Below, in pieces: positions 1 through 64,000 of a stretch of DNA of 64,000 nt. The notes beneath the pieces were generated by a model. It did not search any database. It saw nothing but the letters and a program-made list of their open reading frames with translations, and was not told where the DNA came from. Each line of letters opens with the position of its first letter. Within the stretch, counting starts at the first letter, position 1. The stretch lies in the NCBI GenBank assembly GCA_046583365.1, contig JAYGCL010000077.1, positions 3,179 to 67,178 on the forward strand, given 5' to 3'. This stretch comes from Deltaproteobacteria bacterium. Lineage in GTDB: Bacteria > Desulfobacterota > Binatia > UBA1149 > CAYXZP01. Position numbers and translations under genes: made by a program.

Positions 1-1162
1 GTTTCACAAAATCATAAACCCCCAGAGGCGAAGCGAAACGCGCACTACCACCGGTGGGAAGCACGTGGTTGGCACCCACGATGTAATCGCCCAGTGGTTC
101 GGTGGAATATTGACCGAGAAAAATGGCACCGGCGTTTTTTATGCGGCCGAGCAGGCGTCGGGGTTCGGCAACCAACAGTTCGAGGTGCTCGGGGGCGATC
201 TGGTTGGCCACTTCGATGGCCCGCGACATGGAGCGCACCAGTAAAATGGTGCCAAAACGAGCCAACGAACGACGGGCCACCGCCCGGCGCTCAAGCGCGG
301 GCAGCTGTCGCTTGAGTTCAGTCACAACTCCTGCGGCCAGGCGGCGACTGGTAGTAACGCACAAGGACGCGGCCAGGGGGTCGTGTTCGGCCTGGGCCAG
401 CATGTCGGCAGCAACAAAATCGGCCCGCGCAGTGCCGTCGGCCACGATCAACACTTCGGTAGGACCGGCGACCATATCAATGTCCACCTGCCCGAACACC
501 GCCCGCTTTGCCTCGGCCACGTAGGCGTTGCCCGGCCCCACAATCTTATCCACGCGCTCAATCGAACGGGTCCCATAGGCCAGCGCGGCTATGGCCTGGG
601 CACCACCTATCTGCAACACCCGGGTAGCCCCGGCCAGGTCGGCGGCCGCCAACACAGCCGCCGATACGCCATCGACCGAAGGCGGCGTCACCACGGTTAT
701 GTCGGCAACACCGGCTATCTTTGCGGGCACCACGTTCATCAACACGCTGGAGGGATAGGAAGCACGCCCACCAGGAACGTACACCCCCACCTTCTCCAAC
801 GGGGTTATGCGCATCTCCGTCCTCACACCGGCTTCCCTCAGTTCGAAACCGCGTTCACGCTGCAACCTGTGGAAACGGCCGATCCGGGTGTGAGCTTTTT
901 TAAGGGCCCGGTAGGTCTCGCTGTCGAGCCCGGCACAAGCGCGCTTGATCTCTTCGGGTCCGACCTGGAGGCGGCGCGGCGAGAGCCGCACGCCATCGAG
1001 GCGTTGGGTGTACTCAAACACCGCCTTGTCACCACGGCGGCGAACGTCGGCAATAATACGGGCCACATCCCTGGCTACACGGCCGCCGCCGACTGCGCGG
1101 CCACGCAGTTTCTCAAGCCTCCGCCCGGCCTCGACCGAGCCATCGCACAACGGTGTTATCAT
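1..1162 (-). CDS. hisD: histidinol dehydrogenase, C-terminus cut by window edge
   Basis: Not in the ORF track because it runs off the left edge. Manual minus-strand translation from ATG 1162..1160 gives MITPLCDGSVEAG...VYVPGGRASYPSSVLMNVVPAKIAGV...IGGAQAIAALAYGT...GPGNAYVAEAKR...DMLAQAEHD...IAPEHLEL...ANHVLPTGGSARF, all typical HisD blocks. Confidence 0.9.
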   Translation of the reverse strand, partial: MITPLCDGSVEAGRRLEKLRGRAVGGGRVARDVARIIADVRRRGDKAVFEYTQRLDGVRLSPRRLQVGPEEIKRACAGLDSETYRALKKAHTRIGRFHRLQRERGFELREAGVRTEMRITPLEKVGVYVPGGRASYPSSVLMNVVPAKIAGVADITVVTPPSVDGVSAAVLAAADLAGATRVLQIGGAQAIAALAYGTRSIERVDKIVGPGNAYVAEAKRAVFGQVDIDMVAGPTEVLIVADGTARADFVAADMLAQAEHDPLAASLCVTTSRRLAAGVVTELKRQLPALERRAVARRSLARFGTILLVRSMSRAIEVANQIAPEHLELLVAEPRRLLGRIKNAGAIFLGQYSTEPLGDYIVGANHVLPTGGSARFASPLGVYDFVK

Positions 1163-1180
1163 GCCGCTTTCTCCATACCC

Positions 1181-2443
1181 CTAAGCCGCAACCGGCACAC
1201 GCTCAATACAGGCACCCAGGCCACGAAGTTTTTCCTCAAGGCGCTCGTAGCCGCGGTCGAGGTGATAGACACGCATCACCTCGGTTGTCTCTTCGGCCGC
1301 CAGGCCCGCAAGCACCAGGCAGACGCTGGCACGCAAGTCGGTGGCCATCACCGAAGCTCCACACAGTGAGACTTGCCCCTTAACTATGGCCCGGTTGCCC
1401 TCCAGCCTTATGTCGGCACCCATACGCATAAGTTCCTGCACATGCATGAAACGGTTCTCAAATATCGTCTCGGTCACCACCGAACTTCCCGAAGCCATAC
1501 ACATCAATACCATGAACTGGGCCTGCAGGTCGGTCGGGAAGCCCGGATGGGGCGCGGTGGTCACATCCACCGCCCGCGGCCGACGGTCGGCAAACACACG
1601 GATACCACCATCCTCAACGCCGACTTCCACCCCCGAGGCCCGCAGCGCCTCGATAAGCATCTCATGGTCGGCGGCACGCGCACCCTTGACCAGCACTTGT
1701 CCGCGGGTAAGCGCCCCCGCAATGAGGAAGGTACCCGCCTCTATGCGGTCGCCGATAACCGAGTGCTCGAAGCCGTTAAGCTCCGTCCGCCCTTCTATCT
1801 CGACGACCGAGGTGCCGGCCCCTTCAATACGGGCGCCCATTTTGGTCAGTACCGCGGCAAGGTCCACGACCTCGGGTTCGCGGGCCGCATTCTCGATACG
1901 GGTCGTTCCCGCGGCCAGGGAGGCCGCCATCAACAGATTTTCAGTGGCACCCACCGAGGGCTTTTCAAGAATAATGTGACCGCCCCGCAAACGGCTGGCA
2001 CTGGCCTCCACATATCCGGCCCTGGTTCTGATGCGAGCCCCCAGTCTGTGCATAGCGGCCAGGTGTATGTCTACCGGCCGCCCGCCAATCGCGCAGCCCC
2101 CCGGACGCGACACGCGGGCGCGACCGAAACGTGCCAGCAGGGGACCCAGGACCAGAAAAGAAGCACGCATGGTACGGACCAGGTCGTAGGGGGCGTCCTG
2201 GTGCAAGATTGCCGAGCAATCGATACGGAGTTCCCCCGCGGCCGGACGCTCGACCTCGGCTCCGAGGTCAATCAATAAACTCACCAGGGTCCTTATGTCG
2301 ACGACATCGGGAACGTTCTTTATGTGGCAGGGCCGGGCGCTCAGAAGACTGGCCGCAATCACGGGCAAAGCCGAGTTCTTGGCCCCGCTGGTCTGCACCT
2401 CTCCGCTGAGCCTGCGCCCCCCCTGTACGACTATTTTGTCCAT
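1181..2443 (-). CDS. murA: UDP-N-acetylglucosamine 1-carboxyvinyltransferase
   Basis: 420-aa ORF. N-terminus MDKIVVQGGRRLSGEVQTSGAKNSALPVIAASLL and full-length MurA-like sequence. Confidence 0.95.
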   Translation of the reverse strand: MDKIVVQGGRRLSGEVQTSGAKNSALPVIAASLLSARPCHIKNVPDVVDIRTLVSLLIDLGAEVERPAAGELRIDCSAILHQDAPYDLVRTMRASFLVLGPLLARFGRARVSRPGGCAIGGRPVDIHLAAMHRLGARIRTRAGYVEASASRLRGGHIILEKPSVGATENLLMAASLAAGTTRIENAAREPEVVDLAAVLTKMGARIEGAGTSVVEIEGRTELNGFEHSVIGDRIEAGTFLIAGALTRGQVLVKGARAADHEMLIEALRASGVEVGVEDGGIRVFADRRPRAVDVTTAPHPGFPTDLQAQFMVLMCMASGSSVVTETIFENRFMHVQELMRMGADIRLEGNRAIVKGQVSLCGASVMATDLRASVCLVLAGLAAEETTEVMRVYHLDRGYERLEEKLRGLGACIERVPVAA

Positions 2444-2452
2444 GCCCCTCGC

Positions 2453-3337
2453 TCAGGCCGGGCGCTTGCCGGCCACCACACGGTCGCGGCCGGCAAGGTC
2501 GCGGTGACAGGCGACCTCACGCCAACCCTGGCTCTCAAACAACTGGCGCACCTGGGCAGCCTGGGTGCCGACCTCCACGAGCAGCCACCCCTCGGGCACG
2601 AGGTAGTCTGCCGCGGCCGACACCAGAGGCGCACTGACCGACATCCCCTCGCTGCCGCCGAGCAGAGCCCGGCGGGGCTCCCAGTGGGCCACCTCGGGAG
2701 CCAGGGAGGCTATCTCACCGGTCTTTATGTAGGGGGGGTTACTTACCACCAGACTGAAAGGTCCTTGCCCGTTGGCTCCATCGAAAAGGTCGCCGGCGGC
2801 AAACTCTACCCGCCCGTCAACTCCGTGGCGCCGGGCGTTGTCGGGGGCCACCTCAAGGGTGGCCTCGCAAAGGTCGGTGGCCAGGATTCGGGCCCAGCCC
2901 ACCTTAACGGCTATAGCCACGGCCACGGCCCCCGACCCGGTCCCGATCTCAAGCATATCGGTGCGGCCGCTCTCGCCAATACTCTCCAGACGGTCTATGG
3001 CCAACTCCACCAGAAGCTCGGTTTCCGGACGCGGAATGAGAACGCGACGGTCGACCGCGAAGTCGAGAGAAAAAAATTCACGGCGGCCGATAATGTAGGC
3101 AAGCGGCTCCCGCGAGGCTCGCCGTTGCAGCAACTGGCGGTAACGGGCCACCTCGCTTGCGCCGAGTTCTCGCGAGTAGCTTGTGTAGAGTTCCACCCTG
3201 CCGGTATCCAACACTTCGGCAAGGAGCAGCTCTGCATCCAGACGGGCGCCCTCGATGCTCCTGGCGGCGAGAAAATCGGTGGCCAGGCCGAGGTAATCTA
3301 TAAGCCGCCGGGGCTCAATGCTCGGGGCCTCCTTCAC
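2453..3337 (-). CDS. prmC: peptide chain release factor N5-glutamine methyltransferase
   Basis: 294-aa ORF with the NPPY motif (VVSNPPYI) and SAM motif LEIGTGSGAV. Overlaps the prfA stop by 4 nt. Confidence 0.9.
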   Translation of the reverse strand: MKEAPSIEPRRLIDYLGLATDFLAARSIEGARLDAELLLAEVLDTGRVELYTSYSRELGASEVARYRQLLQRRASREPLAYIIGRREFFSLDFAVDRRVLIPRPETELLVELAIDRLESIGESGRTDMLEIGTGSGAVAVAIAVKVGWARILATDLCEATLEVAPDNARRHGVDGRVEFAAGDLFDGANGQGPFSLVVSNPPYIKTGEIASLAPEVAHWEPRRALLGGSEGMSVSAPLVSAAADYLVPEGWLLVEVGTQAAQVRQLFESQGWREVACHRDLAGRDRVVAGKRPA

Positions 3338-4404
3338 TTACCGCCCTCCGTCTTGAGGGCCTCGGTCTGGAAATGCAGGCTGACGGCGTCGAGCACTTCG
3401 TCCATGTCGCCGGCAATGAAACGGTCGAGAGAGTACAGGGTCAGTCCTATGCGGTGGTCGGTCACGCGCCCCTGGGGGAAATTGTAGGTGCGGATGCGCT
3501 CGGAACGGTCGCCGGTGCCCACCATGGCCTTGCGCTCGGCGGCCACTTTGGCCTGTCTCTTGGCTTCCTCGAATTCAAACAAGCGGGAGCGCAGAATCTT
3601 AAGTGCCTTGGCCTTGTTCTTGTGCTGGGATTTTTCATCCTGGCATGTCACCACCAACCCGCTGGGCACATGGGTCAGACGCACGGCCGAATCGGTGGTA
3701 TTGACCGATTGTCCCCCCGGCCCGGAAGAGCGGTAGACGTCAACACGCAGGTCGTTGTCCTCTATGCGCACGTCAAGCTCTTCCGCCTCGGGCAACACAG
3801 CCACGGTGACCGCCGAGGTGTGAACGCGCCCCTGGGTTTCGGTCTGGGGTACCCTCTGGACGCGGTGGACACCCCCCTCACGGCGCAGACGTCCGTAGGT
3901 TCCGCGTCCGCTGACCAACAGAGTGGTTTCCTTGATGCCCCCCATGGTACCGGCACTGAGGTTGAGTTGTTCACTCTTCCATCCCTTTTCCTCGCAGTAA
4001 CGGAGGTACATTCTCAACAGGTCGGCCGCGAAGAGTGCGGCTTCCTCGCCGCCGGTGCCGGCCCGGATTTCGACAATCGCGTTGCGCTGGTCGAGAGGGT
4101 CTTTGGGGACCAGTAGGGCTTTCAAACCGGCATCGGTCTCTTCGATGTTGGCCGACAGAGCCCGGGCTTCTTCCCTGGCCATCTCGCGAAGCTCAAGGTC
4201 GGAATCGTCTTTGAGCTTTTCGGCCTCTTCCAGACCCTCGGCCAGGGACCGACGCTGGCGGTACAGAGCCACCACTTCGGCCAGTTCGGAGTGTTCGCGC
4301 ATGAGTTGACGCAGGCGGTCGCGGTCGTTGGACACCGCAGGGTCCTGCAGGTCCTTTTCTATCTGCTCGAAACGAGCCTCAACCTCCGCAAGCTTCTCAA
4401 ACAT
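3334..4404 (-). CDS. prfA: peptide chain release factor 1
   Basis: 356-aa ORF with the GGQ motif (SSGPGGQSVNTTDSAVRLTH) and a PxT-type RF1 body. Confidence 0.97.
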   Translation of the reverse strand: MFEKLAEVEARFEQIEKDLQDPAVSNDRDRLRQLMREHSELAEVVALYRQRRSLAEGLEEAEKLKDDSDLELREMAREEARALSANIEETDAGLKALLVPKDPLDQRNAIVEIRAGTGGEEAALFAADLLRMYLRYCEEKGWKSEQLNLSAGTMGGIKETTLLVSGRGTYGRLRREGGVHRVQRVPQTETQGRVHTSAVTVAVLPEAEELDVRIEDNDLRVDVYRSSGPGGQSVNTTDSAVRLTHVPSGLVVTCQDEKSQHKNKAKALKILRSRLFEFEEAKRQAKVAAERKAMVGTGDRSERIRTYNFPQGRVTDHRIGLTLYSLDRFIAGDMDEVLDAVSLHFQTEALKTEGGK

Positions 4405-4465
4405 GGCTTAAAAACTTATACGGCCTGCGCCCGGCAGCCAAAAGCCGCCAACGCACCCGGGCCAC

Positions 4466-4490
4466 AAAAAAAGGGGCGGAAACCCGCCCC
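4466..4490 (-). terminator. Rho-independent terminator after rpmE
   Basis: GGGGCGG-AAAC-CCGCCCC hairpin (4473..4490) followed on the minus strand by a 7-nt T run (4466..4472), 30 nt after the rpmE stop. Confidence 0.6.
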
Positions 4491-4519
4491 TGTCTACCCG
4501 ACAACTGAACTGCCGGAGC

Positions 4520-4735
4520 TCAGTTTTTGCCGTAGCCAAACTTCTCGTACCTCTTGCGGAAGCGTTCGACGCGGCCGGCAGTATCGACAATCTTCTGCTG
4601 GCCGGTATAGAAGGGGTGGCAGGCCGAACAGATCTCGACATGGATATTTTTGGCTGTGGACCGCGTCTTAAACGTGTTGCCACAGGCGCAAACGACATCA
4701 ACATCGCCGTAGTGTGGGTGTATTCCCTCTTTCAT
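4520..4735 (-). CDS. rpmE: 50S ribosomal protein L31 (Zn-binding type)
   Basis: [22 protein letters not shown]...[13 protein letters not shown]. The start is taken at the internal Met (residue 44 of the 114-aa track ORF); the upstream extension has no L31 similarity. Confidence 0.9.
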
Positions 4736-4806
4736 AACCCCTTGAGCCTCCGAACCCCGAAGCCGGTTCTTATAACAACGCAAGGGGGACTGTTCAAGTG
4801 GGGCAC

Positions 4807-4854
4807 GGCTCATCTCACCCGGCCAACGGCGGCTCATCTCACCCGGCCAACGGC
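4807..4854. repeat. perfect 24-bp tandem duplication (2 copies) spanning the glpK stop codon
   Basis: GGCTCATCTCACCCGGCCAACGGC occurs at 4807..4830 and again at 4831..4854. The second copy encodes the last glpK codons (AVGRVR) plus the stop. Confidence 0.95.
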
Positions 4855-6315
4855 CTCTTGCCACCCCCGATAGAGGCGGGCCCGCTGGGACGGCTTCATC
4901 GACGGCCTGAACACACGGTCGGCCTGGCGGGCCTTTTCCACATCCCCTGCCCCCTTGAAGATGCCGGCACCAAGGCCGGCCAGCAACGCCGCCCCCACGG
5001 CCGTGGTCTCTACAACACGGGGGCGGTCTACGCCCACGCCGAGGATGTCGGCCTGGAACTGCATGAGAAAATCGTTGGCCGCGGCTCCCCCGTCCACCCG
5101 CAATAACCGCAGACGGCGCCCCGCATCGGCCGACATCGCCTCGACCACATCACGGGTCTGGTAGGCCAGGGATTCCAGCGTGGCGCGAATCACGTGGTCG
5201 GCCGTAACCCCCTGGGTAAGCCCGACCAGGGCACCACGGGCCTCGGCATCCCAATAAGGCGCACCCAGGCCGGCAAAGGCCGGCACCAGGTAAACGCCCA
5301 GTGTGGACTCCACACGGCGGGCCGCAGCCTGGCTGTCGGCGGCCTTTTTTATCAGCCCCAGTCCGTCGCGCAGCCACTGCACCGCCGCGCCGGCAATAAA
5401 GATAGAGCCCTCCAGGGCGTAGGCCGGGCCACCGTCGGCCGCACAGGCCATAGTGGTGATAAGATGGTTTTTTGAGACCACCGGCCGGTCGCCGGTGAAC
5501 ATGAGTATGAAACAACCGGTCCCGTAGGTGTTCTTCACCATCCCGGGCCGAAAGCAGCCCTGCCCGAACAGGGCGGCCTGTTGGTCACCGGCCACTCCGG
5601 TTATGGGAATCGAGCCCTTGCCGAGCAGGCCCGCGGCAGTCGCACCGAAACTGCCGGCCGAGGGCCGGACTTCGGGAAGAACCTCGGGGGGAATTCCCAG
5701 GGTCTCGCACAGAGACTTGTCCCACCGGCGCGAACGGATGTTGAAAAGCATGGTCCGCGAAGCGTTGGTGTAGTCGGTGGCGTGGACCTTGCCGCCGCTG
5801 AGTTTCCAGATCAGCCAACTGTCGATGGTGCCAAAGGCCAGTTGGCCGCGGACGGCTTTGGCACGGGCGCCACGGACGTTATCGAGCAGCCAGGCCAGCT
5901 TGGTGGCGGAAAAGTAAGGGTCTATTACCAGACCGGTCTTGCGGCGTACGGCGGCCGTAAGACCGGCCGACTTAAGCTTCTGGCAATGGGCGGCCGTGCG
6001 ACGGTCCTGCCACACAATGGCGCGGTGCAAAGGACGGCCGCTTTTGCGGTCCCACAACACGGTAGTCTCGCGTTGGTTGGTAATACCGATGGCCGCCAGG
6101 TCTGCGGGCCGGATACCCGCATTGCGGCAGGCCTTGGCAATGAGCGAGTACGTCACGCGCCAGATCTCTTCGGCGTCGTGCTCAACCCAGGCCGGCTTGG
6201 GGTAGAACTGTTTGAACTCCGAATAGGCACGGCCCAGGACACGGCCGCGCTGGTCGAAAACCATAACTGTAGAACCGGTGGTGCCCTGGTCGAGGGCGAG
6301 AATGTAGCTGGCCAT
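4834..6315 (-). CDS. glpK: glycerol kinase
   Basis: [21 protein letters not shown]... with a full FGGY-kinase body. The start is chosen at the Met at 6315 (residue 51 of the track ORF), which overlaps the upstream gene stop (ATGA-type junction). Confidence 0.93.
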
Positions 6316-7370
6316 CAGCCGGTCACCAACGAACGCCGCTCGCCGAGGAGTTCCCCCAGCAAGGCCTGCATGCGCACGCGCAGGGCATCGCTCAGCCCGT
6401 CTACATTGGCATTGCCCTCTTCCACATCCACGTACTCGACCGTGGCACCGAGCCGCAGACGCCATTTAAGCGGCAGTGGCAGCAACCCGAAAATACCCAA
6501 CAGGGGAAAGACCGGGGTCAGGGGAAAACCGGCTGCATGTCCGAGAACGGGATAGCTCTCCTCGCTGCCGACCACGGCACCGGGAACAATACTTGCCCCG
6601 GCCTCTATGGCCGCCCCTATAAGGGCGGCGTCGTCAAAACGTTCGAGCCGGTAGCGGCGTTGATAGGTCTTGGCCAGGGCCGCACGGCCTTCGGGAAACC
6701 CCAGCACCACCGCGCCACGGGACAAAAGCTCAGCCGCATTCTCCGGCGTGGCCGCAACCAGACCGGCCCTGTGAAGAAAATCGCCAACCACGGGAAGTTC
6801 AAACACTCCCGCATCCCACAGGGCGTAGACACGGCGCTGCCCGCAGCGGCCCCCGGCCATGTGAGCCCACAACACCAGGGCCTCTACCGGCAACGGCCAG
6901 GCACTACGGTTGAGCAACACCAGCACCCCTCCGTGTTCGGGAAAGCGGGCCGAACGGCTTTCGTCCAGGCCCAGCCAGGCCCGCGCAACCGGCCTAAGGA
7001 TGTCGGCCAGCGCCGAGGACAGGTGCTCGTCCATGCCAAGGTCGTCGGTGGGGGCGGCAGCAAAACGCGAGGCTCTTGCCGCGATGAAGTTTTGCGGTTC
7101 GCGTAAACCGCGGGCAAGGCCGCTGCCGGCCATCCACAACTCGCGGCCGAGGTCGAGGACAAACTCTTCGAGCGGGCCGCGGGCCTGGGCCGGCCTCTCA
7201 AGCTCGCGGGCAACGCGGCCCTCGAGGTCTTCGAGGCGTTTTAAGAATATGTCCAGGGGATGGGCGGGGCCGGGGGAGGCGGCCGCCTTCGGTTCCTTGC
7301 CAACCGCCTCCGGCTGCGTGTCAACCACCCGCACGTTGCGGATTGTTAGCGCTGGCCGGGGCAATTGCAA
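6315..7370 (-). CDS. LPLAT/PlsC-superfamily acyltransferase-like protein with a degenerate HX4D box
   Basis: 351-aa ORF. The FPEGR block and overall acyltransferase-like layout are present, but the expected NHxSxxD box reads NRSAWPLP. The N-terminal ~110 aa has no recognisable domain. Confidence 0.5.
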
Positions 7371-7400
7371 CGAACCCGCCCCCGTCTAATAACGCCCGAT

Positions 7401-8267
7401 ATGCCCAGCACTTCCCCCCGCATTGTTTTCGTCACCGGCAAGGGCGGCGTGGGCAAATCCTACGTCGCCCGCCTGCTTGCCCACAGTCAGGCCGAGGCCG
7501 GCCGCCGGGTGGCCCTGCTCAACTGCGATGGCCGGCCGGCGGCGGCATCCGCACAGGGACAAACCAGCAAGGCCGCCTACGGCGGAGTAGACATCGTCGA
7601 TTTCGACGAAGGCCGGGCCCTGGCGGCCCTGGTAGGCCGGGTGATTCCCCTTGCCTTCGTGGCCCGGCGCCTGCTCAGCAGCCGTACCTTCGCCGCCGTG
7701 GCCGCGGCGGCCCCGGGCATAGCCGACCTGGCCCTGCTGTGGACCATCGCCGGGCTGGCCGACGGTAGGACCGGGGTCTACGACCTGGTCGTTGTCGATG
7801 GCCCGGCCTCGGGACAAGCCTTAAAGGTAGTTGGCGCCCCACGGGCCACGACCGGTCTTGGCCTGTTTGGACGGATGGACTCTCTGGCCCGGGACCTCGA
7901 AGAGATGCTCGGCGATGCCCAACGCTTTCGCGCCCTGGTCGTAACCACGGCCGAAGAGCTGGCGGTGCTCGAAACACAGGTCCTGGTCGATGGCCTTGCA
8001 GAGCGCGGCGTAGATGTGGCGGCAGTCGTGGCCAACGCCGTCTGGCCCCGTCACTGCAACCGGGAGCAGGAGGATTGGCTCACAAAAAACCCCTCTTCCT
8101 ACGACTCTGTCCACTACCTGTCGGTAAGGCGCGAGCAACTCAGGGCCCTGGCCGCCCTCACTGGTCCCCGCCCCCCCTTTGTCGTTGCCTACCGTTTTGA
8201 CAGTGGCACCGACGACACGGATGCGGCCCGCGCTCTGGCCGCGCATCTGGCCGAGGCCTGGACGTGA
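7401..8267 (+). CDS. ArsA/Get3-like P-loop ATPase (first of pair)
   Basis: Deviant Walker A IVFVTGKGGVGKSYVA. The DLVVVDGPASG block is typical of ArsA-related ATPases. The start is taken at the Met at 7401; the track ORF starts at 7365. Confidence 0.75.
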   Translation: MPSTSPRIVFVTGKGGVGKSYVARLLAHSQAEAGRRVALLNCDGRPAAASAQGQTSKAAYGGVDIVDFDEGRALAALVGRVIPLAFVARRLLSSRTFAAVAAAAPGIADLALLWTIAGLADGRTGVYDLVVVDGPASGQALKVVGAPRATTGLGLFGRMDSLARDLEEMLGDAQRFRALVVTTAEELAVLETQVLVDGLAERGVDVAAVVANAVWPRHCNREQEDWLTKNPSSYDSVHYLSVRREQLRALAALTGPRPPFVVAYRFDSGTDDTDAARALAAHLAEAWT

Positions 8268-9382
8268 GAGCAGAGACACTGGATAGCCTCACCGACGGAC
8301 GACGCCTGCTGGTATTCGTTGGCGAGGGTGGGGTGGGCAAAACCTCAATGGCGGCGGCCACGGCCCTTGCCGCCGCCGTGGCCGGCCGACACGTAGCCGT
8401 ACTCACCATCGACCCGGCCCCCCGTCTCTGTGATGCCCTCGGCATCGACACCATCGACGGCAGGCCGCAAAACGTAAGCCTGGGCAGCAGGCGCGCCCAG
8501 GCCGGCGGCTCTCTGGTAGCCATGAGGCTGGACACCAAGGGCACCTTCGACGCCATGGTCGAAGAGTTGGCCCCCGACCCCGTAACCGCCGCCCGTCTGC
8601 TGGCCAACCCCGTCTACCAGGCCATCTCCGACCGCCTGGGCGGCTCCGAGGGGTATGTGGCCTTCCAGCGTCTTTGGGAACTGGCCCGCCGCCGCAGCTA
8701 CGACCTTATCGTCGTAGACACGCCGGCGGCGGCAAACCTGCAAACACTGATGTCGGCACCGCTGCGGCTATCGGCCCTGATGGATAGCCGGGCCGCCGAA
8801 ATCCTCGCCGACCCGGCCAGGATCCTGATGCGCGCGGGCTCGAGTCTGGCCCGCACCACCGCAGCCATAGCCCTGGGCATCCTCGAACGTGTGGCCGGGG
8901 CCGGCCTGCGCGGCCAGGTGGCGGACTTCATCGCGGGCTTTGAACCGCTGCTCAATGCTTTGAACTCAAGGGCCGCAGAAGTGAACGACATGCTCGCACA
9001 GGGCTCTTTCGTAGTGGTTCTCAGCTTGCACGCCGACACCATGAATCTATCGTGTACCTTCTGCCGCGAACTGGCAGAGGCCGGCATGACGGTCACCTCG
9101 GTGGTGGCCAACCGTGTCATCCCGGCCTCAGGCCAGGACCCCGAACAAACATTAGCCCCGCTCGTCGACGACGCACCCACGGGTACGCTTGAGGCCGTGC
9201 AGAAGATGGAGACCGACCTCGGCCGCCTGCGTTCAAGCCAGACCGCGGTCATGGAAGAACTTACAAAGCGCATAGCCGGCACCACCGTGCTGACGGCTCC
9301 GGCGGCCAGAACAGGCATCGGTGGACTCGACGACCTCGAGACCCTGGCCGCAAGCCTCCAGCAGGTCGTAAGCGCCGCTTAG
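8264..9382 (+). CDS. ArsA/Get3-like P-loop ATPase (second of pair)
   Basis: LLVFVGEGGVGKTSMAAA P-loop, LTIDPAPRL, DLIVVDTPAAAN. 4-nt overlap with the preceding ATPase gene. Confidence 0.75.
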   Translation: MRAETLDSLTDGRRLLVFVGEGGVGKTSMAAATALAAAVAGRHVAVLTIDPAPRLCDALGIDTIDGRPQNVSLGSRRAQAGGSLVAMRLDTKGTFDAMVEELAPDPVTAARLLANPVYQAISDRLGGSEGYVAFQRLWELARRRSYDLIVVDTPAAANLQTLMSAPLRLSALMDSRAAEILADPARILMRAGSSLARTTAAIALGILERVAGAGLRGQVADFIAGFEPLLNALNSRAAEVNDMLAQGSFVVVLSLHADTMNLSCTFCRELAEAGMTVTSVVANRVIPASGQDPEQTLAPLVDDAPTGTLEAVQKMETDLGRLRSSQTAVMEELTKRIAGTTVLTAPAARTGIGGLDDLETLAASLQQVVSAA

Positions 9383-9747
9383 CGCTTACCCTTCTTTTTT
9401 GTTTTCTTCCTGGCCGTCGTTTTTCGGGCCTTGCTGGCCCTCTCAGGCTTCGGGCTGTCCTCGAGGTGTTTTCTGAGCGCCTCCAGCTTGCGGCTGAGGT
9501 TCATCAAAGTGCCGTGCAGACCGTCGACCTTGTCGGTAAGACGCTGCAAGTCTCTGCGCGAGGGGATATTGGCCAGGGCTAAAAGACCATCGAAATTTTT
9601 GTCCACCGTGGCCTTGGCCCGCCCGGCGGTTACCAGGATCTCGGCCAGGGCATCGAGCACCCGCCGGCTGCCCAGCTGTTTGCTGGCCTCGGAGACAAAG
9701 TCGGAGAACAGCTTGTCGAAACTTTTGCTCGCCCTTTCACTCACCAT
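9379..9747 (-). CDS. phasin-like / PHA granule-associated-type coiled-coil protein with Lys-rich tail
   Basis: MVSERASKSFDKLFSDFVSEA...IPSRRDLQRLTDKVDGL...KARKTTARKKTKKKGKR. Resembles PhaF/phasin-type proteins. The start is taken at the internal Met. Confidence 0.5.
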   Translation of the reverse strand: MVSERASKSFDKLFSDFVSEASKQLGSRRVLDALAEILVTAGRAKATVDKNFDGLLALANIPSRRDLQRLTDKVDGLHGTLMNLSRKLEALRKHLEDSPKPERASKARKTTARKKTKKKGKR

Positions 9748-9844
9748 GGGTGGCCTCCGGGACTGACCCCGAAGCGCCGGAAGTATAGGTATCGGCGGGC
9801 AGGGGGGCAAGCCGCACCCTCTCATTTGCCCGCACAGCCTCGCC

Positions 9845-10309
9845 TTGGTAAATCAATGGACGATGCGCGGTATTATTGGTGCAGTACTGGCGGCCTCCCT
9901 GCTGGCGGCGGCCCCGGTCTCGGCGGATTCGATGCGCTATTTCAAGCTCGACACGCCCGAGTTCCGCGCCAGTGCCAAACTCGGCAAGCAGATGTTCGAC
10001 GCCTACCAGTGCGTGCTCTGCCACGCCACCGAGCCCGGACAGGCGCTTACCGACGATATCATCGCCCCCAACCTGATCCTGTCAAAAGATCGCCTGCGGC
10101 CCGAATGGATCGTCAAGTGGTTGGTGGACCCCCAGTCCCTGCAGCCCGGCACCAAGATGCCCAACTACTTCAGCTTTAACGAAGACGACGACTGGAACCC
10201 CATCTACTCGGACACCGATGCCCACATGCAGTACAAGATCGTCCTGGCCCTGCGCGATTATCTGATGATTCTGGGCACCGACCTCGAAGAAGAACTCGCC
10301 AACAACTAA
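9845..10309 (+). CDS. secreted c-type cytochrome
   Basis: Signal peptide (MRGIIGAVLAASLLAAAPVSA, alternative start 9863), haem-binding CVLCH motif and a distal KMP Met ligand region. Confidence 0.8.
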   Translation: MVNQWTMRGIIGAVLAASLLAAAPVSADSMRYFKLDTPEFRASAKLGKQMFDAYQCVLCHATEPGQALTDDIIAPNLILSKDRLRPEWIVKWLVDPQSLQPGTKMPNYFSFNEDDDWNPIYSDTDAHMQYKIVLALRDYLMILGTDLEEELANN

Positions 10310-10698
10310 GACTCCCGCTCGGCCACGGCCTCGGCCACGGCAATGCCGGCCGCATGCGATATCGACAGGTGAATACGCCCGGCCCCCATGGCGCGGGCAC
10401 GCTTGAGGGCCCGTCCACGAAGAACCACCGAGGGAAATCCAGAAGGCTCGCGTACAACCTCTATGTCCTGCCAGGCAAAGCCCCAGGGAGCCCCGCTGCC
10501 CAGGGCTTTCATGACAGCCTCCTTGGCGGCAAAGCGACCGGCAAAGCTCTCGGCCCGGCCGGCCCGCTGCCGGCAATACTCGCGCTCGCCCTCGGTAAAC
10601 ACGCGAATCCGGAAACGCTCCCCGGTTACGGGGTCGGCCAGAGCCCGGTCCATGCGGCTGACCTCGACGACATCTATGCCTATACCGAGGATGGCCAT
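10306..10698 (-). CDS. acpS: holo-[acyl-carrier-protein] synthase
   Basis: MAILGIGIDVVEVSRM...FAAKEAVMKALG. The start at the Met at 10698 coincides with the end of the upstream radical-SAM gene. Confidence 0.88.
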   Translation of the reverse strand: MAILGIGIDVVEVSRMDRALADPVTGERFRIRVFTEGEREYCRQRAGRAESFAGRFAAKEAVMKALGSGAPWGFAWQDIEVVREPSGFPSVVLRGRALKRARAMGAGRIHLSISHAAGIAVAEAVAERES

Positions 10699-12422
10699 CA
10701 GCAGGCCCCACAGCTGTGGCAGGTGGCCACATCGCAAGGCTCGGTCTCACGCTCGGCGATAGACCGGCGGCGTTCAAGCCAGAGGTAGTCACGGTCTATG
10801 TGGTGGTCGATGAAGTCCCAGGGAAACAGGGCATCGTGGGGGTACTCCTCGACCACAAAGGCATCGGGGTTGAGATCGACGGTTTCGTGCCGTCCCCTGC
10901 GCATTGCCTGGATTGGGGACCACCAGTCGGGACTGCGGGCCAGCACCTCTACTATCTCGGCCACACGGCGGTCGCCGCGCGACAGCAGGGTCTGAAGATA
11001 GGCCTCGCGGGGTGACTCGCTTTCCATCTCTACGTTGGCCAGCCGCCCCAGATGGCGGCGCAGCCAGGCCATCTTTTTGCGAGCCGTCGACACCGAGGCC
11101 ATAGCGTCCCACTGAAAGGGAGTCCAGGGCTTTGGCACGAAGGGATTTATCGAAACCTTTATCTTTCCCACCCGCCCGCGAGAACGACCGGCCCCAACCA
11201 TGCGGTCGCGGATACGCCCGGTAAGGTCACAGATACCTTCAAGGTCGCTCTCGTCCTCACCGGGCAGTGCGCACATGAAATACAGCTTGAGCGACTCGAC
11301 CCCATCCCCGACCATAAGGTCGGTGGCCCGCAGGATTTCCGCCTCGCTTAAGTTCTTGTTTATCACCCTGCGCATACGCTCGGAGCCGGCCTCGGGGGCT
11401 ATGGTGACCTGGCGGGTACCACCGGCCGCCACCGCCTTTGCCAGGCGCGGGCTTATCATGTCGGCCTTGAGTGAGGATGGGGAAACCCGGCCCCCGGCCT
11501 CGGCCACAGCCGCACAGGTAGAGGCCACGCCGGGATGGCTGGCCATTTCGGCACCCACCAGACCGATCTTGGAACTCTCGGCCAGGCCGGCCAGGGCATC
11601 GCGGGTAAGCCCTTCGGCGCTGCGATGGCGTACCGGCCGGTACATGAAACCGGCCGCACAAAAACGACAGCCCCACTCGCAACCACGGCTGGCCTCGACA
11701 AGGTACTGGTCACCGAAAACCGCCTCCGGGCTTACTACCGCGGTGTGCACCGGGTAGCGGTCTAGGTCGCTCAGGTAGCGGCGGTTGACCCTGGCCGGCC
11801 CCTGCCCCAGCCGCCGGAACTCGGTGAGAGCGCCGTTGCCGGCATAAAACGGTTGGTAGAGGTCGGGGCGGTAGGCCCCTTCTACGGCCGACAGGCGCTC
11901 AAGCATGTCGCCGTGGCCCAGACCCGCCCAGCCCTGGGCACCCTCGAAAGCCTCGGGCAGCATCTCTTCGGCCTCACCGATGAGGAACAGGTCGAAGAAG
12001 GGGGCCACCGGCTCGGGGTTGAGAAAGGTCGCCGGCCCACCTGCCATCAGCAGGGGCCAGGCACGCGAGGAATCCTCGCGGTCGGCCCTACGCGCCGGAA
12101 TGCCGGACGCATCGAGCATGCGAACGATGTTGGGGTAGTCGCTTTCGAAAGAAAGCGAAAAAGCCAGGATATCAAAATCGCCCGGGCTGCGGCCCGACTC
12201 CAGTGTGGCCGGTGGCCGGCTCGGGTCGAGGAAGAGCCGTTCGCAGACAACCCCGGGAGTGGTCGCCAGCATGCGAAAGACCGCCTGGTAGCCGAGGTTG
12301 CCCATGGCCACCTCGTAGGTGTTGGGATAGGCCAGACAAACCGACACACTGCCGTGGGAATTGGGTGTAAAAAGGAACTTCTCGCCGCGCTTGTTCAAAC
12401 CAACTGGCGAGTATAGCCGCAC
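10698..12422 (-). CDS. B12-binding-domain radical SAM protein (uncharacterised family)
   Basis: CEWGCRFCAAG (CxxxCxxC) cluster motif, with N-terminal LAYPNTYEVAMGNLGYQ typical of this family. The start is uncertain: GTG 12422 is proposed because the track ORF start (12662) would overlap ftsZ and cross its terminator. Confidence 0.78.
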   Translation of the reverse strand: MRLYSPVGLNKRGEKFLFTPNSHGSVSVCLAYPNTYEVAMGNLGYQAVFRMLATTPGVVCERLFLDPSRPPATLESGRSPGDFDILAFSLSFESDYPNIVRMLDASGIPARRADREDSSRAWPLLMAGGPATFLNPEPVAPFFDLFLIGEAEEMLPEAFEGAQGWAGLGHGDMLERLSAVEGAYRPDLYQPFYAGNGALTEFRRLGQGPARVNRRYLSDLDRYPVHTAVVSPEAVFGDQYLVEASRGCEWGCRFCAAGFMYRPVRHRSAEGLTRDALAGLAESSKIGLVGAEMASHPGVASTCAAVAEAGGRVSPSSLKADMISPRLAKAVAAGGTRQVTIAPEAGSERMRRVINKNLSEAEILRATDLMVGDGVESLKLYFMCALPGEDESDLEGICDLTGRIRDRMVGAGRSRGRVGKIKVSINPFVPKPWTPFQWDAMASVSTARKKMAWLRRHLGRLANVEMESESPREAYLQTLLSRGDRRVAEIVEVLARSPDWWSPIQAMRRGRHETVDLNPDAFVVEEYPHDALFPWDFIDHHIDRDYLWLERRRSIAERETEPCDVATCHSCGAC

Positions 12423-12444
12423 ACGACCGTTACTCAAAAGCCAC

Positions 12445-12482
12445 AAAAAAAGGCGGCCCCCCGGAGGAGGACCGCCTTTTTT
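12445..12482 (-). terminator. Rho-independent (bidirectional-looking) terminator after ftsZ
   Basis: GC-rich hairpin 12452..12476 (GGCGGTCCTCC/GGGGGGCCGCC on the minus strand), flanked by A7 and T6 runs, about 30 nt after the ftsZ stop. Confidence 0.6.
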
Positions 12483-12513
12483 GCTGACCCACGGAGTTGT
12501 GGGCCGGTCTACC

Positions 12514-13725
12514 TCAGGAACGCATCCGCGAGGCCCGCTCGCGCCAGCGGCGTATGTAGGCAGGAATGTCCACGGAACCCTTCGAATCCGCGTCTGGAAC
12601 CTGCTCAAAGGCCAGCTCTTCCTGATCGATACCGCCAGCCATCGGATCGTCGATGGAATCATCCATCAACGCCACCCGGCGGGCCCGGGAACTACGCGCA
12701 GAGTCCATCGACACCACACGGTCATCGTCACGGCGGCCATCGCTTACGCGATCACCGAAACCGGTAGCGATCACGGTCACGCGTACTTCGTCTTCGAGGT
12801 CCTCGTTGTGAACCAGACCAACGATGATGTTGGCATCGTCGTGGGCCTGATCCTGTATGAGCTCGACCGCCTCGTTCATTTCCTGGATACCGAAGTCCTT
12901 GCATGCGGTTATGTTGACCAGCACGCCGCGGGCGCCTCCGATTGAGACGTCTTCGAGAAGCGGACTGGATATCGCCGACATCGCCGCATCCACGGCTCGG
13001 CTGTCGCCGCTGCCGAACCCGGCTCCCATCATCGCCATGCCCATCTCGGCCATGATCGTACGTACGTCGGCAAAGTCGACGTTGATCAGACCCGGCTGGG
13101 TGATGATTTCCGAAATGCCGCGAACGGCGTGGAGCAGAACGTCGTCGGCCTCTTCAAAGGCGTCCATGGCCGTAGTCGTGCGCCCCGATACCTCGATCAA
13201 ACGCTGATTGGGTATGACGATGAGCGTATCGACGGCCGCGCGCAGTTCGTGGATGCCCTCTTCGGCCACACGACAACGCTTACGCCCCTCGAAGGAAAAA
13301 GGCTTTGTCACCACCCCAACAGTCAGAGCGCCAAGGTCTTTTGCAATACGGGCAATAACCGGGGCACCGCCGGTGCCGGTACCGCCGCCCATGCCGGCCG
13401 TCACAAACACCATGTCGGAATCAACCAACTCTTCCCGAATCATCTCTTCCTGCTCAAGAGCGGCCTTACGGCCGATATCGGGGTTGGCCCCGGCGCCCAG
13501 CCCTTTGGTGAGCTTGTCGCCGAGCTGTATCTTTGTAGGCGCGACGTTGACGGACAGGGCCTGGGAGTCCGTGTTGGCCGCGACAAAATCGACGCCGTCC
13601 AGGTCGGCACGGATCATCGTACTGACAGCGTTTCCACCACCACCACCGACACCAACTACTACTATGCGGGCGCTATCTTCGCCCCGGTTTACCAGTTCAA
13701 TCATCTCCACACCTCCTCCACACAA
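12514..13725 (-). CDS. ftsZ: cell division protein FtsZ
   Basis: [22 protein letters not shown] tubulin signature, C-terminal DIPAYIRR peptide. Alternative start at Met 13704. Confidence 0.97.
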
Positions 13726-13770
13726 CCACGAAGACTAAAGTTTAGCCTCTCGCGGCCCTGATTGCGACAG

Positions 13771-14991
13771 TCAAAACAACTCACTCATACGCTTGCGCAG
13801 CCACTGGGGCACAATTTGATCGCCAACCCAGGCCGGCCAACCCCGGCTGAGGTCCTCAGTTCTAAGGCCACGTGCAAGGCCGACAGCCGTCGACCATGTA
13901 GGATCATCCACCTCATCGGAAAGACCGACCACCGCGCGGGGCTCGCCCAGCCTTACCGGCCGCCCGAGTACCGCGGATGCCACATCCACCACCCCCGGCA
14001 TCATCGCAGAGCCGCCAGTCAACACAACTCCGGATGTGAGCAACTCGCCGTAGCCGGAACGGATGATCTCGTCGAGCACCGATTCGAAGATTTCTTCCAT
14101 GCGGGAAGCGATAATATCGGCCACCAGACGGCGACTCACCATTCTGGGCACCCGCCCCCCGACGCCCAGCACCTCGACGCTGGAATTGTGCTCGAGGGCC
14201 TCGGGGCAAGCCACCCCGTCCTGCTTTTTGATGCGCTCGGCATCCGCCATGGTGGTTTCCAGACACCGTGACAGGTCGCTGGTCACGATAGCCCCGGCTG
14301 TCGTTAATACGCTTGAGTAGACCACCGCCGAGCCGCTGTATATGGCCAGGTCTACCGTGCCTGCACCAAAGTCTACCACCGCCACGCCGAGTTCCTTCTC
14401 CTCGGGCTCAAGCACGGCCTCGGCCGAAGCCAGAGAGGACGATACCACCCCGGCCACACTGAGACCGGCCCGGTTGCAGCACTTTCTCAAGTTGCCGACC
14501 ACCGAATCACAGGCCGAGACCACGTGCAGGTGGGCCTCCATGCGGATGCCGTTCATGCCCACCGGTTCGCTGATGCCACCCTGGCCGTCGACCACGTATT
14601 CGCGGCAGATAAGGTGGAGGATGCTGTGGTCGGCCGGCAGCGGCAAGGCCTGGGCCGTCTCAACTGCACGGCGGGCCACGCGCGGAGAAACTTCACCGTT
14701 GTCTATGGGGACCACGCCGTGAGAGTTCTGGCCGCGGACGTGGTCGCCAGAGACCGAAACCGTAACCTGGTTGATCTGGCACCCGGCCATCAACTCGGCC
14801 TCGGCCAGGGCAACACCGATGGCCTCGGTGGTGCGCTGCACGTCCGATAACCGTCCGGCCCTCATGCCGCGGGACACGGCCGTCCCAACCCCCAGGATCT
14901 CAAGTCCCGCGGGCGATTCTTCGGCAATTACGATTGCGGTCTTGTGGGTTCCGATATCGAGACCGGCCAGGATCGAACGTTTCTTAGCCAC
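13771..14991 (-). CDS. ftsA: cell division protein FtsA
   Basis: 406-aa actin-like ATPase (LDIGTHKTAIVIAE, VVDFGAGTVDLAIY), located directly upstream of ftsZ. Confidence 0.95.
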   Translation of the reverse strand: MAKKRSILAGLDIGTHKTAIVIAEESPAGLEILGVGTAVSRGMRAGRLSDVQRTTEAIGVALAEAELMAGCQINQVTVSVSGDHVRGQNSHGVVPIDNGEVSPRVARRAVETAQALPLPADHSILHLICREYVVDGQGGISEPVGMNGIRMEAHLHVVSACDSVVGNLRKCCNRAGLSVAGVVSSSLASAEAVLEPEEKELGVAVVDFGAGTVDLAIYSGSAVVYSSVLTTAGAIVTSDLSRCLETTMADAERIKKQDGVACPEALEHNSSVEVLGVGGRVPRMVSRRLVADIIASRMEEIFESVLDEIIRSGYGELLTSGVVLTGGSAMMPGVVDVASAVLGRPVRLGEPRAVVGLSDEVDDPTWSTAVGLARGLRTEDLSRGWPAWVGDQIVPQWLRKRMSELF

Positions 14992-15883
14992 GTCCGCTTG
15001 TCCCTCGTAGCCGTTGAGGGGCAGTCCTGCCAGCCGCCGACAGTACGGTGGTAAAACGCCCCCGACGGGTCCTTACGACCGCCCGGCCGGGGTAGGAAAG
15101 GTCTATCTCTCGTACCCCTGCCAGAGCCCCCTCGTCGAGACTTTCAATAACAACCAGCAAGCGGCCAACGGATTCGTCGGCATCAAATCTGCGGCCAAAG
15201 GAGACCAGCAAGCGGGGAGACTCGGGGAACAGGCGCACAGCGCCGTCTGCGTCCACGTCCACCTGCGAGACCCGCAGTCCACCACGTTCGGCCGCCAGGG
15301 CCACGGCCAGAGCAGTCCTGAGCCTCAACACCCTGGCACCGTGCCCCGCAGCAGGAGTGTCCCACCCGCTCAGATAGGGAAGGTCGGGCCTCGACCGCTC
15401 TTCCCCGCGGTAGACCACCCCGCCGGCGTCAACCGAGTATAAACGGCCAGCGACCACGGTGGCGGCCACGGCCCGGCGCCCGCTGATGGTGACCTCGACC
15501 CGGTCGGGAAAATGCCGGCGTACCGAGGCACGCGAGACCCAGGAGGGGGCGGCAAGAACGGCCTCGGCCGCTTTGACGTCCACATCCCATATGCTTGTGC
15601 CACCGTAGAGGCCGGCCCTGCGGGCCACTTCGGCCGGTGCCAGGGCTGCACCGTCACTGACCACACGGATGGAGCGCAGCTCAAAGTAACCGTGGGAAAC
15701 AAGGGCCGGACGGACATAGGCAAGGGCGACATGGACAATGCCCGCCGCGGCCGACATCACCACGGCAGTCGTAATGGCGCTTTTGAGCCAGCCCCCGGCC
15801 GACCCGCGTAGTCTCCTCAGAAAAGGCCTAAGTCTCATCCCACGCCCCGATAAGCCGTACCTCTGGCTCCAGCCAGACACCAC
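14984..15883 (-). CDS. ftsQ: cell division protein FtsQ
   Basis: Single TM segment plus a POTRA-like region (FELRSIRVVSDG). Lies between murB and ftsA. The true start is probably downstream of 15883 because the ORF overlaps murB by 56 nt. Confidence 0.72.
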   Translation of the reverse strand: MVSGWSQRYGLSGRGMRLRPFLRRLRGSAGGWLKSAITTAVVMSAAAGIVHVALAYVRPALVSHGYFELRSIRVVSDGAALAPAEVARRAGLYGGTSIWDVDVKAAEAVLAAPSWVSRASVRRHFPDRVEVTISGRRAVAATVVAGRLYSVDAGGVVYRGEERSRPDLPYLSGWDTPAAGHGARVLRLRTALAVALAAERGGLRVSQVDVDADGAVRLFPESPRLLVSFGRRFDADESVGRLLVVIESLDEGALAGVREIDLSYPGRAVVRTRRGRFTTVLSAAGRTAPQRLRGTSGRG

Positions 15884-16787
15884 ACTTCTTCCACACCGCC
15901 TCTTGTACTAAACTCATCAGGTCGCGTACTTCACAGGCCCTGGCCCCACCGAGATTTACGATAAAATTCGCGTGCTCGGGTGAAACCTGGGCGTCTCCAA
16001 CGCTCAGACCCTTCAGGCCAGCCCTTTCTATAAGCCGGCCCGCAAACTCGCCATGGGGATTTTTGAAGACGGAACCGGCATTGGGTAAGCCGCCGGGCTG
16101 CTTCGTCTTGCGCTTCGCCTGAACCCTTTCTACAGCCGCCTTCAGTCTCCCCAACGGCGAGCGCACTAGCCTGAACCTGACAGAGATTATCATGACATCG
16201 GCCCCGAGTGCCAATTTACGGTAAGAAAAGGGCAGGCGGGACCGGTCCATATCGACGATTTCGCCGCCGCGGGTGCAGACCTGAACCGCCTCTATGGCGT
16301 CACCGATCTCACCCCCGAAAGCACCAGCATTCATCAGGGTGCCGCCGCCCACCGAACCGGGAATGCCGGCCGCAAACTCAAGCCCGCCAAGCCCCTTTTG
16401 CACACTCTCACGCACCAGACGGGCAAGCCGGACGGCCGCGCCGGCCTCAACCACGACGGCCCCGGCCTCGTCCGCCTGGCCCCAACGGGTGTAGTTGAAA
16501 GCCTTTCCAAACCTCACCACCAGACCCCTGACGCCGCCATCGGCCACCAGCACGTTGGTGCCGCCGCCAAGCATGGTGACGGGGATATCCAGGCGGTCGG
16601 CCTGCTCCAGGGCCCGCGACAGCACCTGGGGGGAAGAGGGCTCAAGGAGCAGGTCGGCAGGGCCACCGATGCGAAAAGACGTATACGAATCCAGCGCGGC
16701 GTCGGTTTTCAGGCCATCGCCGGCAAAGGCCGAAATAAGCGAGCGGGCCTCGTCCAGGCGCCGCGCAACTGGAGTGGTTTCAGACAC
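15828..16787 (-). CDS. murB: UDP-N-acetylenolpyruvoylglucosamine reductase
   Basis: FRIGGPADLLLEP, GGGTNVLV, and the C-terminal MurB domain (NAGSVFKNP...SPEHANFIVN). Confidence 0.93.
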   Translation of the reverse strand: MSETTPVARRLDEARSLISAFAGDGLKTDAALDSYTSFRIGGPADLLLEPSSPQVLSRALEQADRLDIPVTMLGGGTNVLVADGGVRGLVVRFGKAFNYTRWGQADEAGAVVVEAGAAVRLARLVRESVQKGLGGLEFAAGIPGSVGGGTLMNAGAFGGEIGDAIEAVQVCTRGGEIVDMDRSRLPFSYRKLALGADVMIISVRFRLVRSPLGRLKAAVERVQAKRKTKQPGGLPNAGSVFKNPHGEFAGRLIERAGLKGLSVGDAQVSPEHANFIVNLGGARACEVRDLMSLVQEAVWKKCGVWLEPEVRLIGAWDET

Positions 16788-16811
16788 GGCGTAAGGCTGT
16801 CGGCCGTGGGC

Positions 16812-18263
16812 CTAGGAAGCCGCCAGGCGCCGCAGTATCTCCGCCCCCAGCCTGGTTATATCGCCGGCGCCCAGGGTGATCACCACGTCCCCACGGCGGG
16901 CCAGACGGGCGACCTCGGCGGCCAGAGCCGGTCCGGCCTCACGGTAGTGAACGGTACCCGAGTGGCAACGGTCTATGGCCTCGGCCAGAGCCTTCGCTTG
17001 AGCACCCTCGATAGGGGCCTCGCCGGCGGCGTACACATCGGTCACCACCACCTCGTCGGCGTCTGCAAAAGCCCGGCTGAAATCATCAAACAGATCGGCC
17101 GTGCGCGTGTAGCGGTGGGGCTGAAAGACGGCCACAATGCGGCGGCCCAAGCCGATACGGGCAGCGGCCAGGGTGGCCCTTATCTCGGTGGGGTGGTGGC
17201 CGTAGTCGTCAACCACCATCACCCCGCCGCTCTCGCCTTTGACCTCAAAGCGACGCAGGATTCCTTCGAAAGAGGCAAGAGCCCCGGCACAGACCTCAAA
17301 GCTCATGCCAAACTCCAGGCCCACGGCAATGGCGGCCAGGGCGTTGAGTACGGAATGCCGGCCCGGCATCGGCACCGTGGCCCGGCCAAGCCGCCGGCCC
17401 TCTCTTATCACATCGAAGGAGGTCTCAAGGCCTTGCTGTTCCACGTCCACAGCCCTCAGCCCGGCATCAGCCGTGGTCCCGTAGGTTGTGTAGCGCTTCT
17501 TGATCTTGTCGATAATCGAACACACGCGCTCACAGTCGGTCGACAATACGGCACGGCCATAAAAGGGGATGCCGTTGACAAAGGACACGTAAGCATCGGT
17601 GAGGCGCTGCATGGTGCCGTAGTAGTCCATATGCTCACGGTCGATATTGGTGACCACGGCAATGGAGGGCCGCAGGAGAAGGAAACTACCGTCGCTCTCG
17701 TCGGCCTCGGCCACCATGTAAGCCGAACGCCCCAGCCTGGCATTGGTCCCGCCCAGTGATTTCAGCCGCCCGCCGACCACCATGGTGGGATCAAAGCCAC
17801 CGGCAGCCAACACCGAAGAGAGCAGAAAAGTCGTCGTGGTCTTGCCATGGGCGCCGGCCACGGCAACCCCACACTTGGTACGCATCAACTCGGCCAGCAT
17901 CTCGGCCCTGGGAATAACGGGGATATGAAGCTCACGGGCTCTGCCGACCTCGGGGTTGCCATCGCCGATGGCCGAGGAAACGACCACCACATCGATGCCG
18001 CTTTCAACCGCTTCGGCCGCATGGCCGTAGCACAAAACCGCGCCCAATCCGGCCAGGCGGCGGGTGGCCTCACTCTCGTGCAGGTCTGAGCCGCTGACGC
18101 TGTAGCCCAGAGTCAGCAGTACTTCGGCGATGCCGCTCATGCCGATGCCACCAATACCGACCAGATGTATGCGACCGCCGGCCGCCGAAGCTACCTGCCC
18201 GGAGGCGGGGCCACCCAGTTGACTCCAGCCAGGCTGCAACCAGTCTTGGAATTGTTCGGACAT
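16812..18263 (-). CDS. murC: UDP-N-acetylmuramate--L-alanine ligase
   Basis: IHLVGIGGIGMSGIAEVL, VAGAHGKTTTT, DDYGHHPTEI. Confidence 0.95.
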   Translation of the reverse strand: MSEQFQDWLQPGWSQLGGPASGQVASAAGGRIHLVGIGGIGMSGIAEVLLTLGYSVSGSDLHESEATRRLAGLGAVLCYGHAAEAVESGIDVVVVSSAIGDGNPEVGRARELHIPVIPRAEMLAELMRTKCGVAVAGAHGKTTTTFLLSSVLAAGGFDPTMVVGGRLKSLGGTNARLGRSAYMVAEADESDGSFLLLRPSIAVVTNIDREHMDYYGTMQRLTDAYVSFVNGIPFYGRAVLSTDCERVCSIIDKIKKRYTTYGTTADAGLRAVDVEQQGLETSFDVIREGRRLGRATVPMPGRHSVLNALAAIAVGLEFGMSFEVCAGALASFEGILRRFEVKGESGGVMVVDDYGHHPTEIRATLAAARIGLGRRIVAVFQPHRYTRTADLFDDFSRAFADADEVVVTDVYAAGEAPIEGAQAKALAEAIDRCHSGTVHYREAGPALAAEVARLARRGDVVITLGAGDITRLGAEILRRLAAS

Positions 18264-19333
18264 CAGACGTCTTTCACCACCGAGGCCACCACTTCGGCTA
18301 CCCTGGCAACAGCGCCGGGGCGACTTATAGCCGAGGAGGCCCGGACCATGGAGTCTAGCCTGTCGGGGTCGCCGAGCAACCCGGCCAGTTCGCGCTCAAG
18401 GGTCTCGGCCGCTTCCTCATCGTCTTTGACCACCAGGGCGGCGCCGGCCTTGAGCAAGGCTGCAGCGTTATCGCTCTGGTGGGCCGAGGCGGCATGGGGA
18501 TAGGGAAGCAGGATGGCCGGCGTGGCGGTTGCGGTCAGTTCAGCCACGCTGGTTGCCCCCGCCCTGCACACGGCAAGACGGGCACGGCGGTAGGCCGAGG
18601 CCATGTCGTCGATAAAGGCGACCACCTCGGCCTCGACACCGGCATTGCGGTATGCCTCGCCCACCTCCCGACAAGCCGCAGCGCCGGCCTGGTGAAGAAT
18701 ACGGGCGGGCCTGAGTGAGGCCGGCAGGCGACCGAGCGCGGTGGTGACGGCACGGTTCAAGCTTTGGGCCCCGCTGCTGCCGCCAAACACCAGCAGGGTG
18801 TCGCGGGGCCGGTCGGGCCTGAGACCATCGATCTCAGCGCCCACGGGGTTGCCGGTAAACACGGCCTTGCCGGCGGCAAAGTGGGACGCGGTAGCCGCAA
18901 AACTCGTACACACGGCAAAGGCCCCACGGGCGAGAAGACGGTTGGCCAGACCCGGGCTCAGGTTCTGTTCGAGCAATACCACCGGGACCCCACAGCTACG
19001 GGCCGCCACCACAGCCGCGGCCGAAGCGTAGCCGCCCAGGCCCACCACCACATCCACACGCTGGCGGCGGAGCTCGCGCCTGGCGGCAAAAACCGCACGC
19101 GACAGAACGGCCAGCGAGCCGGCCGCGGCCAACGGGTTGCGCCCACGCAGGGGTTCCAGTGGCTGGGCTATCAGCCGGTAACCGGCCGCCGGTACCAGAC
19201 GGGCCTCAATCCCACGCTGGGCGCCGAAGAATACCAGGGACCCGGCAATCCCTCTGTCACGGAGATAGGCGGCCAGCGCCAGTCCGGGAAACAGATGCCC
19301 CCCGGTCCCACCGCCGGCAAGGGCCACTCTCAC
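18263..19333 (-). CDS. murG: undecaprenyldiphospho-muramoylpentapeptide beta-N-acetylglucosaminyltransferase
   Basis: ALAGGGTGGHLFPGLALA N-terminus, GT28 layout. Confidence 0.95.
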   Translation of the reverse strand: MRVALAGGGTGGHLFPGLALAAYLRDRGIAGSLVFFGAQRGIEARLVPAAGYRLIAQPLEPLRGRNPLAAAGSLAVLSRAVFAARRELRRQRVDVVVGLGGYASAAAVVAARSCGVPVVLLEQNLSPGLANRLLARGAFAVCTSFAATASHFAAGKAVFTGNPVGAEIDGLRPDRPRDTLLVFGGSSGAQSLNRAVTTALGRLPASLRPARILHQAGAAACREVGEAYRNAGVEAEVVAFIDDMASAYRRARLAVCRAGATSVAELTATATPAILLPYPHAASAHQSDNAAALLKAGAALVVKDDEEAAETLERELAGLLGDPDRLDSMVRASSAISRPGAVARVAEVVASVVKDV

Positions 19334-20466
19334 CGCTCACGCAACTCCCGCGAAAGCGACATCAGCATACCCACCGCCGCCATGAACACGAGCATGGCCG
19401 AGCCTCCGTAACTCACAAACGGAAGCACCAGGCCCTTGGTAGGCAACAGACCCAACACCACGCCCATGTTGATCAGGGCCTGTAGAGATATGAGCAGGGT
19501 GAGGCCGGCAGCCAGCATCTGTCCGAACATGTCGGGGTGGAGGTGGGCCACACGAAAGCCCCGGTAGGCCAGGGTCGCAAAGCACAAGAGAAGAACCATG
19601 GCACCGATGAAGCCGGCTTCCTCGCCGATCACCGAAAAGACAAAGTCGGTGTGGGCCTCGGGGAGCAGACCGGTTTTCATCTGAGAAGAGCCGAGCCCGG
19701 TGCCGCTCAGTTGGCCGGACCCGAAGGTGTTGTAGGACTGCCGGATCTGATAGCAGGCATCGCCGGGATCTTTGGAGGGATCGATAAAACAGAGCAGCCT
19801 GCTCAAACGGTAGGGGGCATGCCTGACGGCCGCCGCCACGGCTCCGCACATGAGAAGGCCAAGTCCACCCAGTTGCAGAAATGGTACGCCGGCCAGAAAC
19901 ATGAGAACCACACCAAGAATTCCTATGAGAGCTGCAGTGCCGAAATCGGGCTGCAGCAGCAGAACCGAACAAACCACCGCCATCACGACCAGGGTGGGGG
20001 CAATACCGAAGCGCCAGTCGCCGAGTTTGTCACTCTTGCGCGTAAGGGCGGCCGCCAGATAGACGACAAAGACCAGCTTTAAAACCTCGCCGGGCTGCAG
20101 GTTAAGCGGCCCCAGGGAAATCCAGCGGCAGGCCCCTTTGGTACACACCCCGAGGCCCGGCAGCAGCGGCACGACCAGGAGCAGCGCCGCGATGACCAGG
20201 GCCGGCCTTGCCCAGCGCTGTATCAGGTCGGAGCGAACCCGCGACAGCAGCCACATCAGCACGACACCGAGCAGCACCGAAATACCGTGCTTGGTAACCA
20301 TGCGGTAGCTGTCGCCAAAACGGTTCTGGGACAGAAAGTAGGTGGTATCAAGGACCAGCAGCAGACCCGTCAGTACCAACGCAACCGTGATGATCACGAT
20401 CCAGGGGTCGGAGCGGTCGGAAGCGCGCACCCTCAAGCGCGGCGACATCTGTACCTGGCCCTTCAC
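19330..20466 (-). CDS. ftsW: SEDS-family cell division protein FtsW
   Basis: 378-aa polytopic membrane protein (LQPGEVLKL, PEAHTDFVFSVIGEE), in dcw context. Confidence 0.92.
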   Translation of the reverse strand: MKGQVQMSPRLRVRASDRSDPWIVIITVALVLTGLLLVLDTTYFLSQNRFGDSYRMVTKHGISVLLGVVLMWLLSRVRSDLIQRWARPALVIAALLLVVPLLPGLGVCTKGACRWISLGPLNLQPGEVLKLVFVVYLAAALTRKSDKLGDWRFGIAPTLVVMAVVCSVLLLQPDFGTAALIGILGVVLMFLAGVPFLQLGGLGLLMCGAVAAAVRHAPYRLSRLLCFIDPSKDPGDACYQIRQSYNTFGSGQLSGTGLGSSQMKTGLLPEAHTDFVFSVIGEEAGFIGAMVLLLCFATLAYRGFRVAHLHPDMFGQMLAAGLTLLISLQALINMGVVLGLLPTKGLVLPFVSYGGSAMLVFMAAVGMLMSLSRELRER

Positions 20467-21896
20467 CCCCTTACCTCCTCCACCAATTCGACAAAGCGCC
20501 GGCCCCGTTCGGCATAGCCGTCAAACTCATCCCAACTCGCGCAGGCAGGCGCCAGCAGAACCACGTCGCCCGTCGAAGCCGCGTCCAGGGCGCGCCGGAA
20601 AGCGTCGTCGAAACAGTCGGCCTCGCGCACCGTGGTACGACCGGCCAGAACCTCGCGCAACTCCCGCCGGGCCTGTCCAAAAACGACGGCGGCCTTAATC
20701 TTACACGCAGAGGCGGCCAGCGGCCAGAGGTCCGCGCCTTTGGCCGTCCCGCCGAGCAGAACGACGACCGGGCGGTCGAAAGCCTCAAGACTGCTGAGTG
20801 TGGCCGCAACGTTGGTGGCTTTGGAGTCATTCCAGAACTCAACACCCCCGGCTTCGGCCACCAACTGCAGACGGTGGTTGAGGGGTTTGAAGCGGGCCGC
20901 GGCTCTTTCGACCGGGCCCGCGCTCACCCCTTCGCCTCTGGCCACCTCGGCCGCTGCGGCCAGGTTGGCCAGCGTGTGGGGGACGGAAAAAGCCTCGCCC
21001 TTGATGGTAGCCTTCCAGCCCTCGCCGTCGCTGAGCGTCATGCCGGCCCGGTCGGCCAACATTCCCCGGCAGCCGGGGTCGAGAGGGGAAAAGCCGAAAG
21101 AACTGAGTGCTGCCGGGCTGCAGGCACGGGCCTGGCGATAGCAGTCCCCGTCCCTGCCGACCACTGCCCGGGCCCCGGCGTCCAGGTTGGCCAGCAGGCC
21201 GAGCTTTACGGCGGCATAGGCCTCGGGGCCGCCGTGACGGTCGGCATGGTCGTCGCCGATGTTTAAGAGTAGGGCCGTAGCCGGCCTGAAACCGCGGGCC
21301 CACTCGAGCTGGAAACTGGACACCTCGACAACAAAGTAATCGACCTCAGCCCCAACGCCGTCGCTCAGGGGAGGGCCGAGGTTTCCCCCGCTGAAGACCC
21401 GGTAGCCGGCCTCTTCAAGAATCATCGCCAGCAAGGTTACCGTGGTGCTTTTCCCGTTGGTGCCGGTAACGGCCAGAACCGGTCCGTCAACCATGGCGGC
21501 GGCAAACTCTATCTCGGAGACTACTTTCACCCCGGCCGCCTGGGCCCTTTGCAGGAGAGGGTGGGAAGAGGGCACACCCGGGCTCGGAATGACCAGGGTG
21601 GCCGAATCCACGCATCCCGCAGCGTCCCCGGCCATCAACGGCTCCGCGACCGCAGCCAGTTGTCGGTCGGTGCGCAAGTCACGATGGTCGTCGACCACCC
21701 GAGCCCGCGCGCCCAGGCGGGAGACCAGGCGGGCAGCGGCCATGCCGGTTTCACCCGCGCCAAGGATGACAACCCGGCCCAGGTCAAAGCGTGCTCCACC
21801 CACTCTTTTCAACGCAGCTTGAGAGTGACCAGGGTCGCCAGCGCACAGATCACCGAAATGATCCAGCAACGCACAATGATCAACGGTTCGGGCCAC
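20463..21896 (-). CDS. murD: UDP-N-acetylmuramoylalanine--D-glutamate ligase
   Basis: [26 protein letters not shown]. The track start overlaps mraY by 88 nt, so a GTG near 21803 is a plausible true start. Confidence 0.92.
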
Positions 21897-22885
21897 CCCT
21901 TCAGTTCAAAGTGGTGGTGTATTGGTGCCATGCGGAAGATTCGTTTGCCGCGGAGTTTTATAGAAGCCACCTGCAGGATCACCGACATGGCTTCGGCCAC
22001 AAAAACGCCCCCGGCCAGAATCAACACGATTTCGTTTTTCGAGATTACCGCAACCATCCCGATACCCCCGCCGAGGGCCAGTGAGCCCACGTCGCCCTGG
22101 AAAATGTGGGCCGGATAGGTATTCCACCACAAGAACCCGAGCCCGGCCGCCGCCATGGCCGCACAGATGATCGCCAGCTCCCCGGCCCCCGGCACAGGCG
22201 GGATAAAAAGGTAGGCCGACAGCTTGGCGTGTCCCGCACAGTAGGCCAGCAGGGCATAGGTAGCCGAGGTGGTCATCACCGGACCTATGGCCAGACCGTC
22301 GAGACCATCGGTCAGGTTCACGGCATTTGAGGTTCCAACGATGACGAGTACGGCAAAAGGAATGTAGAAAAGCCCCAGGTCGGGGTGGAGGTCTTTGAAG
22401 AACGGCACCGACAGGGTCGCGTCAAAGCCCCCACGGGTACACAGGATGGTGGCTGCTATGCCGGCTATGAGAACCTGCCCGAGGAGCTTTACACGGGCCG
22501 GAAGTCCAGCGTTGCGACCCTCTTTGATCTTGAGGTAGTCGTCCAGGGCGCCCAGGGCCCCAAAGCCGGTGATGACTGCGAAAGTCAGCCACACGTAGAC
22601 GTTGGTCAAGTCGGACAGCAGGAAAGACGGCAGCAGCAGCGAAAAGAGGATGAGCACACCACCCATGGTCGGGGTACCCTCTTTTGAGGCATGACCATCG
22701 GGGACATACTTGCTCACCGGCTGGCCGATGTGACCGGCCTTCATCACCCGTATCAGCCGGGGCCCGAAAAGGAAGGAAACCAGCAAAGCCAACAGTGCGG
22801 CCGCCAGGGCACGGAAACTCAGATAGCGGACTACGTTTAAGACCGCGTAATCGGAGGCCAGTGGCGACAAGAGGTTGTATATCAT
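21809..22885 (-). CDS. mraY: phospho-N-acetylmuramoyl-pentapeptide transferase
   Basis: [26 protein letters not shown]...[13 protein letters not shown]...[11 protein letters not shown]. The start is taken at the Met at 22885, overlapping the murF stop. Confidence 0.95.
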
Positions 22886-24294
22886 CGCAGCGCCTCCTCT
22901 TTTAAAAGTTCCACCACTCTCTCCATGCCTGCCCCCCGCGAGCCCTTTACCAGAACCGTATCGCCACGTTTCCACAAGGCAGCCACGGCGTTGGCGGCAC
23001 CCGAGTGGTCACTTACAACGGCCACCGAGTCCTCGGACAGACCGGCCTCGAGGGCACCGCCACACAGGTCCCGGGCATGCGGCCCCATGGCACACAGCAA
23101 CACGGGCTGCAAAGAGGCGGCGGCCCGCCCCGCACGAGCGTGCCAGAGGGCAGCGTCGTCTCCAAGTTCGAGCATATCGCCGAGCACAAGCAGACAACGC
23201 CCCCCGGGCCTGTCACCAATGGTCTCGATGGCGGCCTGAAGGGAAGCGGGGTTGGCGTTGTAGGCGTCGTTTACGATTATCACTCCATTGCCGAGTACTT
23301 CTACGGCCAGGCGCATGGGCACGGCCGGGGCCTTTGCCAGTCCACGGGCCACGGCCGCCAGCGGCACTCCCAACTCCAGCGCCACAGCGGCCGCACCCAG
23401 GGCGTTACCCACATTGTGACGGCCTCCGGTGGCAAGCACCACTTTTGTCTTCTCCTGTTCGTGGACAAGCTCGAATGCCACATGCCTGAGGTCTCCACTT
23501 TCTATGTTCTCGGCCCTGACCGACCCTTGCAGTCCGAAAAAAACTTTGCGGCCGGAAAATCTGGCCGACTGTGCGAGAACGTGCTCGTCGTCGCGGTTGA
23601 CCACGGCCGTAGCATTGGCCGGCAGACCGGCGAAAAGCTCGCCCTTGGCTTGTGCCACCCCCTCCAGCGAACCGAGGCCCTCAAGATGGGCCGGCGCCAC
23701 ACAGGTCACCAGGCCATGGGTGGGCGCGGCAATCTCCACCAGACGGGCAATCTCACCGGGTGCGTTCATACCCATCTCCAGGATGGCTGCGCGGTGCCGG
23801 CCGTCTACCTTCAAAAGGCTCAGCGGCATGCCCACCAGGTTATTGAAATTTCCCTGGTTGGCCGAGACGCGACCGCTCCCGTAGGCCTCCTCGAGAACGG
23901 ACTTGAGCATTTCCTTGCTTGTGGTTTTGCCGTTGGAGCCGGTTATGGCCACGACCGGTCCCGCAAAACTACGCCTGTGCCGGGCGGCAATGGCGCCCAG
24001 GGCCGCCAGCGTATCGGTGACCTCGACAAAGACCACGCCGCGGCGCTCAAGAGAGCGCCCCTGCCCACAGACCACCACGGTGGCACCGCGAGAGACGGCA
24101 TCGTCAATGAAGTCGTTGCCGTCGTAACTCTCTCCCTTGAGCCCCACAAACACGTCTCCCGGACTCGTGGTACGGCTATCGGTAACAACCTGGCCCACAA
24201 GCGCGGCACCTGCGGCCACCCCGGCGGCCGGGACACCGCCACTGGCCTCGATGAGTTCGGCAACCGTCACCCGGCCTCCGCCAGGCGCCGACAC
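22882..24294 (-). CDS. murF: UDP-N-acetylmuramoyl-tripeptide--D-alanyl-D-alanine ligase
   Basis: [21 protein letters not shown]. Lies between murE and mraY. Confidence 0.93.
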
Positions 24295-25808
24295 AAGTCA
24301 CGCTCGTTGAAGGGAATCCTGAGCCCGCCTACCTCCTGGTAATCTTCGTGCCCCTTGCCGGCCACCAGCACCAGGTCGCCGACCGCGGCTATCTCAAGTG
24401 CCAGGGCTATGGCACTGCGGCGGTCCGGCTCGAGCGTGTAACCACCCGAGCGGCCACTCCCGAAAATCTCAAGTGCAGCGTCCATATCCACCTTGTCCAT
24501 GGCCACCATGCCGGTCTCTATGGCGGCAATTATGTCGGCCGGCTCCTCGCCCCGAGGATTGTCGGAGGTCACAACGGCGACATCGGCAAGGCCGGCAACC
24601 ACGCTGCCCATTTGCATCCTTTTGCCGCGGTCGCGGTCCCCCCCACAACCAAAGACAACGATCACACGGCCCGCAGGGTTAAGTTCGCGCAGACTTTCCA
24701 AGCTGCAGGCCAGAGCGTCGGGGGTATGGGCGTAGTCGACCACCACCAGAGGCCCGCGCGCCGAGACCACCTCCATACGCCCCGGCACGCCGACGCAGGC
24801 CCCGATACCGCGGGCAATGGCCGTATCCTCTATGCCGATAGCACAAGCCGTGGTCGCAGCGGCCAGAATGTTGGCGAGGTTGGTACGCCCCAACAGCGAG
24901 GTCTCGATGTCGAGTCCGCGGCCGTCAAGTTCCAACCGGGCCCTGGTCCCGCGCATTGAACAACTGGCCGCCAGCACACGGGCTCTGCCCTCACCCCCGG
25001 GCTCTGTCGAGTAGGTCCACAGGTCCCGGCCCCGGCAATGGTCTTTGAGGTCGTCGGCCCGCGGGTCGTCGTTGTTTATAATCGCCACCCCGCCGACGGC
25101 AAGATAATCGCTGAACAACGAGGCCTTGGCCGCAAAGTAGCTCTCCTGGTCACCGTGGTAGTCGAGGTGGTCGCGGCTTAAATTGGTGAACACCGCCGCA
25201 TCGAAGCTGCAGCCGGCCACGCGGCTCTGGCTCAGAGCGTGGGAGGAGACTTCCATGGCCACCGCCCGACAGCCGGCCTGCTGCATTTCATCCAGAATGG
25301 CGTGCAGGTCAACGGCCGCCGGAGTAGTCATGGGGGAGGGTCTCTCAAAGGCCGCACAGCGGGTACTTACCGTGCCGATAAGACCCGGGCTTTGTCCCGC
25401 CGCGCTGAGAATACTCTCCAGAATACAAGCCGTGGTGCTTTTTCCATTCGTGCCGGTAACGGCCAACATGGTCATCCGCTTCGACGGTTGGCCATAAAAG
25501 GCCGAGGCCACCACCCCGCAGGCCTTGTGTACATCGCCAACCGCTATGGCCGGGATGTCGACGTCCAGCGCGGCGGCCGCCGAGTCGCTACACAGCACCG
25601 CTGCTGCGCCGGCGGCCAGGGCTTGTTCAATGAAGCCGGAGCCGTCGGTACGGGTGCCCGCAAGTGCAACAAAGAGGTCGCCGGGGTCGAGGCTACGCGA
25701 GTCGCAGGACAGCCCGGTTATCACCGTGGCTGCTGAGGCCGAAGCGGCCATGCCGGCCTCAGCCAACGCGTCCACAAGTGAGGTCAGCGAAGATTTACGG
25801 CCCACCAC
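24267..25808 (-). CDS. murE: UDP-N-acetylmuramoyl-L-alanyl-D-glutamate--2,6-diaminopimelate ligase
   Basis: [33 protein letters not shown] motif. Confidence 0.95.
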   Translation of the reverse strand: MVGRKSSLTSLVDALAEAGMAASASAATVITGLSCDSRSLDPGDLFVALAGTRTDGSGFIEQALAAGAAAVLCSDSAAAALDVDIPAIAVGDVHKACGVVASAFYGQPSKRMTMLAVTGTNGKSTTACILESILSAAGQSPGLIGTVSTRCAAFERPSPMTTPAAVDLHAILDEMQQAGCRAVAMEVSSHALSQSRVAGCSFDAAVFTNLSRDHLDYHGDQESYFAAKASLFSDYLAVGGVAIINNDDPRADDLKDHCRGRDLWTYSTEPGGEGRARVLAASCSMRGTRARLELDGRGLDIETSLLGRTNLANILAAATTACAIGIEDTAIARGIGACVGVPGRMEVVSARGPLVVVDYAHTPDALACSLESLRELNPAGRVIVVFGCGGDRDRGKRMQMGSVVAGLADVAVVTSDNPRGEEPADIIAAIETGMVAMDKVDMDAALEIFGSGRSGGYTLEPDRRSAIALALEIAAVGDLVLVAGKGHEDYQEVGGLRIPFNERDLCRRLAEAG

Positions 25809-25817
25809 CGGCCAAGG

Positions 25818-27788
25818 TTAGGGCAAGCCCCCGACGGCCGCCAACTCAAGGGAAACAGCCTGGTCATCATCCAGCTTAACACCCGGGGCCGGCACCTGGC
25901 CTACCACGTAGCCCTGCCCCTGCACCTCGATGTTGCAGTTACAACCGTCCATGGCTCTCATCGCCGAACGCAGCGCCAGGCCATCGAGGTCTGGCATATG
26001 CCCAAGGCTGGTGGCCACCCTGTCTGTCGGCGGCCGGGGTTGGGGTACAACCACTTTCAAGGGCGGGGCCGCCAACGGCTCGGGCAAGCCGTCGGGGCGG
26101 CGGGGAATCTGCAGGTATCCCACAGCCATGTCGGCTATGCGGCGGAAAACCGGGCCGGCAACAACACCGCCGTAGTGACTGCCCTGCGGCTCATCGATAA
26201 CCACAGCGATTACCAGGCGTGGGTCGTCGGCCGGCAAGAAGCCAACGAAAGATGCAACCCAACGGTCTTTGCTGTAGCCCCCCCTTTCATGCTTCTGGGC
26301 GGTACCGGTCTTGCCGGCCACCCTCACCCCGGCCACCTGTGCCTGCGGTGCCGTGCCCGAAGCACTGACCACGTCTTCGAGCATCCGTGACACCAGGGCA
26401 GCGACCTGCGGGCTCACCGCCCGGCCCACCCGTTCGGGTCCGGTTACCTCGAGCAGACCCTGGTCGTCGGAACGGATTTCACTGACGACGTAAGGACGCA
26501 TCCTCACGCCGCCGTTGGCAAGGGTGGCATAGGCCGAGGCCAGCTGCAGTACGGTGGTCGACATCCCCTGGCCGAAACTTATATTGGCAAGGTGGATATC
26601 CCCCCACTTCGAGGCCGGGTGCAGCAGACCACCGACTTCCCCAAGGAGCCCGGAAGAGGTGGTGGAACCGAAACCGAAACCCCTCAGAACAGAATATACC
26701 GCGTCAACCCCGGCCTCGGCACCGATTTTGGCCATACATATGTTGCTCGAAACCTTTATTATCTCGGGCACCGAGAGTTCCCCGTACTCGTGGTGGTCGT
26801 GGATGGTCCATTTGCCGATATCCATGTTGCCGTTCTCACAGAAAAACCTGTCGCGCTCGCTCACCGCACCGCTTTGCAAGGCGGCGGCCAGGATAAAAGG
26901 TTTGAGCGTGGAGCCCGGCTCGAAACGGTCGGTAACGGCACGGTTGCGACGGGCCCCGACCGCATAACGACCGTACTGGTTGGGATCAAAATCCGGCACG
27001 TTGGCCAGGGCCAGGATTTCTCCGCTGCGGGGGTCCATGACCACTACCGAGCCGGCAATCGCCCCGGTGGCTCTTACCTGGGCGGCCAGTTCGGAAGCGG
27101 CCAGGCCCTGGATGGTGGCGTCGAGAGTGAGTTTGAGAGAGGCGCCACGATTAGCCCCACGAAGGTCGGCGTCGTTTAAGTAGCTGTTTCCACGACCGTT
27201 ACTGCACACTCGCACTTCGACCTCTTTGCCACTAATTTTTTCGTCCAGGGACTTTTCCAATCCCTCAAGGCCGTTGGCATCGATACCCGAAAAACCGAGT
27301 ACGTGGGCGGCCAGGGGGCCGGACGGGTACCGCCGGGCCTGCCTCGGCAGGACGTCTATGCCCGGTATACGAAGGCGTTTAACCTCGTTGGCCTCGTCAA
27401 AACCGACTCTACGCGACAGCCACAGGTAGTTGCTCCCCGGGTTTTGAAGGCGTTTGGACAGGACAACTGGTTCCACACCCAACAGAGGGGAAAGGATTTC
27501 CACATGGGCGGGGTCGAAGGTGTAGCGAACCCTCACGACGGCCACCTGCGAGGCCCTCACGCTGGTGGCCAGGGTGCTGCCGTAGCGGTCTCTTATCTGA
27601 CCACGGTAGGACATCTTTACCGTCGTTGCGCAGGTCTGGTAGCTAACGGCCAGGGCCTTCTCCGCACCGACAACAATGCTGAGATAGTAACTGCGAACGC
27701 ACACCGACGACGCTGCCAATACGCAGACCGCGGCGACCACGGCCAGGCGGCGACTGAACCTGTTACGGCTGAGATTTCCCCGGCGCAT
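25818..27788 (-). CDS. ftsI: penicillin-binding protein 3 (FtsI-type transpeptidase)
   Basis: 656 aa with a TM anchor, STLKP (SxxK), SSN and KTGTA motifs. Confidence 0.93.
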   Translation of the reverse strand: MRRGNLSRNRFSRRLAVVAAVCVLAASSVCVRSYYLSIVVGAEKALAVSYQTCATTVKMSYRGQIRDRYGSTLATSVRASQVAVVRVRYTFDPAHVEILSPLLGVEPVVLSKRLQNPGSNYLWLSRRVGFDEANEVKRLRIPGIDVLPRQARRYPSGPLAAHVLGFSGIDANGLEGLEKSLDEKISGKEVEVRVCSNGRGNSYLNDADLRGANRGASLKLTLDATIQGLAASELAAQVRATGAIAGSVVVMDPRSGEILALANVPDFDPNQYGRYAVGARRNRAVTDRFEPGSTLKPFILAAALQSGAVSERDRFFCENGNMDIGKWTIHDHHEYGELSVPEIIKVSSNICMAKIGAEAGVDAVYSVLRGFGFGSTTSSGLLGEVGGLLHPASKWGDIHLANISFGQGMSTTVLQLASAYATLANGGVRMRPYVVSEIRSDDQGLLEVTGPERVGRAVSPQVAALVSRMLEDVVSASGTAPQAQVAGVRVAGKTGTAQKHERGGYSKDRWVASFVGFLPADDPRLVIAVVIDEPQGSHYGGVVAGPVFRRIADMAVGYLQIPRRPDGLPEPLAAPPLKVVVPQPRPPTDRVATSLGHMPDLDGLALRSAMRAMDGCNCNIEVQGQGYVVGQVPAPGVKLDDDQAVSLELAAVGGLP

Positions 27789-28119
27789 TGACTGCTATTA
27801 CCTGTCCTGCCAACGGCGCCCGCAGGCGCTGGGCCGTGGCCCGGCGGCGCAGAAGCTCCGGGGCTTCCTGGCGACCGGCGATGATTTCCAGTTCTTCGTG
27901 TTCGTGGTCGAGGTCGTCAATAATCGTAGCCGTCATACTAATTTTGTGGCCCAGGTCCTGGACACTGAGGCGTATCCATACATTGGCCACCGCCAGCAGA
28001 GCTACGACCACGACCAGCATGGCCACACGGCGTTCGAATCGAGCCTCGGCAGGATCGGAAACCCCCAGACGCAGCCAGGCGGCTACCCAGCCATGCGTTG
28101 TCCTGCCCCGACCCGCCAC
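27763..28119 (-). CDS. ftsL: FtsL-like cell division protein
   Basis: Small bitopic protein (TM segment MLVVVVALLAVANVWI plus a short coiled segment) in the canonical slot between rsmH and ftsI. The call rests on position and topology only. Confidence 0.55.
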   Translation of the reverse strand: MAGRGRTTHGWVAAWLRLGVSDPAEARFERRVAMLVVVVALLAVANVWIRLSVQDLGHKISMTATIIDDLDHEHEELEIIAGRQEAPELLRRRATAQRLRAPLAGQVIAVNAPGKSQP

Positions 28120-28128
28120 CAGACTTCC

Positions 28129-29070
28129 TCAGGCGGCCAGGCGCTCTACGACGCGCAAGCCGGCGCTTCGTGACCTGGGGTTGGCTTCGACTTCCGCACG
28201 CGAAGGTCTGAGTTTTTTTCTGGTCACCACCTTGACCCTGGCCTGCCAGCCACAGTTACAAACGACCCGGATGGGAGGACAAATACAGTCGGAAGCAAGA
28301 CGCCTGAACGCCCGTTTGACGATACGGTCTTCCAGAGAGTGGTAGCTGAGCACCGCCATGCGCCCGCCCGGGGCCAGAGCCCGCCAGGCCCCCTCCACCA
28401 GCGTTTCCAATTCGCTGAGTTCTTCGTTCACGGCGATACGAAAAGCCTGAAAGGTACGCGTGGCCGGGTCGTGGCCGGGCCTGCCCTTAAGCCCCGCAGC
28501 CAGTACCGCACGGCGAAGGTCGCTGGTGGTAAGCAGGGGTGCCTGGGCGCGCAGGGCCACAATCGAACGGGCTATACGCCGCGACGCTCTCTCCTCACCA
28601 TAGCGATATATGAGGTCGGCAAGCTCGCCCTCAGTCAGACTGCCGGCCAGATCGGCGGCGGTGGCCTCGAGACTGAGATCCATGCGCATGTCCAGGGGTC
28701 CCTCAGTCGCAAAGCTGAAGCCCCTTTGTGGCCGTCGCAGTTGCAGCGAAGAAAGCCCAAGGTCGGCCACAATGCCGTCGACCCGTTGCCAACCACACTC
28801 CTCAAGGGTCTGTTCGAGACGGGAGTAACTCGTGCGCACCAGGGTGGCGCGAGAGCCGAAGCGCTCAAGGTAACGGGCGGAAGATTCCAGGGCCTCGCCG
28901 TCCCGGTCCATACCCAACAACAGGCCGGAGGGGGCGGAAACCTCGAGCAGGCGTTCGGCCATTGCGCCCTCACCAACGGTTGCATCTACGTAGCGCCCAC
29001 CCGTTCTCACTTGCAGGACCTCCACGACTTCTTCGAGCATCACGGGAATGTGACGCCCACCGCCGTCCAT
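28129..29070 (-). CDS. rsmH: 16S rRNA (cytosine1402-N4)-methyltransferase
   Basis: HIPVMLEEVVEVL, DATVGEGAMAE, DLGLSSLQL, SYHSLEDRIVK. Confidence 0.95.
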   Translation of the reverse strand: MDGGGRHIPVMLEEVVEVLQVRTGGRYVDATVGEGAMAERLLEVSAPSGLLLGMDRDGEALESSARYLERFGSRATLVRTSYSRLEQTLEECGWQRVDGIVADLGLSSLQLRRPQRGFSFATEGPLDMRMDLSLEATAADLAGSLTEGELADLIYRYGEERASRRIARSIVALRAQAPLLTTSDLRRAVLAAGLKGRPGHDPATRTFQAFRIAVNEELSELETLVEGAWRALAPGGRMAVLSYHSLEDRIVKRAFRRLASDCICPPIRVVCNCGWQARVKVVTRKKLRPSRAEVEANPRSRSAGLRVVERLAA

Positions 29071-29072
29071 AA

Positions 29073-29540
29073 TCAGAGCCGCAGTCCCTTAAGGGACTTG
29101 ATCCTGGCTTTGTTACGTTCGGCGTTCTCTTTGAAGCGTTTCCACTCTTCGACCGACCAGAGCCTGAACTTACGGATATCGCCGGTGTAGACGCACTCAC
29201 GGACCAAGCCCGCGTGGTCGCGGTGGTTGGCGGGCAGGAGAATGCGGCCCTGACGGTCGAGAATCTGTTCCTGGGCCGGGTGGATGTAGTTGGACAGCAG
29301 CACGTCGAGGACTTCCGAGGCATCCTCGCCGTCTTCTACCGTCGACAGATTGAGAATCTCCTGAGCAACCTTCTCCCACTCGGTCAGCGGGTATATATCG
29401 ACGTAAGAAAAGTCCGGTTTCGGGGAAAGGGTAACCACCACCCGTCCCTGGTTGGCACCCCCGAGGGCACCGCGGAACTTGTGAGGAACTGCTACGCGGC
29501 CTTTGTCGTCTATCGCGTGAAAGTAGGTTCCGAGAAACAT
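29073..29540 (-). CDS. mraZ: transcriptional regulator MraZ
   Basis: MFLGTYFHAIDDKGRVAVPHKFR and a second SpoVT/AbrB-like repeat (LDRQGRILLP). Confidence 0.95.
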   Translation of the reverse strand: MFLGTYFHAIDDKGRVAVPHKFRGALGGANQGRVVVTLSPKPDFSYVDIYPLTEWEKVAQEILNLSTVEDGEDASEVLDVLLSNYIHPAQEQILDRQGRILLPANHRDHAGLVRECVYTGDIRKFRLWSVEEWKRFKENAERNKARIKSLKGLRL

Positions 29541-29647
29541 GGGAAAAATGCGTGGGTGGCCGGCCCGCTCCAGGGCCGCCTCTCAACCTCGGCGTGAAAT
29601 AACCGCCTGCTGCCAGCTATACGGTTCTCCACCTCGACATACTCAGC

Positions 29648-29682
29648 CACCACAACCACCCACGGAACCCCACTATGCCCCA
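29648..29682 (-). promoter_or_regulatory. array of four TGGGN-type MraZ boxes at exact 10-bp spacing
   Basis: The minus strand reads TGGGG-CATAG-TGGGG-TTCCG-TGGGT-GGTTG-TGGTG (boxes at 29682, 29672, 29662, 29652), about 110-140 nt upstream of the mraZ ATG. Confidence 0.6.
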
Positions 29683-29701
29683 TACACACTCTTTCAGTCA
29701 A
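29672..29701 (-). promoter_or_regulatory. candidate sigma-70 promoter of the dcw operon
   Basis: TTGACT (-35, 29701..29696), an 18-nt spacer, then CATAGT (-10-like, 29677..29672). The -10 overlaps the first MraZ box. Weak -10; by-eye call only. Confidence 0.3.
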
Positions 29702-29849
29702 GGATTTTTTTCGTTTTTTGCAGACCTCCTCCCCACAAAGCGAAGATGAGGCGAAAACGTGAGCAGCTGAGCCATGCAATACTGTGATTTTAAATATTCC
29801 GGAGCTGTGTGGAAACTCCGCTAAGCGGTGTCCAAAGACACCGAGGCCG

Positions 29850-30215
29850 GTGTGCGAGTCGGCCTCTAAGCCGGATTCTGTCCCCCAGGACGAGCCTGGG
29901 ACGGCAGCCATTCATCTGGGCCGACAGTTGCCCGCCGACTCTTGCGACCTTGACCCGGGGACTTGGGGCGGGCCACCCGTCCCCCTATTCGGTCTTGCTC
30001 CAGGTGGGGTTTACATAGCACCGGCCGTTACCGGCCAGCCTGGTGAGCTCTTACCTCACCGTTTCACCCTTACCCGGCGTCAAGACGCCGGGCGGTCTAC
30101 TTTCTGTTGCACTTTCCCCGCCTCACAGCGGGCCGCCGTTAGCGGCCACCCTGCCCTATGGAGTCCGGACTTTCCTCTCGCACAAAGTACGAGCGACTAC
30201 CCGACCGACTCGCAA
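29850..30215 (-). ncRNA. rnpB: RNase P RNA, bacterial type A
   Basis: The minus strand contains GAGGAAAGUCCGGACUCCAUAGGGCAGGGUG, GUAAGGGUGAAACGGUG, ACAGAAUCCGGCUUA and a P1 pairing GCGAGUCGGUC/GGCCGACUCGC. It is collinear with E. coli M1 RNA. Ends are approximate to within about 5 nt. Confidence 0.9.
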
Positions 30216-30273
30216 ACCACGGCAAGGCTAGACCAAACCCCCGGCCAAGTCGCCCCCGGCCGGCAGCGATGGT

Positions 30274-30996
30274 CTAGGACTCGCCTTCTTCAGCGGCGGT
30301 AACGAAAAGGATTCTCTGACAATTTGGACACACGCGCACAGCGCCGGTTTTCATGATCTCTATGAGGGTTTGGGGAGGAACCGTCATATGACAGCCCCCG
30401 CAGGTACTGCCCTGCACCTCGACCACCGCCAGGCCACCGCGACGGTCGAGCACCATCTCGTAGCGCTTGCGCAACAGACCGTCTATAGCCCCGGCCACCT
30501 CATCGCGTGCACCTTTCTCACGGCTCAGGTCCTCGCGCAGCTCGGCTATCCGCGTGCCTTCGGACTCTTCCTCGAGGTCATCGGCCTTGTCCAGAGTCAC
30601 AGACTCGGTCTTGAGTCGGCTCAAACGGGCCTCGATCTCCTCGACCTTCTCCATGGTGCCGAGAAGCGCATCCTCGTGGCTGTCGATTTCCTCGGTGAGG
30701 TCGTGGATCTCCGTCTCGCCTGCACGCAGCTCACGTTCGGTCTGAATCCGGGCTACACGGGCACGGCGTTCTTTCAGAAGCTGCTGCCGCTCGCTGACAT
30801 GGCGTTCGGCCAAGGCACGTTCACCCACCAGGCGGTTACGTACCAACGTTGCCTCTTCTATGGTCTTTCGCAGTTGCTCGCGGGCGTGGCGACGGTCGCG
30901 AAAGCGTTCTTCATAACGCTCGACCTCGCGCTGCCTTTCGAGCAGGACCAAATCGATGCCTTGTAGTTTAAAAAGCTTCTGTAATTCTCCAGCCAA
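30274..30996 (-). CDS. coiled-coil C4 zinc-ribbon protein (COG1579/DUF164-like)
   Basis: 240 aa with a long coiled coil and C-terminal CGGCHMTVPPQ...CPNCQRILF. Confidence 0.7.
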   Translation of the reverse strand: MAGELQKLFKLQGIDLVLLERQREVERYEERFRDRRHAREQLRKTIEEATLVRNRLVGERALAERHVSERQQLLKERRARVARIQTERELRAGETEIHDLTEEIDSHEDALLGTMEKVEEIEARLSRLKTESVTLDKADDLEEESEGTRIAELREDLSREKGARDEVAGAIDGLLRKRYEMVLDRRGGLAVVEVQGSTCGGCHMTVPPQTLIEIMKTGAVRVCPNCQRILFVTAAEEGES

Positions 30997-31025
30997 CAGC
31001 GGTCTTACTCTCCTCTAACGAACGG

Positions 31026-31099
31026 TGGGCCCACCAGGACTCGAACCTGGGACCAGAGGATTATGAGTCCCCTGCTCTGACCAACTGAGCTATGGGCCC
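31026..31099 (-). tRNA. tRNA-Met (anticodon CAU), elongator type; a lysidine-modified tRNA-Ile2 cannot be excluded
   Basis: GGGCCCAUAGCUCAGUUGGUCAGAGCAGGGGACUCAUAAUCCUCUGGUCCCAGGUUCGAGUCCUGGUGGGCCCA forms a clean cloverleaf. Position 1-72 is a G-C pair. CCA is not fully encoded (the sequence continues ACCG). Confidence 0.9.
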
Positions 31100-31107
31100 C
31101 ATGTCCG

Positions 31108-32910
<1,803 letters not shown>

Positions 32911-32911
32911 C

Positions 32912-34633
32912 CTAACCGTTGCGCTGCCTCCATTGGGACAGTTGCTCGGCCGGTGTGCGGTGGCTTTCGGTCTGGCTCTCGCGCCTCAACTGAGTGGCTA
33001 CGGATTGGTTGTGGCGGCGGCGGGCCGCCTTCTCGATGCTTGCTATACAGTCGCTCACAATTCGTTCGCGCATGGGTTGGTCGGAAAAGGCATCCTCAAG
33101 GAGCCTTGCGGCGATACGATCGCGCAGGTCCTCGGGAACCTCGGCCAACAATTGCCCGCGGTCAAAATCCTCCCCACGGCCGGCGCTTTCTATCATAGCA
33201 CCGAGAAGTTCTCGCCAGGTGGCGTCTTGGACGAGACTTATCACGCCGCTTTCGGCCACGCGGCCGGCCGCGGTGGGATCGGCCAGGATAACAGACACCA
33301 GAAGCTCTTCGGGCCCGGCCGCACCACCACGCGAGGCCGGCCGCCCCTGCACCGCGGCCCGTGCCGGCCTTGCCTGGCCACGCAACACCTCCTGGGAAAG
33401 CCCCGTCCAATGGGAAGCCTTACGCACAAGCAGGTCGTACTCGAAAGGGTCACGCACCTTGGCCAGCAGGCGGGCCAACTCCGCCCCCACCCTGGCCGTG
33501 GCAACCGTACCCTCCTCGGAGGTTTGCGCCAGAGACTTCAAGTAGGCATCGGCCAGGGGCACAGAGGCGGAAACGGTGGCCTCCAGGGCCTCCCGCCCTC
33601 CCTTCTTGAGCAAGGAGTCGGGGTCCTCTGAGTCGGCAATGAAGCTGGCTGAGGCCCAGATGCCGGCTTCCATAAAAACGGGAAAACTGCGGGCAGCGGC
33701 CTTCTCGCCGGCCTCGTCGCCGTCAAAAAGCGTCACCACCTCGCCCGTATAGCGTCTCATCAGACGGGCCTGTTCCACCGTCAATGCCGTCCCACAGGTG
33801 GCAAGAGAGTATTTAATGCCGGCCTGGTGGAGCGCAATCACGTCCATGTAGCCCTCTACGAGCAACACCTTGTCGCTGTCGCGCAAGGCACCTTTGGATT
33901 CAAACAGGCCGTAAAGGGCCCGGCCCTTGTGGTAGACATCGGAGTCGGGAGAGTTGAGGTACTTCGGCCCGTCATCATCGCCCACCAGTCGGCCACCGAA
34001 ACCAAGCGTACGGCCCTGACCGTCGCGGATCGGAAACATCAAGCGGCCGCGGAAGCGATCGTAATAACCACGGCTACCGCTGCCCACAAGACCCAGCTTG
34101 ACGGCCACGCCAGAATCCACTCCCTCGCGCTTCAACCAACGTACCAGCCCGTCGCCGGAGACCGGGGCGGCGCCGAGCAGGAACAACTCGATACTGTCCG
34201 GGCTGACCTCGCGGGAGCCGAGGTAGTCGAGCACACGACGACCGTCGGGAGCCTCGTTGAGAAAACGGTGAAAGTAGCGAGCGGCCGAAGCGTTGGCAGC
34301 GTACATGACCTCGCGCTGGGAGGCCGGTATGCCGCCGCCCTCGTGGGTGGGAACGTCTATGCCATAGCGGTCGGCCACCTTGGCAACCGCTTCGGGAAAG
34401 GTCAGGCGCTCGACTTCCATCAGAAACTTGAAGACGTTGCCGCCGGCACTACAGCCAAAGCAGTGATAGAAGCCCCCTTCATCGTTGACCGAGAACGACG
34501 GGGTTTTTTCAGAGTGGAAGGGGCAGAGACCCATAAGGTTCCGCCCACGACGTTTAAGATTGACGTGTAGAGAGACGAAGTCTGAGAGTTTTGCCGCTTG
34601 CCTTATCTCGTTGATCTTCTCCTCTGCTATCAC
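32912..34633 (-). CDS. dnaG: DNA primase
   Basis: [14 protein letters not shown] zinc-finger region and a TOPRIM domain ([14 protein letters not shown]), directly upstream of rpoD. Confidence 0.95.
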
Positions 34634-34642
34634 GGCCGTGCG

Positions 34643-35224
34643 CTACGGCACCGCCACAGCAGTACCGCCGGTAATGACGGCAGAGACAACGGGGCCGGTC
34701 AAACCGGCCAGAGGACCGGCCAGAGTCGAAGCGGCCAGGCGCTTGTCGAAAGCCTCCACCGCAGCCCTGGCCTCGGCCGGCAGGCGGCCGCGTACATCGT
34801 CGAGAGGGGCCGTCCCATTGACCGCCAGAATCAGCGTGCCCAGCAGCAAAGCGCCCTTGAGGAGACCAAACACCCCTCCCCCTAAACGGTTGAGAGGCGA
34901 GATGCCGGCGGCCAACCACAGGCGGCGGAAAAGCCGCACAACAATACGCACAATGACTACGGTGGCTATGTACAAAATCGCAAAGGCCAGCACCACAAGC
35001 AGCCCGCCGGGGAGAAAGGCAAGGTAAGGACCGGCCCGGCCCACCAACTGCGGCCCGTAGGCAAACGCCACGGCCAGACCCGCCACAATGATGGCCAGGG
35101 ACAAAATCTCGCCGAAAAGTCCGCGCGAGTACCCACGCAGGGTAAAAAACACCACCCCCACGACCAGTCCTGCATCCACTACGCTCATCACCGCCTCCGC
35201 CGGCATACTAGCATGCCTTGACAC
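34643..35224 (-). CDS. CvpA-family membrane protein
   Basis: Four predicted TM segments, with an N-terminal VVDAGLVVGVVFFTLRGYSRGLFGEILSL pattern typical of CvpA. Alternative start at Met 35188. Confidence 0.72.
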   Translation of the reverse strand: MSRHASMPAEAVMSVVDAGLVVGVVFFTLRGYSRGLFGEILSLAIIVAGLAVAFAYGPQLVGRAGPYLAFLPGGLLVVLAFAILYIATVVIVRIVVRLFRRLWLAAGISPLNRLGGGVFGLLKGALLLGTLILAVNGTAPLDDVRGRLPAEARAAVEAFDKRLAASTLAGPLAGLTGPVVSAVITGGTAVAVP

Positions 35225-35296
35225 TGCCGGGTGAACGGCAAGACTCGGCCTTCCTCATCCAGCCGCCAAACGCCGGTGGCGGGCTCGGAATACGCA

Positions 35297-37984
35297 ATGA
35301 AAAGTCTCGTTCTGCTTGCAGCCGCACTGGCCGTCTTTAATGTTGGGTGCCAGCCGATGCCGACAAACACTCCAGATACCTACACCCTGGCCAACGGTCT
35401 GAGAGTGTTGGTGCGTGAAGACCACTTTGCTCCGGTGGTAGCCCTGCAGGTGTGGGTAAACGCCGGTGGTGCAGATGAGTCGGACGAGGAGGCCGGTGTA
35501 GCCCACGTCCACGAACACATGCTCTTCAAGGGTACCGCCCGCCGGGGCCTCGGCGACATCGCCCGTACCGTTGAGGGTGCCGGCGGACGCATCAACGCCT
35601 GGACTTCCTGGGACCAGACCGTCTACCACATCGTTCTGGCCTCGCGTCACGCCGAGTTGGGGCTGGACGTGTTGGCCGATGCCGTGCGCAATTCGTCTTT
35701 CGACAAAGATGAATTGGAAAAAGAACTGCGGGTGGTAATGGAGGAATGGCGTCGTGGCCAGGACCGGCCCGGCTCAAGGCTTTTTCATTCCCTGTTTGAT
35801 ACGGCTTTCGACCTCCACCCCTACCGCCGTCCCGTAATCGGCACCGAGGAGTCCATCAACGGACTCAGCCGGGAAAAAATCCTGGATTTTTACGCCCGCC
35901 ACTACGCTCCCAACAACATGACCCTGGTAGTGGTCGGCGACGTTGAGACGACGGAGATCAAGGAAACCGTCGATAGGCTGTTCGGGGATTTCGAAAGACG
36001 GCAGCGGGATACGGTTGTGCGGCCGGCAGAACCAGAGCAGACCGGAGTCAGGTTCGAGTCGGGACGCATGGACGTTGAAGAAGCCCACCTCGGACTGGGT
36101 TTCCACATACCCTCGGCCTCCCATGCCGATGCAGCGGCCCTCGACCTTCTCTCTTTCGTACTCGGTGGCGGCGAAAGCTCGCGACTCTACCGCCGCCTGG
36201 TGGCCGATGAAGAGTTGGCTACCGACACCGGCACCTTTGCCTACACCCCTCCCGACCCGGGGATATTCGTGGTTACCGCTTCCCTTGAAGCCGACCGTAT
36301 CCAGGACTCCTATGCCGCCATCATCGAAGAGATCGCCCGCGTGTCCCAGCAGCCCCCGAGCCAGGAAGAGCTGGACCGGGCCCGCCTCAATCTGGAAAGC
36401 GATTTTATCTTCCGCCGCGAGACCGTACAGGGACAGGCCCGCGAACTTGGCTACGCCCTTACCACCCACAACGACCCAAACTACGATCGCGTCTATATAG
36501 AGAGGCTGGCCATGGCCACGCCCGAGACCCTCAGAGACCTGGCCGCCACCTACCTGCGCCGCGACAACATGTCGGTGGTAACCGTACTGCCACAGCAGGC
36601 AGCCGCCCAACTCAGCCTGGAAACGGTCACCACTGGCGCCGAGGCCATAGCGGGCCCGGCCCCGGCAATTAACGCACAAAAATCCGACAACGGCCGGCCA
36701 AAAGCCCAAGCCACAACGGCGGCCGACTCTCCCGAGCCCCAAGGCCAACCAAAACTCATCCGCCTTTCCAACGGCGTGCGTCTTATTGTGCACGAGCACC
36801 ACGAGGTCCCGGTCTTTTCCGTGCGCGCGGCGGTACGTGCCGGCGTATTGGCTGAGACGGACGCAACAAACGGGATCTCCAACTTTACGGCCGAAATGCT
36901 TACCCGCGGTACACACAAACTTGACCGCCGTGGGTTTGCCGCCGCCGTAGAATCGCTGGCGGGCTCGGTCGGCGGCTTTTCCGGACGCAACTCGATGGGG
37001 TTGGCCGGAGCCTTCCTGTCCGAACGCTTCGACCAAGGCATGGCACTTTTTCTCGAATCCCTTCTCGAGCCGGCTTTCTCACCGCAAGAAGTAGAAAAGG
37101 CCCGCCGCGAACTGTTGCTGGCCATCAAACACCGCAACGACAACAGCTCACGGGTGGCCTTCGACATGGCCTTTGCCCAGGTCTACCCCGACCACCCCTA
37201 CGGCATGACCACGCTCGGACAAGAGCAAAGCGTGGCAGCGATTTCCAGAGACGACCTGGTCTCTTTCTACAAGGACATGCTTGACCCCGGCAACCTGGTC
37301 ATCACGGTGGTGGGAGACATCGACGAGGAGGCCGTGGTCGAGACCATCGAGGCTGCCCTTGCCGGCTTAAAGCCCAGTCGGCGGCCCTTTGAACTGCCGG
37401 CACCGGCCACACCGCCGACCTCGGTACGCCAGATCCGCCACACCACCTCTCGCCACCAGTCACACATAGTCCTGGCCTACCCGAGCGTGGATGTGCTCGA
37501 CCCCGACCGTTACCCCCTGGCCGTACTCGACATGATACTTTCCGGCCAGAGCGGACGGCTCTTCGATCAACTGCGCGACCGCCAGAGCCTGGCCTACAGT
37601 GTGAGCGCGTTTGTCACCAAGGGCCTTACCCCGGGCGTGCTGGGTGCCTACATAGGCACCGACCCGGCCAACACCGAGGCCGCCCTGGCCGGCCTGCTCG
37701 GCCAGCTTGAGGATATCGGCAGCCAGGAACCCACGGCTGCAGAAATGGAAAGGGCGAAGCGTTACCTCATAGGCTCCCAGGAGATCGGATTGCAAAGCAA
37801 CTCGGCGATGGCCGAAGACATGACCTTTAACGAGCTCTACGGTCTGGGCTACCTGGCAAGCCGCGACTATCCCGAGCGCATAAACGCAGTCACGGCGGCC
37901 GAGGTTGTAAGGGTGGCAAGCAAGTACTTCAACCCCGCCATCAGGGCCGAGGTGGTGGTGGGACCGCAAGACGACGCGGATTAG
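35297..37984 (+). CDS. fused double M16 (pitrilysin/insulinase-like) zinc peptidase, probable lipoprotein
   Basis: [11 protein letters not shown] (HxxEH) in the first half and a second M16 unit in the second half. The N-terminus from the Met at 35297 is [18 protein letters not shown] (lipobox). Confidence 0.88.
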
Positions 37985-38778
37985 GCCTGCCCGGGGTGGT
38001 CGGTAAACAGCATCTGTACGCCCAGGCTTTTAATACGTTTGATTTCCGACTCCTCGTTTACCGTCCACACCCCGACCCCAAGACCCGCTCGGTGGGCGCG
38101 CTCGACCAGGGCCCGGTCGGTGACCGCAACGTGAGGATTTATGAGTTCCGCCCCAAGCCGCCCGGCCACCGTGAAGGCCTCTTCCATATTCTTCGGGACC
38201 GACAGTACGGCAATGCGGGCACCGGCAAACAGACTGCGCAGTTGGTCAAGGGCCGTGTAGTCGAAGGAGGAAAATACGACTTCATCGGCCAGGCCTTTTT
38301 CGATAACGGCGGCCACCGTCTTCTCGACCAGCACCGAGGTTTCGGTCGGGCTGGCCGCATCGCTACGTCTGGGTTTGAGTTCTATGTTCATAAGACCTTG
38401 CCCGCCCAGCGTCGATAGCGTCGTCTCCAGGCTCGGAATCCGGCAACCGCCAAAGTCCGAACCAAACCAGGAGCCCGCGTCCAGACCGGCAAGGTCGGCA
38501 AAATTCTGCTCTGCCAGCACACCGCTGCCGCTGCTGGTCCGGCCCAACACTTCATCGTGGAAAACCACCACCACCCGGTCGCGGGTCAGTTGCACATCAA
38601 ACTCAACCCCGTCGGCACCCAGCTCCATGGCCAACTGGAAAGCCTCCAGGGTATTCTCGGGCCTCAAGGCCGAGGCCCCGCGGTGGGCTATTACAAGAGG
38701 GCCGACCATGGCGGTAAAGCTAGCAGTCTGCGACAAAAGGTCCAGGCTGGACGTAAGCCGGCCGGCCCCCCATGACAT
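37981..38778 (-). CDS. glycerophosphodiester phosphodiesterase
   Basis: [19 protein letters not shown]...[14 protein letters not shown]...FHD (GDPD family). The true start is possibly the internal Met ([11 protein letters not shown]). Confidence 0.88.
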
Positions 38779-38852
38779 CTCGCGTCAAGCCTCAGGACCG
38801 GCCGGTGTCGGCCGGGATTGAGTATTCGCGCCTACCTCTGGTAGAAAACGCC

Positions 38853-39653
38853 ATGCTCACGGCCACGGCAACCGCCCCCCTTCCCAAGACCAGGATCTAC
38901 GTGGATCCGGAGAAACTCGGAGCCGACCGCGCGGTTTTGACCGAGTCGAGCTTTCACCATCTGAAGCACGTCCTGCGGGCCACACCGGGGTACGAGCTTA
39001 TCGTTTTTGACGGCTGTGGACGCGAAGTCGTGGGTGTTCTCGAAGTATACCAGGGAGAGACCGCCGTGGTGCGTGTACTTGGCGACACCGGCGCCAGCAC
39101 CGAATCTTCTCTCAAGCTGACCATCGCCCCCTGCCTGGCCAAGGGCAAGAAAATCGATCTGGTTGTAGAGAAGGCCGTCGAGTTGGGAGCCGATCGAATA
39201 TCCGTGGTCACATCCAAACGCAGCATCGCATTCCCGAGCAAGGATGCCGCTCTGCACCGAGTCGAGCGTTGGCGCCGTATCGCAGTGGCCGCAGCCGAGC
39301 AGTCCGGGCGTACCCACGTTCCTGTGGTCGAACGCATCCGCCCCATCGAGGAGGTCTTGCGTTCCAAGACCGACGACACCCTTGGACTGGTGTTCACGGT
39401 CGGCGCCGACCCGGACCCTCCGGCCACGCTGCGGCAGCGTTACCCTAACACCCACAGCGTAATCGCCATCATCGGTCCCGAGGGGGGACTCAACCCCGAA
39501 GAAATCGCGACCGCTCGCTCCCACGGTTTTATCGATGTGGGCCTTGGCCCCCGGGTACTGCGCAGCGAAACCGCGGCCATCGTAGCCGCCGCCGTCTGCC
39601 AGCACCTGTGGGGAGACCTCGGCCGCAAGCCCCCCCCGGGCGGCCAGAAATAG
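38853..39653 (+). CDS. rsmE: 16S rRNA (uracil1498-N3)-methyltransferase
   Basis: RIYVDPE..., KGKKIDLVVEKAVELGA, IIGPEGGLNPEEI. The start is taken at the internal Met; the track ORF starts at 38772. Confidence 0.85.
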   Translation: MLTATATAPLPKTRIYVDPEKLGADRAVLTESSFHHLKHVLRATPGYELIVFDGCGREVVGVLEVYQGETAVVRVLGDTGASTESSLKLTIAPCLAKGKKIDLVVEKAVELGADRISVVTSKRSIAFPSKDAALHRVERWRRIAVAAAEQSGRTHVPVVERIRPIEEVLRSKTDDTLGLVFTVGADPDPPATLRQRYPNTHSVIAIIGPEGGLNPEEIATARSHGFIDVGLGPRVLRSETAAIVAAAVCQHLWGDLGRKPPPGGQK

Positions 39654-39657
39654 ACCG

Positions 39658-40608
39658 GTGCGCTTCCTGTATGTGATGGACCCCATCGAAGGGGTCGACA
39701 TAACAAAGGACACCTCTTTCCTCTTCCTCACCGAGAGCCAGCGACGGGGTCACGAGAATTTCTACTGCCACACCCGTGACCTGAGCGTGGTAGAGGCGCA
39801 AGTGCGGGCTCGCTCGGCACCGCTTCGGGTGCGCCCCGTCCAGGGCGAGCACTACGAGATCGGCCCCTACCAAAGCCGCGGCGCGGAAGAGTTTGATTGC
39901 GTGTTAATGCGCAAGGATCCGCCCTTTGACACCGACTTTTTCTTTGCAACCCACCTGCTGAGCCTCATCGACCCGGCCTCAACCCTGGTCTTCAACCACG
40001 CCCGGGGATTGCGAGAGGCCAGCGAGAAACTGTTTATCCTGCGCTTCCCCGATCTCATCGCCGAGACCATAGTGAGCGCGGCCACAGACGAGATCTTGTC
40101 GTTTCGTCAACAAGTGGGCGGTGACGTAGTTGTAAAGCCGCTTGACGGTTGCGGCGGCATGGGGATTTTCCGCATCGCACCGGGGGACCTCAATACCCAC
40201 TCGATCATTGAGACGGTAACGGCCCGGGGACAACGGCCGGCAATGGTGCAGCGTTTCCTGCCCGAGTCGCGCAACGGCGACAAGAGGCTCATCTACATTG
40301 ACGGCCGTGCCGTCGGCTGCATGACGAGAATACCAAAGAGCGACGACCTGCGCAGCAACATCCACGTGGGCGGCGACTGCGTGGCCTCGGACATCAACCG
40401 CCGCGACGAAGAGATTTGCCGCCGCCTGGCCCCCACCCTGGACGGTCTGGGCATCTACTTTGCCGGCCTCGATATAATCGGCGGCTACCTGACCGAGGTC
40501 AACGTAACCAGCCCCACTGGCGTTCAAGAGGTAAACCGGCTAAGTGGCACCAAGTTGGAGGCCGAGGTCATAGACCTGGTTGAACAACGCTGCCAGGAGT
40601 TAAAATGA
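39658..40608 (+). CDS. gshB: glutathione synthetase (prokaryotic ATP-grasp type)
   Basis: MRFLYVMDPIEGVDITKDTSF..., VVKPLDGCGGMGIF, GDKRLIYIDG, LTEVNVTSPTG. Confidence 0.92.
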   Translation: MRFLYVMDPIEGVDITKDTSFLFLTESQRRGHENFYCHTRDLSVVEAQVRARSAPLRVRPVQGEHYEIGPYQSRGAEEFDCVLMRKDPPFDTDFFFATHLLSLIDPASTLVFNHARGLREASEKLFILRFPDLIAETIVSAATDEILSFRQQVGGDVVVKPLDGCGGMGIFRIAPGDLNTHSIIETVTARGQRPAMVQRFLPESRNGDKRLIYIDGRAVGCMTRIPKSDDLRSNIHVGGDCVASDINRRDEEICRRLAPTLDGLGIYFAGLDIIGGYLTEVNVTSPTGVQEVNRLSGTKLEAEVIDLVEQRCQELK

Positions 40609-41576
40609 AAAAACCCACGCTCGCCCTGACCAGTGCCATCGGCGTCCTTGCCTTACTGTGCCTGGGTGCGGCACCGACAGACAAGGCTCCCGAGCAGAGG
40701 CGTTTTCTGTTCACCTACAATCTGGTTCTGCACCCCCCCCAGGACGCGACCAGGATTGAGGCCTGGATCCCCGTGCCCAGCAACATCCCGGGCCAGAGCA
40801 TCGGCAAGGTTACCTTTGAGACCTCGGCCGACTACCGCTTCACCTCCGAACCGGCCTATGGAAACCACATGGTACACCTGGTGGTAGAGGGGCCGGCCGC
40901 CGGGCCCATAGAAGCCTCCATGACGGTGGAAGTCACCCGCCACGAGTACCGTGGAACAAACAGCGGCCAACCCCACCCACGCTACCTTATGGCAAACAAG
41001 CTGGTCCCCACCGACGGTCTGGTAGCCCGCCTGTCTACCCAGACCATAGAGAAGGCCGCAGCCACGACCGACATGGAAAAGGCCAGGGCCATCTACGAGT
41101 ACGTTACCCGCACGGTAAGCTACGATAAGTCGGGCACCGGTTGGGGGCGCGGCGACGCCCTGTTTGCCTGTGATGCCAAGAAGGGCAACTGCACGGACTT
41201 TCACGCCCTCTTCATCGCCATGACCAGGGCGGCCGGAATTCCCGCACGCTTTGAAATCGGCTTCCCCTTAAAGGAGGAGCTCAGTGCAGGGACCGTGGGC
41301 GGGTACCACTGTTGGGCTGAATTCTACATAAAAGGCCGGGGCTGGATTCCGGTGGATTCGTCCGAGGCCCACAAGGACCCCACACGCCACGAGTACTACT
41401 TCGGAGCCCTCGACCCCCACCGTGTCGAGTTCACCAAGGGACGAGACCTGGTACTGAGCCCCCCGCAAAAGGGAGAGCCCCTTAACTACTTCGTCTACCC
41501 TTACATAGAGATTGACGGCAAGCCGCTGCAAGACCTGGACCGGGTCAAGCTTAAGTTCTCCTACAAAAACGTGTGA
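40605..41576 (+). CDS. secreted transglutaminase-like (cysteine protease fold) protein
   Basis: Signal peptide, and a KKGNCTDFHALFIAMTRAAGIPAR core with downstream H and D residues (HCWAEFY...VDSS). ATGA overlap with the gshB stop. Confidence 0.8.
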   Translation: MKKPTLALTSAIGVLALLCLGAAPTDKAPEQRRFLFTYNLVLHPPQDATRIEAWIPVPSNIPGQSIGKVTFETSADYRFTSEPAYGNHMVHLVVEGPAAGPIEASMTVEVTRHEYRGTNSGQPHPRYLMANKLVPTDGLVARLSTQTIEKAAATTDMEKARAIYEYVTRTVSYDKSGTGWGRGDALFACDAKKGNCTDFHALFIAMTRAAGIPARFEIGFPLKEELSAGTVGGYHCWAEFYIKGRGWIPVDSSEAHKDPTRHEYYFGALDPHRVEFTKGRDLVLSPPQKGEPLNYFVYPYIEIDGKPLQDLDRVKLKFSYKNV

Positions 41577-41583
41577 GATCCCC

Positions 41584-42072
41584 ATGGACGATCTTTCCCA
41601 GCTGGAGTCCCGCCTCCAACGCCTCGAAGACATAGAAGAGATCAAGCAACTCAAACACCGCTACCTGCGCTGCCTGGACACCAAGCAGTGGGACGGGTTG
41701 GCCGAGACACTGTGTGAGGATGCCACCACGTCTTATGCCGACGGCGAGTATTCGTTTAAGGGCCGCGACAAGATCGTGGGCTTTTTAAAGTCTACGCCAC
41801 TGGCCGCCAAGGACGGGTTGATAGGCGTCCACCACTGCCAACAGCCCGAGATTGAGATCACCGGCCCGACTACGGCCCGCGGCACCTGGGCCCTGTACAA
41901 CTACCTCCTGCACAAAAAAGAAGGCATGGGACTGAGGTTGTGCGCCTTCTACTACGACGAGTATGAGAAAGTGGACGGGCAGTGGAAGATAAAAGCCACC
42001 GGCTACAAACGCATTTTCGAGGAAACCTGGAAGCGCTCGGACATACCCAGCCTCACCCTTCTCAAAGGTTAA
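41584..42072 (+). CDS. SnoaL/NTF2-like fold protein
   Basis: MDDLSQLESRLQRLEDIEEIKQLKHRYLRCLDTKQWD... is typical of SnoaL_4/NTF2-like proteins. The start is taken at the internal Met. Confidence 0.6.
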   Translation: MDDLSQLESRLQRLEDIEEIKQLKHRYLRCLDTKQWDGLAETLCEDATTSYADGEYSFKGRDKIVGFLKSTPLAAKDGLIGVHHCQQPEIEITGPTTARGTWALYNYLLHKKEGMGLRLCAFYYDEYEKVDGQWKIKATGYKRIFEETWKRSDIPSLTLLKG

Positions 42073-42173
42073 GCGCCGCCGCTCTGCGGCCGGTTTGACC
42101 ACCACCACAGGCGGCGATAGAGAAAGCGACCGGGTGGTTTGTCGCCCATTGCCATCCTGAACAGGCCCGGTGT

Positions 42174-42249
<76 letters not shown>

Positions 42250-42287
42250 CGTGGCAGCCCTCGGCGCCCTCTGAAGGAGAACATTCC

Positions 42288-43133
42288 ATGCCTGCCACAA
42301 AACCGCCGCGCTGTCTCGGCATCGGCCTGTTTTATAACGACGAGGACATGGTCCGTGATGCGTTGGATCACCTGCTTGAGAACAACCACGACCTGGTGGT
42401 GTGGGACCACGGCTCCACAGACGGGACCGCGGCAGTCCTGGACGAATACAACTCACACTTCGTGGAACGGTTGTTCCTGCCGCGTGAGTTCGACTTCTAC
42501 AAGCTTTTCGAGACCGTGTCGCGCCACGTGCTTAAAAACTACACGAGCAAATACGACTGGATCTCTTTCCCCGAATCCGATGAAATCCTCGAGGGTCCCG
42601 ATCGCAGCAAGTCTTACTACGAGTACATCCGGGAAGTTTACGACTCGCCCTACGACTGGGTCCAGTTCAACAACATGGTGTACTGGTTCACTTCCGAGGA
42701 CGACCCATCCATCACCCTGCCTGTGCAACGCGTGCGTCGTTATTGCATCTGGGCCGACTGCCCACCGCGCGTTTACGCGTGGCGTTCCTCAGCAATGAAC
42801 ATTCGCAAATTCAACCATAATGCGGCCAACGGCGAGAAGTATCCGCTACACTTCAACACCTGCCATTATCAAATGCGCAGTGAAGAACAGATGAAAAAGC
42901 GTATCCGCGACCGCATGGGCCTGCGAAAGGGAGGCAAGAACTTCCACTTCGACTACATGGCCAGAAACATTTCCGGCCTGTATGTAAAGCCCGAAGACCT
43001 ACACTACGACGACCGAAAATCGGATCTCAACCTCAAGGAAATTTTCGACTGGAGTGCGGTTTACGGCAGCTACGATCAGTTGTGTGAGCAGCTCAAGGAA
43101 GAAAGCTCGTCATGGTTCAAGAGAGCTAGGTAA
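42288..43133 (+). CDS. glycosyltransferase family 2-like protein
   Basis: IGLFYNDEDMVRDALDHLLENNHDLVVWDHGSTDGT and a PESDE acidic motif (GT-A fold). GGAG lies 8 nt upstream of ATG 42288. The track ORF start (42189) overlaps the tRNA. Confidence 0.68.
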   Translation: MPATKPPRCLGIGLFYNDEDMVRDALDHLLENNHDLVVWDHGSTDGTAAVLDEYNSHFVERLFLPREFDFYKLFETVSRHVLKNYTSKYDWISFPESDEILEGPDRSKSYYEYIREVYDSPYDWVQFNNMVYWFTSEDDPSITLPVQRVRRYCIWADCPPRVYAWRSSAMNIRKFNHNAANGEKYPLHFNTCHYQMRSEEQMKKRIRDRMGLRKGGKNFHFDYMARNISGLYVKPEDLHYDDRKSDLNLKEIFDWSAVYGSYDQLCEQLKEESSSWFKRAR

Positions 43134-43798
43134 TGGTTCCTCAGGGCAGTCACGCCGGCGAGTCACCCGCCGGGCTGAATCTTGATCTCAACGGCGTCGA
43201 GTCGTCCTACCGCTCTTCTCACCTGGGCTCCCTTCTGTATGGATTGGTTCGCTCCCACGCCCCCCGTCTGGTCGTGGAGCTGGGCACCTACCACGGCTAC
43301 GCCGCCCTGCATTTTGCTGCGGCCCTTCGCGACAATATGAACCCTCATAGCCGTTTGCACCTCATCGACCTGTGGAATAGCTATCCCTATCGTCACTGCT
43401 CCATGGAAACGACCCAAGACAACTTCGCACGCAACAACCTGCTCGACCTGCCCCATTGCGAAGTCTCCTTTAAGGAAGGCGACGCTTTCCAGAGTTCCAG
43501 TGACTATAAAGATGGAACCATAGATCTTCTCCATATCGATGTTTCCAATACCGGCGACAAGCTCAAGCAACTTCTCGAGCTGTGGGCTCCAAAAATGACA
43601 CCGACCCCCAACGCCCTTATCATCGTTGAAGGGGGCTCTAAAGAACGCGATGAAGTCGCCTGGATGGTCGAGCACCAGATGTCTCCCATCCAGGGTCTCT
43701 TGTCTTCGCAGTGGCTTACCGAGCGATTTTCCTACTTCTGCTTCCAACCGTTCCCCTCTTTGTGCGTGCTGAGGTGTCGCAATGATTCCGCTGCATAA
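43133..43798 (+). CDS. class I SAM-dependent methyltransferase
   Basis: Motif I VVELGTYHGYAALHFA, LIDLW, LLHIDVS (Methyltransf_24-like pattern). The start overlaps the stop of the preceding gene. Confidence 0.72.
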   Translation: MVPQGSHAGESPAGLNLDLNGVESSYRSSHLGSLLYGLVRSHAPRLVVELGTYHGYAALHFAAALRDNMNPHSRLHLIDLWNSYPYRHCSMETTQDNFARNNLLDLPHCEVSFKEGDAFQSSSDYKDGTIDLLHIDVSNTGDKLKQLLELWAPKMTPTPNALIIVEGGSKERDEVAWMVEHQMSPIQGLLSSQWLTERFSYFCFQPFPSLCVLRCRNDSAA

Positions 43799-44897
43799 AG
43801 TGTTTATGCCGCCCGATATGGCGGAACTCACTCAGTCCGTGTCGGCCGTGCTTGAAAGCGGGTGGATCGGCGAGGGGCCAAAGGTTGTCGAACTTGAGCA
43901 AGCCCTGCAGCCGGCCCTCGGTTCCCCGCACGTCACAACCGTAAACTCGTGCACTTCGGCCATTCATCTGGCCCTGAGACTATCCGGCGTCGGCTTTGGC
44001 GACGAAGTCGTCACCACCGCCATGACCTGTGCCGCCACCAACGAACCCATCCTCATTGCCGGTGCCAGACCGGTATGGGCGGACATCGATCCAACCTCGG
44101 GCAATATCAGCCCTCAAGGCATTCGTGAGAAGCTCACCAGCAAAACGCGGGCCATCGTGATGGTGCACTGGGGTGGTTACCCCTGCGACATTGACGAGAT
44201 CATGGCCATCGCCAAAGAAGCCGGTGTGGCCGTCATTGAGGACGCCGCCCATTCTCTCGGCTCCACTTACCATGGCTCCCTCATCGGTAGTCACTCCGAT
44301 TTCGTGTGTTTCTCTTTCCAGGCCATCAAGACCATCACAACGGGAGACGGCGGTGCTCTGGTCTGTCGTAGTCCCGAAGCCCACGACCGCGCGCGTTCGC
44401 TCAGATGGTTCGGCATCGACCGTGAGCGGCGCCAGGTCAATCAATACAACATTGCCGATTGGGACATCATAGAGGCCGGATACAAGTTCCACATGAACGA
44501 CATCGCGGCAGCCATCGGCCTGAGTCAGCTCCCCCACCTTGAGGGCCTGCTGGCCCGACGGCGCGAGAACGCTCAGTGCTATCGGTCGGCTCTTGCCGGG
44601 CTGAAACGTGTCCAGTTGCTACCAGAGGAGCAGGACCGCTCGTCTGCTTACTGGCTGTTTACTCTGCTGGTAGACGAGCAGGTCGATTTCATTCGACACC
44701 TGGGGGAGAAGGGTATCGCCGCCTCGATTGTCCACCGCCGCAACGACCACTACACCGTGTTTCGGGAGTACCAGGACCCGAACCTGCCGGGACTGGATGA
44801 ATTCTCAAAGCGCATGGTCTGCATACCCGTGGGGCCCTGGGTCACCGACCGAGACAGGCAGCACATCATCGATGTGATTTGCACAGAAGACTGGTAG
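43782..44897 (+). CDS. DegT/DnrJ/EryC1/StrS-family PLP-dependent sugar aminotransferase
   Basis: GWIGEGPKVVELEQAL, TSAIHLAL, and FSFQAIKTITTGDGGAL with the catalytic Lys. Confidence 0.9.
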   Translation: MIPLHKVFMPPDMAELTQSVSAVLESGWIGEGPKVVELEQALQPALGSPHVTTVNSCTSAIHLALRLSGVGFGDEVVTTAMTCAATNEPILIAGARPVWADIDPTSGNISPQGIREKLTSKTRAIVMVHWGGYPCDIDEIMAIAKEAGVAVIEDAAHSLGSTYHGSLIGSHSDFVCFSFQAIKTITTGDGGALVCRSPEAHDRARSLRWFGIDRERRQVNQYNIADWDIIEAGYKFHMNDIAAAIGLSQLPHLEGLLARRRENAQCYRSALAGLKRVQLLPEEQDRSSAYWLFTLLVDEQVDFIRHLGEKGIAASIVHRRNDHYTVFREYQDPNLPGLDEFSKRMVCIPVGPWVTDRDRQHIIDVICTEDW

Positions 44898-44912
44898 CAG
44901 CCCCCTGCCGAT

Positions 44913-44928
44913 CGCCCCTGGGCACCAC
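44913..44928 (+). repeat. attR-like copy of the tRNA-Phe 3'-end repeat
   Basis: CGCCCCTGGGCACCAC lies 16 nt after the DegT-family stop and abuts the ATG of the next gene. Confidence 0.85.
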
Positions 44929-45558
44929 ATGCGCCAACCATCTCAACTGCGAAGTGTCGGCCCCCGCCATATCATCAGCCGCGACGACCGAATGGCCCGT
45001 GTCATACGTGCCGTTGGCCCCTGCCTCTTGCCCAAAAGGCCCAGCCGTTACGCGGCTCTGGTAGGTGCAATAATTTCCCAACAGGTATCCGTACACGCCG
45101 CCCGCGCCGTACAAGGGCGCCTGCGCCAGGCCGCCGGCGGCTACCTGAGCGCCGCGCGCATAGACAAACTCAGCCCCGCCCGGATAAGGGCCGCCGGCCT
45201 GTCGGCAGCCAAGAGCGCTTACGTGGCCGGACTGACTGAAAACGTGATATCGGGCCGGCTTCGCCTGGATGACATCCACCGCCTCGACGACGAAGCCGTC
45301 ATCGAACGGCTGGTCGCGGTCAAAGGCATCGGGCGCTGGACGGCCGAGATGTTTTTAATGTTCGTACTCAACCGTCCCGATGTAATGCCCACCGGAGACC
45401 TGGGAATCAAAAACGGTTTTAAGAAAGTCTACCGCCTCCGCGCCCTGCCCAGCGAAAAAAAGATGCTGGCCCTGTCCCAGCCCTGGCGGCCCTACCGAAC
45501 CATAGGCAGTTGGTACCTGTGGCGTAGCCTGTCGGTCGACAAAATCCCGGCGGCCTGA
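44929..45558 (+). CDS. HhH-GPD DNA glycosylase (AlkA-type 3-methyladenine glycosylase II)
   Basis: LVGAIISQQVSVHAA, VKGIGRWTAEMFLMF, PTGDLGI. Alternative start at Met 44992. Confidence 0.8.
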   Translation: MRQPSQLRSVGPRHIISRDDRMARVIRAVGPCLLPKRPSRYAALVGAIISQQVSVHAARAVQGRLRQAAGGYLSAARIDKLSPARIRAAGLSAAKSAYVAGLTENVISGRLRLDDIHRLDDEAVIERLVAVKGIGRWTAEMFLMFVLNRPDVMPTGDLGIKNGFKKVYRLRALPSEKKMLALSQPWRPYRTIGSWYLWRSLSVDKIPAA

Positions 45559-45583
45559 CCCGCGCGCACTACCCGCTTGGCCC

Positions 45584-46243
45584 TTATTGGGGCTGGGGCA
45601 CGATACGCAGGTAGGGCTTGATGGTTTTCCAACCGCCGGGGAATCGCTTGGCCGCATCCTCGTCTGAAACCGCCGGAACGATGATCACATCCTCGCCCTG
45701 CTTCCAGTTGACCGGCGTGGCAACCTTGTGCTTGGCCGTCAGCTGAATGGAATCGAGTACCCGTAAAATCTCGTCGAAGTTGCGACCGGTGCTCATGGGG
45801 TAGGTAAGGATGAGTTTTATGAGCTTGTCGGGACCCACGATGAACACCGAGCGTATGGTAGCGTTATCGACCGCCGTACGTTCGCTGGCTTTGCCGGAGG
45901 CGTTGGGGTGGATCATGTCGTAGAGTTTGGAGACCACCAGGTCGCTGTCTCCGATCAAGGGATAGTTGAGGGCATGGCCCTGGGTTTCCTCGATATCGCC
46001 GGCCCACTTTTCATGATCGCTTACCGGATCGATGCTGAGACCGATTGCCTTGCAGTTGCGTTTGTCGAACTCGGGCTTGAGACCGGCCACATAGCCAAGC
46101 TCGGTGGTACAAACCGGGGTGAAATCCTTGGGGTGGGAGAACAGAATGGCCCAGCCATCGCCGATCCACTCGTGAAAATTGACGGTTCCCTCGGTTGTCT
46201 CGGCACTGAAATCCGGTGCCTCATCTCCTATACGTAAAGCCAT
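45584..46243 (-). CDS. 1-Cys peroxiredoxin (Prx6 type)
   Basis: WAILFSHPKDFTPVCTTELG, 219 aa. Confidence 0.92.
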   Translation of the reverse strand: MALRIGDEAPDFSAETTEGTVNFHEWIGDGWAILFSHPKDFTPVCTTELGYVAGLKPEFDKRNCKAIGLSIDPVSDHEKWAGDIEETQGHALNYPLIGDSDLVVSKLYDMIHPNASGKASERTAVDNATIRSVFIVGPDKLIKLILTYPMSTGRNFDEILRVLDSIQLTAKHKVATPVNWKQGEDVIIVPAVSDEDAAKRFPGGWKTIKPYLRIVPQPQ

Positions 46244-46247
46244 TGGT

Positions 46248-48074
46248 CTACCTCCAGACGCTTATTTTCTGTATGGCCAGAGCCCAAAGGGCCTTGGCCA
46301 TGAGTACGAATTTTCTCTTGCTCCACCCCTCGGTCTTTACCCGCCGGCCCCCGAGATAAGTCTCTATAATTTCGATCTCCGTCAAACGGTCGGGGTCAAT
46401 GAGCAGGGGGTTTTCGGAAAGCACCACAAAATCGGCAAGCTTTCCCACTTCGATGCTGCCGATTCGGTCCTCGGCAAAGAGTTGCCAGGCCGCATTGATG
46501 GTCATCGCCTTTAACGCATCTTCGATACTTACGCGCTGGTCGGGGCCCAGCACCTCGCCCTGCCCCCCGGCCTGAGTACGCATCTTGCGGGTAACCGCTC
46601 CGCGCAAAGCACGGAAGGGACCGAAGGGAGACGCAGGGGTATCGGTGTGTATGCTGAAACGGTGGCCGTGTTTGCGGGCCCAACCAAGCGGCATGAAGCG
46701 GGCGGCCCGCTCGGGGCCTACAATGCTGTCCTTCAAGGCGCGGCCGTAGAGATGGACGTGATCGATGTAGAAACTCGGAGTAACCCCTAGCCTGGCGGCA
46801 CGCTCAAGCTGGGCATCGGTGATGAGCGCGTTGTGTTCAAGGCGGTGGCGGTGGTCCCTGCGGGGATGGGCGCGAAGGGCCGCCTCGATGGCATCCAGAT
46901 ACTGGTCCATGGCGCGCTCACCCTGGACGTGGGCGGCCACCTGTCGTCCGGCACTGTGGTGCTCGGAGACCATTGAGAACAGTTCGGCATCCGAGAAATT
47001 CAAGTGCCCCCGGCTACCGGCCGGTATGCCGAGCCCCGTGGTTGTGAGTTCGCTGGCCAGGTAAGGCTCGCGCATCGCCATGCCCCCGGCATAGGGGGAA
47101 CCATCGACGTGGAGCTTCACACCGAGAACCCGATAGTTGCCGGTGTCGCTGCCGGCCTCGGCAATCGGCGAGGACATGATGCCGGTAAGCACGTAGACGA
47201 AAGTCCGAAGCGGGGCTGTGGGGTGCAGCGCCGTCTCGCGCAAAAGGCCCAGGTGGTCGTCCACCACCGGGGGCGGCCCCGCCGCACCGATGGTCGTGTA
47301 GCCGTTGCGGGCATAGGCGTTGTACTGCTCAGCCAGAAGGTAGGCGTAGGCGGCGCGGGGGACGGGACCAAACTGGGCACGGAAGCGGCTGATCGCCGGC
47401 GATTCACGGACGGTACCGTTCAGGTCGCCGTGCTCGTCCTTGTCGAAGGAACCGGTGCCGCCCGGCGACGGCGTATCACGAGTAACGCCGGCGCTCTGGT
47501 AGGCCGGGCTATTAACGAAAACCGTGTGCATGGTCTGGGTCATGATCAGCAAGGGGTTATCGGGGGCCAGACGGTCCATCTCGGCCAGACTCGGGGCACG
47601 CAGGCCCAGCTTCATGGCCGGGTCCCAACCAAAGGCGATTATCCATTCTCCCCTGCCGGCTTTTTCCACGGCCTCGGCCACTGCGGCCATCATCGAGTCG
47701 CGGCTGTCGTGGCTGAAGCCCGAGACATCAACGGCCTGGGACAGCAGCGCACCGGCCAGCGGGTGGGTGTGGGGCTCTATGAGGCCCGGCATCAGGGTCT
47801 GCGTTCCAAGGTCAACCAATTCGGTCTTTGGCCCCTTCCAGGCTAGCACCTCGCCCTCTTGCCCAACCGCAACTATAACCCCGTCGCGCACCGCCACAGC
47901 TTCGGCGGCCGGCCGAGCATCGTTTATGGTAACAATGTGACCGCCGAAAAAGATCGTGTCGGCGGGCCCTTGATTGTCGGCGGCACAGACCGGCACAGCA
48001 ACGGCTGCGCCTGCGACCACAGCCACCATTGCCACGGCGGCCAGCCACTGTCGGTCAGCCACCGTAAAGACCAC
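46248..48074 (-). CDS. secreted amidohydrolase (Amidohydro_3/YtcJ-like metal hydrolase)
   Basis: Signal peptide, GLIEPHTHP, KLHVDGS, AHVQGERA, RLEHN, ADFVVL. Confidence 0.85.
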   Translation of the reverse strand: MVFTVADRQWLAAVAMVAVVAGAAVAVPVCAADNQGPADTIFFGGHIVTINDARPAAEAVAVRDGVIVAVGQEGEVLAWKGPKTELVDLGTQTLMPGLIEPHTHPLAGALLSQAVDVSGFSHDSRDSMMAAVAEAVEKAGRGEWIIAFGWDPAMKLGLRAPSLAEMDRLAPDNPLLIMTQTMHTVFVNSPAYQSAGVTRDTPSPGGTGSFDKDEHGDLNGTVRESPAISRFRAQFGPVPRAAYAYLLAEQYNAYARNGYTTIGAAGPPPVVDDHLGLLRETALHPTAPLRTFVYVLTGIMSSPIAEAGSDTGNYRVLGVKLHVDGSPYAGGMAMREPYLASELTTTGLGIPAGSRGHLNFSDAELFSMVSEHHSAGRQVAAHVQGERAMDQYLDAIEAALRAHPRRDHRHRLEHNALITDAQLERAARLGVTPSFYIDHVHLYGRALKDSIVGPERAARFMPLGWARKHGHRFSIHTDTPASPFGPFRALRGAVTRKMRTQAGGQGEVLGPDQRVSIEDALKAMTINAAWQLFAEDRIGSIEVGKLADFVVLSENPLLIDPDRLTEIEIIETYLGGRRVKTEGWSKRKFVLMAKALWALAIQKISVWR

Positions 48075-48783
48075 CGTTTACATGCACGATGCTGCCATGG
48101 ATGTAGCCGGCAGAGGTGGCAAGAAAAGTCACCACTTCGGCTACCTCAGCGGGTTCTCCCATCCGCCCCAAGGGCACACGCTCAAGGATGCCCTGGCGAG
48201 CCTGGTCAGACATCCCCTGGGTCATTGCGGTGTCTATAAAACCGGGCGCCACCGAATTGACGAGAATCTTGCGGCCAGAAAGTTCATGGGCAAGAGAACG
48301 TGTCATCGCATCGATCCCGGCCTTGGCCATAGCGTAAGGAATCTGTCCGGCGTTACCCGTGTAGGCAACCACACTGGAAATATTTATTATGCGTCCACTG
48401 TTGGCGCGCAGCATGAAGTGCCGAAGAACGAGACGCGTGAGCAACCAGGTCCCGCGTTCAATGGCAGCCACGGCATCGTAGTCCTGGATTTTCATCCGTG
48501 GGATAAGACCGTCGCGACTGAATCCGGCGTTGTTGACCAGTACGTCTAAACGCCCGGCCTTTTCTTTGATTTCGGCAACCATGGCCTCTACCTGGTCGGG
48601 GTCGCCGAGGTCGGCCTTTACAGTAAAGGCTTCGGGAAGCTCGCCGGCCAGACGACTGGCCGCTTCCTGGCTGCTGTTGCAGTGTACGATTACCCGCAGG
48701 CCCGCAGCGGCCAAGGCACGACAGCAGGCCTGGCCAATACCGGTGCCGCCACCGCTTACCAGTGCTGTCTGTTTTTCACTCAT
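48055..48783 (-). CDS. SDR-family 3-oxoacyl-ACP reductase-like protein
   Basis: ALVSGGGTGIGQA, NNAG, YAMAKAG. The start is taken at Met 48783 (AAGG 8 nt upstream) rather than the track start at 48855. Confidence 0.85.
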   Translation of the reverse strand: MSEKQTALVSGGGTGIGQACCRALAAAGLRVIVHCNSSQEAASRLAGELPEAFTVKADLGDPDQVEAMVAEIKEKAGRLDVLVNNAGFSRDGLIPRMKIQDYDAVAAIERGTWLLTRLVLRHFMLRANSGRIINISSVVAYTGNAGQIPYAMAKAGIDAMTRSLAHELSGRKILVNSVAPGFIDTAMTQGMSDQARQGILERVPLGRMGEPAEVAEVVTFLATSAGYIHGSIVHVNGGLYGG

Positions 48784-48791
48784 TATTGGCC

Positions 48792-49004
48792 TTAGTTGCC
48801 GCTCAAGGCCTGCAGGGAGGCCACGTTGCAGAACAAAAGGTTCTGCCATGGGCAATTACTCGAAGGTGTAGCATCCAGGGAGGTATTGGAAAAGTAGCCC
48901 CCAAGGGCCCGGGCAGGGCATTGGGAGGCAGAAGCGGAGGCGGTCGGCCCGGTCACGGCGAGCAACAGTCCCACACTCAGCATAATCCTGGATCCAGAAA
49001 CCAC
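48792..49004 (-). CDS. hypothetical small secreted Cys-containing peptide
   Basis: (MVSGSRI)MLSVGLLLAVTGPTASASA/SQCP... has a signal-peptide-like N-terminus. About 73% GC3 by my count. Its stop lies 8 nt before the SDR start. No homology recognised. Confidence 0.25.
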   Translation of the reverse strand: MVSGSRIMLSVGLLLAVTGPTASASASQCPARALGGYFSNTSLDATPSSNCPWQNLLFCNVASLQALSGN

Positions 49005-49063
49005 GGTCGCATCCTAGCAAGCACACGGTGGTACAGGTAGCCCACGCGGGATAGGCTGCCGCC

Positions 49064-49945
49064 ATGCCGATATCTCCAACCAGTCAGTATACAAAAAAGA
49101 AACTTCAAGTAGACGGCCTCAATATGGCCTACGTAGAGGAAGGCCAGGGCGACCCCATCCTCTTTCTCCACGGCAACCCCACCTCTTCTTTCCTGTGGCG
49201 CAATGTTATGCCGCACGTACAAGGACGGGGCCGCTTGATAGCCCCCGACCTCATCGGCATGGGCGACTCGGACAAGCTCGCCGACAGCGGTCCCGACCGC
49301 TATCGCTTCGTCGAACACCGCGACTACCTCGACGGCCTGCTCGAGGCCCTCGACGTAAAAGAGCGGGTCATCCTGGTTCTCCACGACTGGGGCACGGCGT
49401 TGGGCTTTGACTGGGCCAACCGCCACCGCGACGCGGTCCGTGGCATTGCCTATATGGAAGGGCTTGTGGGTCCGTCCACCTGGGCCGGTTTTCCCGAAGG
49501 CCCGAAGGGGCTTTTCCAGTCCCTGCGCTCCGACAAAGGCGAGGCCATGGTGTTGGAGAAAAACTTCTTCGTCGAAAGGATGCTACCCGGCGCCATCATC
49601 CGCAACTTGAGCGAAGAAGAGATGAACGAATACCGCCGCCCCTTCGAACAACCGGGAGAGTCTCGCCGCCCCACCCTGACCTGGCCCCGGCAGATCCCCA
49701 TCGACGGGGAACCGGACGACGTAACTGCAATCGTCAAAGATTACGCGGCATGGCTTCCCGGCTCTGCCGTGCCCAAGCTGTTTGTAAACGCCGAGCCCGG
49801 TGTGCTCATAACGAACAAAGTGCGTGAGTTCTGCCGCAGTTGGAAAAACCAGAGCGAAGTAACGGTAGCGGGCTTGCACTTCTTACAGGAAGACTCCCCC
49901 GATGAAATAGGTATGGCCATTGCCGACTGGGTGGACGGCCTGTGA
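49064..49945 (+). CDS. haloalkane dehalogenase (alpha/beta hydrolase, HLD-II-like)
   Basis: [29 protein letters not shown] (nucleophile Asp-Trp), C-terminal [11 protein letters not shown]. Confidence 0.9.
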
Positions 49946-50409
49946 ACAGGATTGTTAAATTTTTTCTCAAATTCCTGGGTGAGATCGGCTTCTGGAAACT
50001 GTGGAGCAGGGGTCACATATTTCTCTACCGCCGCACCGGCGGACGCATCGGTAAGCAAATCGATGGCATGAGCCATCTGCTTCTGACAACCACCGGACGG
50101 CGTTCGGGACAGGCCCGCACGGTGGCGCTCAGCTACATGCCCGAAGGCCGCGACTACGTTATCGCCGCCTCCAACGGCGGCGCCGACCGGCCGCCGGCCT
50201 GGTGGCTGAACCTGCGCGCCAGGCCCACGGCCGACATTCAGATCGACGACCAGCGCGTGGCGGTAACGGCAAGAATGGTAGACCAGGACGAAAGGGCCCG
50301 GCTATGGCCGAAGCTCAAGGCGGCCAACCGCTATTACCCCTACCACGAGAGCAACACGGCACGGGAAATCCCCGTCATCGTACTCAGCCCCGCCCACGAG
50401 CAGGGCTAG
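49942..50409 (+). CDS. deazaflavin (F420H2)-dependent nitroreductase-family protein (DDN/DUF385)
   Basis: [20 protein letters not shown]...[17 protein letters not shown]...REIPVIVL. Confidence 0.85.
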
Positions 50410-50747
50410 CCAAGAACCGAAAGGTAGACCTCGGCGTTAAAGCCCACCAGTACGGTCTTGCCCACCTTGAGGCAGGGGGCTCGCAGGTTGCCGGTGGGGC
50501 CGAGCAGAGAATCCACCACCGCAGCCGGGGCCTTGCCCGCGGGTTTGAACTCTTCGACCTTCTTACCTTTGGCCACGATTACCCGGCTTGCCGCACGTAC
50601 CAGTGCGGCGGCTTCCTTGCGGCCCAGCTTTCTGGAGGCCGGGACGGTCTCGCGCGGCTGCAGGCCTTTGTCGTCCAGAAACCTGGACGATCGCGTACAC
50701 GAAGTTCAACCGTTGCGGTGGTAGTACCAGTCGGGGATCTTAGACAT
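50406..50747 (-). CDS. ArsC/Spx-family thioredoxin-fold protein with in-frame UGA (probable selenocysteine, UxxC motif)
   Basis: Manual translation gives MSKIPDWYYHRNG-[TGA 50708..50706]-TSCTRSSRFLDDKGL...[28 protein letters not shown], 113 codons in a single frame, with AAGGTG upstream. Absent from the ORF track because of the TGA. Confidence 0.7.
50671..50690 (-). promoter_or_regulatory. SECIS-like hairpin
   Basis: UCGUCCAG-GUUU-CUGGACGA is a perfect 8-bp stem that begins 15 nt after the UGA. Confidence 0.55.
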
Positions 50748-50841
50748 CGGGGCACCTTAACACGGCTGCCCCGTCGCCCAAGCCGGCATCGGGCCGGTTT
50801 GCCGCCACGCCGTAAAGGCGGCAAGGTGGCACTCTGCGTCG

Positions 50842-51588
50842 ATGAAAAAAATTATCGTCTGCCAGCACGTTGCCTACGAAATCCTCGGCACCCTCAACCC
50901 TCTCTTAAAACGGGCCGGCCTGCGTATTCGCTACGTCAACTTCGACCGTGAACCCGGCGCCCGTCCCGACCTGGACGGCTACCAGGGCCTGGTCGTTCTG
51001 GGCGGTCCCATGAGCGTCTACGACACCGACGGCCACCCCCACCTGGACACCGAGGTGGAGTTGGTGCGCGAGGCGATAAAACGCGACATCCCGGTGTTGG
51101 GTATCTGCCTGGGCGCCCAGATCATTGCCCGGGCCCTGGGGGCCCGGGTCTACCCCAATGCAGAAAAAGAGATCGGCTGGTACCCCATCCAGGCTACCGA
51201 CCACGGTAGCGCCGACCCATTGATAGGCCACTTCGCCCGCAACGAACAGATCTTCCAGTGGCACGGCGATACTTTCGACATCCCCTCCGGCGCTGTGCAT
51301 CTGGCCAGCTCGCCTGGTTGTACAAACCAGGCATTTCGCTATGGGGACAAGGTGTACGCGTTGCAATTTCACCTGGAGGTGGACGAGGCCATGATAGAAC
51401 GCTGGCTGCGGGTGCCCCACCACGTGGCCGAGATTGCCGCACTGGACGGCAAAGTGGACCCTCAAACCATTCAACAGCAAACCCCGGGCAACATAGGCCG
51501 GCTCGAAGAACTCAGCCACTTAGCCTTTGGGGCCTTTGTCGACCTGTTCGGCCAACTCAAGAAACAGAGGACCCTGCCCTCAAGGTAG
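50842..51588 (+). CDS. class I glutamine amidotransferase-like protein
   Basis: VLGGPMSVYD, GICLGAQIIARALG (nucleophile Cys), FQWHGDTF. Confidence 0.85.
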   Translation: MKKIIVCQHVAYEILGTLNPLLKRAGLRIRYVNFDREPGARPDLDGYQGLVVLGGPMSVYDTDGHPHLDTEVELVREAIKRDIPVLGICLGAQIIARALGARVYPNAEKEIGWYPIQATDHGSADPLIGHFARNEQIFQWHGDTFDIPSGAVHLASSPGCTNQAFRYGDKVYALQFHLEVDEAMIERWLRVPHHVAEIAALDGKVDPQTIQQQTPGNIGRLEELSHLAFGAFVDLFGQLKKQRTLPSR

Positions 51589-51625
51589 CGCCGCCCAAAG
51601 AACCGAGAGAAAGGATAGAGCCGAT

Positions 51626-52969
51626 ATGTCAACGACAATCTCTTTGTGCAGCAGAATTTTAACCGCAGCCGGTCTCATCTGTCTGCTCATAACCCCGGCT
51701 CTGGCCGGTACCCCCGGCGGTGTCGAAGGAGCTCTGGAACGTGCCTCCCGCGCCATAGACAAAGATCCGGGCCTGGCCACGGAAACCAAAGAGGCTCTCA
51801 AAGAACTGCTCAACGCCCTTGAAGAAGAACGCGGCCGAGCGGCTGCCCCTGCGGCCCACGCCTCCACACCGGCAACCACCGCTACTACCGCCACGGCGAC
51901 GGCGACCGTACTCGACCGTCTCGACGTCTACGGCGACTTTCGCTACCGCCATGAGACCAACGACACCCAGGGCTCTCCCACCCGCAACCGCGAGCGCATA
52001 CGCATGCGTCTGGGCGCCGACTATCGGCTGAACGACCAACTGAGCATCGGCGGCCGTGTATCAACGGGCAGCCGCACCGACCCCAACTCGCCGCATAACA
52101 CCCTGGGGGAGGGCTTCCACCGCTTCGACATCAACCTGGACCGGGCCTTTTTTGACTACCGTCCCAGTGGGGCACCGGGCCTGTGGCTGAAGGGCGGTAA
52201 GTTCGCCCACCCGTTCTGGAAAAACCCGGTCTATGGCGAGGTACTCTGGGACGGCGATGTACAACCCGAAGGCGGTGCGGTCGGCTACGGACTGGGAGGG
52301 CTGGGGATCCTCGACAGTCTCGATGTAACCATCGGAGAGTACATACTCGTCGAACAAGCCCTTGCAGATGAGGCCACGGCCTTTGTGGCCCAGTTGGCCG
52401 GCACGAAAAAACTGAGCGAGGTATGGAGTGCCGGCGCTGCCGTCGGCCTCTACCATTGGTCCAACCTCACCCCCGACGGCAACACTCTCCTGCTCGACGA
52501 CAATCAGGGTAACGCCACCATCGATGATGACAGCAATGACATAGCCGACCGTTTCTCTTCGCGCTTCGAGGTCATAAACCCGATAGCCGCACTCACATAC
52601 AGCGGCGGGCAGAGGCCGTTCACACTGGCCGGCGAGTACATCTACAACCGCAAGGCGGCCAGTGGCCGCGACTCGGGATGGGGTCTGGGGGCAGCGCTGG
52701 GCCGGGCCAGGGCGCCGGGGGACTGGCGGCTGTTCTACCAGTACTATGAACTCGACGAAGACGCCTTCTTCTCGGTGGTGGCCGGCGACGATACGTTACG
52801 AACAACCAACGCCCGCTCGCACATCTTCGGTCTGGATTACAAGGTGTCCGAACATTTCAAACCCAGACTGTGGGGCCTGGTCTCGCGACGGCTCGAACAG
52901 CTGTCGGGGGATACCGACCCGACGGCAAACGACACCCGGCTGAGGCTGGACTTGAACTTCAGCTTCTAA
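51626..52969 (+). CDS. putative outer-membrane beta-barrel porin
   Basis: Signal peptide MSTTISLCSRILTAAGLICLLITPALA, a helical segment plus a Thr/Ala-rich linker, alternating beta-strand pattern, and a C-terminal ...LDLNFSF aromatic terminus. Confidence 0.55.
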   Translation: MSTTISLCSRILTAAGLICLLITPALAGTPGGVEGALERASRAIDKDPGLATETKEALKELLNALEEERGRAAAPAAHASTPATTATTATATATVLDRLDVYGDFRYRHETNDTQGSPTRNRERIRMRLGADYRLNDQLSIGGRVSTGSRTDPNSPHNTLGEGFHRFDINLDRAFFDYRPSGAPGLWLKGGKFAHPFWKNPVYGEVLWDGDVQPEGGAVGYGLGGLGILDSLDVTIGEYILVEQALADEATAFVAQLAGTKKLSEVWSAGAAVGLYHWSNLTPDGNTLLLDDNQGNATIDDDSNDIADRFSSRFEVINPIAALTYSGGQRPFTLAGEYIYNRKAASGRDSGWGLGAALGRARAPGDWRLFYQYYELDEDAFFSVVAGDDTLRTTNARSHIFGLDYKVSEHFKPRLWGLVSRRLEQLSGDTDPTANDTRLRLDLNFSF

Positions 52970-53742
52970 GTAGAGGCCAACAACTTTTCGCTGTAGGTCA
53001 CACGGCCGGTCAGTTGCCGTGGGTCGCAGGTACAAAGGACCAGGGCCGCCTCGGCCACGGTCTCTACGGGTTCCAGGTGGGTGCCTTCGGGCATGACGTC
53101 CAGTGCCTCGGCTCCCTCGGTAAGCACCGCGGCCACCGGCGCAAGCGTGTTAACGGCAATCCCCGAGTCGGCAAATTCGGCAGCCATGGCCCCGGTCAGA
53201 CGGTTGAGAGCTGCCTTGGTAGTGGCGTACAGGCCCGCACCAGCCCGCGCCTCCCAAGACCCGTAAGGAGGCCCCGGGGGATGCTCGGCGGTTGCCGATG
53301 ACACGTTTACTATCCACCCCTGCCCCTTCTCTCGCATGAAGGGAAAGACCAGTTGAGAGAGATGAAAAGGCGCGATGAGGTTTACCTCAAACGTAATCCG
53401 CATACGTTTTTCCGAATAGTCGGCCAGCGGCATGTAGATTGCCGCAGCGGCGTTGTTGACCAGAATGTCTATCGGACCCAAAGCTTCGCAGGTGCGCTCA
53501 ACGATGCGCCGCCGGGCCTCGGCCTCTAACAGGTCGGCACCGATAGCCAGAGCCTGGCCCCCATGGCGGGTAATTTCGTCTACCGTTTCTTCAAGTGTGC
53601 CCGCGAGACCCTCGGGGTGAGAGTCCAGGCTGCGGGCCGTAACCGCCACGCGGGCGCCCTCGGCGGCCAGTCTCAAGGCGATGGCCCGGCCTATACCCCG
53701 GCTGGCCCCGGTAACCAGGGCCACCTTTCCCGCACAGTTCAC
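52966..53742 (-). CDS. SDR-family oxidoreductase
   Basis: ALVTGASRGIGRAIA, NNAA, YATTKAA. Confidence 0.88.
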   Translation of the reverse strand: MNCAGKVALVTGASRGIGRAIALRLAAEGARVAVTARSLDSHPEGLAGTLEETVDEITRHGGQALAIGADLLEAEARRRIVERTCEALGPIDILVNNAAAAIYMPLADYSEKRMRITFEVNLIAPFHLSQLVFPFMREKGQGWIVNVSSATAEHPPGPPYGSWEARAGAGLYATTKAALNRLTGAMAAEFADSGIAVNTLAPVAAVLTEGAEALDVMPEGTHLEPVETVAEAALVLCTCDPRQLTGRVTYSEKLLAST

Positions 53743-54572
53743 TGCTCTTTCTGTGTGGCGTCGAAATCGGCCATGATTTCTTCAAAGCGTTGCTCGACCA
53801 GAAAACGGGTGCCCATATGGGTGAATATGTACAGGCGATTGGCACGCACCCCGGCAAGCACCCGTTGGGCCACCTCTTCGGCCTCGATCATGTCGGCGGC
53901 CAGGACCGGTGGGATTTCCTGGCTGGGCTCGGGCATGGGCCCGCCAAAGCGCTGGGGGCGGTTGCGCGCTGAAGTCTCGGGAAGGTCGGTACGCACCATT
54001 CCCGGGCACAGGACCGATACGTCTATACCTTCGGGGGCCAACTCGCCGCGCAGCATTTCGCTGTAGCCCACCACTGCGTACTTCGAAGCCGTGTAGATCC
54101 CGATACCAAAACCTACAACCGCCGACAGACCGGCCATGGAGGCGGTGTTTACGATGTGTCGACGCCCCTGCCCCGTGCTACGACGCATCAGAGGAAGCAA
54201 GGCGCTTGTCGAATCGACAACCCCATGCAGGTTAACCGCCATCACCCACTGCCAGTTCTCATGGCTGGCCTCGCCAAGCAGCGCCTCGCAGACCACACCG
54301 GCGTTGTTGGATAAAAAGTGTAACTCCCCGAACTGCTCCTCTACCGTCGCGGCCAGAGCCGCCAACGAGGCCTGGTCGGTCACGTCGGTCTGAACGGCAA
54401 TACTTTTTACCCCCAGGGCCTCGACTTCGGCACTGACCGCAGCCGCGGCATCCTCTTCGATGTCGGCCACGGCCACGGCCATACCCTGGCCCCCCAGCGC
54501 CAAAGCTATGGCACGGCCTATGCCGTGTCCGCCGCCGGTCACCACCGCCTTCTTGCCTGTGAAATCCTTCAT
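53739..54572 (-). CDS. SDR-family oxidoreductase
   Basis: AVVTGGGHGIGRAIA, NNAGV, YTASKYA. Confidence 0.88.
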   Translation of the reverse strand: MKDFTGKKAVVTGGGHGIGRAIALALGGQGMAVAVADIEEDAAAAVSAEVEALGVKSIAVQTDVTDQASLAALAATVEEQFGELHFLSNNAGVVCEALLGEASHENWQWVMAVNLHGVVDSTSALLPLMRRSTGQGRRHIVNTASMAGLSAVVGFGIGIYTASKYAVVGYSEMLRGELAPEGIDVSVLCPGMVRTDLPETSARNRPQRFGGPMPEPSQEIPPVLAADMIEAEEVAQRVLAGVRANRLYIFTHMGTRFLVEQRFEEIMADFDATQKEQ

Positions 54573-55762
54573 ACCCCTCCAGGACGCGCGGCCACCAGTG
54601 CAGTCACCGCCTCGGTGATGCCATCAACCGACAAATGATACATGGGAAAAAGACGTTGAATGATCCGGCAGGTATGGCTGCCATTCCAGTAAGGCTGGTC
54701 CTCGGGGTTTATCCACACCACCCGTTCGAAGTGGTCAAGGATACGCTTAAACCACACCACCCCTTCGGTCTCGGTGGCCAGGTGTGGGGTTATGTGGCCA
54801 TAGGGCTCCAGAAGTTCGGCCGGGTGCATGGCAGCATCGCCCACAATCACGACTTTCCAGCGTCCGTCCAGACGGCGGAAAAGATCGCCGGTCGCAATGG
54901 CGTTTTCCTGGCGCAGACCTCCGGCCGTGTATACGTGGTCGTAGATGCAGTTGTGAAAGTAGTAAGCCTCCAGGGCCTTCAGTCCCCTCTCCTCGTGCAA
55001 TGCCGTCAACAGCCGGCTCACCGGTTCGTAGAAGGGTTGCATCGTTCCGCCAACGTCCATCAACAGGAGAAGACGTACGTTGTTGCGTCGCGGGGGCCGG
55101 AAAACCAGTTCTATCTCACCGGCATTGCGGCAGGTCTCGTCTATGGTCTCGTCCAGGTCCAACTCGCAGGCCAGACCGTCGCGGGTAAGCGTGCGCAGGC
55201 GCTTGAGCGCCACACGGATCTGACGCGTATCGATGGCCACATCGGTACGGTAGTCTTTGAAACGACGTTGGCCGGCCACCTTCATGGCCGAACGGTTGCG
55301 ACTCTGTCCGCCCACACGAATACCGGTGGGGTGGGTGCCGTTGTTGCCGAAAGGAGAGCGTCCGCCCGTACCCACCCAGCGGTCGCCGCCATCGTGGCGT
55401 TCGGTCTGCTCGGCCAGAGTTTCCAGGAACCTCTGCATGAGTTCATCCGAAGAAAGCCGTTGGAGAGCTTCCAGTTGTTCGGGGCTCAAGCGTTCAAAAT
55501 TTTTCGAATCCGACAGCCACTCCAACACCTCGTCCTCTATACCCAAAGACCCCTCCACGCCCTTGAACACACGCAAAAATACATGGTCAAAAGCGTCGTA
55601 GTAGGTTTCGCTCTTTATCAGACAGGCGCGGGCGAGATGGTAGAAGCGGCCGAGGCTGGAGCCGTGCAGGCCCTTACCAAGCGCCTCGTTGAGCGTCATC
55701 CATTCCTGGATGCCCACCGGAACGCCTTCGTCGCGAAGGCCGTAGAAGAGGTCGGTAAACAA
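54569..55762 (-). CDS. VWA-domain protein (CoxE/COG3825-like partner of a MoxR ATPase)
   Basis: N-terminus MFTDLFYGLRDEGVPVGIQEWMTLNEAL. The C-terminal VWA has LLLLMDVGGTM (MIDAS-like DxGxT). Confidence 0.75.
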   Translation of the reverse strand: MFTDLFYGLRDEGVPVGIQEWMTLNEALGKGLHGSSLGRFYHLARACLIKSETYYDAFDHVFLRVFKGVEGSLGIEDEVLEWLSDSKNFERLSPEQLEALQRLSSDELMQRFLETLAEQTERHDGGDRWVGTGGRSPFGNNGTHPTGIRVGGQSRNRSAMKVAGQRRFKDYRTDVAIDTRQIRVALKRLRTLTRDGLACELDLDETIDETCRNAGEIELVFRPPRRNNVRLLLLMDVGGTMQPFYEPVSRLLTALHEERGLKALEAYYFHNCIYDHVYTAGGLRQENAIATGDLFRRLDGRWKVVIVGDAAMHPAELLEPYGHITPHLATETEGVVWFKRILDHFERVVWINPEDQPYWNGSHTCRIIQRLFPMYHLSVDGITEAVTALVAARPGGV

Positions 55763-55771
55763 CGGTCTCGC

Positions 55772-56653
55772 CTATTGATTGTAGCGGGGTCCCAGGTCTT
55801 TCCAGCTGGAGGGATACTCGCCGCCCTGGCCGTCGTATCGCTGCAGGGCATCCAGATCCTGCTCTTTTTTGAGCAGAGAACCCACAAAGGGAATGTTGGC
55901 CTCAAGTTTTTCCATCGACACCCCGGCCTTGAGCAGCACGGCTATCCAGTCGATGAGTTCCGAGGTCGACGGTTTTTTGCGAAGCTCGTTCTGGGTACGC
56001 AGCCAGTAGAACTTTATGAGCACCTGGTCGAGTAGTTTCTCTTCCAGGTTGGGGTGGTGGACGGCAACGATTTTCTCCATTAACTCACGTTCGGGGAATT
56101 CGATGAAGTGGAAAATACAACGGCGCAGAAACGCATCGGGCAGTTCCTTTTCATTGTTCGAGGTAATCACCACCACCGGCCTTTCCCTGGCGGAAATCTC
56201 TTTCCCCGTCTCAAGGATGGCAAACTGCATGTTGTCGAGTTCGTGCAGAAGATCGTTGGGGAACTCCACATCGGCCTTGTCGATTTCGTCAATCAGCAAC
56301 ACGTGGCGGTGTTCGGCAGCGAACACGCGGCCCAAGGGGCCCAGCTTTATATAACGGTCGATATCGGACACGTCGCCGCTGCCGAAGCGGCTGTCGTTGA
56401 GCCTCTGTACGGTATCATAAACGTAGAGCCCGTCGGCGGCCCGCGAGGTGGACTTTATGTGCCAGGACTCCATCGGCAGGCCCAGCCCTTCGGCCACGTG
56501 ATGGGCCAGCAGGGTTTTGCCCGTACCCGGCTCGCCCTTTATGAGCAGCGGCCGCTGCAGGGCTACCGCACAGTTGACGGCATCGACCAGGGGCGCCGAG
56601 ACAATATAGCCGTCGGTGCCTTTGAAACTCTCAAAACCGTTATCTTCAGACAT
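55772..56653 (-). CDS. MoxR-like AAA+ ATPase
   Basis: LLIKGEPGTGKT (Walker A), VLLIDEIDKA (Walker B), ITSNNEKELPDAFLRRC. Confidence 0.88.
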   Translation of the reverse strand: MSEDNGFESFKGTDGYIVSAPLVDAVNCAVALQRPLLIKGEPGTGKTLLAHHVAEGLGLPMESWHIKSTSRAADGLYVYDTVQRLNDSRFGSGDVSDIDRYIKLGPLGRVFAAEHRHVLLIDEIDKADVEFPNDLLHELDNMQFAILETGKEISARERPVVVITSNNEKELPDAFLRRCIFHFIEFPERELMEKIVAVHHPNLEEKLLDQVLIKFYWLRTQNELRKKPSTSELIDWIAVLLKAGVSMEKLEANIPFVGSLLKKEQDLDALQRYDGQGGEYPSSWKDLGPRYNQ

Positions 56654-57899
56654 GTGGTGCGGTCTCCTTTGGTGTGCGCACGGGCGTATCTATAGCCTCG
56701 GGCGCTTCTAATTCTTTTTTCGATTGATCGGCAATCTTGAATTTTTCAAGCTTACGGCCACTGGGTATCACACTACCCTCGTAGCTGCCCACGGCTTCGT
56801 TGAAGGCAGCCAGTGCGCTTGAAAGTCCCCTTCCCATTTTTTTGAGGTGTTCCTGAAAAACCTCGACGCGACGGTGGAACTGGCTGGCCGCCTCCCACAC
56901 CCCACGGGCCTCTTCGGCCATGGCGTGCTGGCGCCAATAGATTCCGACTGTACGCAGCAGGGCCACCAGGGTCACCGGCGTAACCACCAGCACCCGCTGG
57001 CGCATGGCCTCTTCCTGTATGTCGGGGTTTTCGCGGAAAGCCGCTGCCAGGAAATGGTCGCCAGGCAAAAACATGACCGTAAAATCCACACGCCCCTTTA
57101 TCTCGCTGGCGTAGTCCTTGCCGGCCAGTTCGCGCACACGCTGACGGACATCGCGGGCGTGTTGTTTGAGGCATTGGTCGCGACGAACATCATCGTCGGT
57201 CTCAATGGCGTCGAGGAAAGCCGCCAACGGCACTTTCGAATCCACCGGAATAAGATCGCCACCGGGAAGACGCACTACAAGGTCAGGGCGGTTGCCATCG
57301 GCCGTGGTCTTCTGTTCTTCGAAATCGCAGTGTTCGGCCATGCCGGCGATCTCAACGATGTTGCGAAGTTGCATCTCCCCCCAGCGGCCGCGGGCCTGAG
57401 AACTACCGCGCAAAGCATTGGCCAGAGACTCGCTCTTGGTTGCCACCATGCGGTTGAGTTCGGCCAGGGCCTCTATCTGTCCCTTGAGGTCGTCGTAGGC
57501 CGCCCGCCGGCCCCCCTCTACCTGACTGGTGGCTTTGGAAAGATGGTGGAGCTGTTCGGTTATCGGTTTCAGCTGCTCGGCAGCCTGGCTGAGAAACATC
57601 TGACTGTTGTCACGCAGCGCATCGCCGGCATGATTGCCGAAAGCATCGCGGAGTTGGCCGAGGAAGGCCTCCTCGGTGGTCTTGCGGGCCTCTTCGGCCT
57701 TTTGGGCGGATTTTTCCTGGCCCGTCAGTTCGGCCCGCGCCCTCTCGAGCTCTATCTTGAGGCCGTGTATGGCCTCGCGGTGCTCGTCCTGGCTGCGACG
57801 GGCTTTGCGCGCCGAGACAAGCCGGGCAAGCCCGAACCCGAGGCCAACCCCCAGAATCCCAACCAGGGATGCAACCATCGTTACTGTCGCCACGCCCAT
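56646..57899 (-). CDS. rmuC: DNA recombination protein RmuC
   Basis: N-terminal TM segment, long coiled coil, and a PD-(D/E)xK-like core (RPDLVVRLPGGDLIPVDSKVP). 8-nt overlap with the MoxR gene. Confidence 0.9.
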   Translation of the reverse strand: MGVATVTMVASLVGILGVGLGFGLARLVSARKARRSQDEHREAIHGLKIELERARAELTGQEKSAQKAEEARKTTEEAFLGQLRDAFGNHAGDALRDNSQMFLSQAAEQLKPITEQLHHLSKATSQVEGGRRAAYDDLKGQIEALAELNRMVATKSESLANALRGSSQARGRWGEMQLRNIVEIAGMAEHCDFEEQKTTADGNRPDLVVRLPGGDLIPVDSKVPLAAFLDAIETDDDVRRDQCLKQHARDVRQRVRELAGKDYASEIKGRVDFTVMFLPGDHFLAAAFRENPDIQEEAMRQRVLVVTPVTLVALLRTVGIYWRQHAMAEEARGVWEAASQFHRRVEVFQEHLKKMGRGLSSALAAFNEAVGSYEGSVIPSGRKLEKFKIADQSKKELEAPEAIDTPVRTPKETAPHV

Positions 57900-57930
57900 A
57901 CCGCTACCCGTCCGTCCCCACCACCTAGCT

Positions 57931-60264
57931 CTACCTCCCGGTCAAATCTAGCTTGGGGCCGGCGGATTCGGCCTTGCGACGCTGGCGGGCGCCCACCCGT
58001 TCGTCGCTGATAAGGACGGTTGCCGGCACCGTGACGATGGCGGCGACCAGAGACCCGCACAGTACGGCGGCCGCCATCAGGCCAAAGTGTCGAGACATGG
58101 CCATTTCGGAAAAAGCCAGCACCAGGAAGCCGAGACACAAGACCACGGTGGTAAACATGACCGGCCTGCCGACAACCGTGATGGCCCGTTCAATAGCCGC
58201 GGGGGGGAGAAGGCCGCGGGCACGCTGACGGCGGTAACGCACCAGCACATGAATGGCGTTGTCCACGGCAATGCCGAGCACAACATTGCCCATCATGACC
58301 GGCAGGGTGCCAAGCCCTACCCCCAGCCAACCGGTCAGGCCCAGCACAAATGCAATCGGCAATGCCCCCGGTATCATGGCCAGCAAGCCATGGCGCGGGG
58401 AGCGTAGAAGCAGCATCATGACCAACATCACCGCGATAAAAGAAGCCGTGAAGCCACGCACCAGACCATTGATCAGGTGCTCTTCCATATCGCTGTACAG
58501 AACGGCCAGACCCGTGGCCGTAACATCAAAAAACTCAAAGTCGGCTATCTGCTCGCGAACATCCTTGACTACCCTCTCGTGCACACCGACAGCCGACATA
58601 CGCGTGAGAATAGACATACGGGCCCGTGAAAAATCGAAGCTTACAAAGCTGTAGAACTCACCGTCGGGGGCGTCCATTTCGTACATCAAAAGGTACTGGG
58701 CCACTTCGGCCCGCGACTCGGGCACCTTCAGCCAACGCTGGTCGCCACCGTGGAAGGCACGGTTCATGTCGCGCACAAAATCAGCCGGCGAAATGGTCCT
58801 TTCAATATCGGGGTCGGCCTGGAGCTTTACCTGCAAGGCGGCCAACTCGGCAAGACCAGCCGGGTTTTTTATGCCCTCACTTCCTTCGGCGTCCCTGCTC
58901 TCAAACAACAGTTCAATCGAGTGAACCCCGCCCACCTTGTCTTCAATAAAGTCGGTGGCCTCAATAATCGGATGGCCGGACTCCAGGTAGTCGTACCAGT
59001 TGGCCGAAACTCTCACATAGGGCAGCCCGGCCAGGCCGATGGCCATAAAGGCCAGGCTGGCGCCGACTACCAGATAGCGGTGCTGGGTTGCCAACGAGAA
59101 GGCACGGTGGAGGAAACGCGACCGGTGGTTGGAGTCGCCGCCTTCGGCCGCCGAAATTAAAACGACCGGGGGCGGCAACAACCGCAAGACCGCGGGCACC
59201 AGAGTGTAGGTCACGACAAAGGCCATCAAAGCTCCAACGGCCGCCAACAGCCCGAACTCTCTAAGCGGCGGCACACGCACCAGTTCCAGACCCAGAAATC
59301 CCAATGCCGTGGTAAGGCTGGTAAACAGGCAGGGAATGAACACCGAACGGGCCGCCTCAACGATGGCCTCGGCACGCTCCCGCCCGTTGGCCAGTTCTTC
59401 CTGGTACTCACAGATCATGTGCACCGAGTCGGCCACCCCCAGCGCCAACAGGATAACGGCCAGCATGGGTGTGCTCATGTTGGCCATATAGCCAGCCAGG
59501 CCCATTATGCCGAGCGTCCACACCAGCGAGAGCCCCACCGTCAAACTCGGCAGCAATACCCCGCTGAAACTGCGAAACAGCACCCCCAGCACAATCAAAA
59601 AGACAACGAACATGAGGCCCAGAAGGACGTAGAAATCGTTTACAAAAGCCTGCCAGAAGGCGATGTCGAACTCGGTAAGACCGGTAATCTTGAACTCTAC
59701 ACCGTCGTGGGTCCCCAACACGGCCTTTATACGGTCCATGGTGGCCATGCGTACCGGCACGGGTGCATCGGGACCCGCTATCTTGACTGCCATCAGTGAA
59801 ATTTGGCCCTCCGGGTCGGTCACCGTACCGGCGTATAGGGGGTCGCTGGTGAGTTTCTTAAGAATCCTGGCGCGTTCGGCATCATCGAGGGGCAGGTTGA
59901 CCATCTTGTCGATTTTGAGCAGGTCATCCTCGGCCCGAATTTCCTCCATATTGGTAATGGCCGTAACTCTGAGTACGCCCTCGAGCTGCTCAATCTCGGC
60001 CACCAGACTGGAGGTCATCTCAATGTTGTGCTCTCCCAGCACCCCGCCGGGAGCGGTCCAGGCTACAAAGGCGTAATCGTCGCTCTGAAACTCGGCGCGG
60101 TAGTCCTCGTAGGCGGCCACCGAAGGGTCATCTTTTTCGAGCCACATTTCCGAGGAGTTTTCGAATTGTAGTGTCGACACAGGCTGCAGGGCCGCTGCCG
60201 TTACCAGCACTACCAGGGCCACGACGACCCAGGGGTATTTTACGATGAAGCGGAGAAACGGCAT
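57931..60264 (-). CDS. RND-superfamily MMPL/HpnN-like transporter
   Basis: 777 aa with two 6-TM sterol-sensing-like bundles and two periplasmic loops. Confidence 0.85.
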   Translation of the reverse strand: MPFLRFIVKYPWVVVALVVLVTAAALQPVSTLQFENSSEMWLEKDDPSVAAYEDYRAEFQSDDYAFVAWTAPGGVLGEHNIEMTSSLVAEIEQLEGVLRVTAITNMEEIRAEDDLLKIDKMVNLPLDDAERARILKKLTSDPLYAGTVTDPEGQISLMAVKIAGPDAPVPVRMATMDRIKAVLGTHDGVEFKITGLTEFDIAFWQAFVNDFYVLLGLMFVVFLIVLGVLFRSFSGVLLPSLTVGLSLVWTLGIMGLAGYMANMSTPMLAVILLALGVADSVHMICEYQEELANGRERAEAIVEAARSVFIPCLFTSLTTALGFLGLELVRVPPLREFGLLAAVGALMAFVVTYTLVPAVLRLLPPPVVLISAAEGGDSNHRSRFLHRAFSLATQHRYLVVGASLAFMAIGLAGLPYVRVSANWYDYLESGHPIIEATDFIEDKVGGVHSIELLFESRDAEGSEGIKNPAGLAELAALQVKLQADPDIERTISPADFVRDMNRAFHGGDQRWLKVPESRAEVAQYLLMYEMDAPDGEFYSFVSFDFSRARMSILTRMSAVGVHERVVKDVREQIADFEFFDVTATGLAVLYSDMEEHLINGLVRGFTASFIAVMLVMMLLLRSPRHGLLAMIPGALPIAFVLGLTGWLGVGLGTLPVMMGNVVLGIAVDNAIHVLVRYRRQRARGLLPPAAIERAITVVGRPVMFTTVVLCLGFLVLAFSEMAMSRHFGLMAAAVLCGSLVAAIVTVPATVLISDERVGARQRRKAESAGPKLDLTGR

Positions 60265-60290
60265 GGCAAGGGTGAGCTTAGCGGCAGGTT

Positions 60291-61019
60291 TCAGTTGATG
60301 GAATAGCGCTGTCCGACGGTCGACCTGAACAGTTCCTCTATGTTGTTGACCTCTCGGTCGAGAGTCTCCTCGCTCCAGGCATCCGTGGCTATGGGCTCGT
60401 GTACGACCACACGGACGGTGGCCGCGCGGATCAAACGCCCCCCCCTGGGCATCACCGCACGGGAGTTCAGCAGCACTACCGGCACCACCGGTCTACCGGC
60501 CTGCATGGCCAGGTGGAAAGCACCCTTCTTGAAACGCCCGATACTGCCATCGATGCCGCGGGTGCCCTCGGGCGCCACCACCACCGAATATCCTGCGGCC
60601 AACGCCACCACGGCCGGCTTCAGTTGCTCGAGTGCACGGGCATGGTGAAAGCGGTCGATAAAGACCACCCCGGCCCAGGCAAATGCGGGGCCGAAGAAAA
60701 CGTTACGCCTCATCTCCTTCTTGGCTATGCCGACAAAATCGTGACGAATGAGCGCGGTTATCATCAGGGGGTCGACCGTGGACTGGTGGTTGAATACGAA
60801 AACGGCCGGACGTGCCGACTCCAGATGGTCGGCGCCTTGTATGTCAAAACTTATGCCGGCCGCCGCCGTGCCGAGCCTGCCCCACACAGCCAGGGTAGCG
60901 TTGAGTCCGCGGCGACGGCTGAGAGTTACAAGCGTAACGACAAAGCCCGCAAGCAAGCCGGGCAGTACCGCAAATACCGCAAGCAAGGAGCGGACAAAGG
61001 CGACAGCGTCGCCGGCCAC
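60291..61019 (-). CDS. plsC: 1-acyl-sn-glycerol-3-phosphate acyltransferase
   Basis: FNHQSTVDP (HX4D) and VAPEGTR blocks, plus an N-terminal TM segment. Confidence 0.88.
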   Translation of the reverse strand: MAGDAVAFVRSLLAVFAVLPGLLAGFVVTLVTLSRRRGLNATLAVWGRLGTAAAGISFDIQGADHLESARPAVFVFNHQSTVDPLMITALIRHDFVGIAKKEMRRNVFFGPAFAWAGVVFIDRFHHARALEQLKPAVVALAAGYSVVVAPEGTRGIDGSIGRFKKGAFHLAMQAGRPVVPVVLLNSRAVMPRGGRLIRAATVRVVVHEPIATDAWSEETLDREVNNIEELFRSTVGQRYSIN

Positions 61020-61024
61020 ACCGT

Positions 61025-62113
61025 TCAGGCGGCCTGGGTGCCGGCCCCAATCTTGTCCAGGAGTTCCACCAACTCGGCAGGAGCTTCTATGTCGGCGTCC
61101 TCGGTCGAATCCTTGAGGTTTTCGAACTGCAGAATACCGATCTTTTCGTACTCCTTGCGCACACGGTCGGTAAGCAGGCCCAGGCGTTTTAAGTTCGGCA
61201 CAATCTTAGAGAACAGCATCTGCCTGAAGCCAACCATGAACGGGGTCTGCTTGGCCCACTCGGTCCACACCTTGACGTCGAAGTCCATACGCTCATAGAC
61301 CTGCTCCATGAGCAGACGGTCACGCATGAGATAGGTAGCCTCAATCACAAAATCTTCGCGTTCTTTCAGCTCGGAACTGCTCAGTTCGTGGGTATAGATA
61401 TGTTCGAGCGAAAGCACACCGAAGGCCACGTGGCGGGCCTCGTCCTGCATTATACGGTGAGTGATGTCCTGGATGAGAGGTTCGTCGGCGAGTTCCATCT
61501 TCATTATGCCAAAGGCCGCAAGGGCCAGGCCCTCGACCATTATCTGCATGCCAAGGTAGGTCATGTCCCAACGCGAGTCGGTCACAATCTGGTTGAGCAA
61601 GGTCTGCAGGTGAGGGTTGATCTCGAAAGAACGGCCTAGCTTTTCGGTGAGGTAGCGGTGGTAGACCTCGACGTGGCGAGCCTCATCGGCCGTCTGGTTG
61701 GCGGCATAAAACTTAGCCTCTTCGGTAGGCGCCGCCATGGCTATTTTAGCACTGGCCACCAGTGCCCCCTGTTCTCCGTGCAGAAACTGCGAGAGCATCC
61801 AGGCCGTCATATTCACGTCGAACTCGATTGCCTGTTTGGCGTCCATCGGGTGGGGCGGGTCGAGAAGTTGGTTTACCATCTCGTGGGTGCCCCTGCTGGT
61901 GTTCCTGGCCGCCCGCCCTTCGATGTCCACATTGATGCTCCAGTCCAGGTCAGAGGCGTTCCAGGTGGCCGTCTTGCCCTTTTCATACAGGGTGAGGAGC
62001 TTGGACTGCTTAAGCGCGTACTCCCAGTCAAAGGTGGTATCGAAGGCACAGGGCACCGCCTCGGTGGAGCCCACCGCGGGCAGGGGAAGGGGATTCTTCT
62101 GTTCGTAATCCAT
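61025..62113 (-). CDS. ferritin-like diiron oxygenase (AurF-like fold)
   Basis: Two ExxH motifs (ADEARHVEVYH and QDEARHVAFG) plus additional Glu residues in a four-helix pattern. The start is taken at Met 62113 (MDYEQKN). Confidence 0.62.
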   Translation of the reverse strand: MDYEQKNPLPLPAVGSTEAVPCAFDTTFDWEYALKQSKLLTLYEKGKTATWNASDLDWSINVDIEGRAARNTSRGTHEMVNQLLDPPHPMDAKQAIEFDVNMTAWMLSQFLHGEQGALVASAKIAMAAPTEEAKFYAANQTADEARHVEVYHRYLTEKLGRSFEINPHLQTLLNQIVTDSRWDMTYLGMQIMVEGLALAAFGIMKMELADEPLIQDITHRIMQDEARHVAFGVLSLEHIYTHELSSSELKEREDFVIEATYLMRDRLLMEQVYERMDFDVKVWTEWAKQTPFMVGFRQMLFSKIVPNLKRLGLLTDRVRKEYEKIGILQFENLKDSTEDADIEAPAELVELLDKIGAGTQAA

Positions 62114-62236
62114 CTTGGGAGGGTGCCCGCCAGTCCCCGCTATGGCAAGAGATGGGGCCAACGGCCGGGCCGACCATCGGCAGAGCCCCGGCCGGCCGTT
62201 GCCAAAGCCCGGCCGCCGGTACATACATCGCACACG

Positions 62237-62848
62237 ATGATAACCCTTTACGGCAGTGCCCAGAACCGTGGAAGCCGCTGCATCCTGGTGCTCGAAGAGT
62301 GCGGGCTGGACTACCAGATAAAGCCCATCGACATAGACAACGGCGCCCAGAACGACCCCGCCTACCGCGCCATCAACCCCAACGGCAAGGTGCCCTGCCT
62401 TGACGATGACGGCTTTGTGGTCTGGGAATCGATGGCCGTTAACCTCTACCTGGCCGGCAAGTACGGCAATGGCCTGATACCCGAGGATACCCAGGCCAGG
62501 GCCAAGGTGTTGCAGTGGTCATTCTGGGCGATGACAGAACTCGAGGCGGCCGTGCTGTCTGTATTCACCCACCGCGTGCAGCTTCCCGAAGAGGACAGGC
62601 GGCCCGAGATTGCCCAACAGGGCATGGACAAAACCGCCGTGCTGCTGGCCGTCCTGGACGGCGAGCTTGAGGGCAACGACTACCTCATCGACAATGGTTT
62701 TACGGTTGCCGACCTCAATGTGGCCCACGTTGTTATCTGGGCTACGCTGCTTGGAGTCTCGATTGAGAAATACAAAAACGTAGGCCGCTGGTTTGCCTCG
62801 ATACAAGAGCGACCCAGTTTTCAGAAATTGATGGACATGCGCTCTTAG
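62237..62848 (+). CDS. glutathione S-transferase
   Basis: MITLYGSAQNRGSRCILVLEECGLDYQ...NPNGKVPCLDDDGFVVWESMAVNLYL. The track ORF (from 61658) is an artefactual upstream extension. Confidence 0.88.
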   Translation: MITLYGSAQNRGSRCILVLEECGLDYQIKPIDIDNGAQNDPAYRAINPNGKVPCLDDDGFVVWESMAVNLYLAGKYGNGLIPEDTQARAKVLQWSFWAMTELEAAVLSVFTHRVQLPEEDRRPEIAQQGMDKTAVLLAVLDGELEGNDYLIDNGFTVADLNVAHVVIWATLLGVSIEKYKNVGRWFASIQERPSFQKLMDMRS

Positions 62849-62878
62849 CATTGTCAGTTTTTTTGGAGGAGAAAATAT

Positions 62879-63316
62879 ATGCTTAATGTAGGAGACACGG
62901 CGCCCGACTTTGAAGTTGCCGCCCACGACGGCAGCACGGTTAAACTATCGGCCCTGCAGGGGAAGAAAGTCATCCTGTGGTTCTACCCCAAGGCCGACAC
63001 CCCCGGTTGAACTGTCCAGGGTAACGGGTTCCGTGACCAAATAGACAAGTTCGAAGAGAAAAATGTCGAAGTGCTGGGAATCAGTTTCGACAGTGTGGAA
63101 GAGAACAAGGCCTTTGCCCAAAAGTTTGACTACCCGTTCCGGCTCTTGAGCGATGGCGACCGCGCCGTCGGCATGGCCTATGGAGCCTGCGACTCAACCG
63201 AGGCAGGCTACGCCAACCGTATAACCTACCTCATTGACGAGAACGGAACGGTGGCCCATGCCATGGCCGAGGTAAATCCCCAGACCCAGAGCGAAGACCT
63301 GCTGGCACTGGTATAG
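62879..63316 (+). CDS. Bcp-type peroxiredoxin with in-frame UGA at the peroxidatic position (probable selenocysteine)
   Basis: ATG 62879 with GGAGGA 8 nt upstream. The translation MLNVGDTAPDFEV...VILWFYPKADTPG-[TGA 63008..63010]-TVQGNGFRDQIDKFEEKNVEVLGISFDS... aligns with E. coli Bcp FYPKAMTPGCTVQACGLRD. The ORF track shows only the part after the TGA (63071..63316). Confidence 0.75.
63020..63038 (+). promoter_or_regulatory. SECIS-like hairpin
   Basis: GGUAACGG-GUU-CCGUGACC is an 8-bp stem with one A-G mismatch. The loop starts 20 nt after the U of the UGA. Confidence 0.45.
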
Positions 63317-63335
63317 ACGGGGCGGGGGCCTCTGC

Positions 63336-64000
63336 TCAGGAGAGCAGACCGTAACCGGTAGCCGCGCGCGTGCTGCCATCGTTCTGCCAGGCCTGGATTA
63401 CAAAGCGGCACATCTGCGAGAGGTGTACCTCGTCGGCGCCGTCCACCAGCCGGGCCGAGCGGGCCTGGCGCATCATGTCGCCAAGCGGCGAGTCGCTGGA
63501 AAACCCGAGCGCCCCGTGGACCTGAATGGCGCGGTCCAGAATACGCCAGAGGGTGTTGGCCACGTGGTACTTGGCCATTGAAATTTCCTGGCGGAAAGGA
63601 AGTTTGTTCTCGAGCAGATAGGCAGCGTGCAACACCATGAGCTTACTCTGGTAAAGCTCCAGGGCCGAGTTTGAGATCATCCACTGTATGCCCTGTTTGT
63701 CGGCCAACACACCACCATGAAGTTCGCGCCCGAGCGCGCGTTCGACCATCATCTCCAACACTTTTTCGGCCTGGCCTATCCAGCGCATGCAGTGGGCCAG
63801 CCTGCCCCCGCCGAGGCGGGCCTGGCCGAGTTTATGGCCGCCCCCTCTCTCGCCGAGGATTGCCGAGTCGGGCACCACGCAGTCCTGGAGACGGATTTCG
63901 CAGTGGTTGTGATGGCCGGCCATGGTTTCTATGTCGCGTACGACCTGCCAACCGGGGTTGTCGGTGTCCACGATAAAGGCGGTGTTGCGGGCCTGGGGAG
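63336..64000 (-). CDS. acyl-CoA dehydrogenase, N-terminus outside the window
   Basis: C-terminal ACAD domain: QGIQWMISNSALELYQSKLMVLHAA...RILDRAIQVHGALGFS. The frame stays open to the window edge. Confidence 0.85.
   Translation of the reverse strand, partial: PQARNTAFIVDTDNPGWQVVRDIETMAGHHNHCEIRLQDCVVPDSAILGERGGGHKLGQARLGGGRLAHCMRWIGQAEKVLEMMVERALGRELHGGVLADKQGIQWMISNSALELYQSKLMVLHAAYLLENKLPFRQEISMAKYHVANTLWRILDRAIQVHGALGFSSDSPLGDMMRQARSARLVDGADEVHLSQMCRFVIQAWQNDGSTRAATGYGLLS

Follow-up and report, generated by a model that had tools for sequence, protein, structure and literature searches.

A probable ArsC-like (NF041106) selenoprotein gene with an in-frame UGA codon and a candidate SECIS hairpin

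Does the gap between two annotated genes in this 64-kb stretch of bacterial DNA (the window) hold a gene that gene callers pass over because it is interrupted by a UGA codon? To the left of the gap lies a gene for a PF04075 F420H2-dependent quinone reductase (49942..50409, plus strand) and to its right a gene for a class-I glutamine amidotransferase (GATase; 50842..51588, plus strand), in agreement with the deazaflavin reductase and divergent amidotransferase that the initial annotation had placed there. Between them the ORF list offers only a 56-aa ORF with a GTG start (50406..50576) and some out-of-frame and antisense ORFs, so that the earlier statement that no plausible gene is listed in the gap holds. 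Out-of-frame and antisense ORFs of this sort are typical of DNA of 62% GC. When the minus strand is read from an ATG at 50747, a frame of 113 sense codons runs to a TAG at 50408..50406 (complete coding sequence 50406..50747, minus strand); it reads MSKIPDWYYHRNG-TGA-TSCTRSSRFLDDKGL from its start, and the TGA at 50708..50706, codon 14, is its sole interruption. The translation that we re-derived is identical to the earlier one, and the 56-aa GTG ORF proves to be the C-terminal half of this frame. A Shine–Dalgarno-like AAGGTG can be read in the sequence 5 nt before the ATG (50753..50758, minus strand). The gene is convergent with the quinone reductase gene, the two stop codons overlapping within the tetranucleotide CTAG, and divergent from the GATase gene. 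Scans of 50300..50950 revealed no promoter-like site and a single terminator-like site, which is no more than is expected by chance.

The predicted protein is a member of the NCBIfam family NF041106, 'ArsC family (seleno)protein' (ArsC_rel_Se_1). When searched with its U replaced by C, as was done in the profile searches, it scores 109.8 bits against the curated cutoff of 85 (E-value 9e-32), with residues 6–108 of the protein lying on profile positions 2–107 of 107. It shares with the family the full-length match, an N-terminal UxxC motif, the alternation of TGA and Cys at one column and a length of about 113 aa; we found no difference from the family, and the window protein is an ordinary member of it. 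A protein search returned 1447 relatives at an E-value of 1e-3 or better, a scan of metagenomes gave at least 594 loci, and many metagenomic relatives are 63–74% identical to the window protein; the best GTDB relative of the gene (71% identity) is found in a Binatia metagenome-assembled genome (MAG). Among the best 120 of the 1447, most are either N-terminally truncated or have W at the Sec position, and most are just 79–100 aa long, with about 80% coverage of the query, as would be seen if the calls started downstream of an in-frame TGA. The prediction that standard gene callers would truncate the gene is borne out, the calls being 56 aa long in three independent assemblies and about 90 aa in most database relatives. 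The part lost in these calls includes the 13 N-terminal codons that precede the UGA (50709..50747, minus strand), which encode strand β1. The few full-length relatives have at column 14 either Cys (P0001, P0002, P0005, P0012 and P0015) or W (P0013, P0079 and P0097), and the most plausible source of the W residues is the use of a different translation table for TGA. Orthologues are colinear with the window protein over its whole length, and the full-length Cys orthologues are so from residue 1 onward.

The codon at the interrupted position was followed through 87 related loci in which the motif could be located, out of a set made up of GTDB genome loci, 80 metagenome loci and Cys-form contigs; the 87 represent at least six bacterial lineages. 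At column 14 the codon is TGA in 83 of these, TGC in three and TGT in one. The Cys orthologues that the initial annotation had proposed to look for thus exist, in 4 of the 87 loci, and carry their Cys precisely at the U column. In all nine GTDB genome loci this column holds TGA, flanked by W-Y-Y-x-R-x-G on its 5′ side and by T-x-C on its 3′ side. The loci represent Binatia, Myxococcales, Pseudomonadales, further Gammaproteobacteria and Proteobacteria, Planctomycetales and Gemmataceae, and one belongs to a MAG labelled Enterobacteriaceae. In the window the TGA (50706..50708, minus strand) would encode the U of a U-T-S-C motif (residues 14–17), the last residue of which, Cys17 (codon TGT, 50697..50699, minus strand), is the putative resolving Cys of the UxxC pair and is invariant in 83 of 83 Sec-form loci.

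Fifteen nucleotides after the UGA begins a perfect 8-bp stem capped by a GUUU loop, UCGUCCAG-GUUU-CUGGACGA (50671..50690, minus strand), which we read just where the initial annotation had described it. In the consensus model of bacterial SECIS elements by Zhang and Gladyshev, which PMC13188914 quotes, the apical loop has 3–9 nt and the upper stem 4–16 bp, G stands at one or both of the first two loop positions, usually with G or U after it, the apical loop lies 16–37 nt from the UGA, and the minimum free energy (MFE) is −7.5 kcal/mol or lower. The window hairpin has a 4-nt loop starting with G-U, an 8-bp stem and a UGA-to-loop distance of 23 nt, and when folded alone it reaches −12.3 kcal/mol (z = −5.0; 0 of 200 shuffles fold as well), values that lie within all four constraints. 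The suggestion that its geometry is that of a bacterial SECIS element is therefore upheld by the published constraints, as well as by the conservation and covariation of the hairpin described below. It resembles the E. coli fdhF type of bacterial SECIS in being a stem–loop that lies within the reading frame shortly after the UGA and keeps to the consensus constraints, and differs from it in being a simple perfect hairpin, as read from the sequence. Rfam searches of the whole window at gathering thresholds, and of 50600..50800 at an E-value of 10 or better, gave no match to a SECIS or other RNA family at the site; to our knowledge Rfam holds no general bacterial SECIS model, so that the lack of a match weighs little.

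The hairpin recurs at the same offset in related loci, with TGA and hairpin found in 83 of them. Because the stem also encodes a conserved peptide (S-S-R-F-L-D-D in the window, A/S-S-K/R-F-L-D-A/D in the family), the conservation of the hairpin is in part conservation of the protein sequence ASKFLDA, and controls were therefore run. Across 81 distinct Sec-form sequences, 87.2% of cells are paired in the proposed register, against 23–41% in registers slid by 1–3 nt, and five of the eight stem pairs show changes on both sides in this set. These two-sided changes include, at the third pair, GCG/GAC, GCA/GAT and GCC/GAG and, at the closing pair, AAG/TTG versus AGG/CTG. Covariation scores 0.127, compared with 0.058 in shuffles, and none of 500 shuffles reaches the observed value. 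In a second control each peptide was kept and its codons were replaced by synonymous ones drawn according to codon usage in the family: at least seven of the eight pairs form in 90% of the Sec forms but in only 10% of these shuffles, the mean hairpin MFE is −10.9 kcal/mol as against −5.6 kcal/mol, and the probability that random synonymous codons for the same peptide would give the perfect 8-bp stem of the window is about 0.009. The fixed register suits three Sec forms (L007, L009 and L077) poorly. In L009, as in L008, a hairpin with a GUU loop forms when the register is shifted slightly, and no convincing hairpin was found in L007 or L077.

The first base of the loop sets the Sec forms apart from the Cys forms, of which there are four. 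It is G in 81 of 83 Sec forms and in only one of the four Cys forms, the other three having A. A Lys/Arg codon has this G as its third base, and the entropy there is just 0.19 in the Sec forms. In the fixed register three of the four Cys forms have 2–3 mismatches, and in the fourth, L090, the stem is still perfect. For Sec and Cys variants of [NiFe] hydrogenases, the same disappearance of the loop G from Cys forms has recently been described (PMC13582414). The Cys forms here look like recent Sec-to-Cys reversions (n = 4) in which a fossil SECIS stem has been kept and the loop G lost.

Taken from the sequence, it is highly probable that the window carries a genuine Sec-encoding gene of the NF041106 family, in which UGA codon 14 would be recoded to selenocysteine and the mRNA hairpin to its 3′ side would act as a bacterial SECIS. 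The apical loop of the hairpin would bind SelB together with GTP and Sec-tRNA(Sec) and deliver the latter to a ribosome with the UGA in its A site, in the manner of bacterial Sec decoding by SelB (summarized in PMC9312934). With Sec-tRNA(Sec) supplied at the UGA, translation would continue and termination would not occur. The gene indicates that the source organism, an uncultured bacterium with 62% GC, very probably has the Sec-decoding trait.

The alternative that survives best, although we consider it distinctly unlikely, is that the UGA is read through without Sec, either by a near-cognate or suppressor tRNA that inserts Cys, Trp or Gly, or through use of UGA as a sense codon. The W in entries P0013, P0079 and P0097 would fit such a reading, and tRNAs with other anticodons are reported to mediate UGA recoding with a SECIS (PMC13582414). 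The 64-kb window also lacks visible Sec machinery: no selA, selB or selD was found among its 30 annotated ORFs and no tRNA-Sec in its sequence, the tRNAs there being for Met and Phe only, and a search of 50 related loci likewise gave no tRNA-Sec. Against this, the W entries are better accounted for by a different translation table, as noted above, and TGA is an ordinary stop codon in the window. It is in fact the commonest one, ending 26 of the 58 long ORFs, among them gshB (39658..40608), glpK (4834..6465) and prfA, so that the code is not reassigned and the initial annotation, which cited gshB and glpK, was right to speak of local recoding. The position of the UGA at a redox Cys that is occupied by Cys in orthologues is the classic Sec/Cys signature, and the hairpin with all four features of a bacterial SECIS also speaks for Sec. 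A window-wide scan for ORFs broken by a single TGA found no other credible selenoprotein candidate.

A pseudogene, produced by a Cys-to-stop mutation (TGC or TGT to TGA) or by a sequencing or assembly error and with an incidental hairpin, is more improbable still. TGC and TGT are one base away from TGA, the locus appears in gene calls as a remnant of 56 aa, and the absence of Sec machinery from the window would be in keeping with such a remnant, but the same TGA stands in 83 of 87 loci from distant lineages. It is also retained in three independent assemblies of the same organism, one of them identical throughout the gene and the other two (the population variants L095 and L096) with 6–7 differences in it; when the codons were mapped by hand, 5–6 of these differences were synonymous and one was K94R. 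With the TGA retained in three assemblies despite other differences, a sequencing error is excluded, and so is a nonsense mutation of recent origin. Coding constraint is moreover evident on both sides of the TGA. The seven codons on its 5′ side (W-Y-Y-H-R-K/N-G) are kept as protein in the 83 Sec-form loci with variation mostly at third positions, the entropies at codon positions 1, 2 and 3 being 0.22, 0 and 1.03 for the Arg at −3 and 0.16, 0.09 and 1.52 for the Gly at −1, and this third-position variation implies that the stretch is translated in the same frame as that on the 3′ side. The loop G and the third-position bases of the stem are conserved beyond what the peptide requires. A pseudogene or a joining of unrelated halves, which the initial annotation had named as the outcomes that would speak against it, was thus not seen: coding constraint acts before and after the TGA, and the orthologues are colinear.

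That only the downstream part is a gene (the 56-aa GTG ORF or a product of about 90 aa), with the 13 codons and TGA serving as a leader and the hairpin as a regulatory element or attenuator, is what automatic callers in effect report, but this is hardly credible, since the product would be a thioredoxin fold without β1 and without its first redox residue, W-Y-Y-H-R-K-G on the 5′ side of the TGA is conserved in frame as protein, NF041106 and the full-length Cys orthologues extend across the TGA to the N-terminal region, and the starts chosen by callers vary between relatives (79–100 aa), as expected for artefacts.

The placement of this probable selenoprotein within its superfamily depends on profile comparisons and on a fold model. 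A Pfam scan of the U-to-C protein did not give PF03960 at an E-value of 1 or better, only weak matches to Glutaredoxin and DUF families being found. Among relatives, 24 of 37 match PF03960 at an E-value of 1 or better, with a best E-value of 1.9e-4, and the Cys orthologue P0001 reaches 15.1 bits, which is below the gathering threshold of 24 bits. The Spx/MgsR model TIGR01617 gives 14.4 bits (E-value 0.033) against a cutoff of 75, and no ArsC model, including the equivalog TIGR00014, appeared among the NCBIfam matches at an E-value of 1 or better. Membership of PF03960 itself was accordingly dropped, its score being below threshold, and the relationship was retained at the level of the superfamily from the profile, the structures and the matches of relatives; the description 'PF03960 type' in the initial annotation stands in that wider sense and fails for the Pfam family as such.

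In full-length matches, the family profile picks up several solved structures: 2m46 (SACOL0876, a 'putative arsenate reductase'; E-value 1.3e-5), Spx 1z3e (3.7e-5, with other Spx structures at about 4e-5) and YffB 1rw1 (3e-4). In the profile alignment the first Cys of their CxxC motif stands under the U column, and the solved Spx/ArsC-family structures thereby bear out the earlier assignment of the UGA to that position; G-N-L-R-A-P...V-G-F-N-E is aligned with G-L-L-R-R-P...V-G-Y-N-E of Spx. The most conserved block of the family, G-P-T-G-N-L-R-A-P (residues 83–91; 50475..50501, minus strand), has invariant columns in two family alignments and corresponds to the LLRRP (cis-Pro) loop of Spx. The LRAP...VGF segment, which had been proposed as a family hallmark, is confirmed as one by the alignment of LRAP...VGFN with LLRRP...VGYNE of Spx/ArsC-family structures. 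AlphaFold was used to model P0001, a Cys orthologue with 63% identity to the window protein (pLDDT 93.6, pTM 0.85), and the best neighbours of the model in the PDB are Spx, SMU.1142c, a Bacteroides 'ArsC family related protein' and YffB. The top matches, which are Spx, 3gkx and YffB, have probabilities of 0.99–1.0 with TM scores of only 0.5–0.56; glutaredoxin and NrdH-like proteins rank next, and the bona fide ArsC 3f0i comes lower (E-value 0.06). The middle part of the P0001 model is α-β-β-α, with strands at 55–60 and 63–68. At the corresponding place Spx and ArsC have an all-helical subdomain.

With sub-threshold matches to PF03960 and TIGR01617 and none to an ArsC model, the family stands outside both the arsenate reductases and the Spx proteins in the strict sense, and by profile and predicted fold it is a divergent branch of the Spx/YffB/ArsC thioredoxin-fold superfamily. 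Spx/MgsR and YffB (PF03960, TIGR01617; 1z3e, 6gho, 1rw1) are its best profile and structural neighbours and share with it a thioredoxin-like fold in which helix 1 begins with the N-terminal CxxC, together with a conserved L-R-x-P loop and a V-G-[FY]-N block, but the identity is just 17–22%, the TM scores are those given above and the middle part of the P0001 model has the α-β-β-α arrangement. Further differences from Spx are that we found no sign of RNA-polymerase binding and that the NF041106 family is widespread in Gram-negative lineages. ArsC (R773 type, TIGR00014) and the 'ArsC 1, UxxS' family belong to the same superfamily and likewise have a Sec or Cys nucleophile after Y-H-x-x-x, Sec forms being found in ArsC 1 too. 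The window motif is UxxC and not UxxS, however, the structural match is weaker than with Spx and YffB, and there is no ars operon around the window gene.

The neighbours of the gene in the window encode the F420H2 quinone reductase, the GATase, an α/β hydrolase and short-chain dehydrogenases/reductases (SDRs), with no arsR, arsB or acr3 among them. All-against-all clustering of neighbours across 86 loci showed no conserved partner; the recurring neighbours are generic SDR, luciferase-like and α/β-hydrolase genes, each in at most 8 of 86 loci and at variable positions. Functional inference from operon structure was dropped, there being no conserved neighbour in the 86 loci. The gene is a stand-alone one, and its context gives no clue to function. 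When the neighbouring GATase was used for searching, the same locus was found elsewhere only on Logan contigs of 5–7 kb; the runs SRR27277814, ERR10542833 and ERR10542844 contain it.

A classical arsenate reductase is most likely not what the gene encodes, and neither is an Spx-type regulator. Judged by its modelled fold, Sec14 would lie in U-T-S-C at the N-terminus of helix α1 and would act as the nucleophile on an oxidized substrate; Cys17 would then resolve it through a selenenylsulfide, and a cellular thiol system would reduce the selenenylsulfide and so recycle the protein. We lean towards a thiol/selenol oxidoreductase that functions as neither ArsC nor Spx. More tentatively, it may be a selenoenzyme of its own kind whose substrate is small and possibly anionic, again neither arsenate reductase nor Spx-like regulator; this doubtful proposal draws on an invariant PASRKLGR / GPTGNLRAP surface that adjoins the Sec, on the α-β-β-α middle part and on the stand-alone, overwhelmingly Sec-encoding nature of the gene. 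The presence of the Sec form in 83 of 87 loci suggests that the chemistry really benefits from selenium. We know of no NF041106 member that has been characterized biochemically, and the substrate of this family is the sole scientific question that the locus touches.

Deltaproteobacteria were reported to have ArsC-like selenoproteins in 2006 (PMC1794560), and the family was listed in the 2008 GOS metagenome survey as 'Arsenate reductase 2, cd03032, UxxC' (PMC2398784), in a 2022 review as 'Arsenate reductase-like protein, COG1393, UxxC' (PMC9312934) and in a 2026 review, among known UxxC selenoproteins, as 'Arsenate reductase-like protein, UxxC' (PMC13188914). The selenoprotein family is thus already catalogued, and as NF041106 it has a curated model, so that the find is correct yet ordinary and no new kind of system is involved. 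Its value is that of a corrective annotation and of an indication that the organism decodes Sec. Since standard calls yield fragments, a census of the proteome or selenoproteome that is built on such calls misses the gene.

The remainder of the window is mostly of a housekeeping nature, with murA, prmC, prfA, glpK, the RNase P RNA, rsmE and gshB. It also contains, at about 13.8–29.5 kb, what we take from position and N-terminal sequences to be a dcw cell-wall/division cluster, and two further genes that are presumably rpoD and dnaG, as read from their N-terminal sequences.

The SECIS-like stem that follows the UGA codon of the selenoprotein gene (50406..50747, minus strand) is retained in the orthologues L090, L091, L093 and L097, all four of which carry a cysteine codon at the selenocysteine position. 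In L090, where this codon is TGT, the stem is perfect and occupies nucleotides 19-38 after it. The G of the apical loop is gone in three of the four Cys forms, which have AUUC or AUUU as opposed to GUUY. Judged from these four Cys loci, a stem of this kind lacking the loop G appears to be a fossil SECIS that has persisted since selenocysteine reverted to cysteine. L007, from a Planctomycetales metagenome-assembled genome, and L077 are both Sec forms that have just four of the eight pairs in the family's hairpin register within the 48 nt after the TGA, and inspection of the same 48 nt revealed no obvious alternative hairpin. The SECIS of these two loci, if any, must be different from the hairpin of the family.

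Three public protein predictions (P0013, P0079 and P0097) have tryptophan at the Sec position (column 14 of alignment A1), presumably because the TGA was read with the table of a different genetic code; in P0079 there is, in addition, a C-terminal read-through tail of 27 aa. Antisense to the entire selenoprotein gene, and reaching both of its neighbours, is a GTG-initiated ORF of 249 aa (50202..50951, plus strand). Its translation has a high content of Arg, Pro and Gly, and the ORF appears to be spurious, a high-GC shadow rather than a gene.

The 94 intergenic nucleotides that separate the selenoprotein gene from the divergent GATase gene contain an inverted repeat (50786..50837) with 21-nt arms that are 71 % complementary and separated by a 10 nt spacer; its core is a perfect 8 bp match (minus strand, TTGCCGCC; plus strand, GGCGGCAA), and the repeat could be an operator or a 5′-UTR hairpin. 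At the other end, the selenoprotein gene and the convergent F420H2-quinone-reductase gene share a palindromic CTAG (50406..50409), such that their TAG stops overlap on opposite strands and there is no intergenic space for a terminator.

Two further thiol-redox genes lie close to the selenoprotein gene, encoding a 1-Cys peroxiredoxin (AhpC-TSA plus 1-cysPrx_C; 45584..46243, minus strand, 4 kb away) and the glutathione synthase GshB (39658..40608, plus strand, 10 kb away), and neither association is conserved in the other loci. Two adjacent genes for Get3/ArsA-fold ATPases (7365..9382, plus strand), whose top NCBIfam matches are to the mycobacterial BagA/BagB pair at sub-threshold scores, are 41 kb from the ArsC-like selenoprotein gene and have no ars operon around them.

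Elsewhere in the window, a B12-binding radical SAM protein of 654 aa (10698..12662, minus strand) is related to TIGR03960, with a score of 349 bits that is below the cutoff of 462. Two plus-strand ORFs of high GC3, encoding 466 aa (54635..56035) and 323 aa (40605..41576), have no NCBIfam matches at E <= 1e-5. An NCBIfam match is likewise absent for the 480-aa ORF at 51527..52969, and its equivalent in locus L094 has a precomputed Pfam match to Porin_5.

Follow-up and report, generated by a model that had tools for sequence, protein, structure and literature searches.

The gene at positions 62879..63316 of the window, the whole 64-kb stretch of DNA analysed here, is very probably a single functional peroxiredoxin gene of the Bcp/PrxQ subfamily in which the in-frame UGA at 63008..63010 is decoded as selenocysteine (Sec), to judge from its sequence and from that of its relatives. 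This interpretation had been proposed in an earlier, sequence-only reading of the DNA, and it is supported by alignment with homologous proteins, by the alternation of TGA with TGC or TGT at this codon among relatives, and by a conserved and covarying hairpin downstream of the UGA. The gene has escaped annotation and belongs to a well-known selenoprotein family, recognised since about 2004.

An Intact Reading Frame Split by an In-Frame UGA

From the ATG at 62879 the frame extends to a TAG at 63314..63316 and contains a lone in-frame TGA, giving the read-through product MLNVGDTAPDFEVAAHDGSTVKLSALQGKKVILWFYPKADTPG-U-TVQGNGFRDQIDKFEEKNVEVLGISFDS... (Table 1). The Shine-Dalgarno motif and start codon described in the sequence-only reading are found where it placed them, as is the 81-residue tail from an internal GTG, at 63071, which it took to be the only part of the gene in the mechanical ORF list; a 43-residue head (62879..63010) is listed too, and nothing else. 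Its expectation that annotation would miss the gene is borne out by the public gene calls, which in all three assemblies of the same species (L201, L202 and L203) consist of a 43-residue and an 81-residue ORF. In these assemblies, both of the called fragments match AhpC-TSA/Redoxin.

Table 1. Coordinates of the features discussed in the text, in window positions.
Feature	Position	Strand	Details and evidence
Shine-Dalgarno-like GGAGGA	62865..62870	+	8 nt ahead of ATG 62879; read from sequence
Bcp/PrxQ-type peroxiredoxin CDS, 145 residues, with Sec44, TAG included	62879..63316	+	Translation, Pfam, NCBIfam, PDB, pN/pS
UGA as probable selenocysteine, peroxidatic residue	63008..63010	+	Cys column of homologues; TGA conserved in relatives
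Active-site motif P37-K-A-D-T41-P-G-U44 (PxxxTxxU)	62987..63010	+	P37 and T41 invariant in 176 Sec and 9 Cys forms
Cys104 (TGC, in YGACD), sole cysteine of the protein	63188..63190	+	Possible resolving residue; putative role
Arg114, conserved catalytic Arg of peroxiredoxins	63218..63220	+	Invariant in 185 aligned family members
SECIS-like hairpin core	63020..63038	+	5' arm 63020..63027 GGUAACGG, loop 63028..63030 GUU, 3' arm 63031..63038 CCGUGACC
Predicted extended stem-loop, lower helix including the UGA	63008..63053	+	MFE -15.6 kcal/mol; prediction only
Glutathione S-transferase gene, GST_N and GST_C domains	62237..62848	+	Ends 30 nt before the peroxiredoxin start
ArsC-family selenoprotein gene, 113 residues	50406..50747	-	TGA 50708..50706; NF041106

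Selection on the frame was assessed against the closest relative, L121, which shares 69% identity with the window protein and likewise has TGA at this codon. The pN/pS ratio is 0.20 for the part preceding the TGA, 0.30 for the TGA-to-GTG interval, and 0.38 beyond the GTG. As the ratio remains below 0.4 in all three segments, purifying selection acts on the whole frame, and also on the stretch that a split gene would leave non-coding. Taken at face value, the ORF list and the public gene calls match a pair of alternative products, namely a 43-residue peptide that ends at the TGA or an 81-residue C-terminal fragment that begins at GTG 63071. However, the thioredoxin fold and the active site would be incomplete in both fragments, with Sec44 and Arg114 falling on different fragments, and no Shine-Dalgarno motif was noted ahead of the GTG. 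Furthermore, two separate products would leave the TGA-to-GTG interval without a coding function, yet this interval retains 70% protein identity to L121 in addition to its low pN/pS. Separate products of this kind are scarcely credible.

The UGA Lies at the Position of the Peroxidatic Cysteine

Domain searches were run on the product with a cysteine placed at the TGA. The Pfam domain AhpC-TSA (PF00578) is matched with an E-value of 5.7e-37, residues 4-127 covering profile positions 1-123 of 124 in a match that runs across the TGA. The best NCBIfam model is NF006960 (Bcp-type thiol peroxidase; 116.9 bits), followed by the PrxQ model NF053650, and the AhpC, Tpx and PrxU models score far below these two. 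Since the score does not reach the equivalog cut-off of NF006960 (140 bits), the protein is assigned as a member of the family and not as an equivalog or orthologue-level match to E. coli Bcp. The top PDB matches are also Bcp/PrxQ structures (3drn, 5enu, 2ywn and 5iiz). A protein database contains 3,831 homologues at E <= 1e-10, of which the best are 145 residues long and 55-66% identical to the window protein. There the clade is represented by Cys forms alone, because gene callers truncate the Sec forms.

E. coli K-12 Bcp (NC_000913) aligns with the product over 133 residues, of which 42% are identical (E 7e-34), and its FYPKAMTPGCTVQACGLRD lies opposite FYPKADTPG[TGA]TVQGNGFRD. This alignment identifies the TGA with the position of the peroxidatic cysteine, in agreement with the earlier proposal. 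The TGA column is occupied by Cys in 18 of 18 aligned Cys homologues, among which P37, T41 and R114 are invariant, and in a broader set of 185 relatives (176 Sec and 9 Cys forms) the columns of P37, T41, U/C44 and R114 are all invariant. The same proposal held that the resolving cysteine of Bcp is missing, and indeed Asn49 faces the resolving Cys of the E. coli protein (+5), while Ser91 replaces the Cys that the clade has in its LLCD motif.

Conservation of the UGA among Relatives

In species-representative genomes, one for each species, at least 120 loci match a degenerate DNA pattern for PKADTPG-TGA-T, for which the calculated chance expectation is about one match in 1.2e12 positions. At 111 loci or more, an open frame of approximately 43 codons, counted from Met, precedes the TGA and approximately 100 codons follow it, with strong conservation on both sides. 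The hosts listed for the TGA form belong to Acidobacteriota, Binatia, Rokubacteria, Gemmatimonadota, Myxococcota and Planctomycetota, and further to Alpha- and Gammaproteobacteria, SAR324 and others. Two of the loci, L077 and L086, resemble chance pattern matches. Four TGA homologues (L033, L119, L087 and L092) stop or shift frame soon after the TGA and could be pseudogenes or assembly indels; in L033, on a Binatia chromosome, just nine codons lie beyond the TGA.

In a protein-guided scan of metagenome contigs, the best 80 relatives were kept, and 75 of these bear the motif. Codon 44 is TGA in 66 of the 75 and TGC or TGT in the other nine. Thus, the comparison of close relatives that had been suggested as a check on the sequence-only reading yields alternation between Sec and Cys codons, with the Sec codon predominating among the nearest. 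A frameshifted or truncated bcp in relatives had been named there as evidence to the contrary; what is found are intact frames in at least 111 genomes and truncation at a few of the listed loci. Closer still to the window, contigs from three further samples, which share 99.2-100% nucleotide identity with it, encode exactly the same 81-residue tail. Each of these independent assemblies of the same organism carries the TGA, and the three differences within the gene, at codons 8, 42 and 106 and hence on both sides of the TGA, are all synonymous.

These data bear directly on the possibility that a cysteine codon, TGC or TGT, has been turned into a nonsense TGA by mutation or sequencing error and that the gene is dead. 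A single base change would be enough for such a conversion, the gene callers do see two fragments, and a few of the at least 120 genome loci (L033, L087 and L119) are truncated or frameshifted. However, the TGA is shared by three independent assemblies that differ synonymously only, it is found with intact frames in 111 genomes or more as well as in 66 of the 75 nearest motif-bearing relatives, purifying selection acts on both of its sides, and a conserved, covarying hairpin follows it. We consider a pseudogene or an error to be effectively refuted, with a next to negligible probability.

A SECIS-Like Hairpin Downstream of the UGA

Bacterial SECIS elements have been recognised by a stem-loop right after the UGA with a small apical loop that contains a G (PMC1088965), a description that the window hairpin, with its GUU loop at 63028..63030, matches. 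The imperfect hairpin had been pointed out in the sequence-only reading and is confirmed at 63020..63038: it begins nine nucleotides past the UGA, forms seven of eight possible pairs with one A.G mismatch, and is built from the codons of G48-N49-G50-F51-R52-D53. When compared with shuffled sequences, its folding has a z-score of -2.0 for 63 nucleotides (5 of 200 shuffles being as good) and of -0.76 in a 71-nucleotide frame. As the window sequence alone is only weakly better than chance, the significance of the hairpin derives from the comparative data.

Across the Sec forms (170 unique sequences), the register of the downstream hairpin relative to the UGA is fixed, and 134 of them have GUU as the loop. 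About half are of the window type, in which an 8-bp stem pairs +13..+20 with +24..+31 around a loop at +21..+23. About a quarter have an overlapping alternative, GGGUUC-CGUGAUC-GAAUCC, with a 7-nucleotide loop, and most of the remainder have the same GUU loop on a stem shifted by one base. Two partly overlapping hairpin designs, spanning +13..+37 from the UGA, are therefore found in one gene family, and some sequences can form both.

Covariation was counted in an ungapped alignment of 135 Sec forms, with one sequence at one base pair taken as a cell. The window-type helix is paired in 85.8% of cells, compared with 80.0% in column shuffles, and none of 500 shuffles reaches the observed value; if the 3' partner is slid by one to three columns, at most 54.8% of cells are paired. 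Double-sided changes are present in 61 cells. The covarying pair is formed by the second base of codon 49 and the wobble base of the Arg52 codon (GC 57, AU 30, CG 22, GU 12), such that UGC at codon 49 occurs with CGC at codon 52, UCC with CGG, and AAC with CGU. In the window, this pair is A-U (63024 with 63034).

Part of the pairing potential of the hairpin stems from the conserved GxGFRD codons, and some Cys forms share it. Sec forms fold with a mean energy of -12.6 kcal/mol, versus -8.4 kcal/mol for 17 Cys forms of the same clade (Mann-Whitney p 2.5e-5, with sequences counted without phylogenetic correction), and the loop-forming GGG codon for Gly50 is used by 72% of Sec forms versus 35% of Cys forms. 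At least seven of the eight hairpin pairs are present in 7 of the 17 Cys forms. Three loci with TGC or TGT, L137, L204 (identical to P0001) and L207, keep seven or eight of the eight SECIS-type pairs, and P0001/L204 scarcely differs from the Sec form L098; such hairpin-keeping Cys forms may be recent Sec-to-Cys conversions that carry a relic SECIS. Neither the TGA nor the TGY pattern was found in viral contigs, and hence viruses provide no control sequences.

A covariance search for a SECIS had also been suggested as a check. The hairpin is conserved and covaries across the Sec forms; no SECIS family of Rfam is matched, either at gathering thresholds over the whole window or at E-values up to 10 in 62950..63120. 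Evidently, the Rfam SECIS models do not cover the window hairpin.

A Second Selenoprotein Gene and the Genomic Context

A motif screen (C/U within three residues) revealed a further TGA-interrupted gene in the window, on the minus strand. This gene is probably the first of the recoded genes counted in the sequence-only reading, where the peroxiredoxin gene is the second. Its product, MSKIPDWYYHRNG-U-TSC..., contains a UxxC motif and matches the full profile of NCBIfam NF041106, 'ArsC family (seleno)protein', with 109.8 bits against a cut-off of 85; a Pfam search of this gene returned no match. An 8-bp hairpin, UCGUCCAG-GUUU-CUGGACGA, at 50690..50671, starts 15 nucleotides after the UGA. The gene is independent, indirect support for the use of Sec in this organism. 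Screens of the window based on GC3 and on codon-position composition for more genes of this kind were too noisy.

The machinery for Sec insertion was sought as well, the presence of its genes in the genome having been proposed as a check. None of selA, selB, selC and selD was found in the 64-kb window, which says little for such a fraction of a genome. ARAGORN detected tRNA-Met and tRNA-Phe in the window and no tRNA-Sec, the machinery was likewise not found in a 4-kb extension of the left end of the window, and 1.19 Mb of flanks of related loci contained no tRNA-Sec; selA, selB and selD were not found in these flanks either. Ten ORFs similar in size to Sec machinery were identified as rpoD, dnaG, an amidohydrolase, a radical SAM protein, a porin, a VWA protein, rmuC, a DegT aminotransferase, a release factor and an ArsA-like ATPase, and were rejected.

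With no Sec machinery seen in the window, the UGA might be read without selenium, either by near-cognate insertion of Trp or Cys or because UGA has been reassigned. Yet TGA is an ordinary stop in the window, where it terminates many genes, among them rpoD and rmuC, whose full length is confirmed by Pfam, and UGA is therefore not reassigned. In addition, a Trp at the peroxidatic position would be inactive, leaky reading has no need of a conserved SECIS-like hairpin at a fixed distance, and the family is a documented selenoprotein family (PMC1088965). Selenium-free readthrough is thus extremely unlikely.

As the search for the machinery covered the 64-kb window, its 4-kb extension and flanks of related loci, the Sec trait might also have been lost recently in this lineage, leaving the peroxiredoxin and ArsC-like genes intact but no longer expressed at full length, and a passage of PMC1794560 describes the loss of Sec use as frequent in bacterial evolution. 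However, two different selenoprotein genes are intact here, both with hairpins, and the strain-level variation is synonymous only, although so small a set of observations would still be compatible with a very recent loss. We regard such a loss as very unlikely, and decoding of the UGA as selenocysteine as the preferred reading.

The window also holds a dcw cluster (mraZ, rsmH, ftsI and mur genes; 13771..29540, minus strand) and an RNase P RNA of class A (29851..30212, minus strand), and its other genes include those for tRNA-Met and tRNA-Phe, rpoD, dnaG, a prfA-like gene and murA. The best named relatives of MurA come from assembled genomes of Candidatus Binatia or 'Deltaproteobacteria', at 68-71% identity, and members of the same 90%-identity protein clusters come from mesopelagic samples of TARA station 85. 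The organism probably lives in the marine mesopelagic and belongs, or is related, to Candidatus Binatia.

Proposed Mechanism and the Resolving Residue

By the established bacterial mechanism, SelB with Sec-tRNA(Sec) would bind the hairpin at 63020..63038 during translation, and Sec would be inserted at the UGA in place of chain termination. Within the PxxxTxxU pocket, Sec44, together with Thr41 and Arg114, would constitute the peroxidatic residue, and would attack H2O2 or an organic hydroperoxide to give a selenenic acid. Since the window protein lacks both the +5 Cys and the LLCD Cys, its recycling would most likely proceed through direct attack by an external thiol reductant, whether thioredoxin, glutaredoxin or glutathione, in a 1-Cys-type mechanism. 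Less likely, a Se-S bond might form between Sec44 and Cys104.

The sequence-only reading had proposed a 1-Sec enzyme. The absence of the +5 and LLCD cysteines agrees with this proposal, but Cys104 of the YGACD motif is present; on these residues, a 1-Sec enzyme is plausible, if unproven. No candidate resolving cysteine is conserved across the 176 Sec forms, with C49 found in 34% (59/176), C91 in 55% and C104 in 36% (64/176), and a quarter of the Sec forms have none of the three. Cys104 is present in 8 of 9 Cys forms. As the SECIS is built from the GxGFRD codons, the residue at the classical resolving-Cys position may not be free of the RNA structure: in this 145-residue PrxQ clade, the +5 residue appears to co-evolve with the wobble base of Arg52.

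The short distance of 30 nucleotides to the glutathione S-transferase (GST) gene upstream means that GST and peroxiredoxin may be co-transcribed. Directly upstream of these two genes, on the opposite strand, is an ORF (61025..62233, minus strand; 402 residues listed, 362 scanned) with weak, sub-threshold matches to DUF455 and to AurF-type di-iron oxygenases. The GST gene adjoins the peroxiredoxin gene in the three same-species contigs only and in none of the approximately 200 other related loci. A conserved functional link between GST and peroxiredoxin was accordingly rejected as lacking comparative support, and with the adjacency confined to the species, a glutathione/GST recycling route is speculation. 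A more far-reaching proposal would combine three elements: a clade in which Sec prevails and is probably ancestral, in mostly aerobic soil and marine phyla; a +5 residue coupled to the SECIS; and a window protein that acts as a 1-Sec peroxidase recycled by glutathione and GST. Taken as a whole, this proposal is unlikely. Human Prdx6 with GST-pi is the analogue for a 1-Sec peroxidase recycled in this manner.

Significance and Comparison with Known Systems

ORFs split at TGA hide the Sec forms of this family, even though these are the majority among the best 80 relatives at the DNA level. Once the annotation is corrected, a poorly known marine, Binatia-like lineage gains a peroxide defence that depends on selenium, along with a second selenoprotein, and the organism can be expected to need selenium. 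General knowledge of selenoproteins is unchanged, and the value of the correction is mainly practical, for annotation, with the dual coding of SECIS and resolving-Cys position as a minor additional point.

The SECIS of E. coli fdhF is the model bacterial SECIS, a hairpin that lies within the coding sequence, a few nucleotides past the UGA, and has a G and a U in its apical loop. The element in the window differs from it in sequence and in stem length, has a GUU triloop, and shows an A.G mismatch where the fdhF element has its bulged U. With respect to the protein, E. coli Bcp (b2480), a thioredoxin-dependent thiol peroxidase of the atypical 2-Cys PrxQ type, shares the active-site block of the window protein at the 42% identity given above, but its peroxidatic and +5 resolving positions are each occupied by Cys, where the window has Sec and Asn. 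PrxU of Eubacterium acidaminophilum, which a passage of PMC13188914 citing Sohling et al. 2001 presents as a biochemically characterised Sec-peroxiredoxin, is likewise a peroxiredoxin with a UGA-encoded peroxidatic Sec. However, PrxU (NF040737) belongs to a different peroxiredoxin subfamily with a longer profile of 233 positions, against which the window protein scores 64.6 bits where the cut-off is 270.

The closest counterparts are the Sec-containing peroxiredoxins (Sec-Prx) of the COG1225/Bcp type with a TxxU motif. By abundance, these ranked second among the selenoprotein families in the Sargasso Sea, with 43 genes (PMC1088965), and 253 of their genes were found in the GOS data (PMC2398784); Bcp-type Sec-Prx ranks among the most abundant selenoproteins of oxic ocean metagenomes (PMC1088965, PMC2398784). 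The remark in the sequence-only reading that Sec-containing peroxiredoxins are known in some anaerobes is therefore right in treating the family as not new, but understates its distribution. Sec-Prx is established in current catalogues of bacterial selenoproteins (PMC9312934, PMC13188914), one of which names the PxxxTxxU motif (PMC13188914), and ArsC-type selenoproteins with UxxC are also catalogued. Compared by catalogue description, the Sec-Prx of these catalogues (pfam00578, TxxU; reference WP_011365628.1) and the window protein have the same domain, the PxxxTxxU motif and the putative peroxidatic Sec in common, and they likewise share a stem-loop right after the UGA with a small, G-bearing loop, as well as a marine setting. 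Nothing essential differs between them: the window copy comes from a Binatia-like mesopelagic MAG, and it lacks the cysteines at +5 and in LLCD, which many family members possess.
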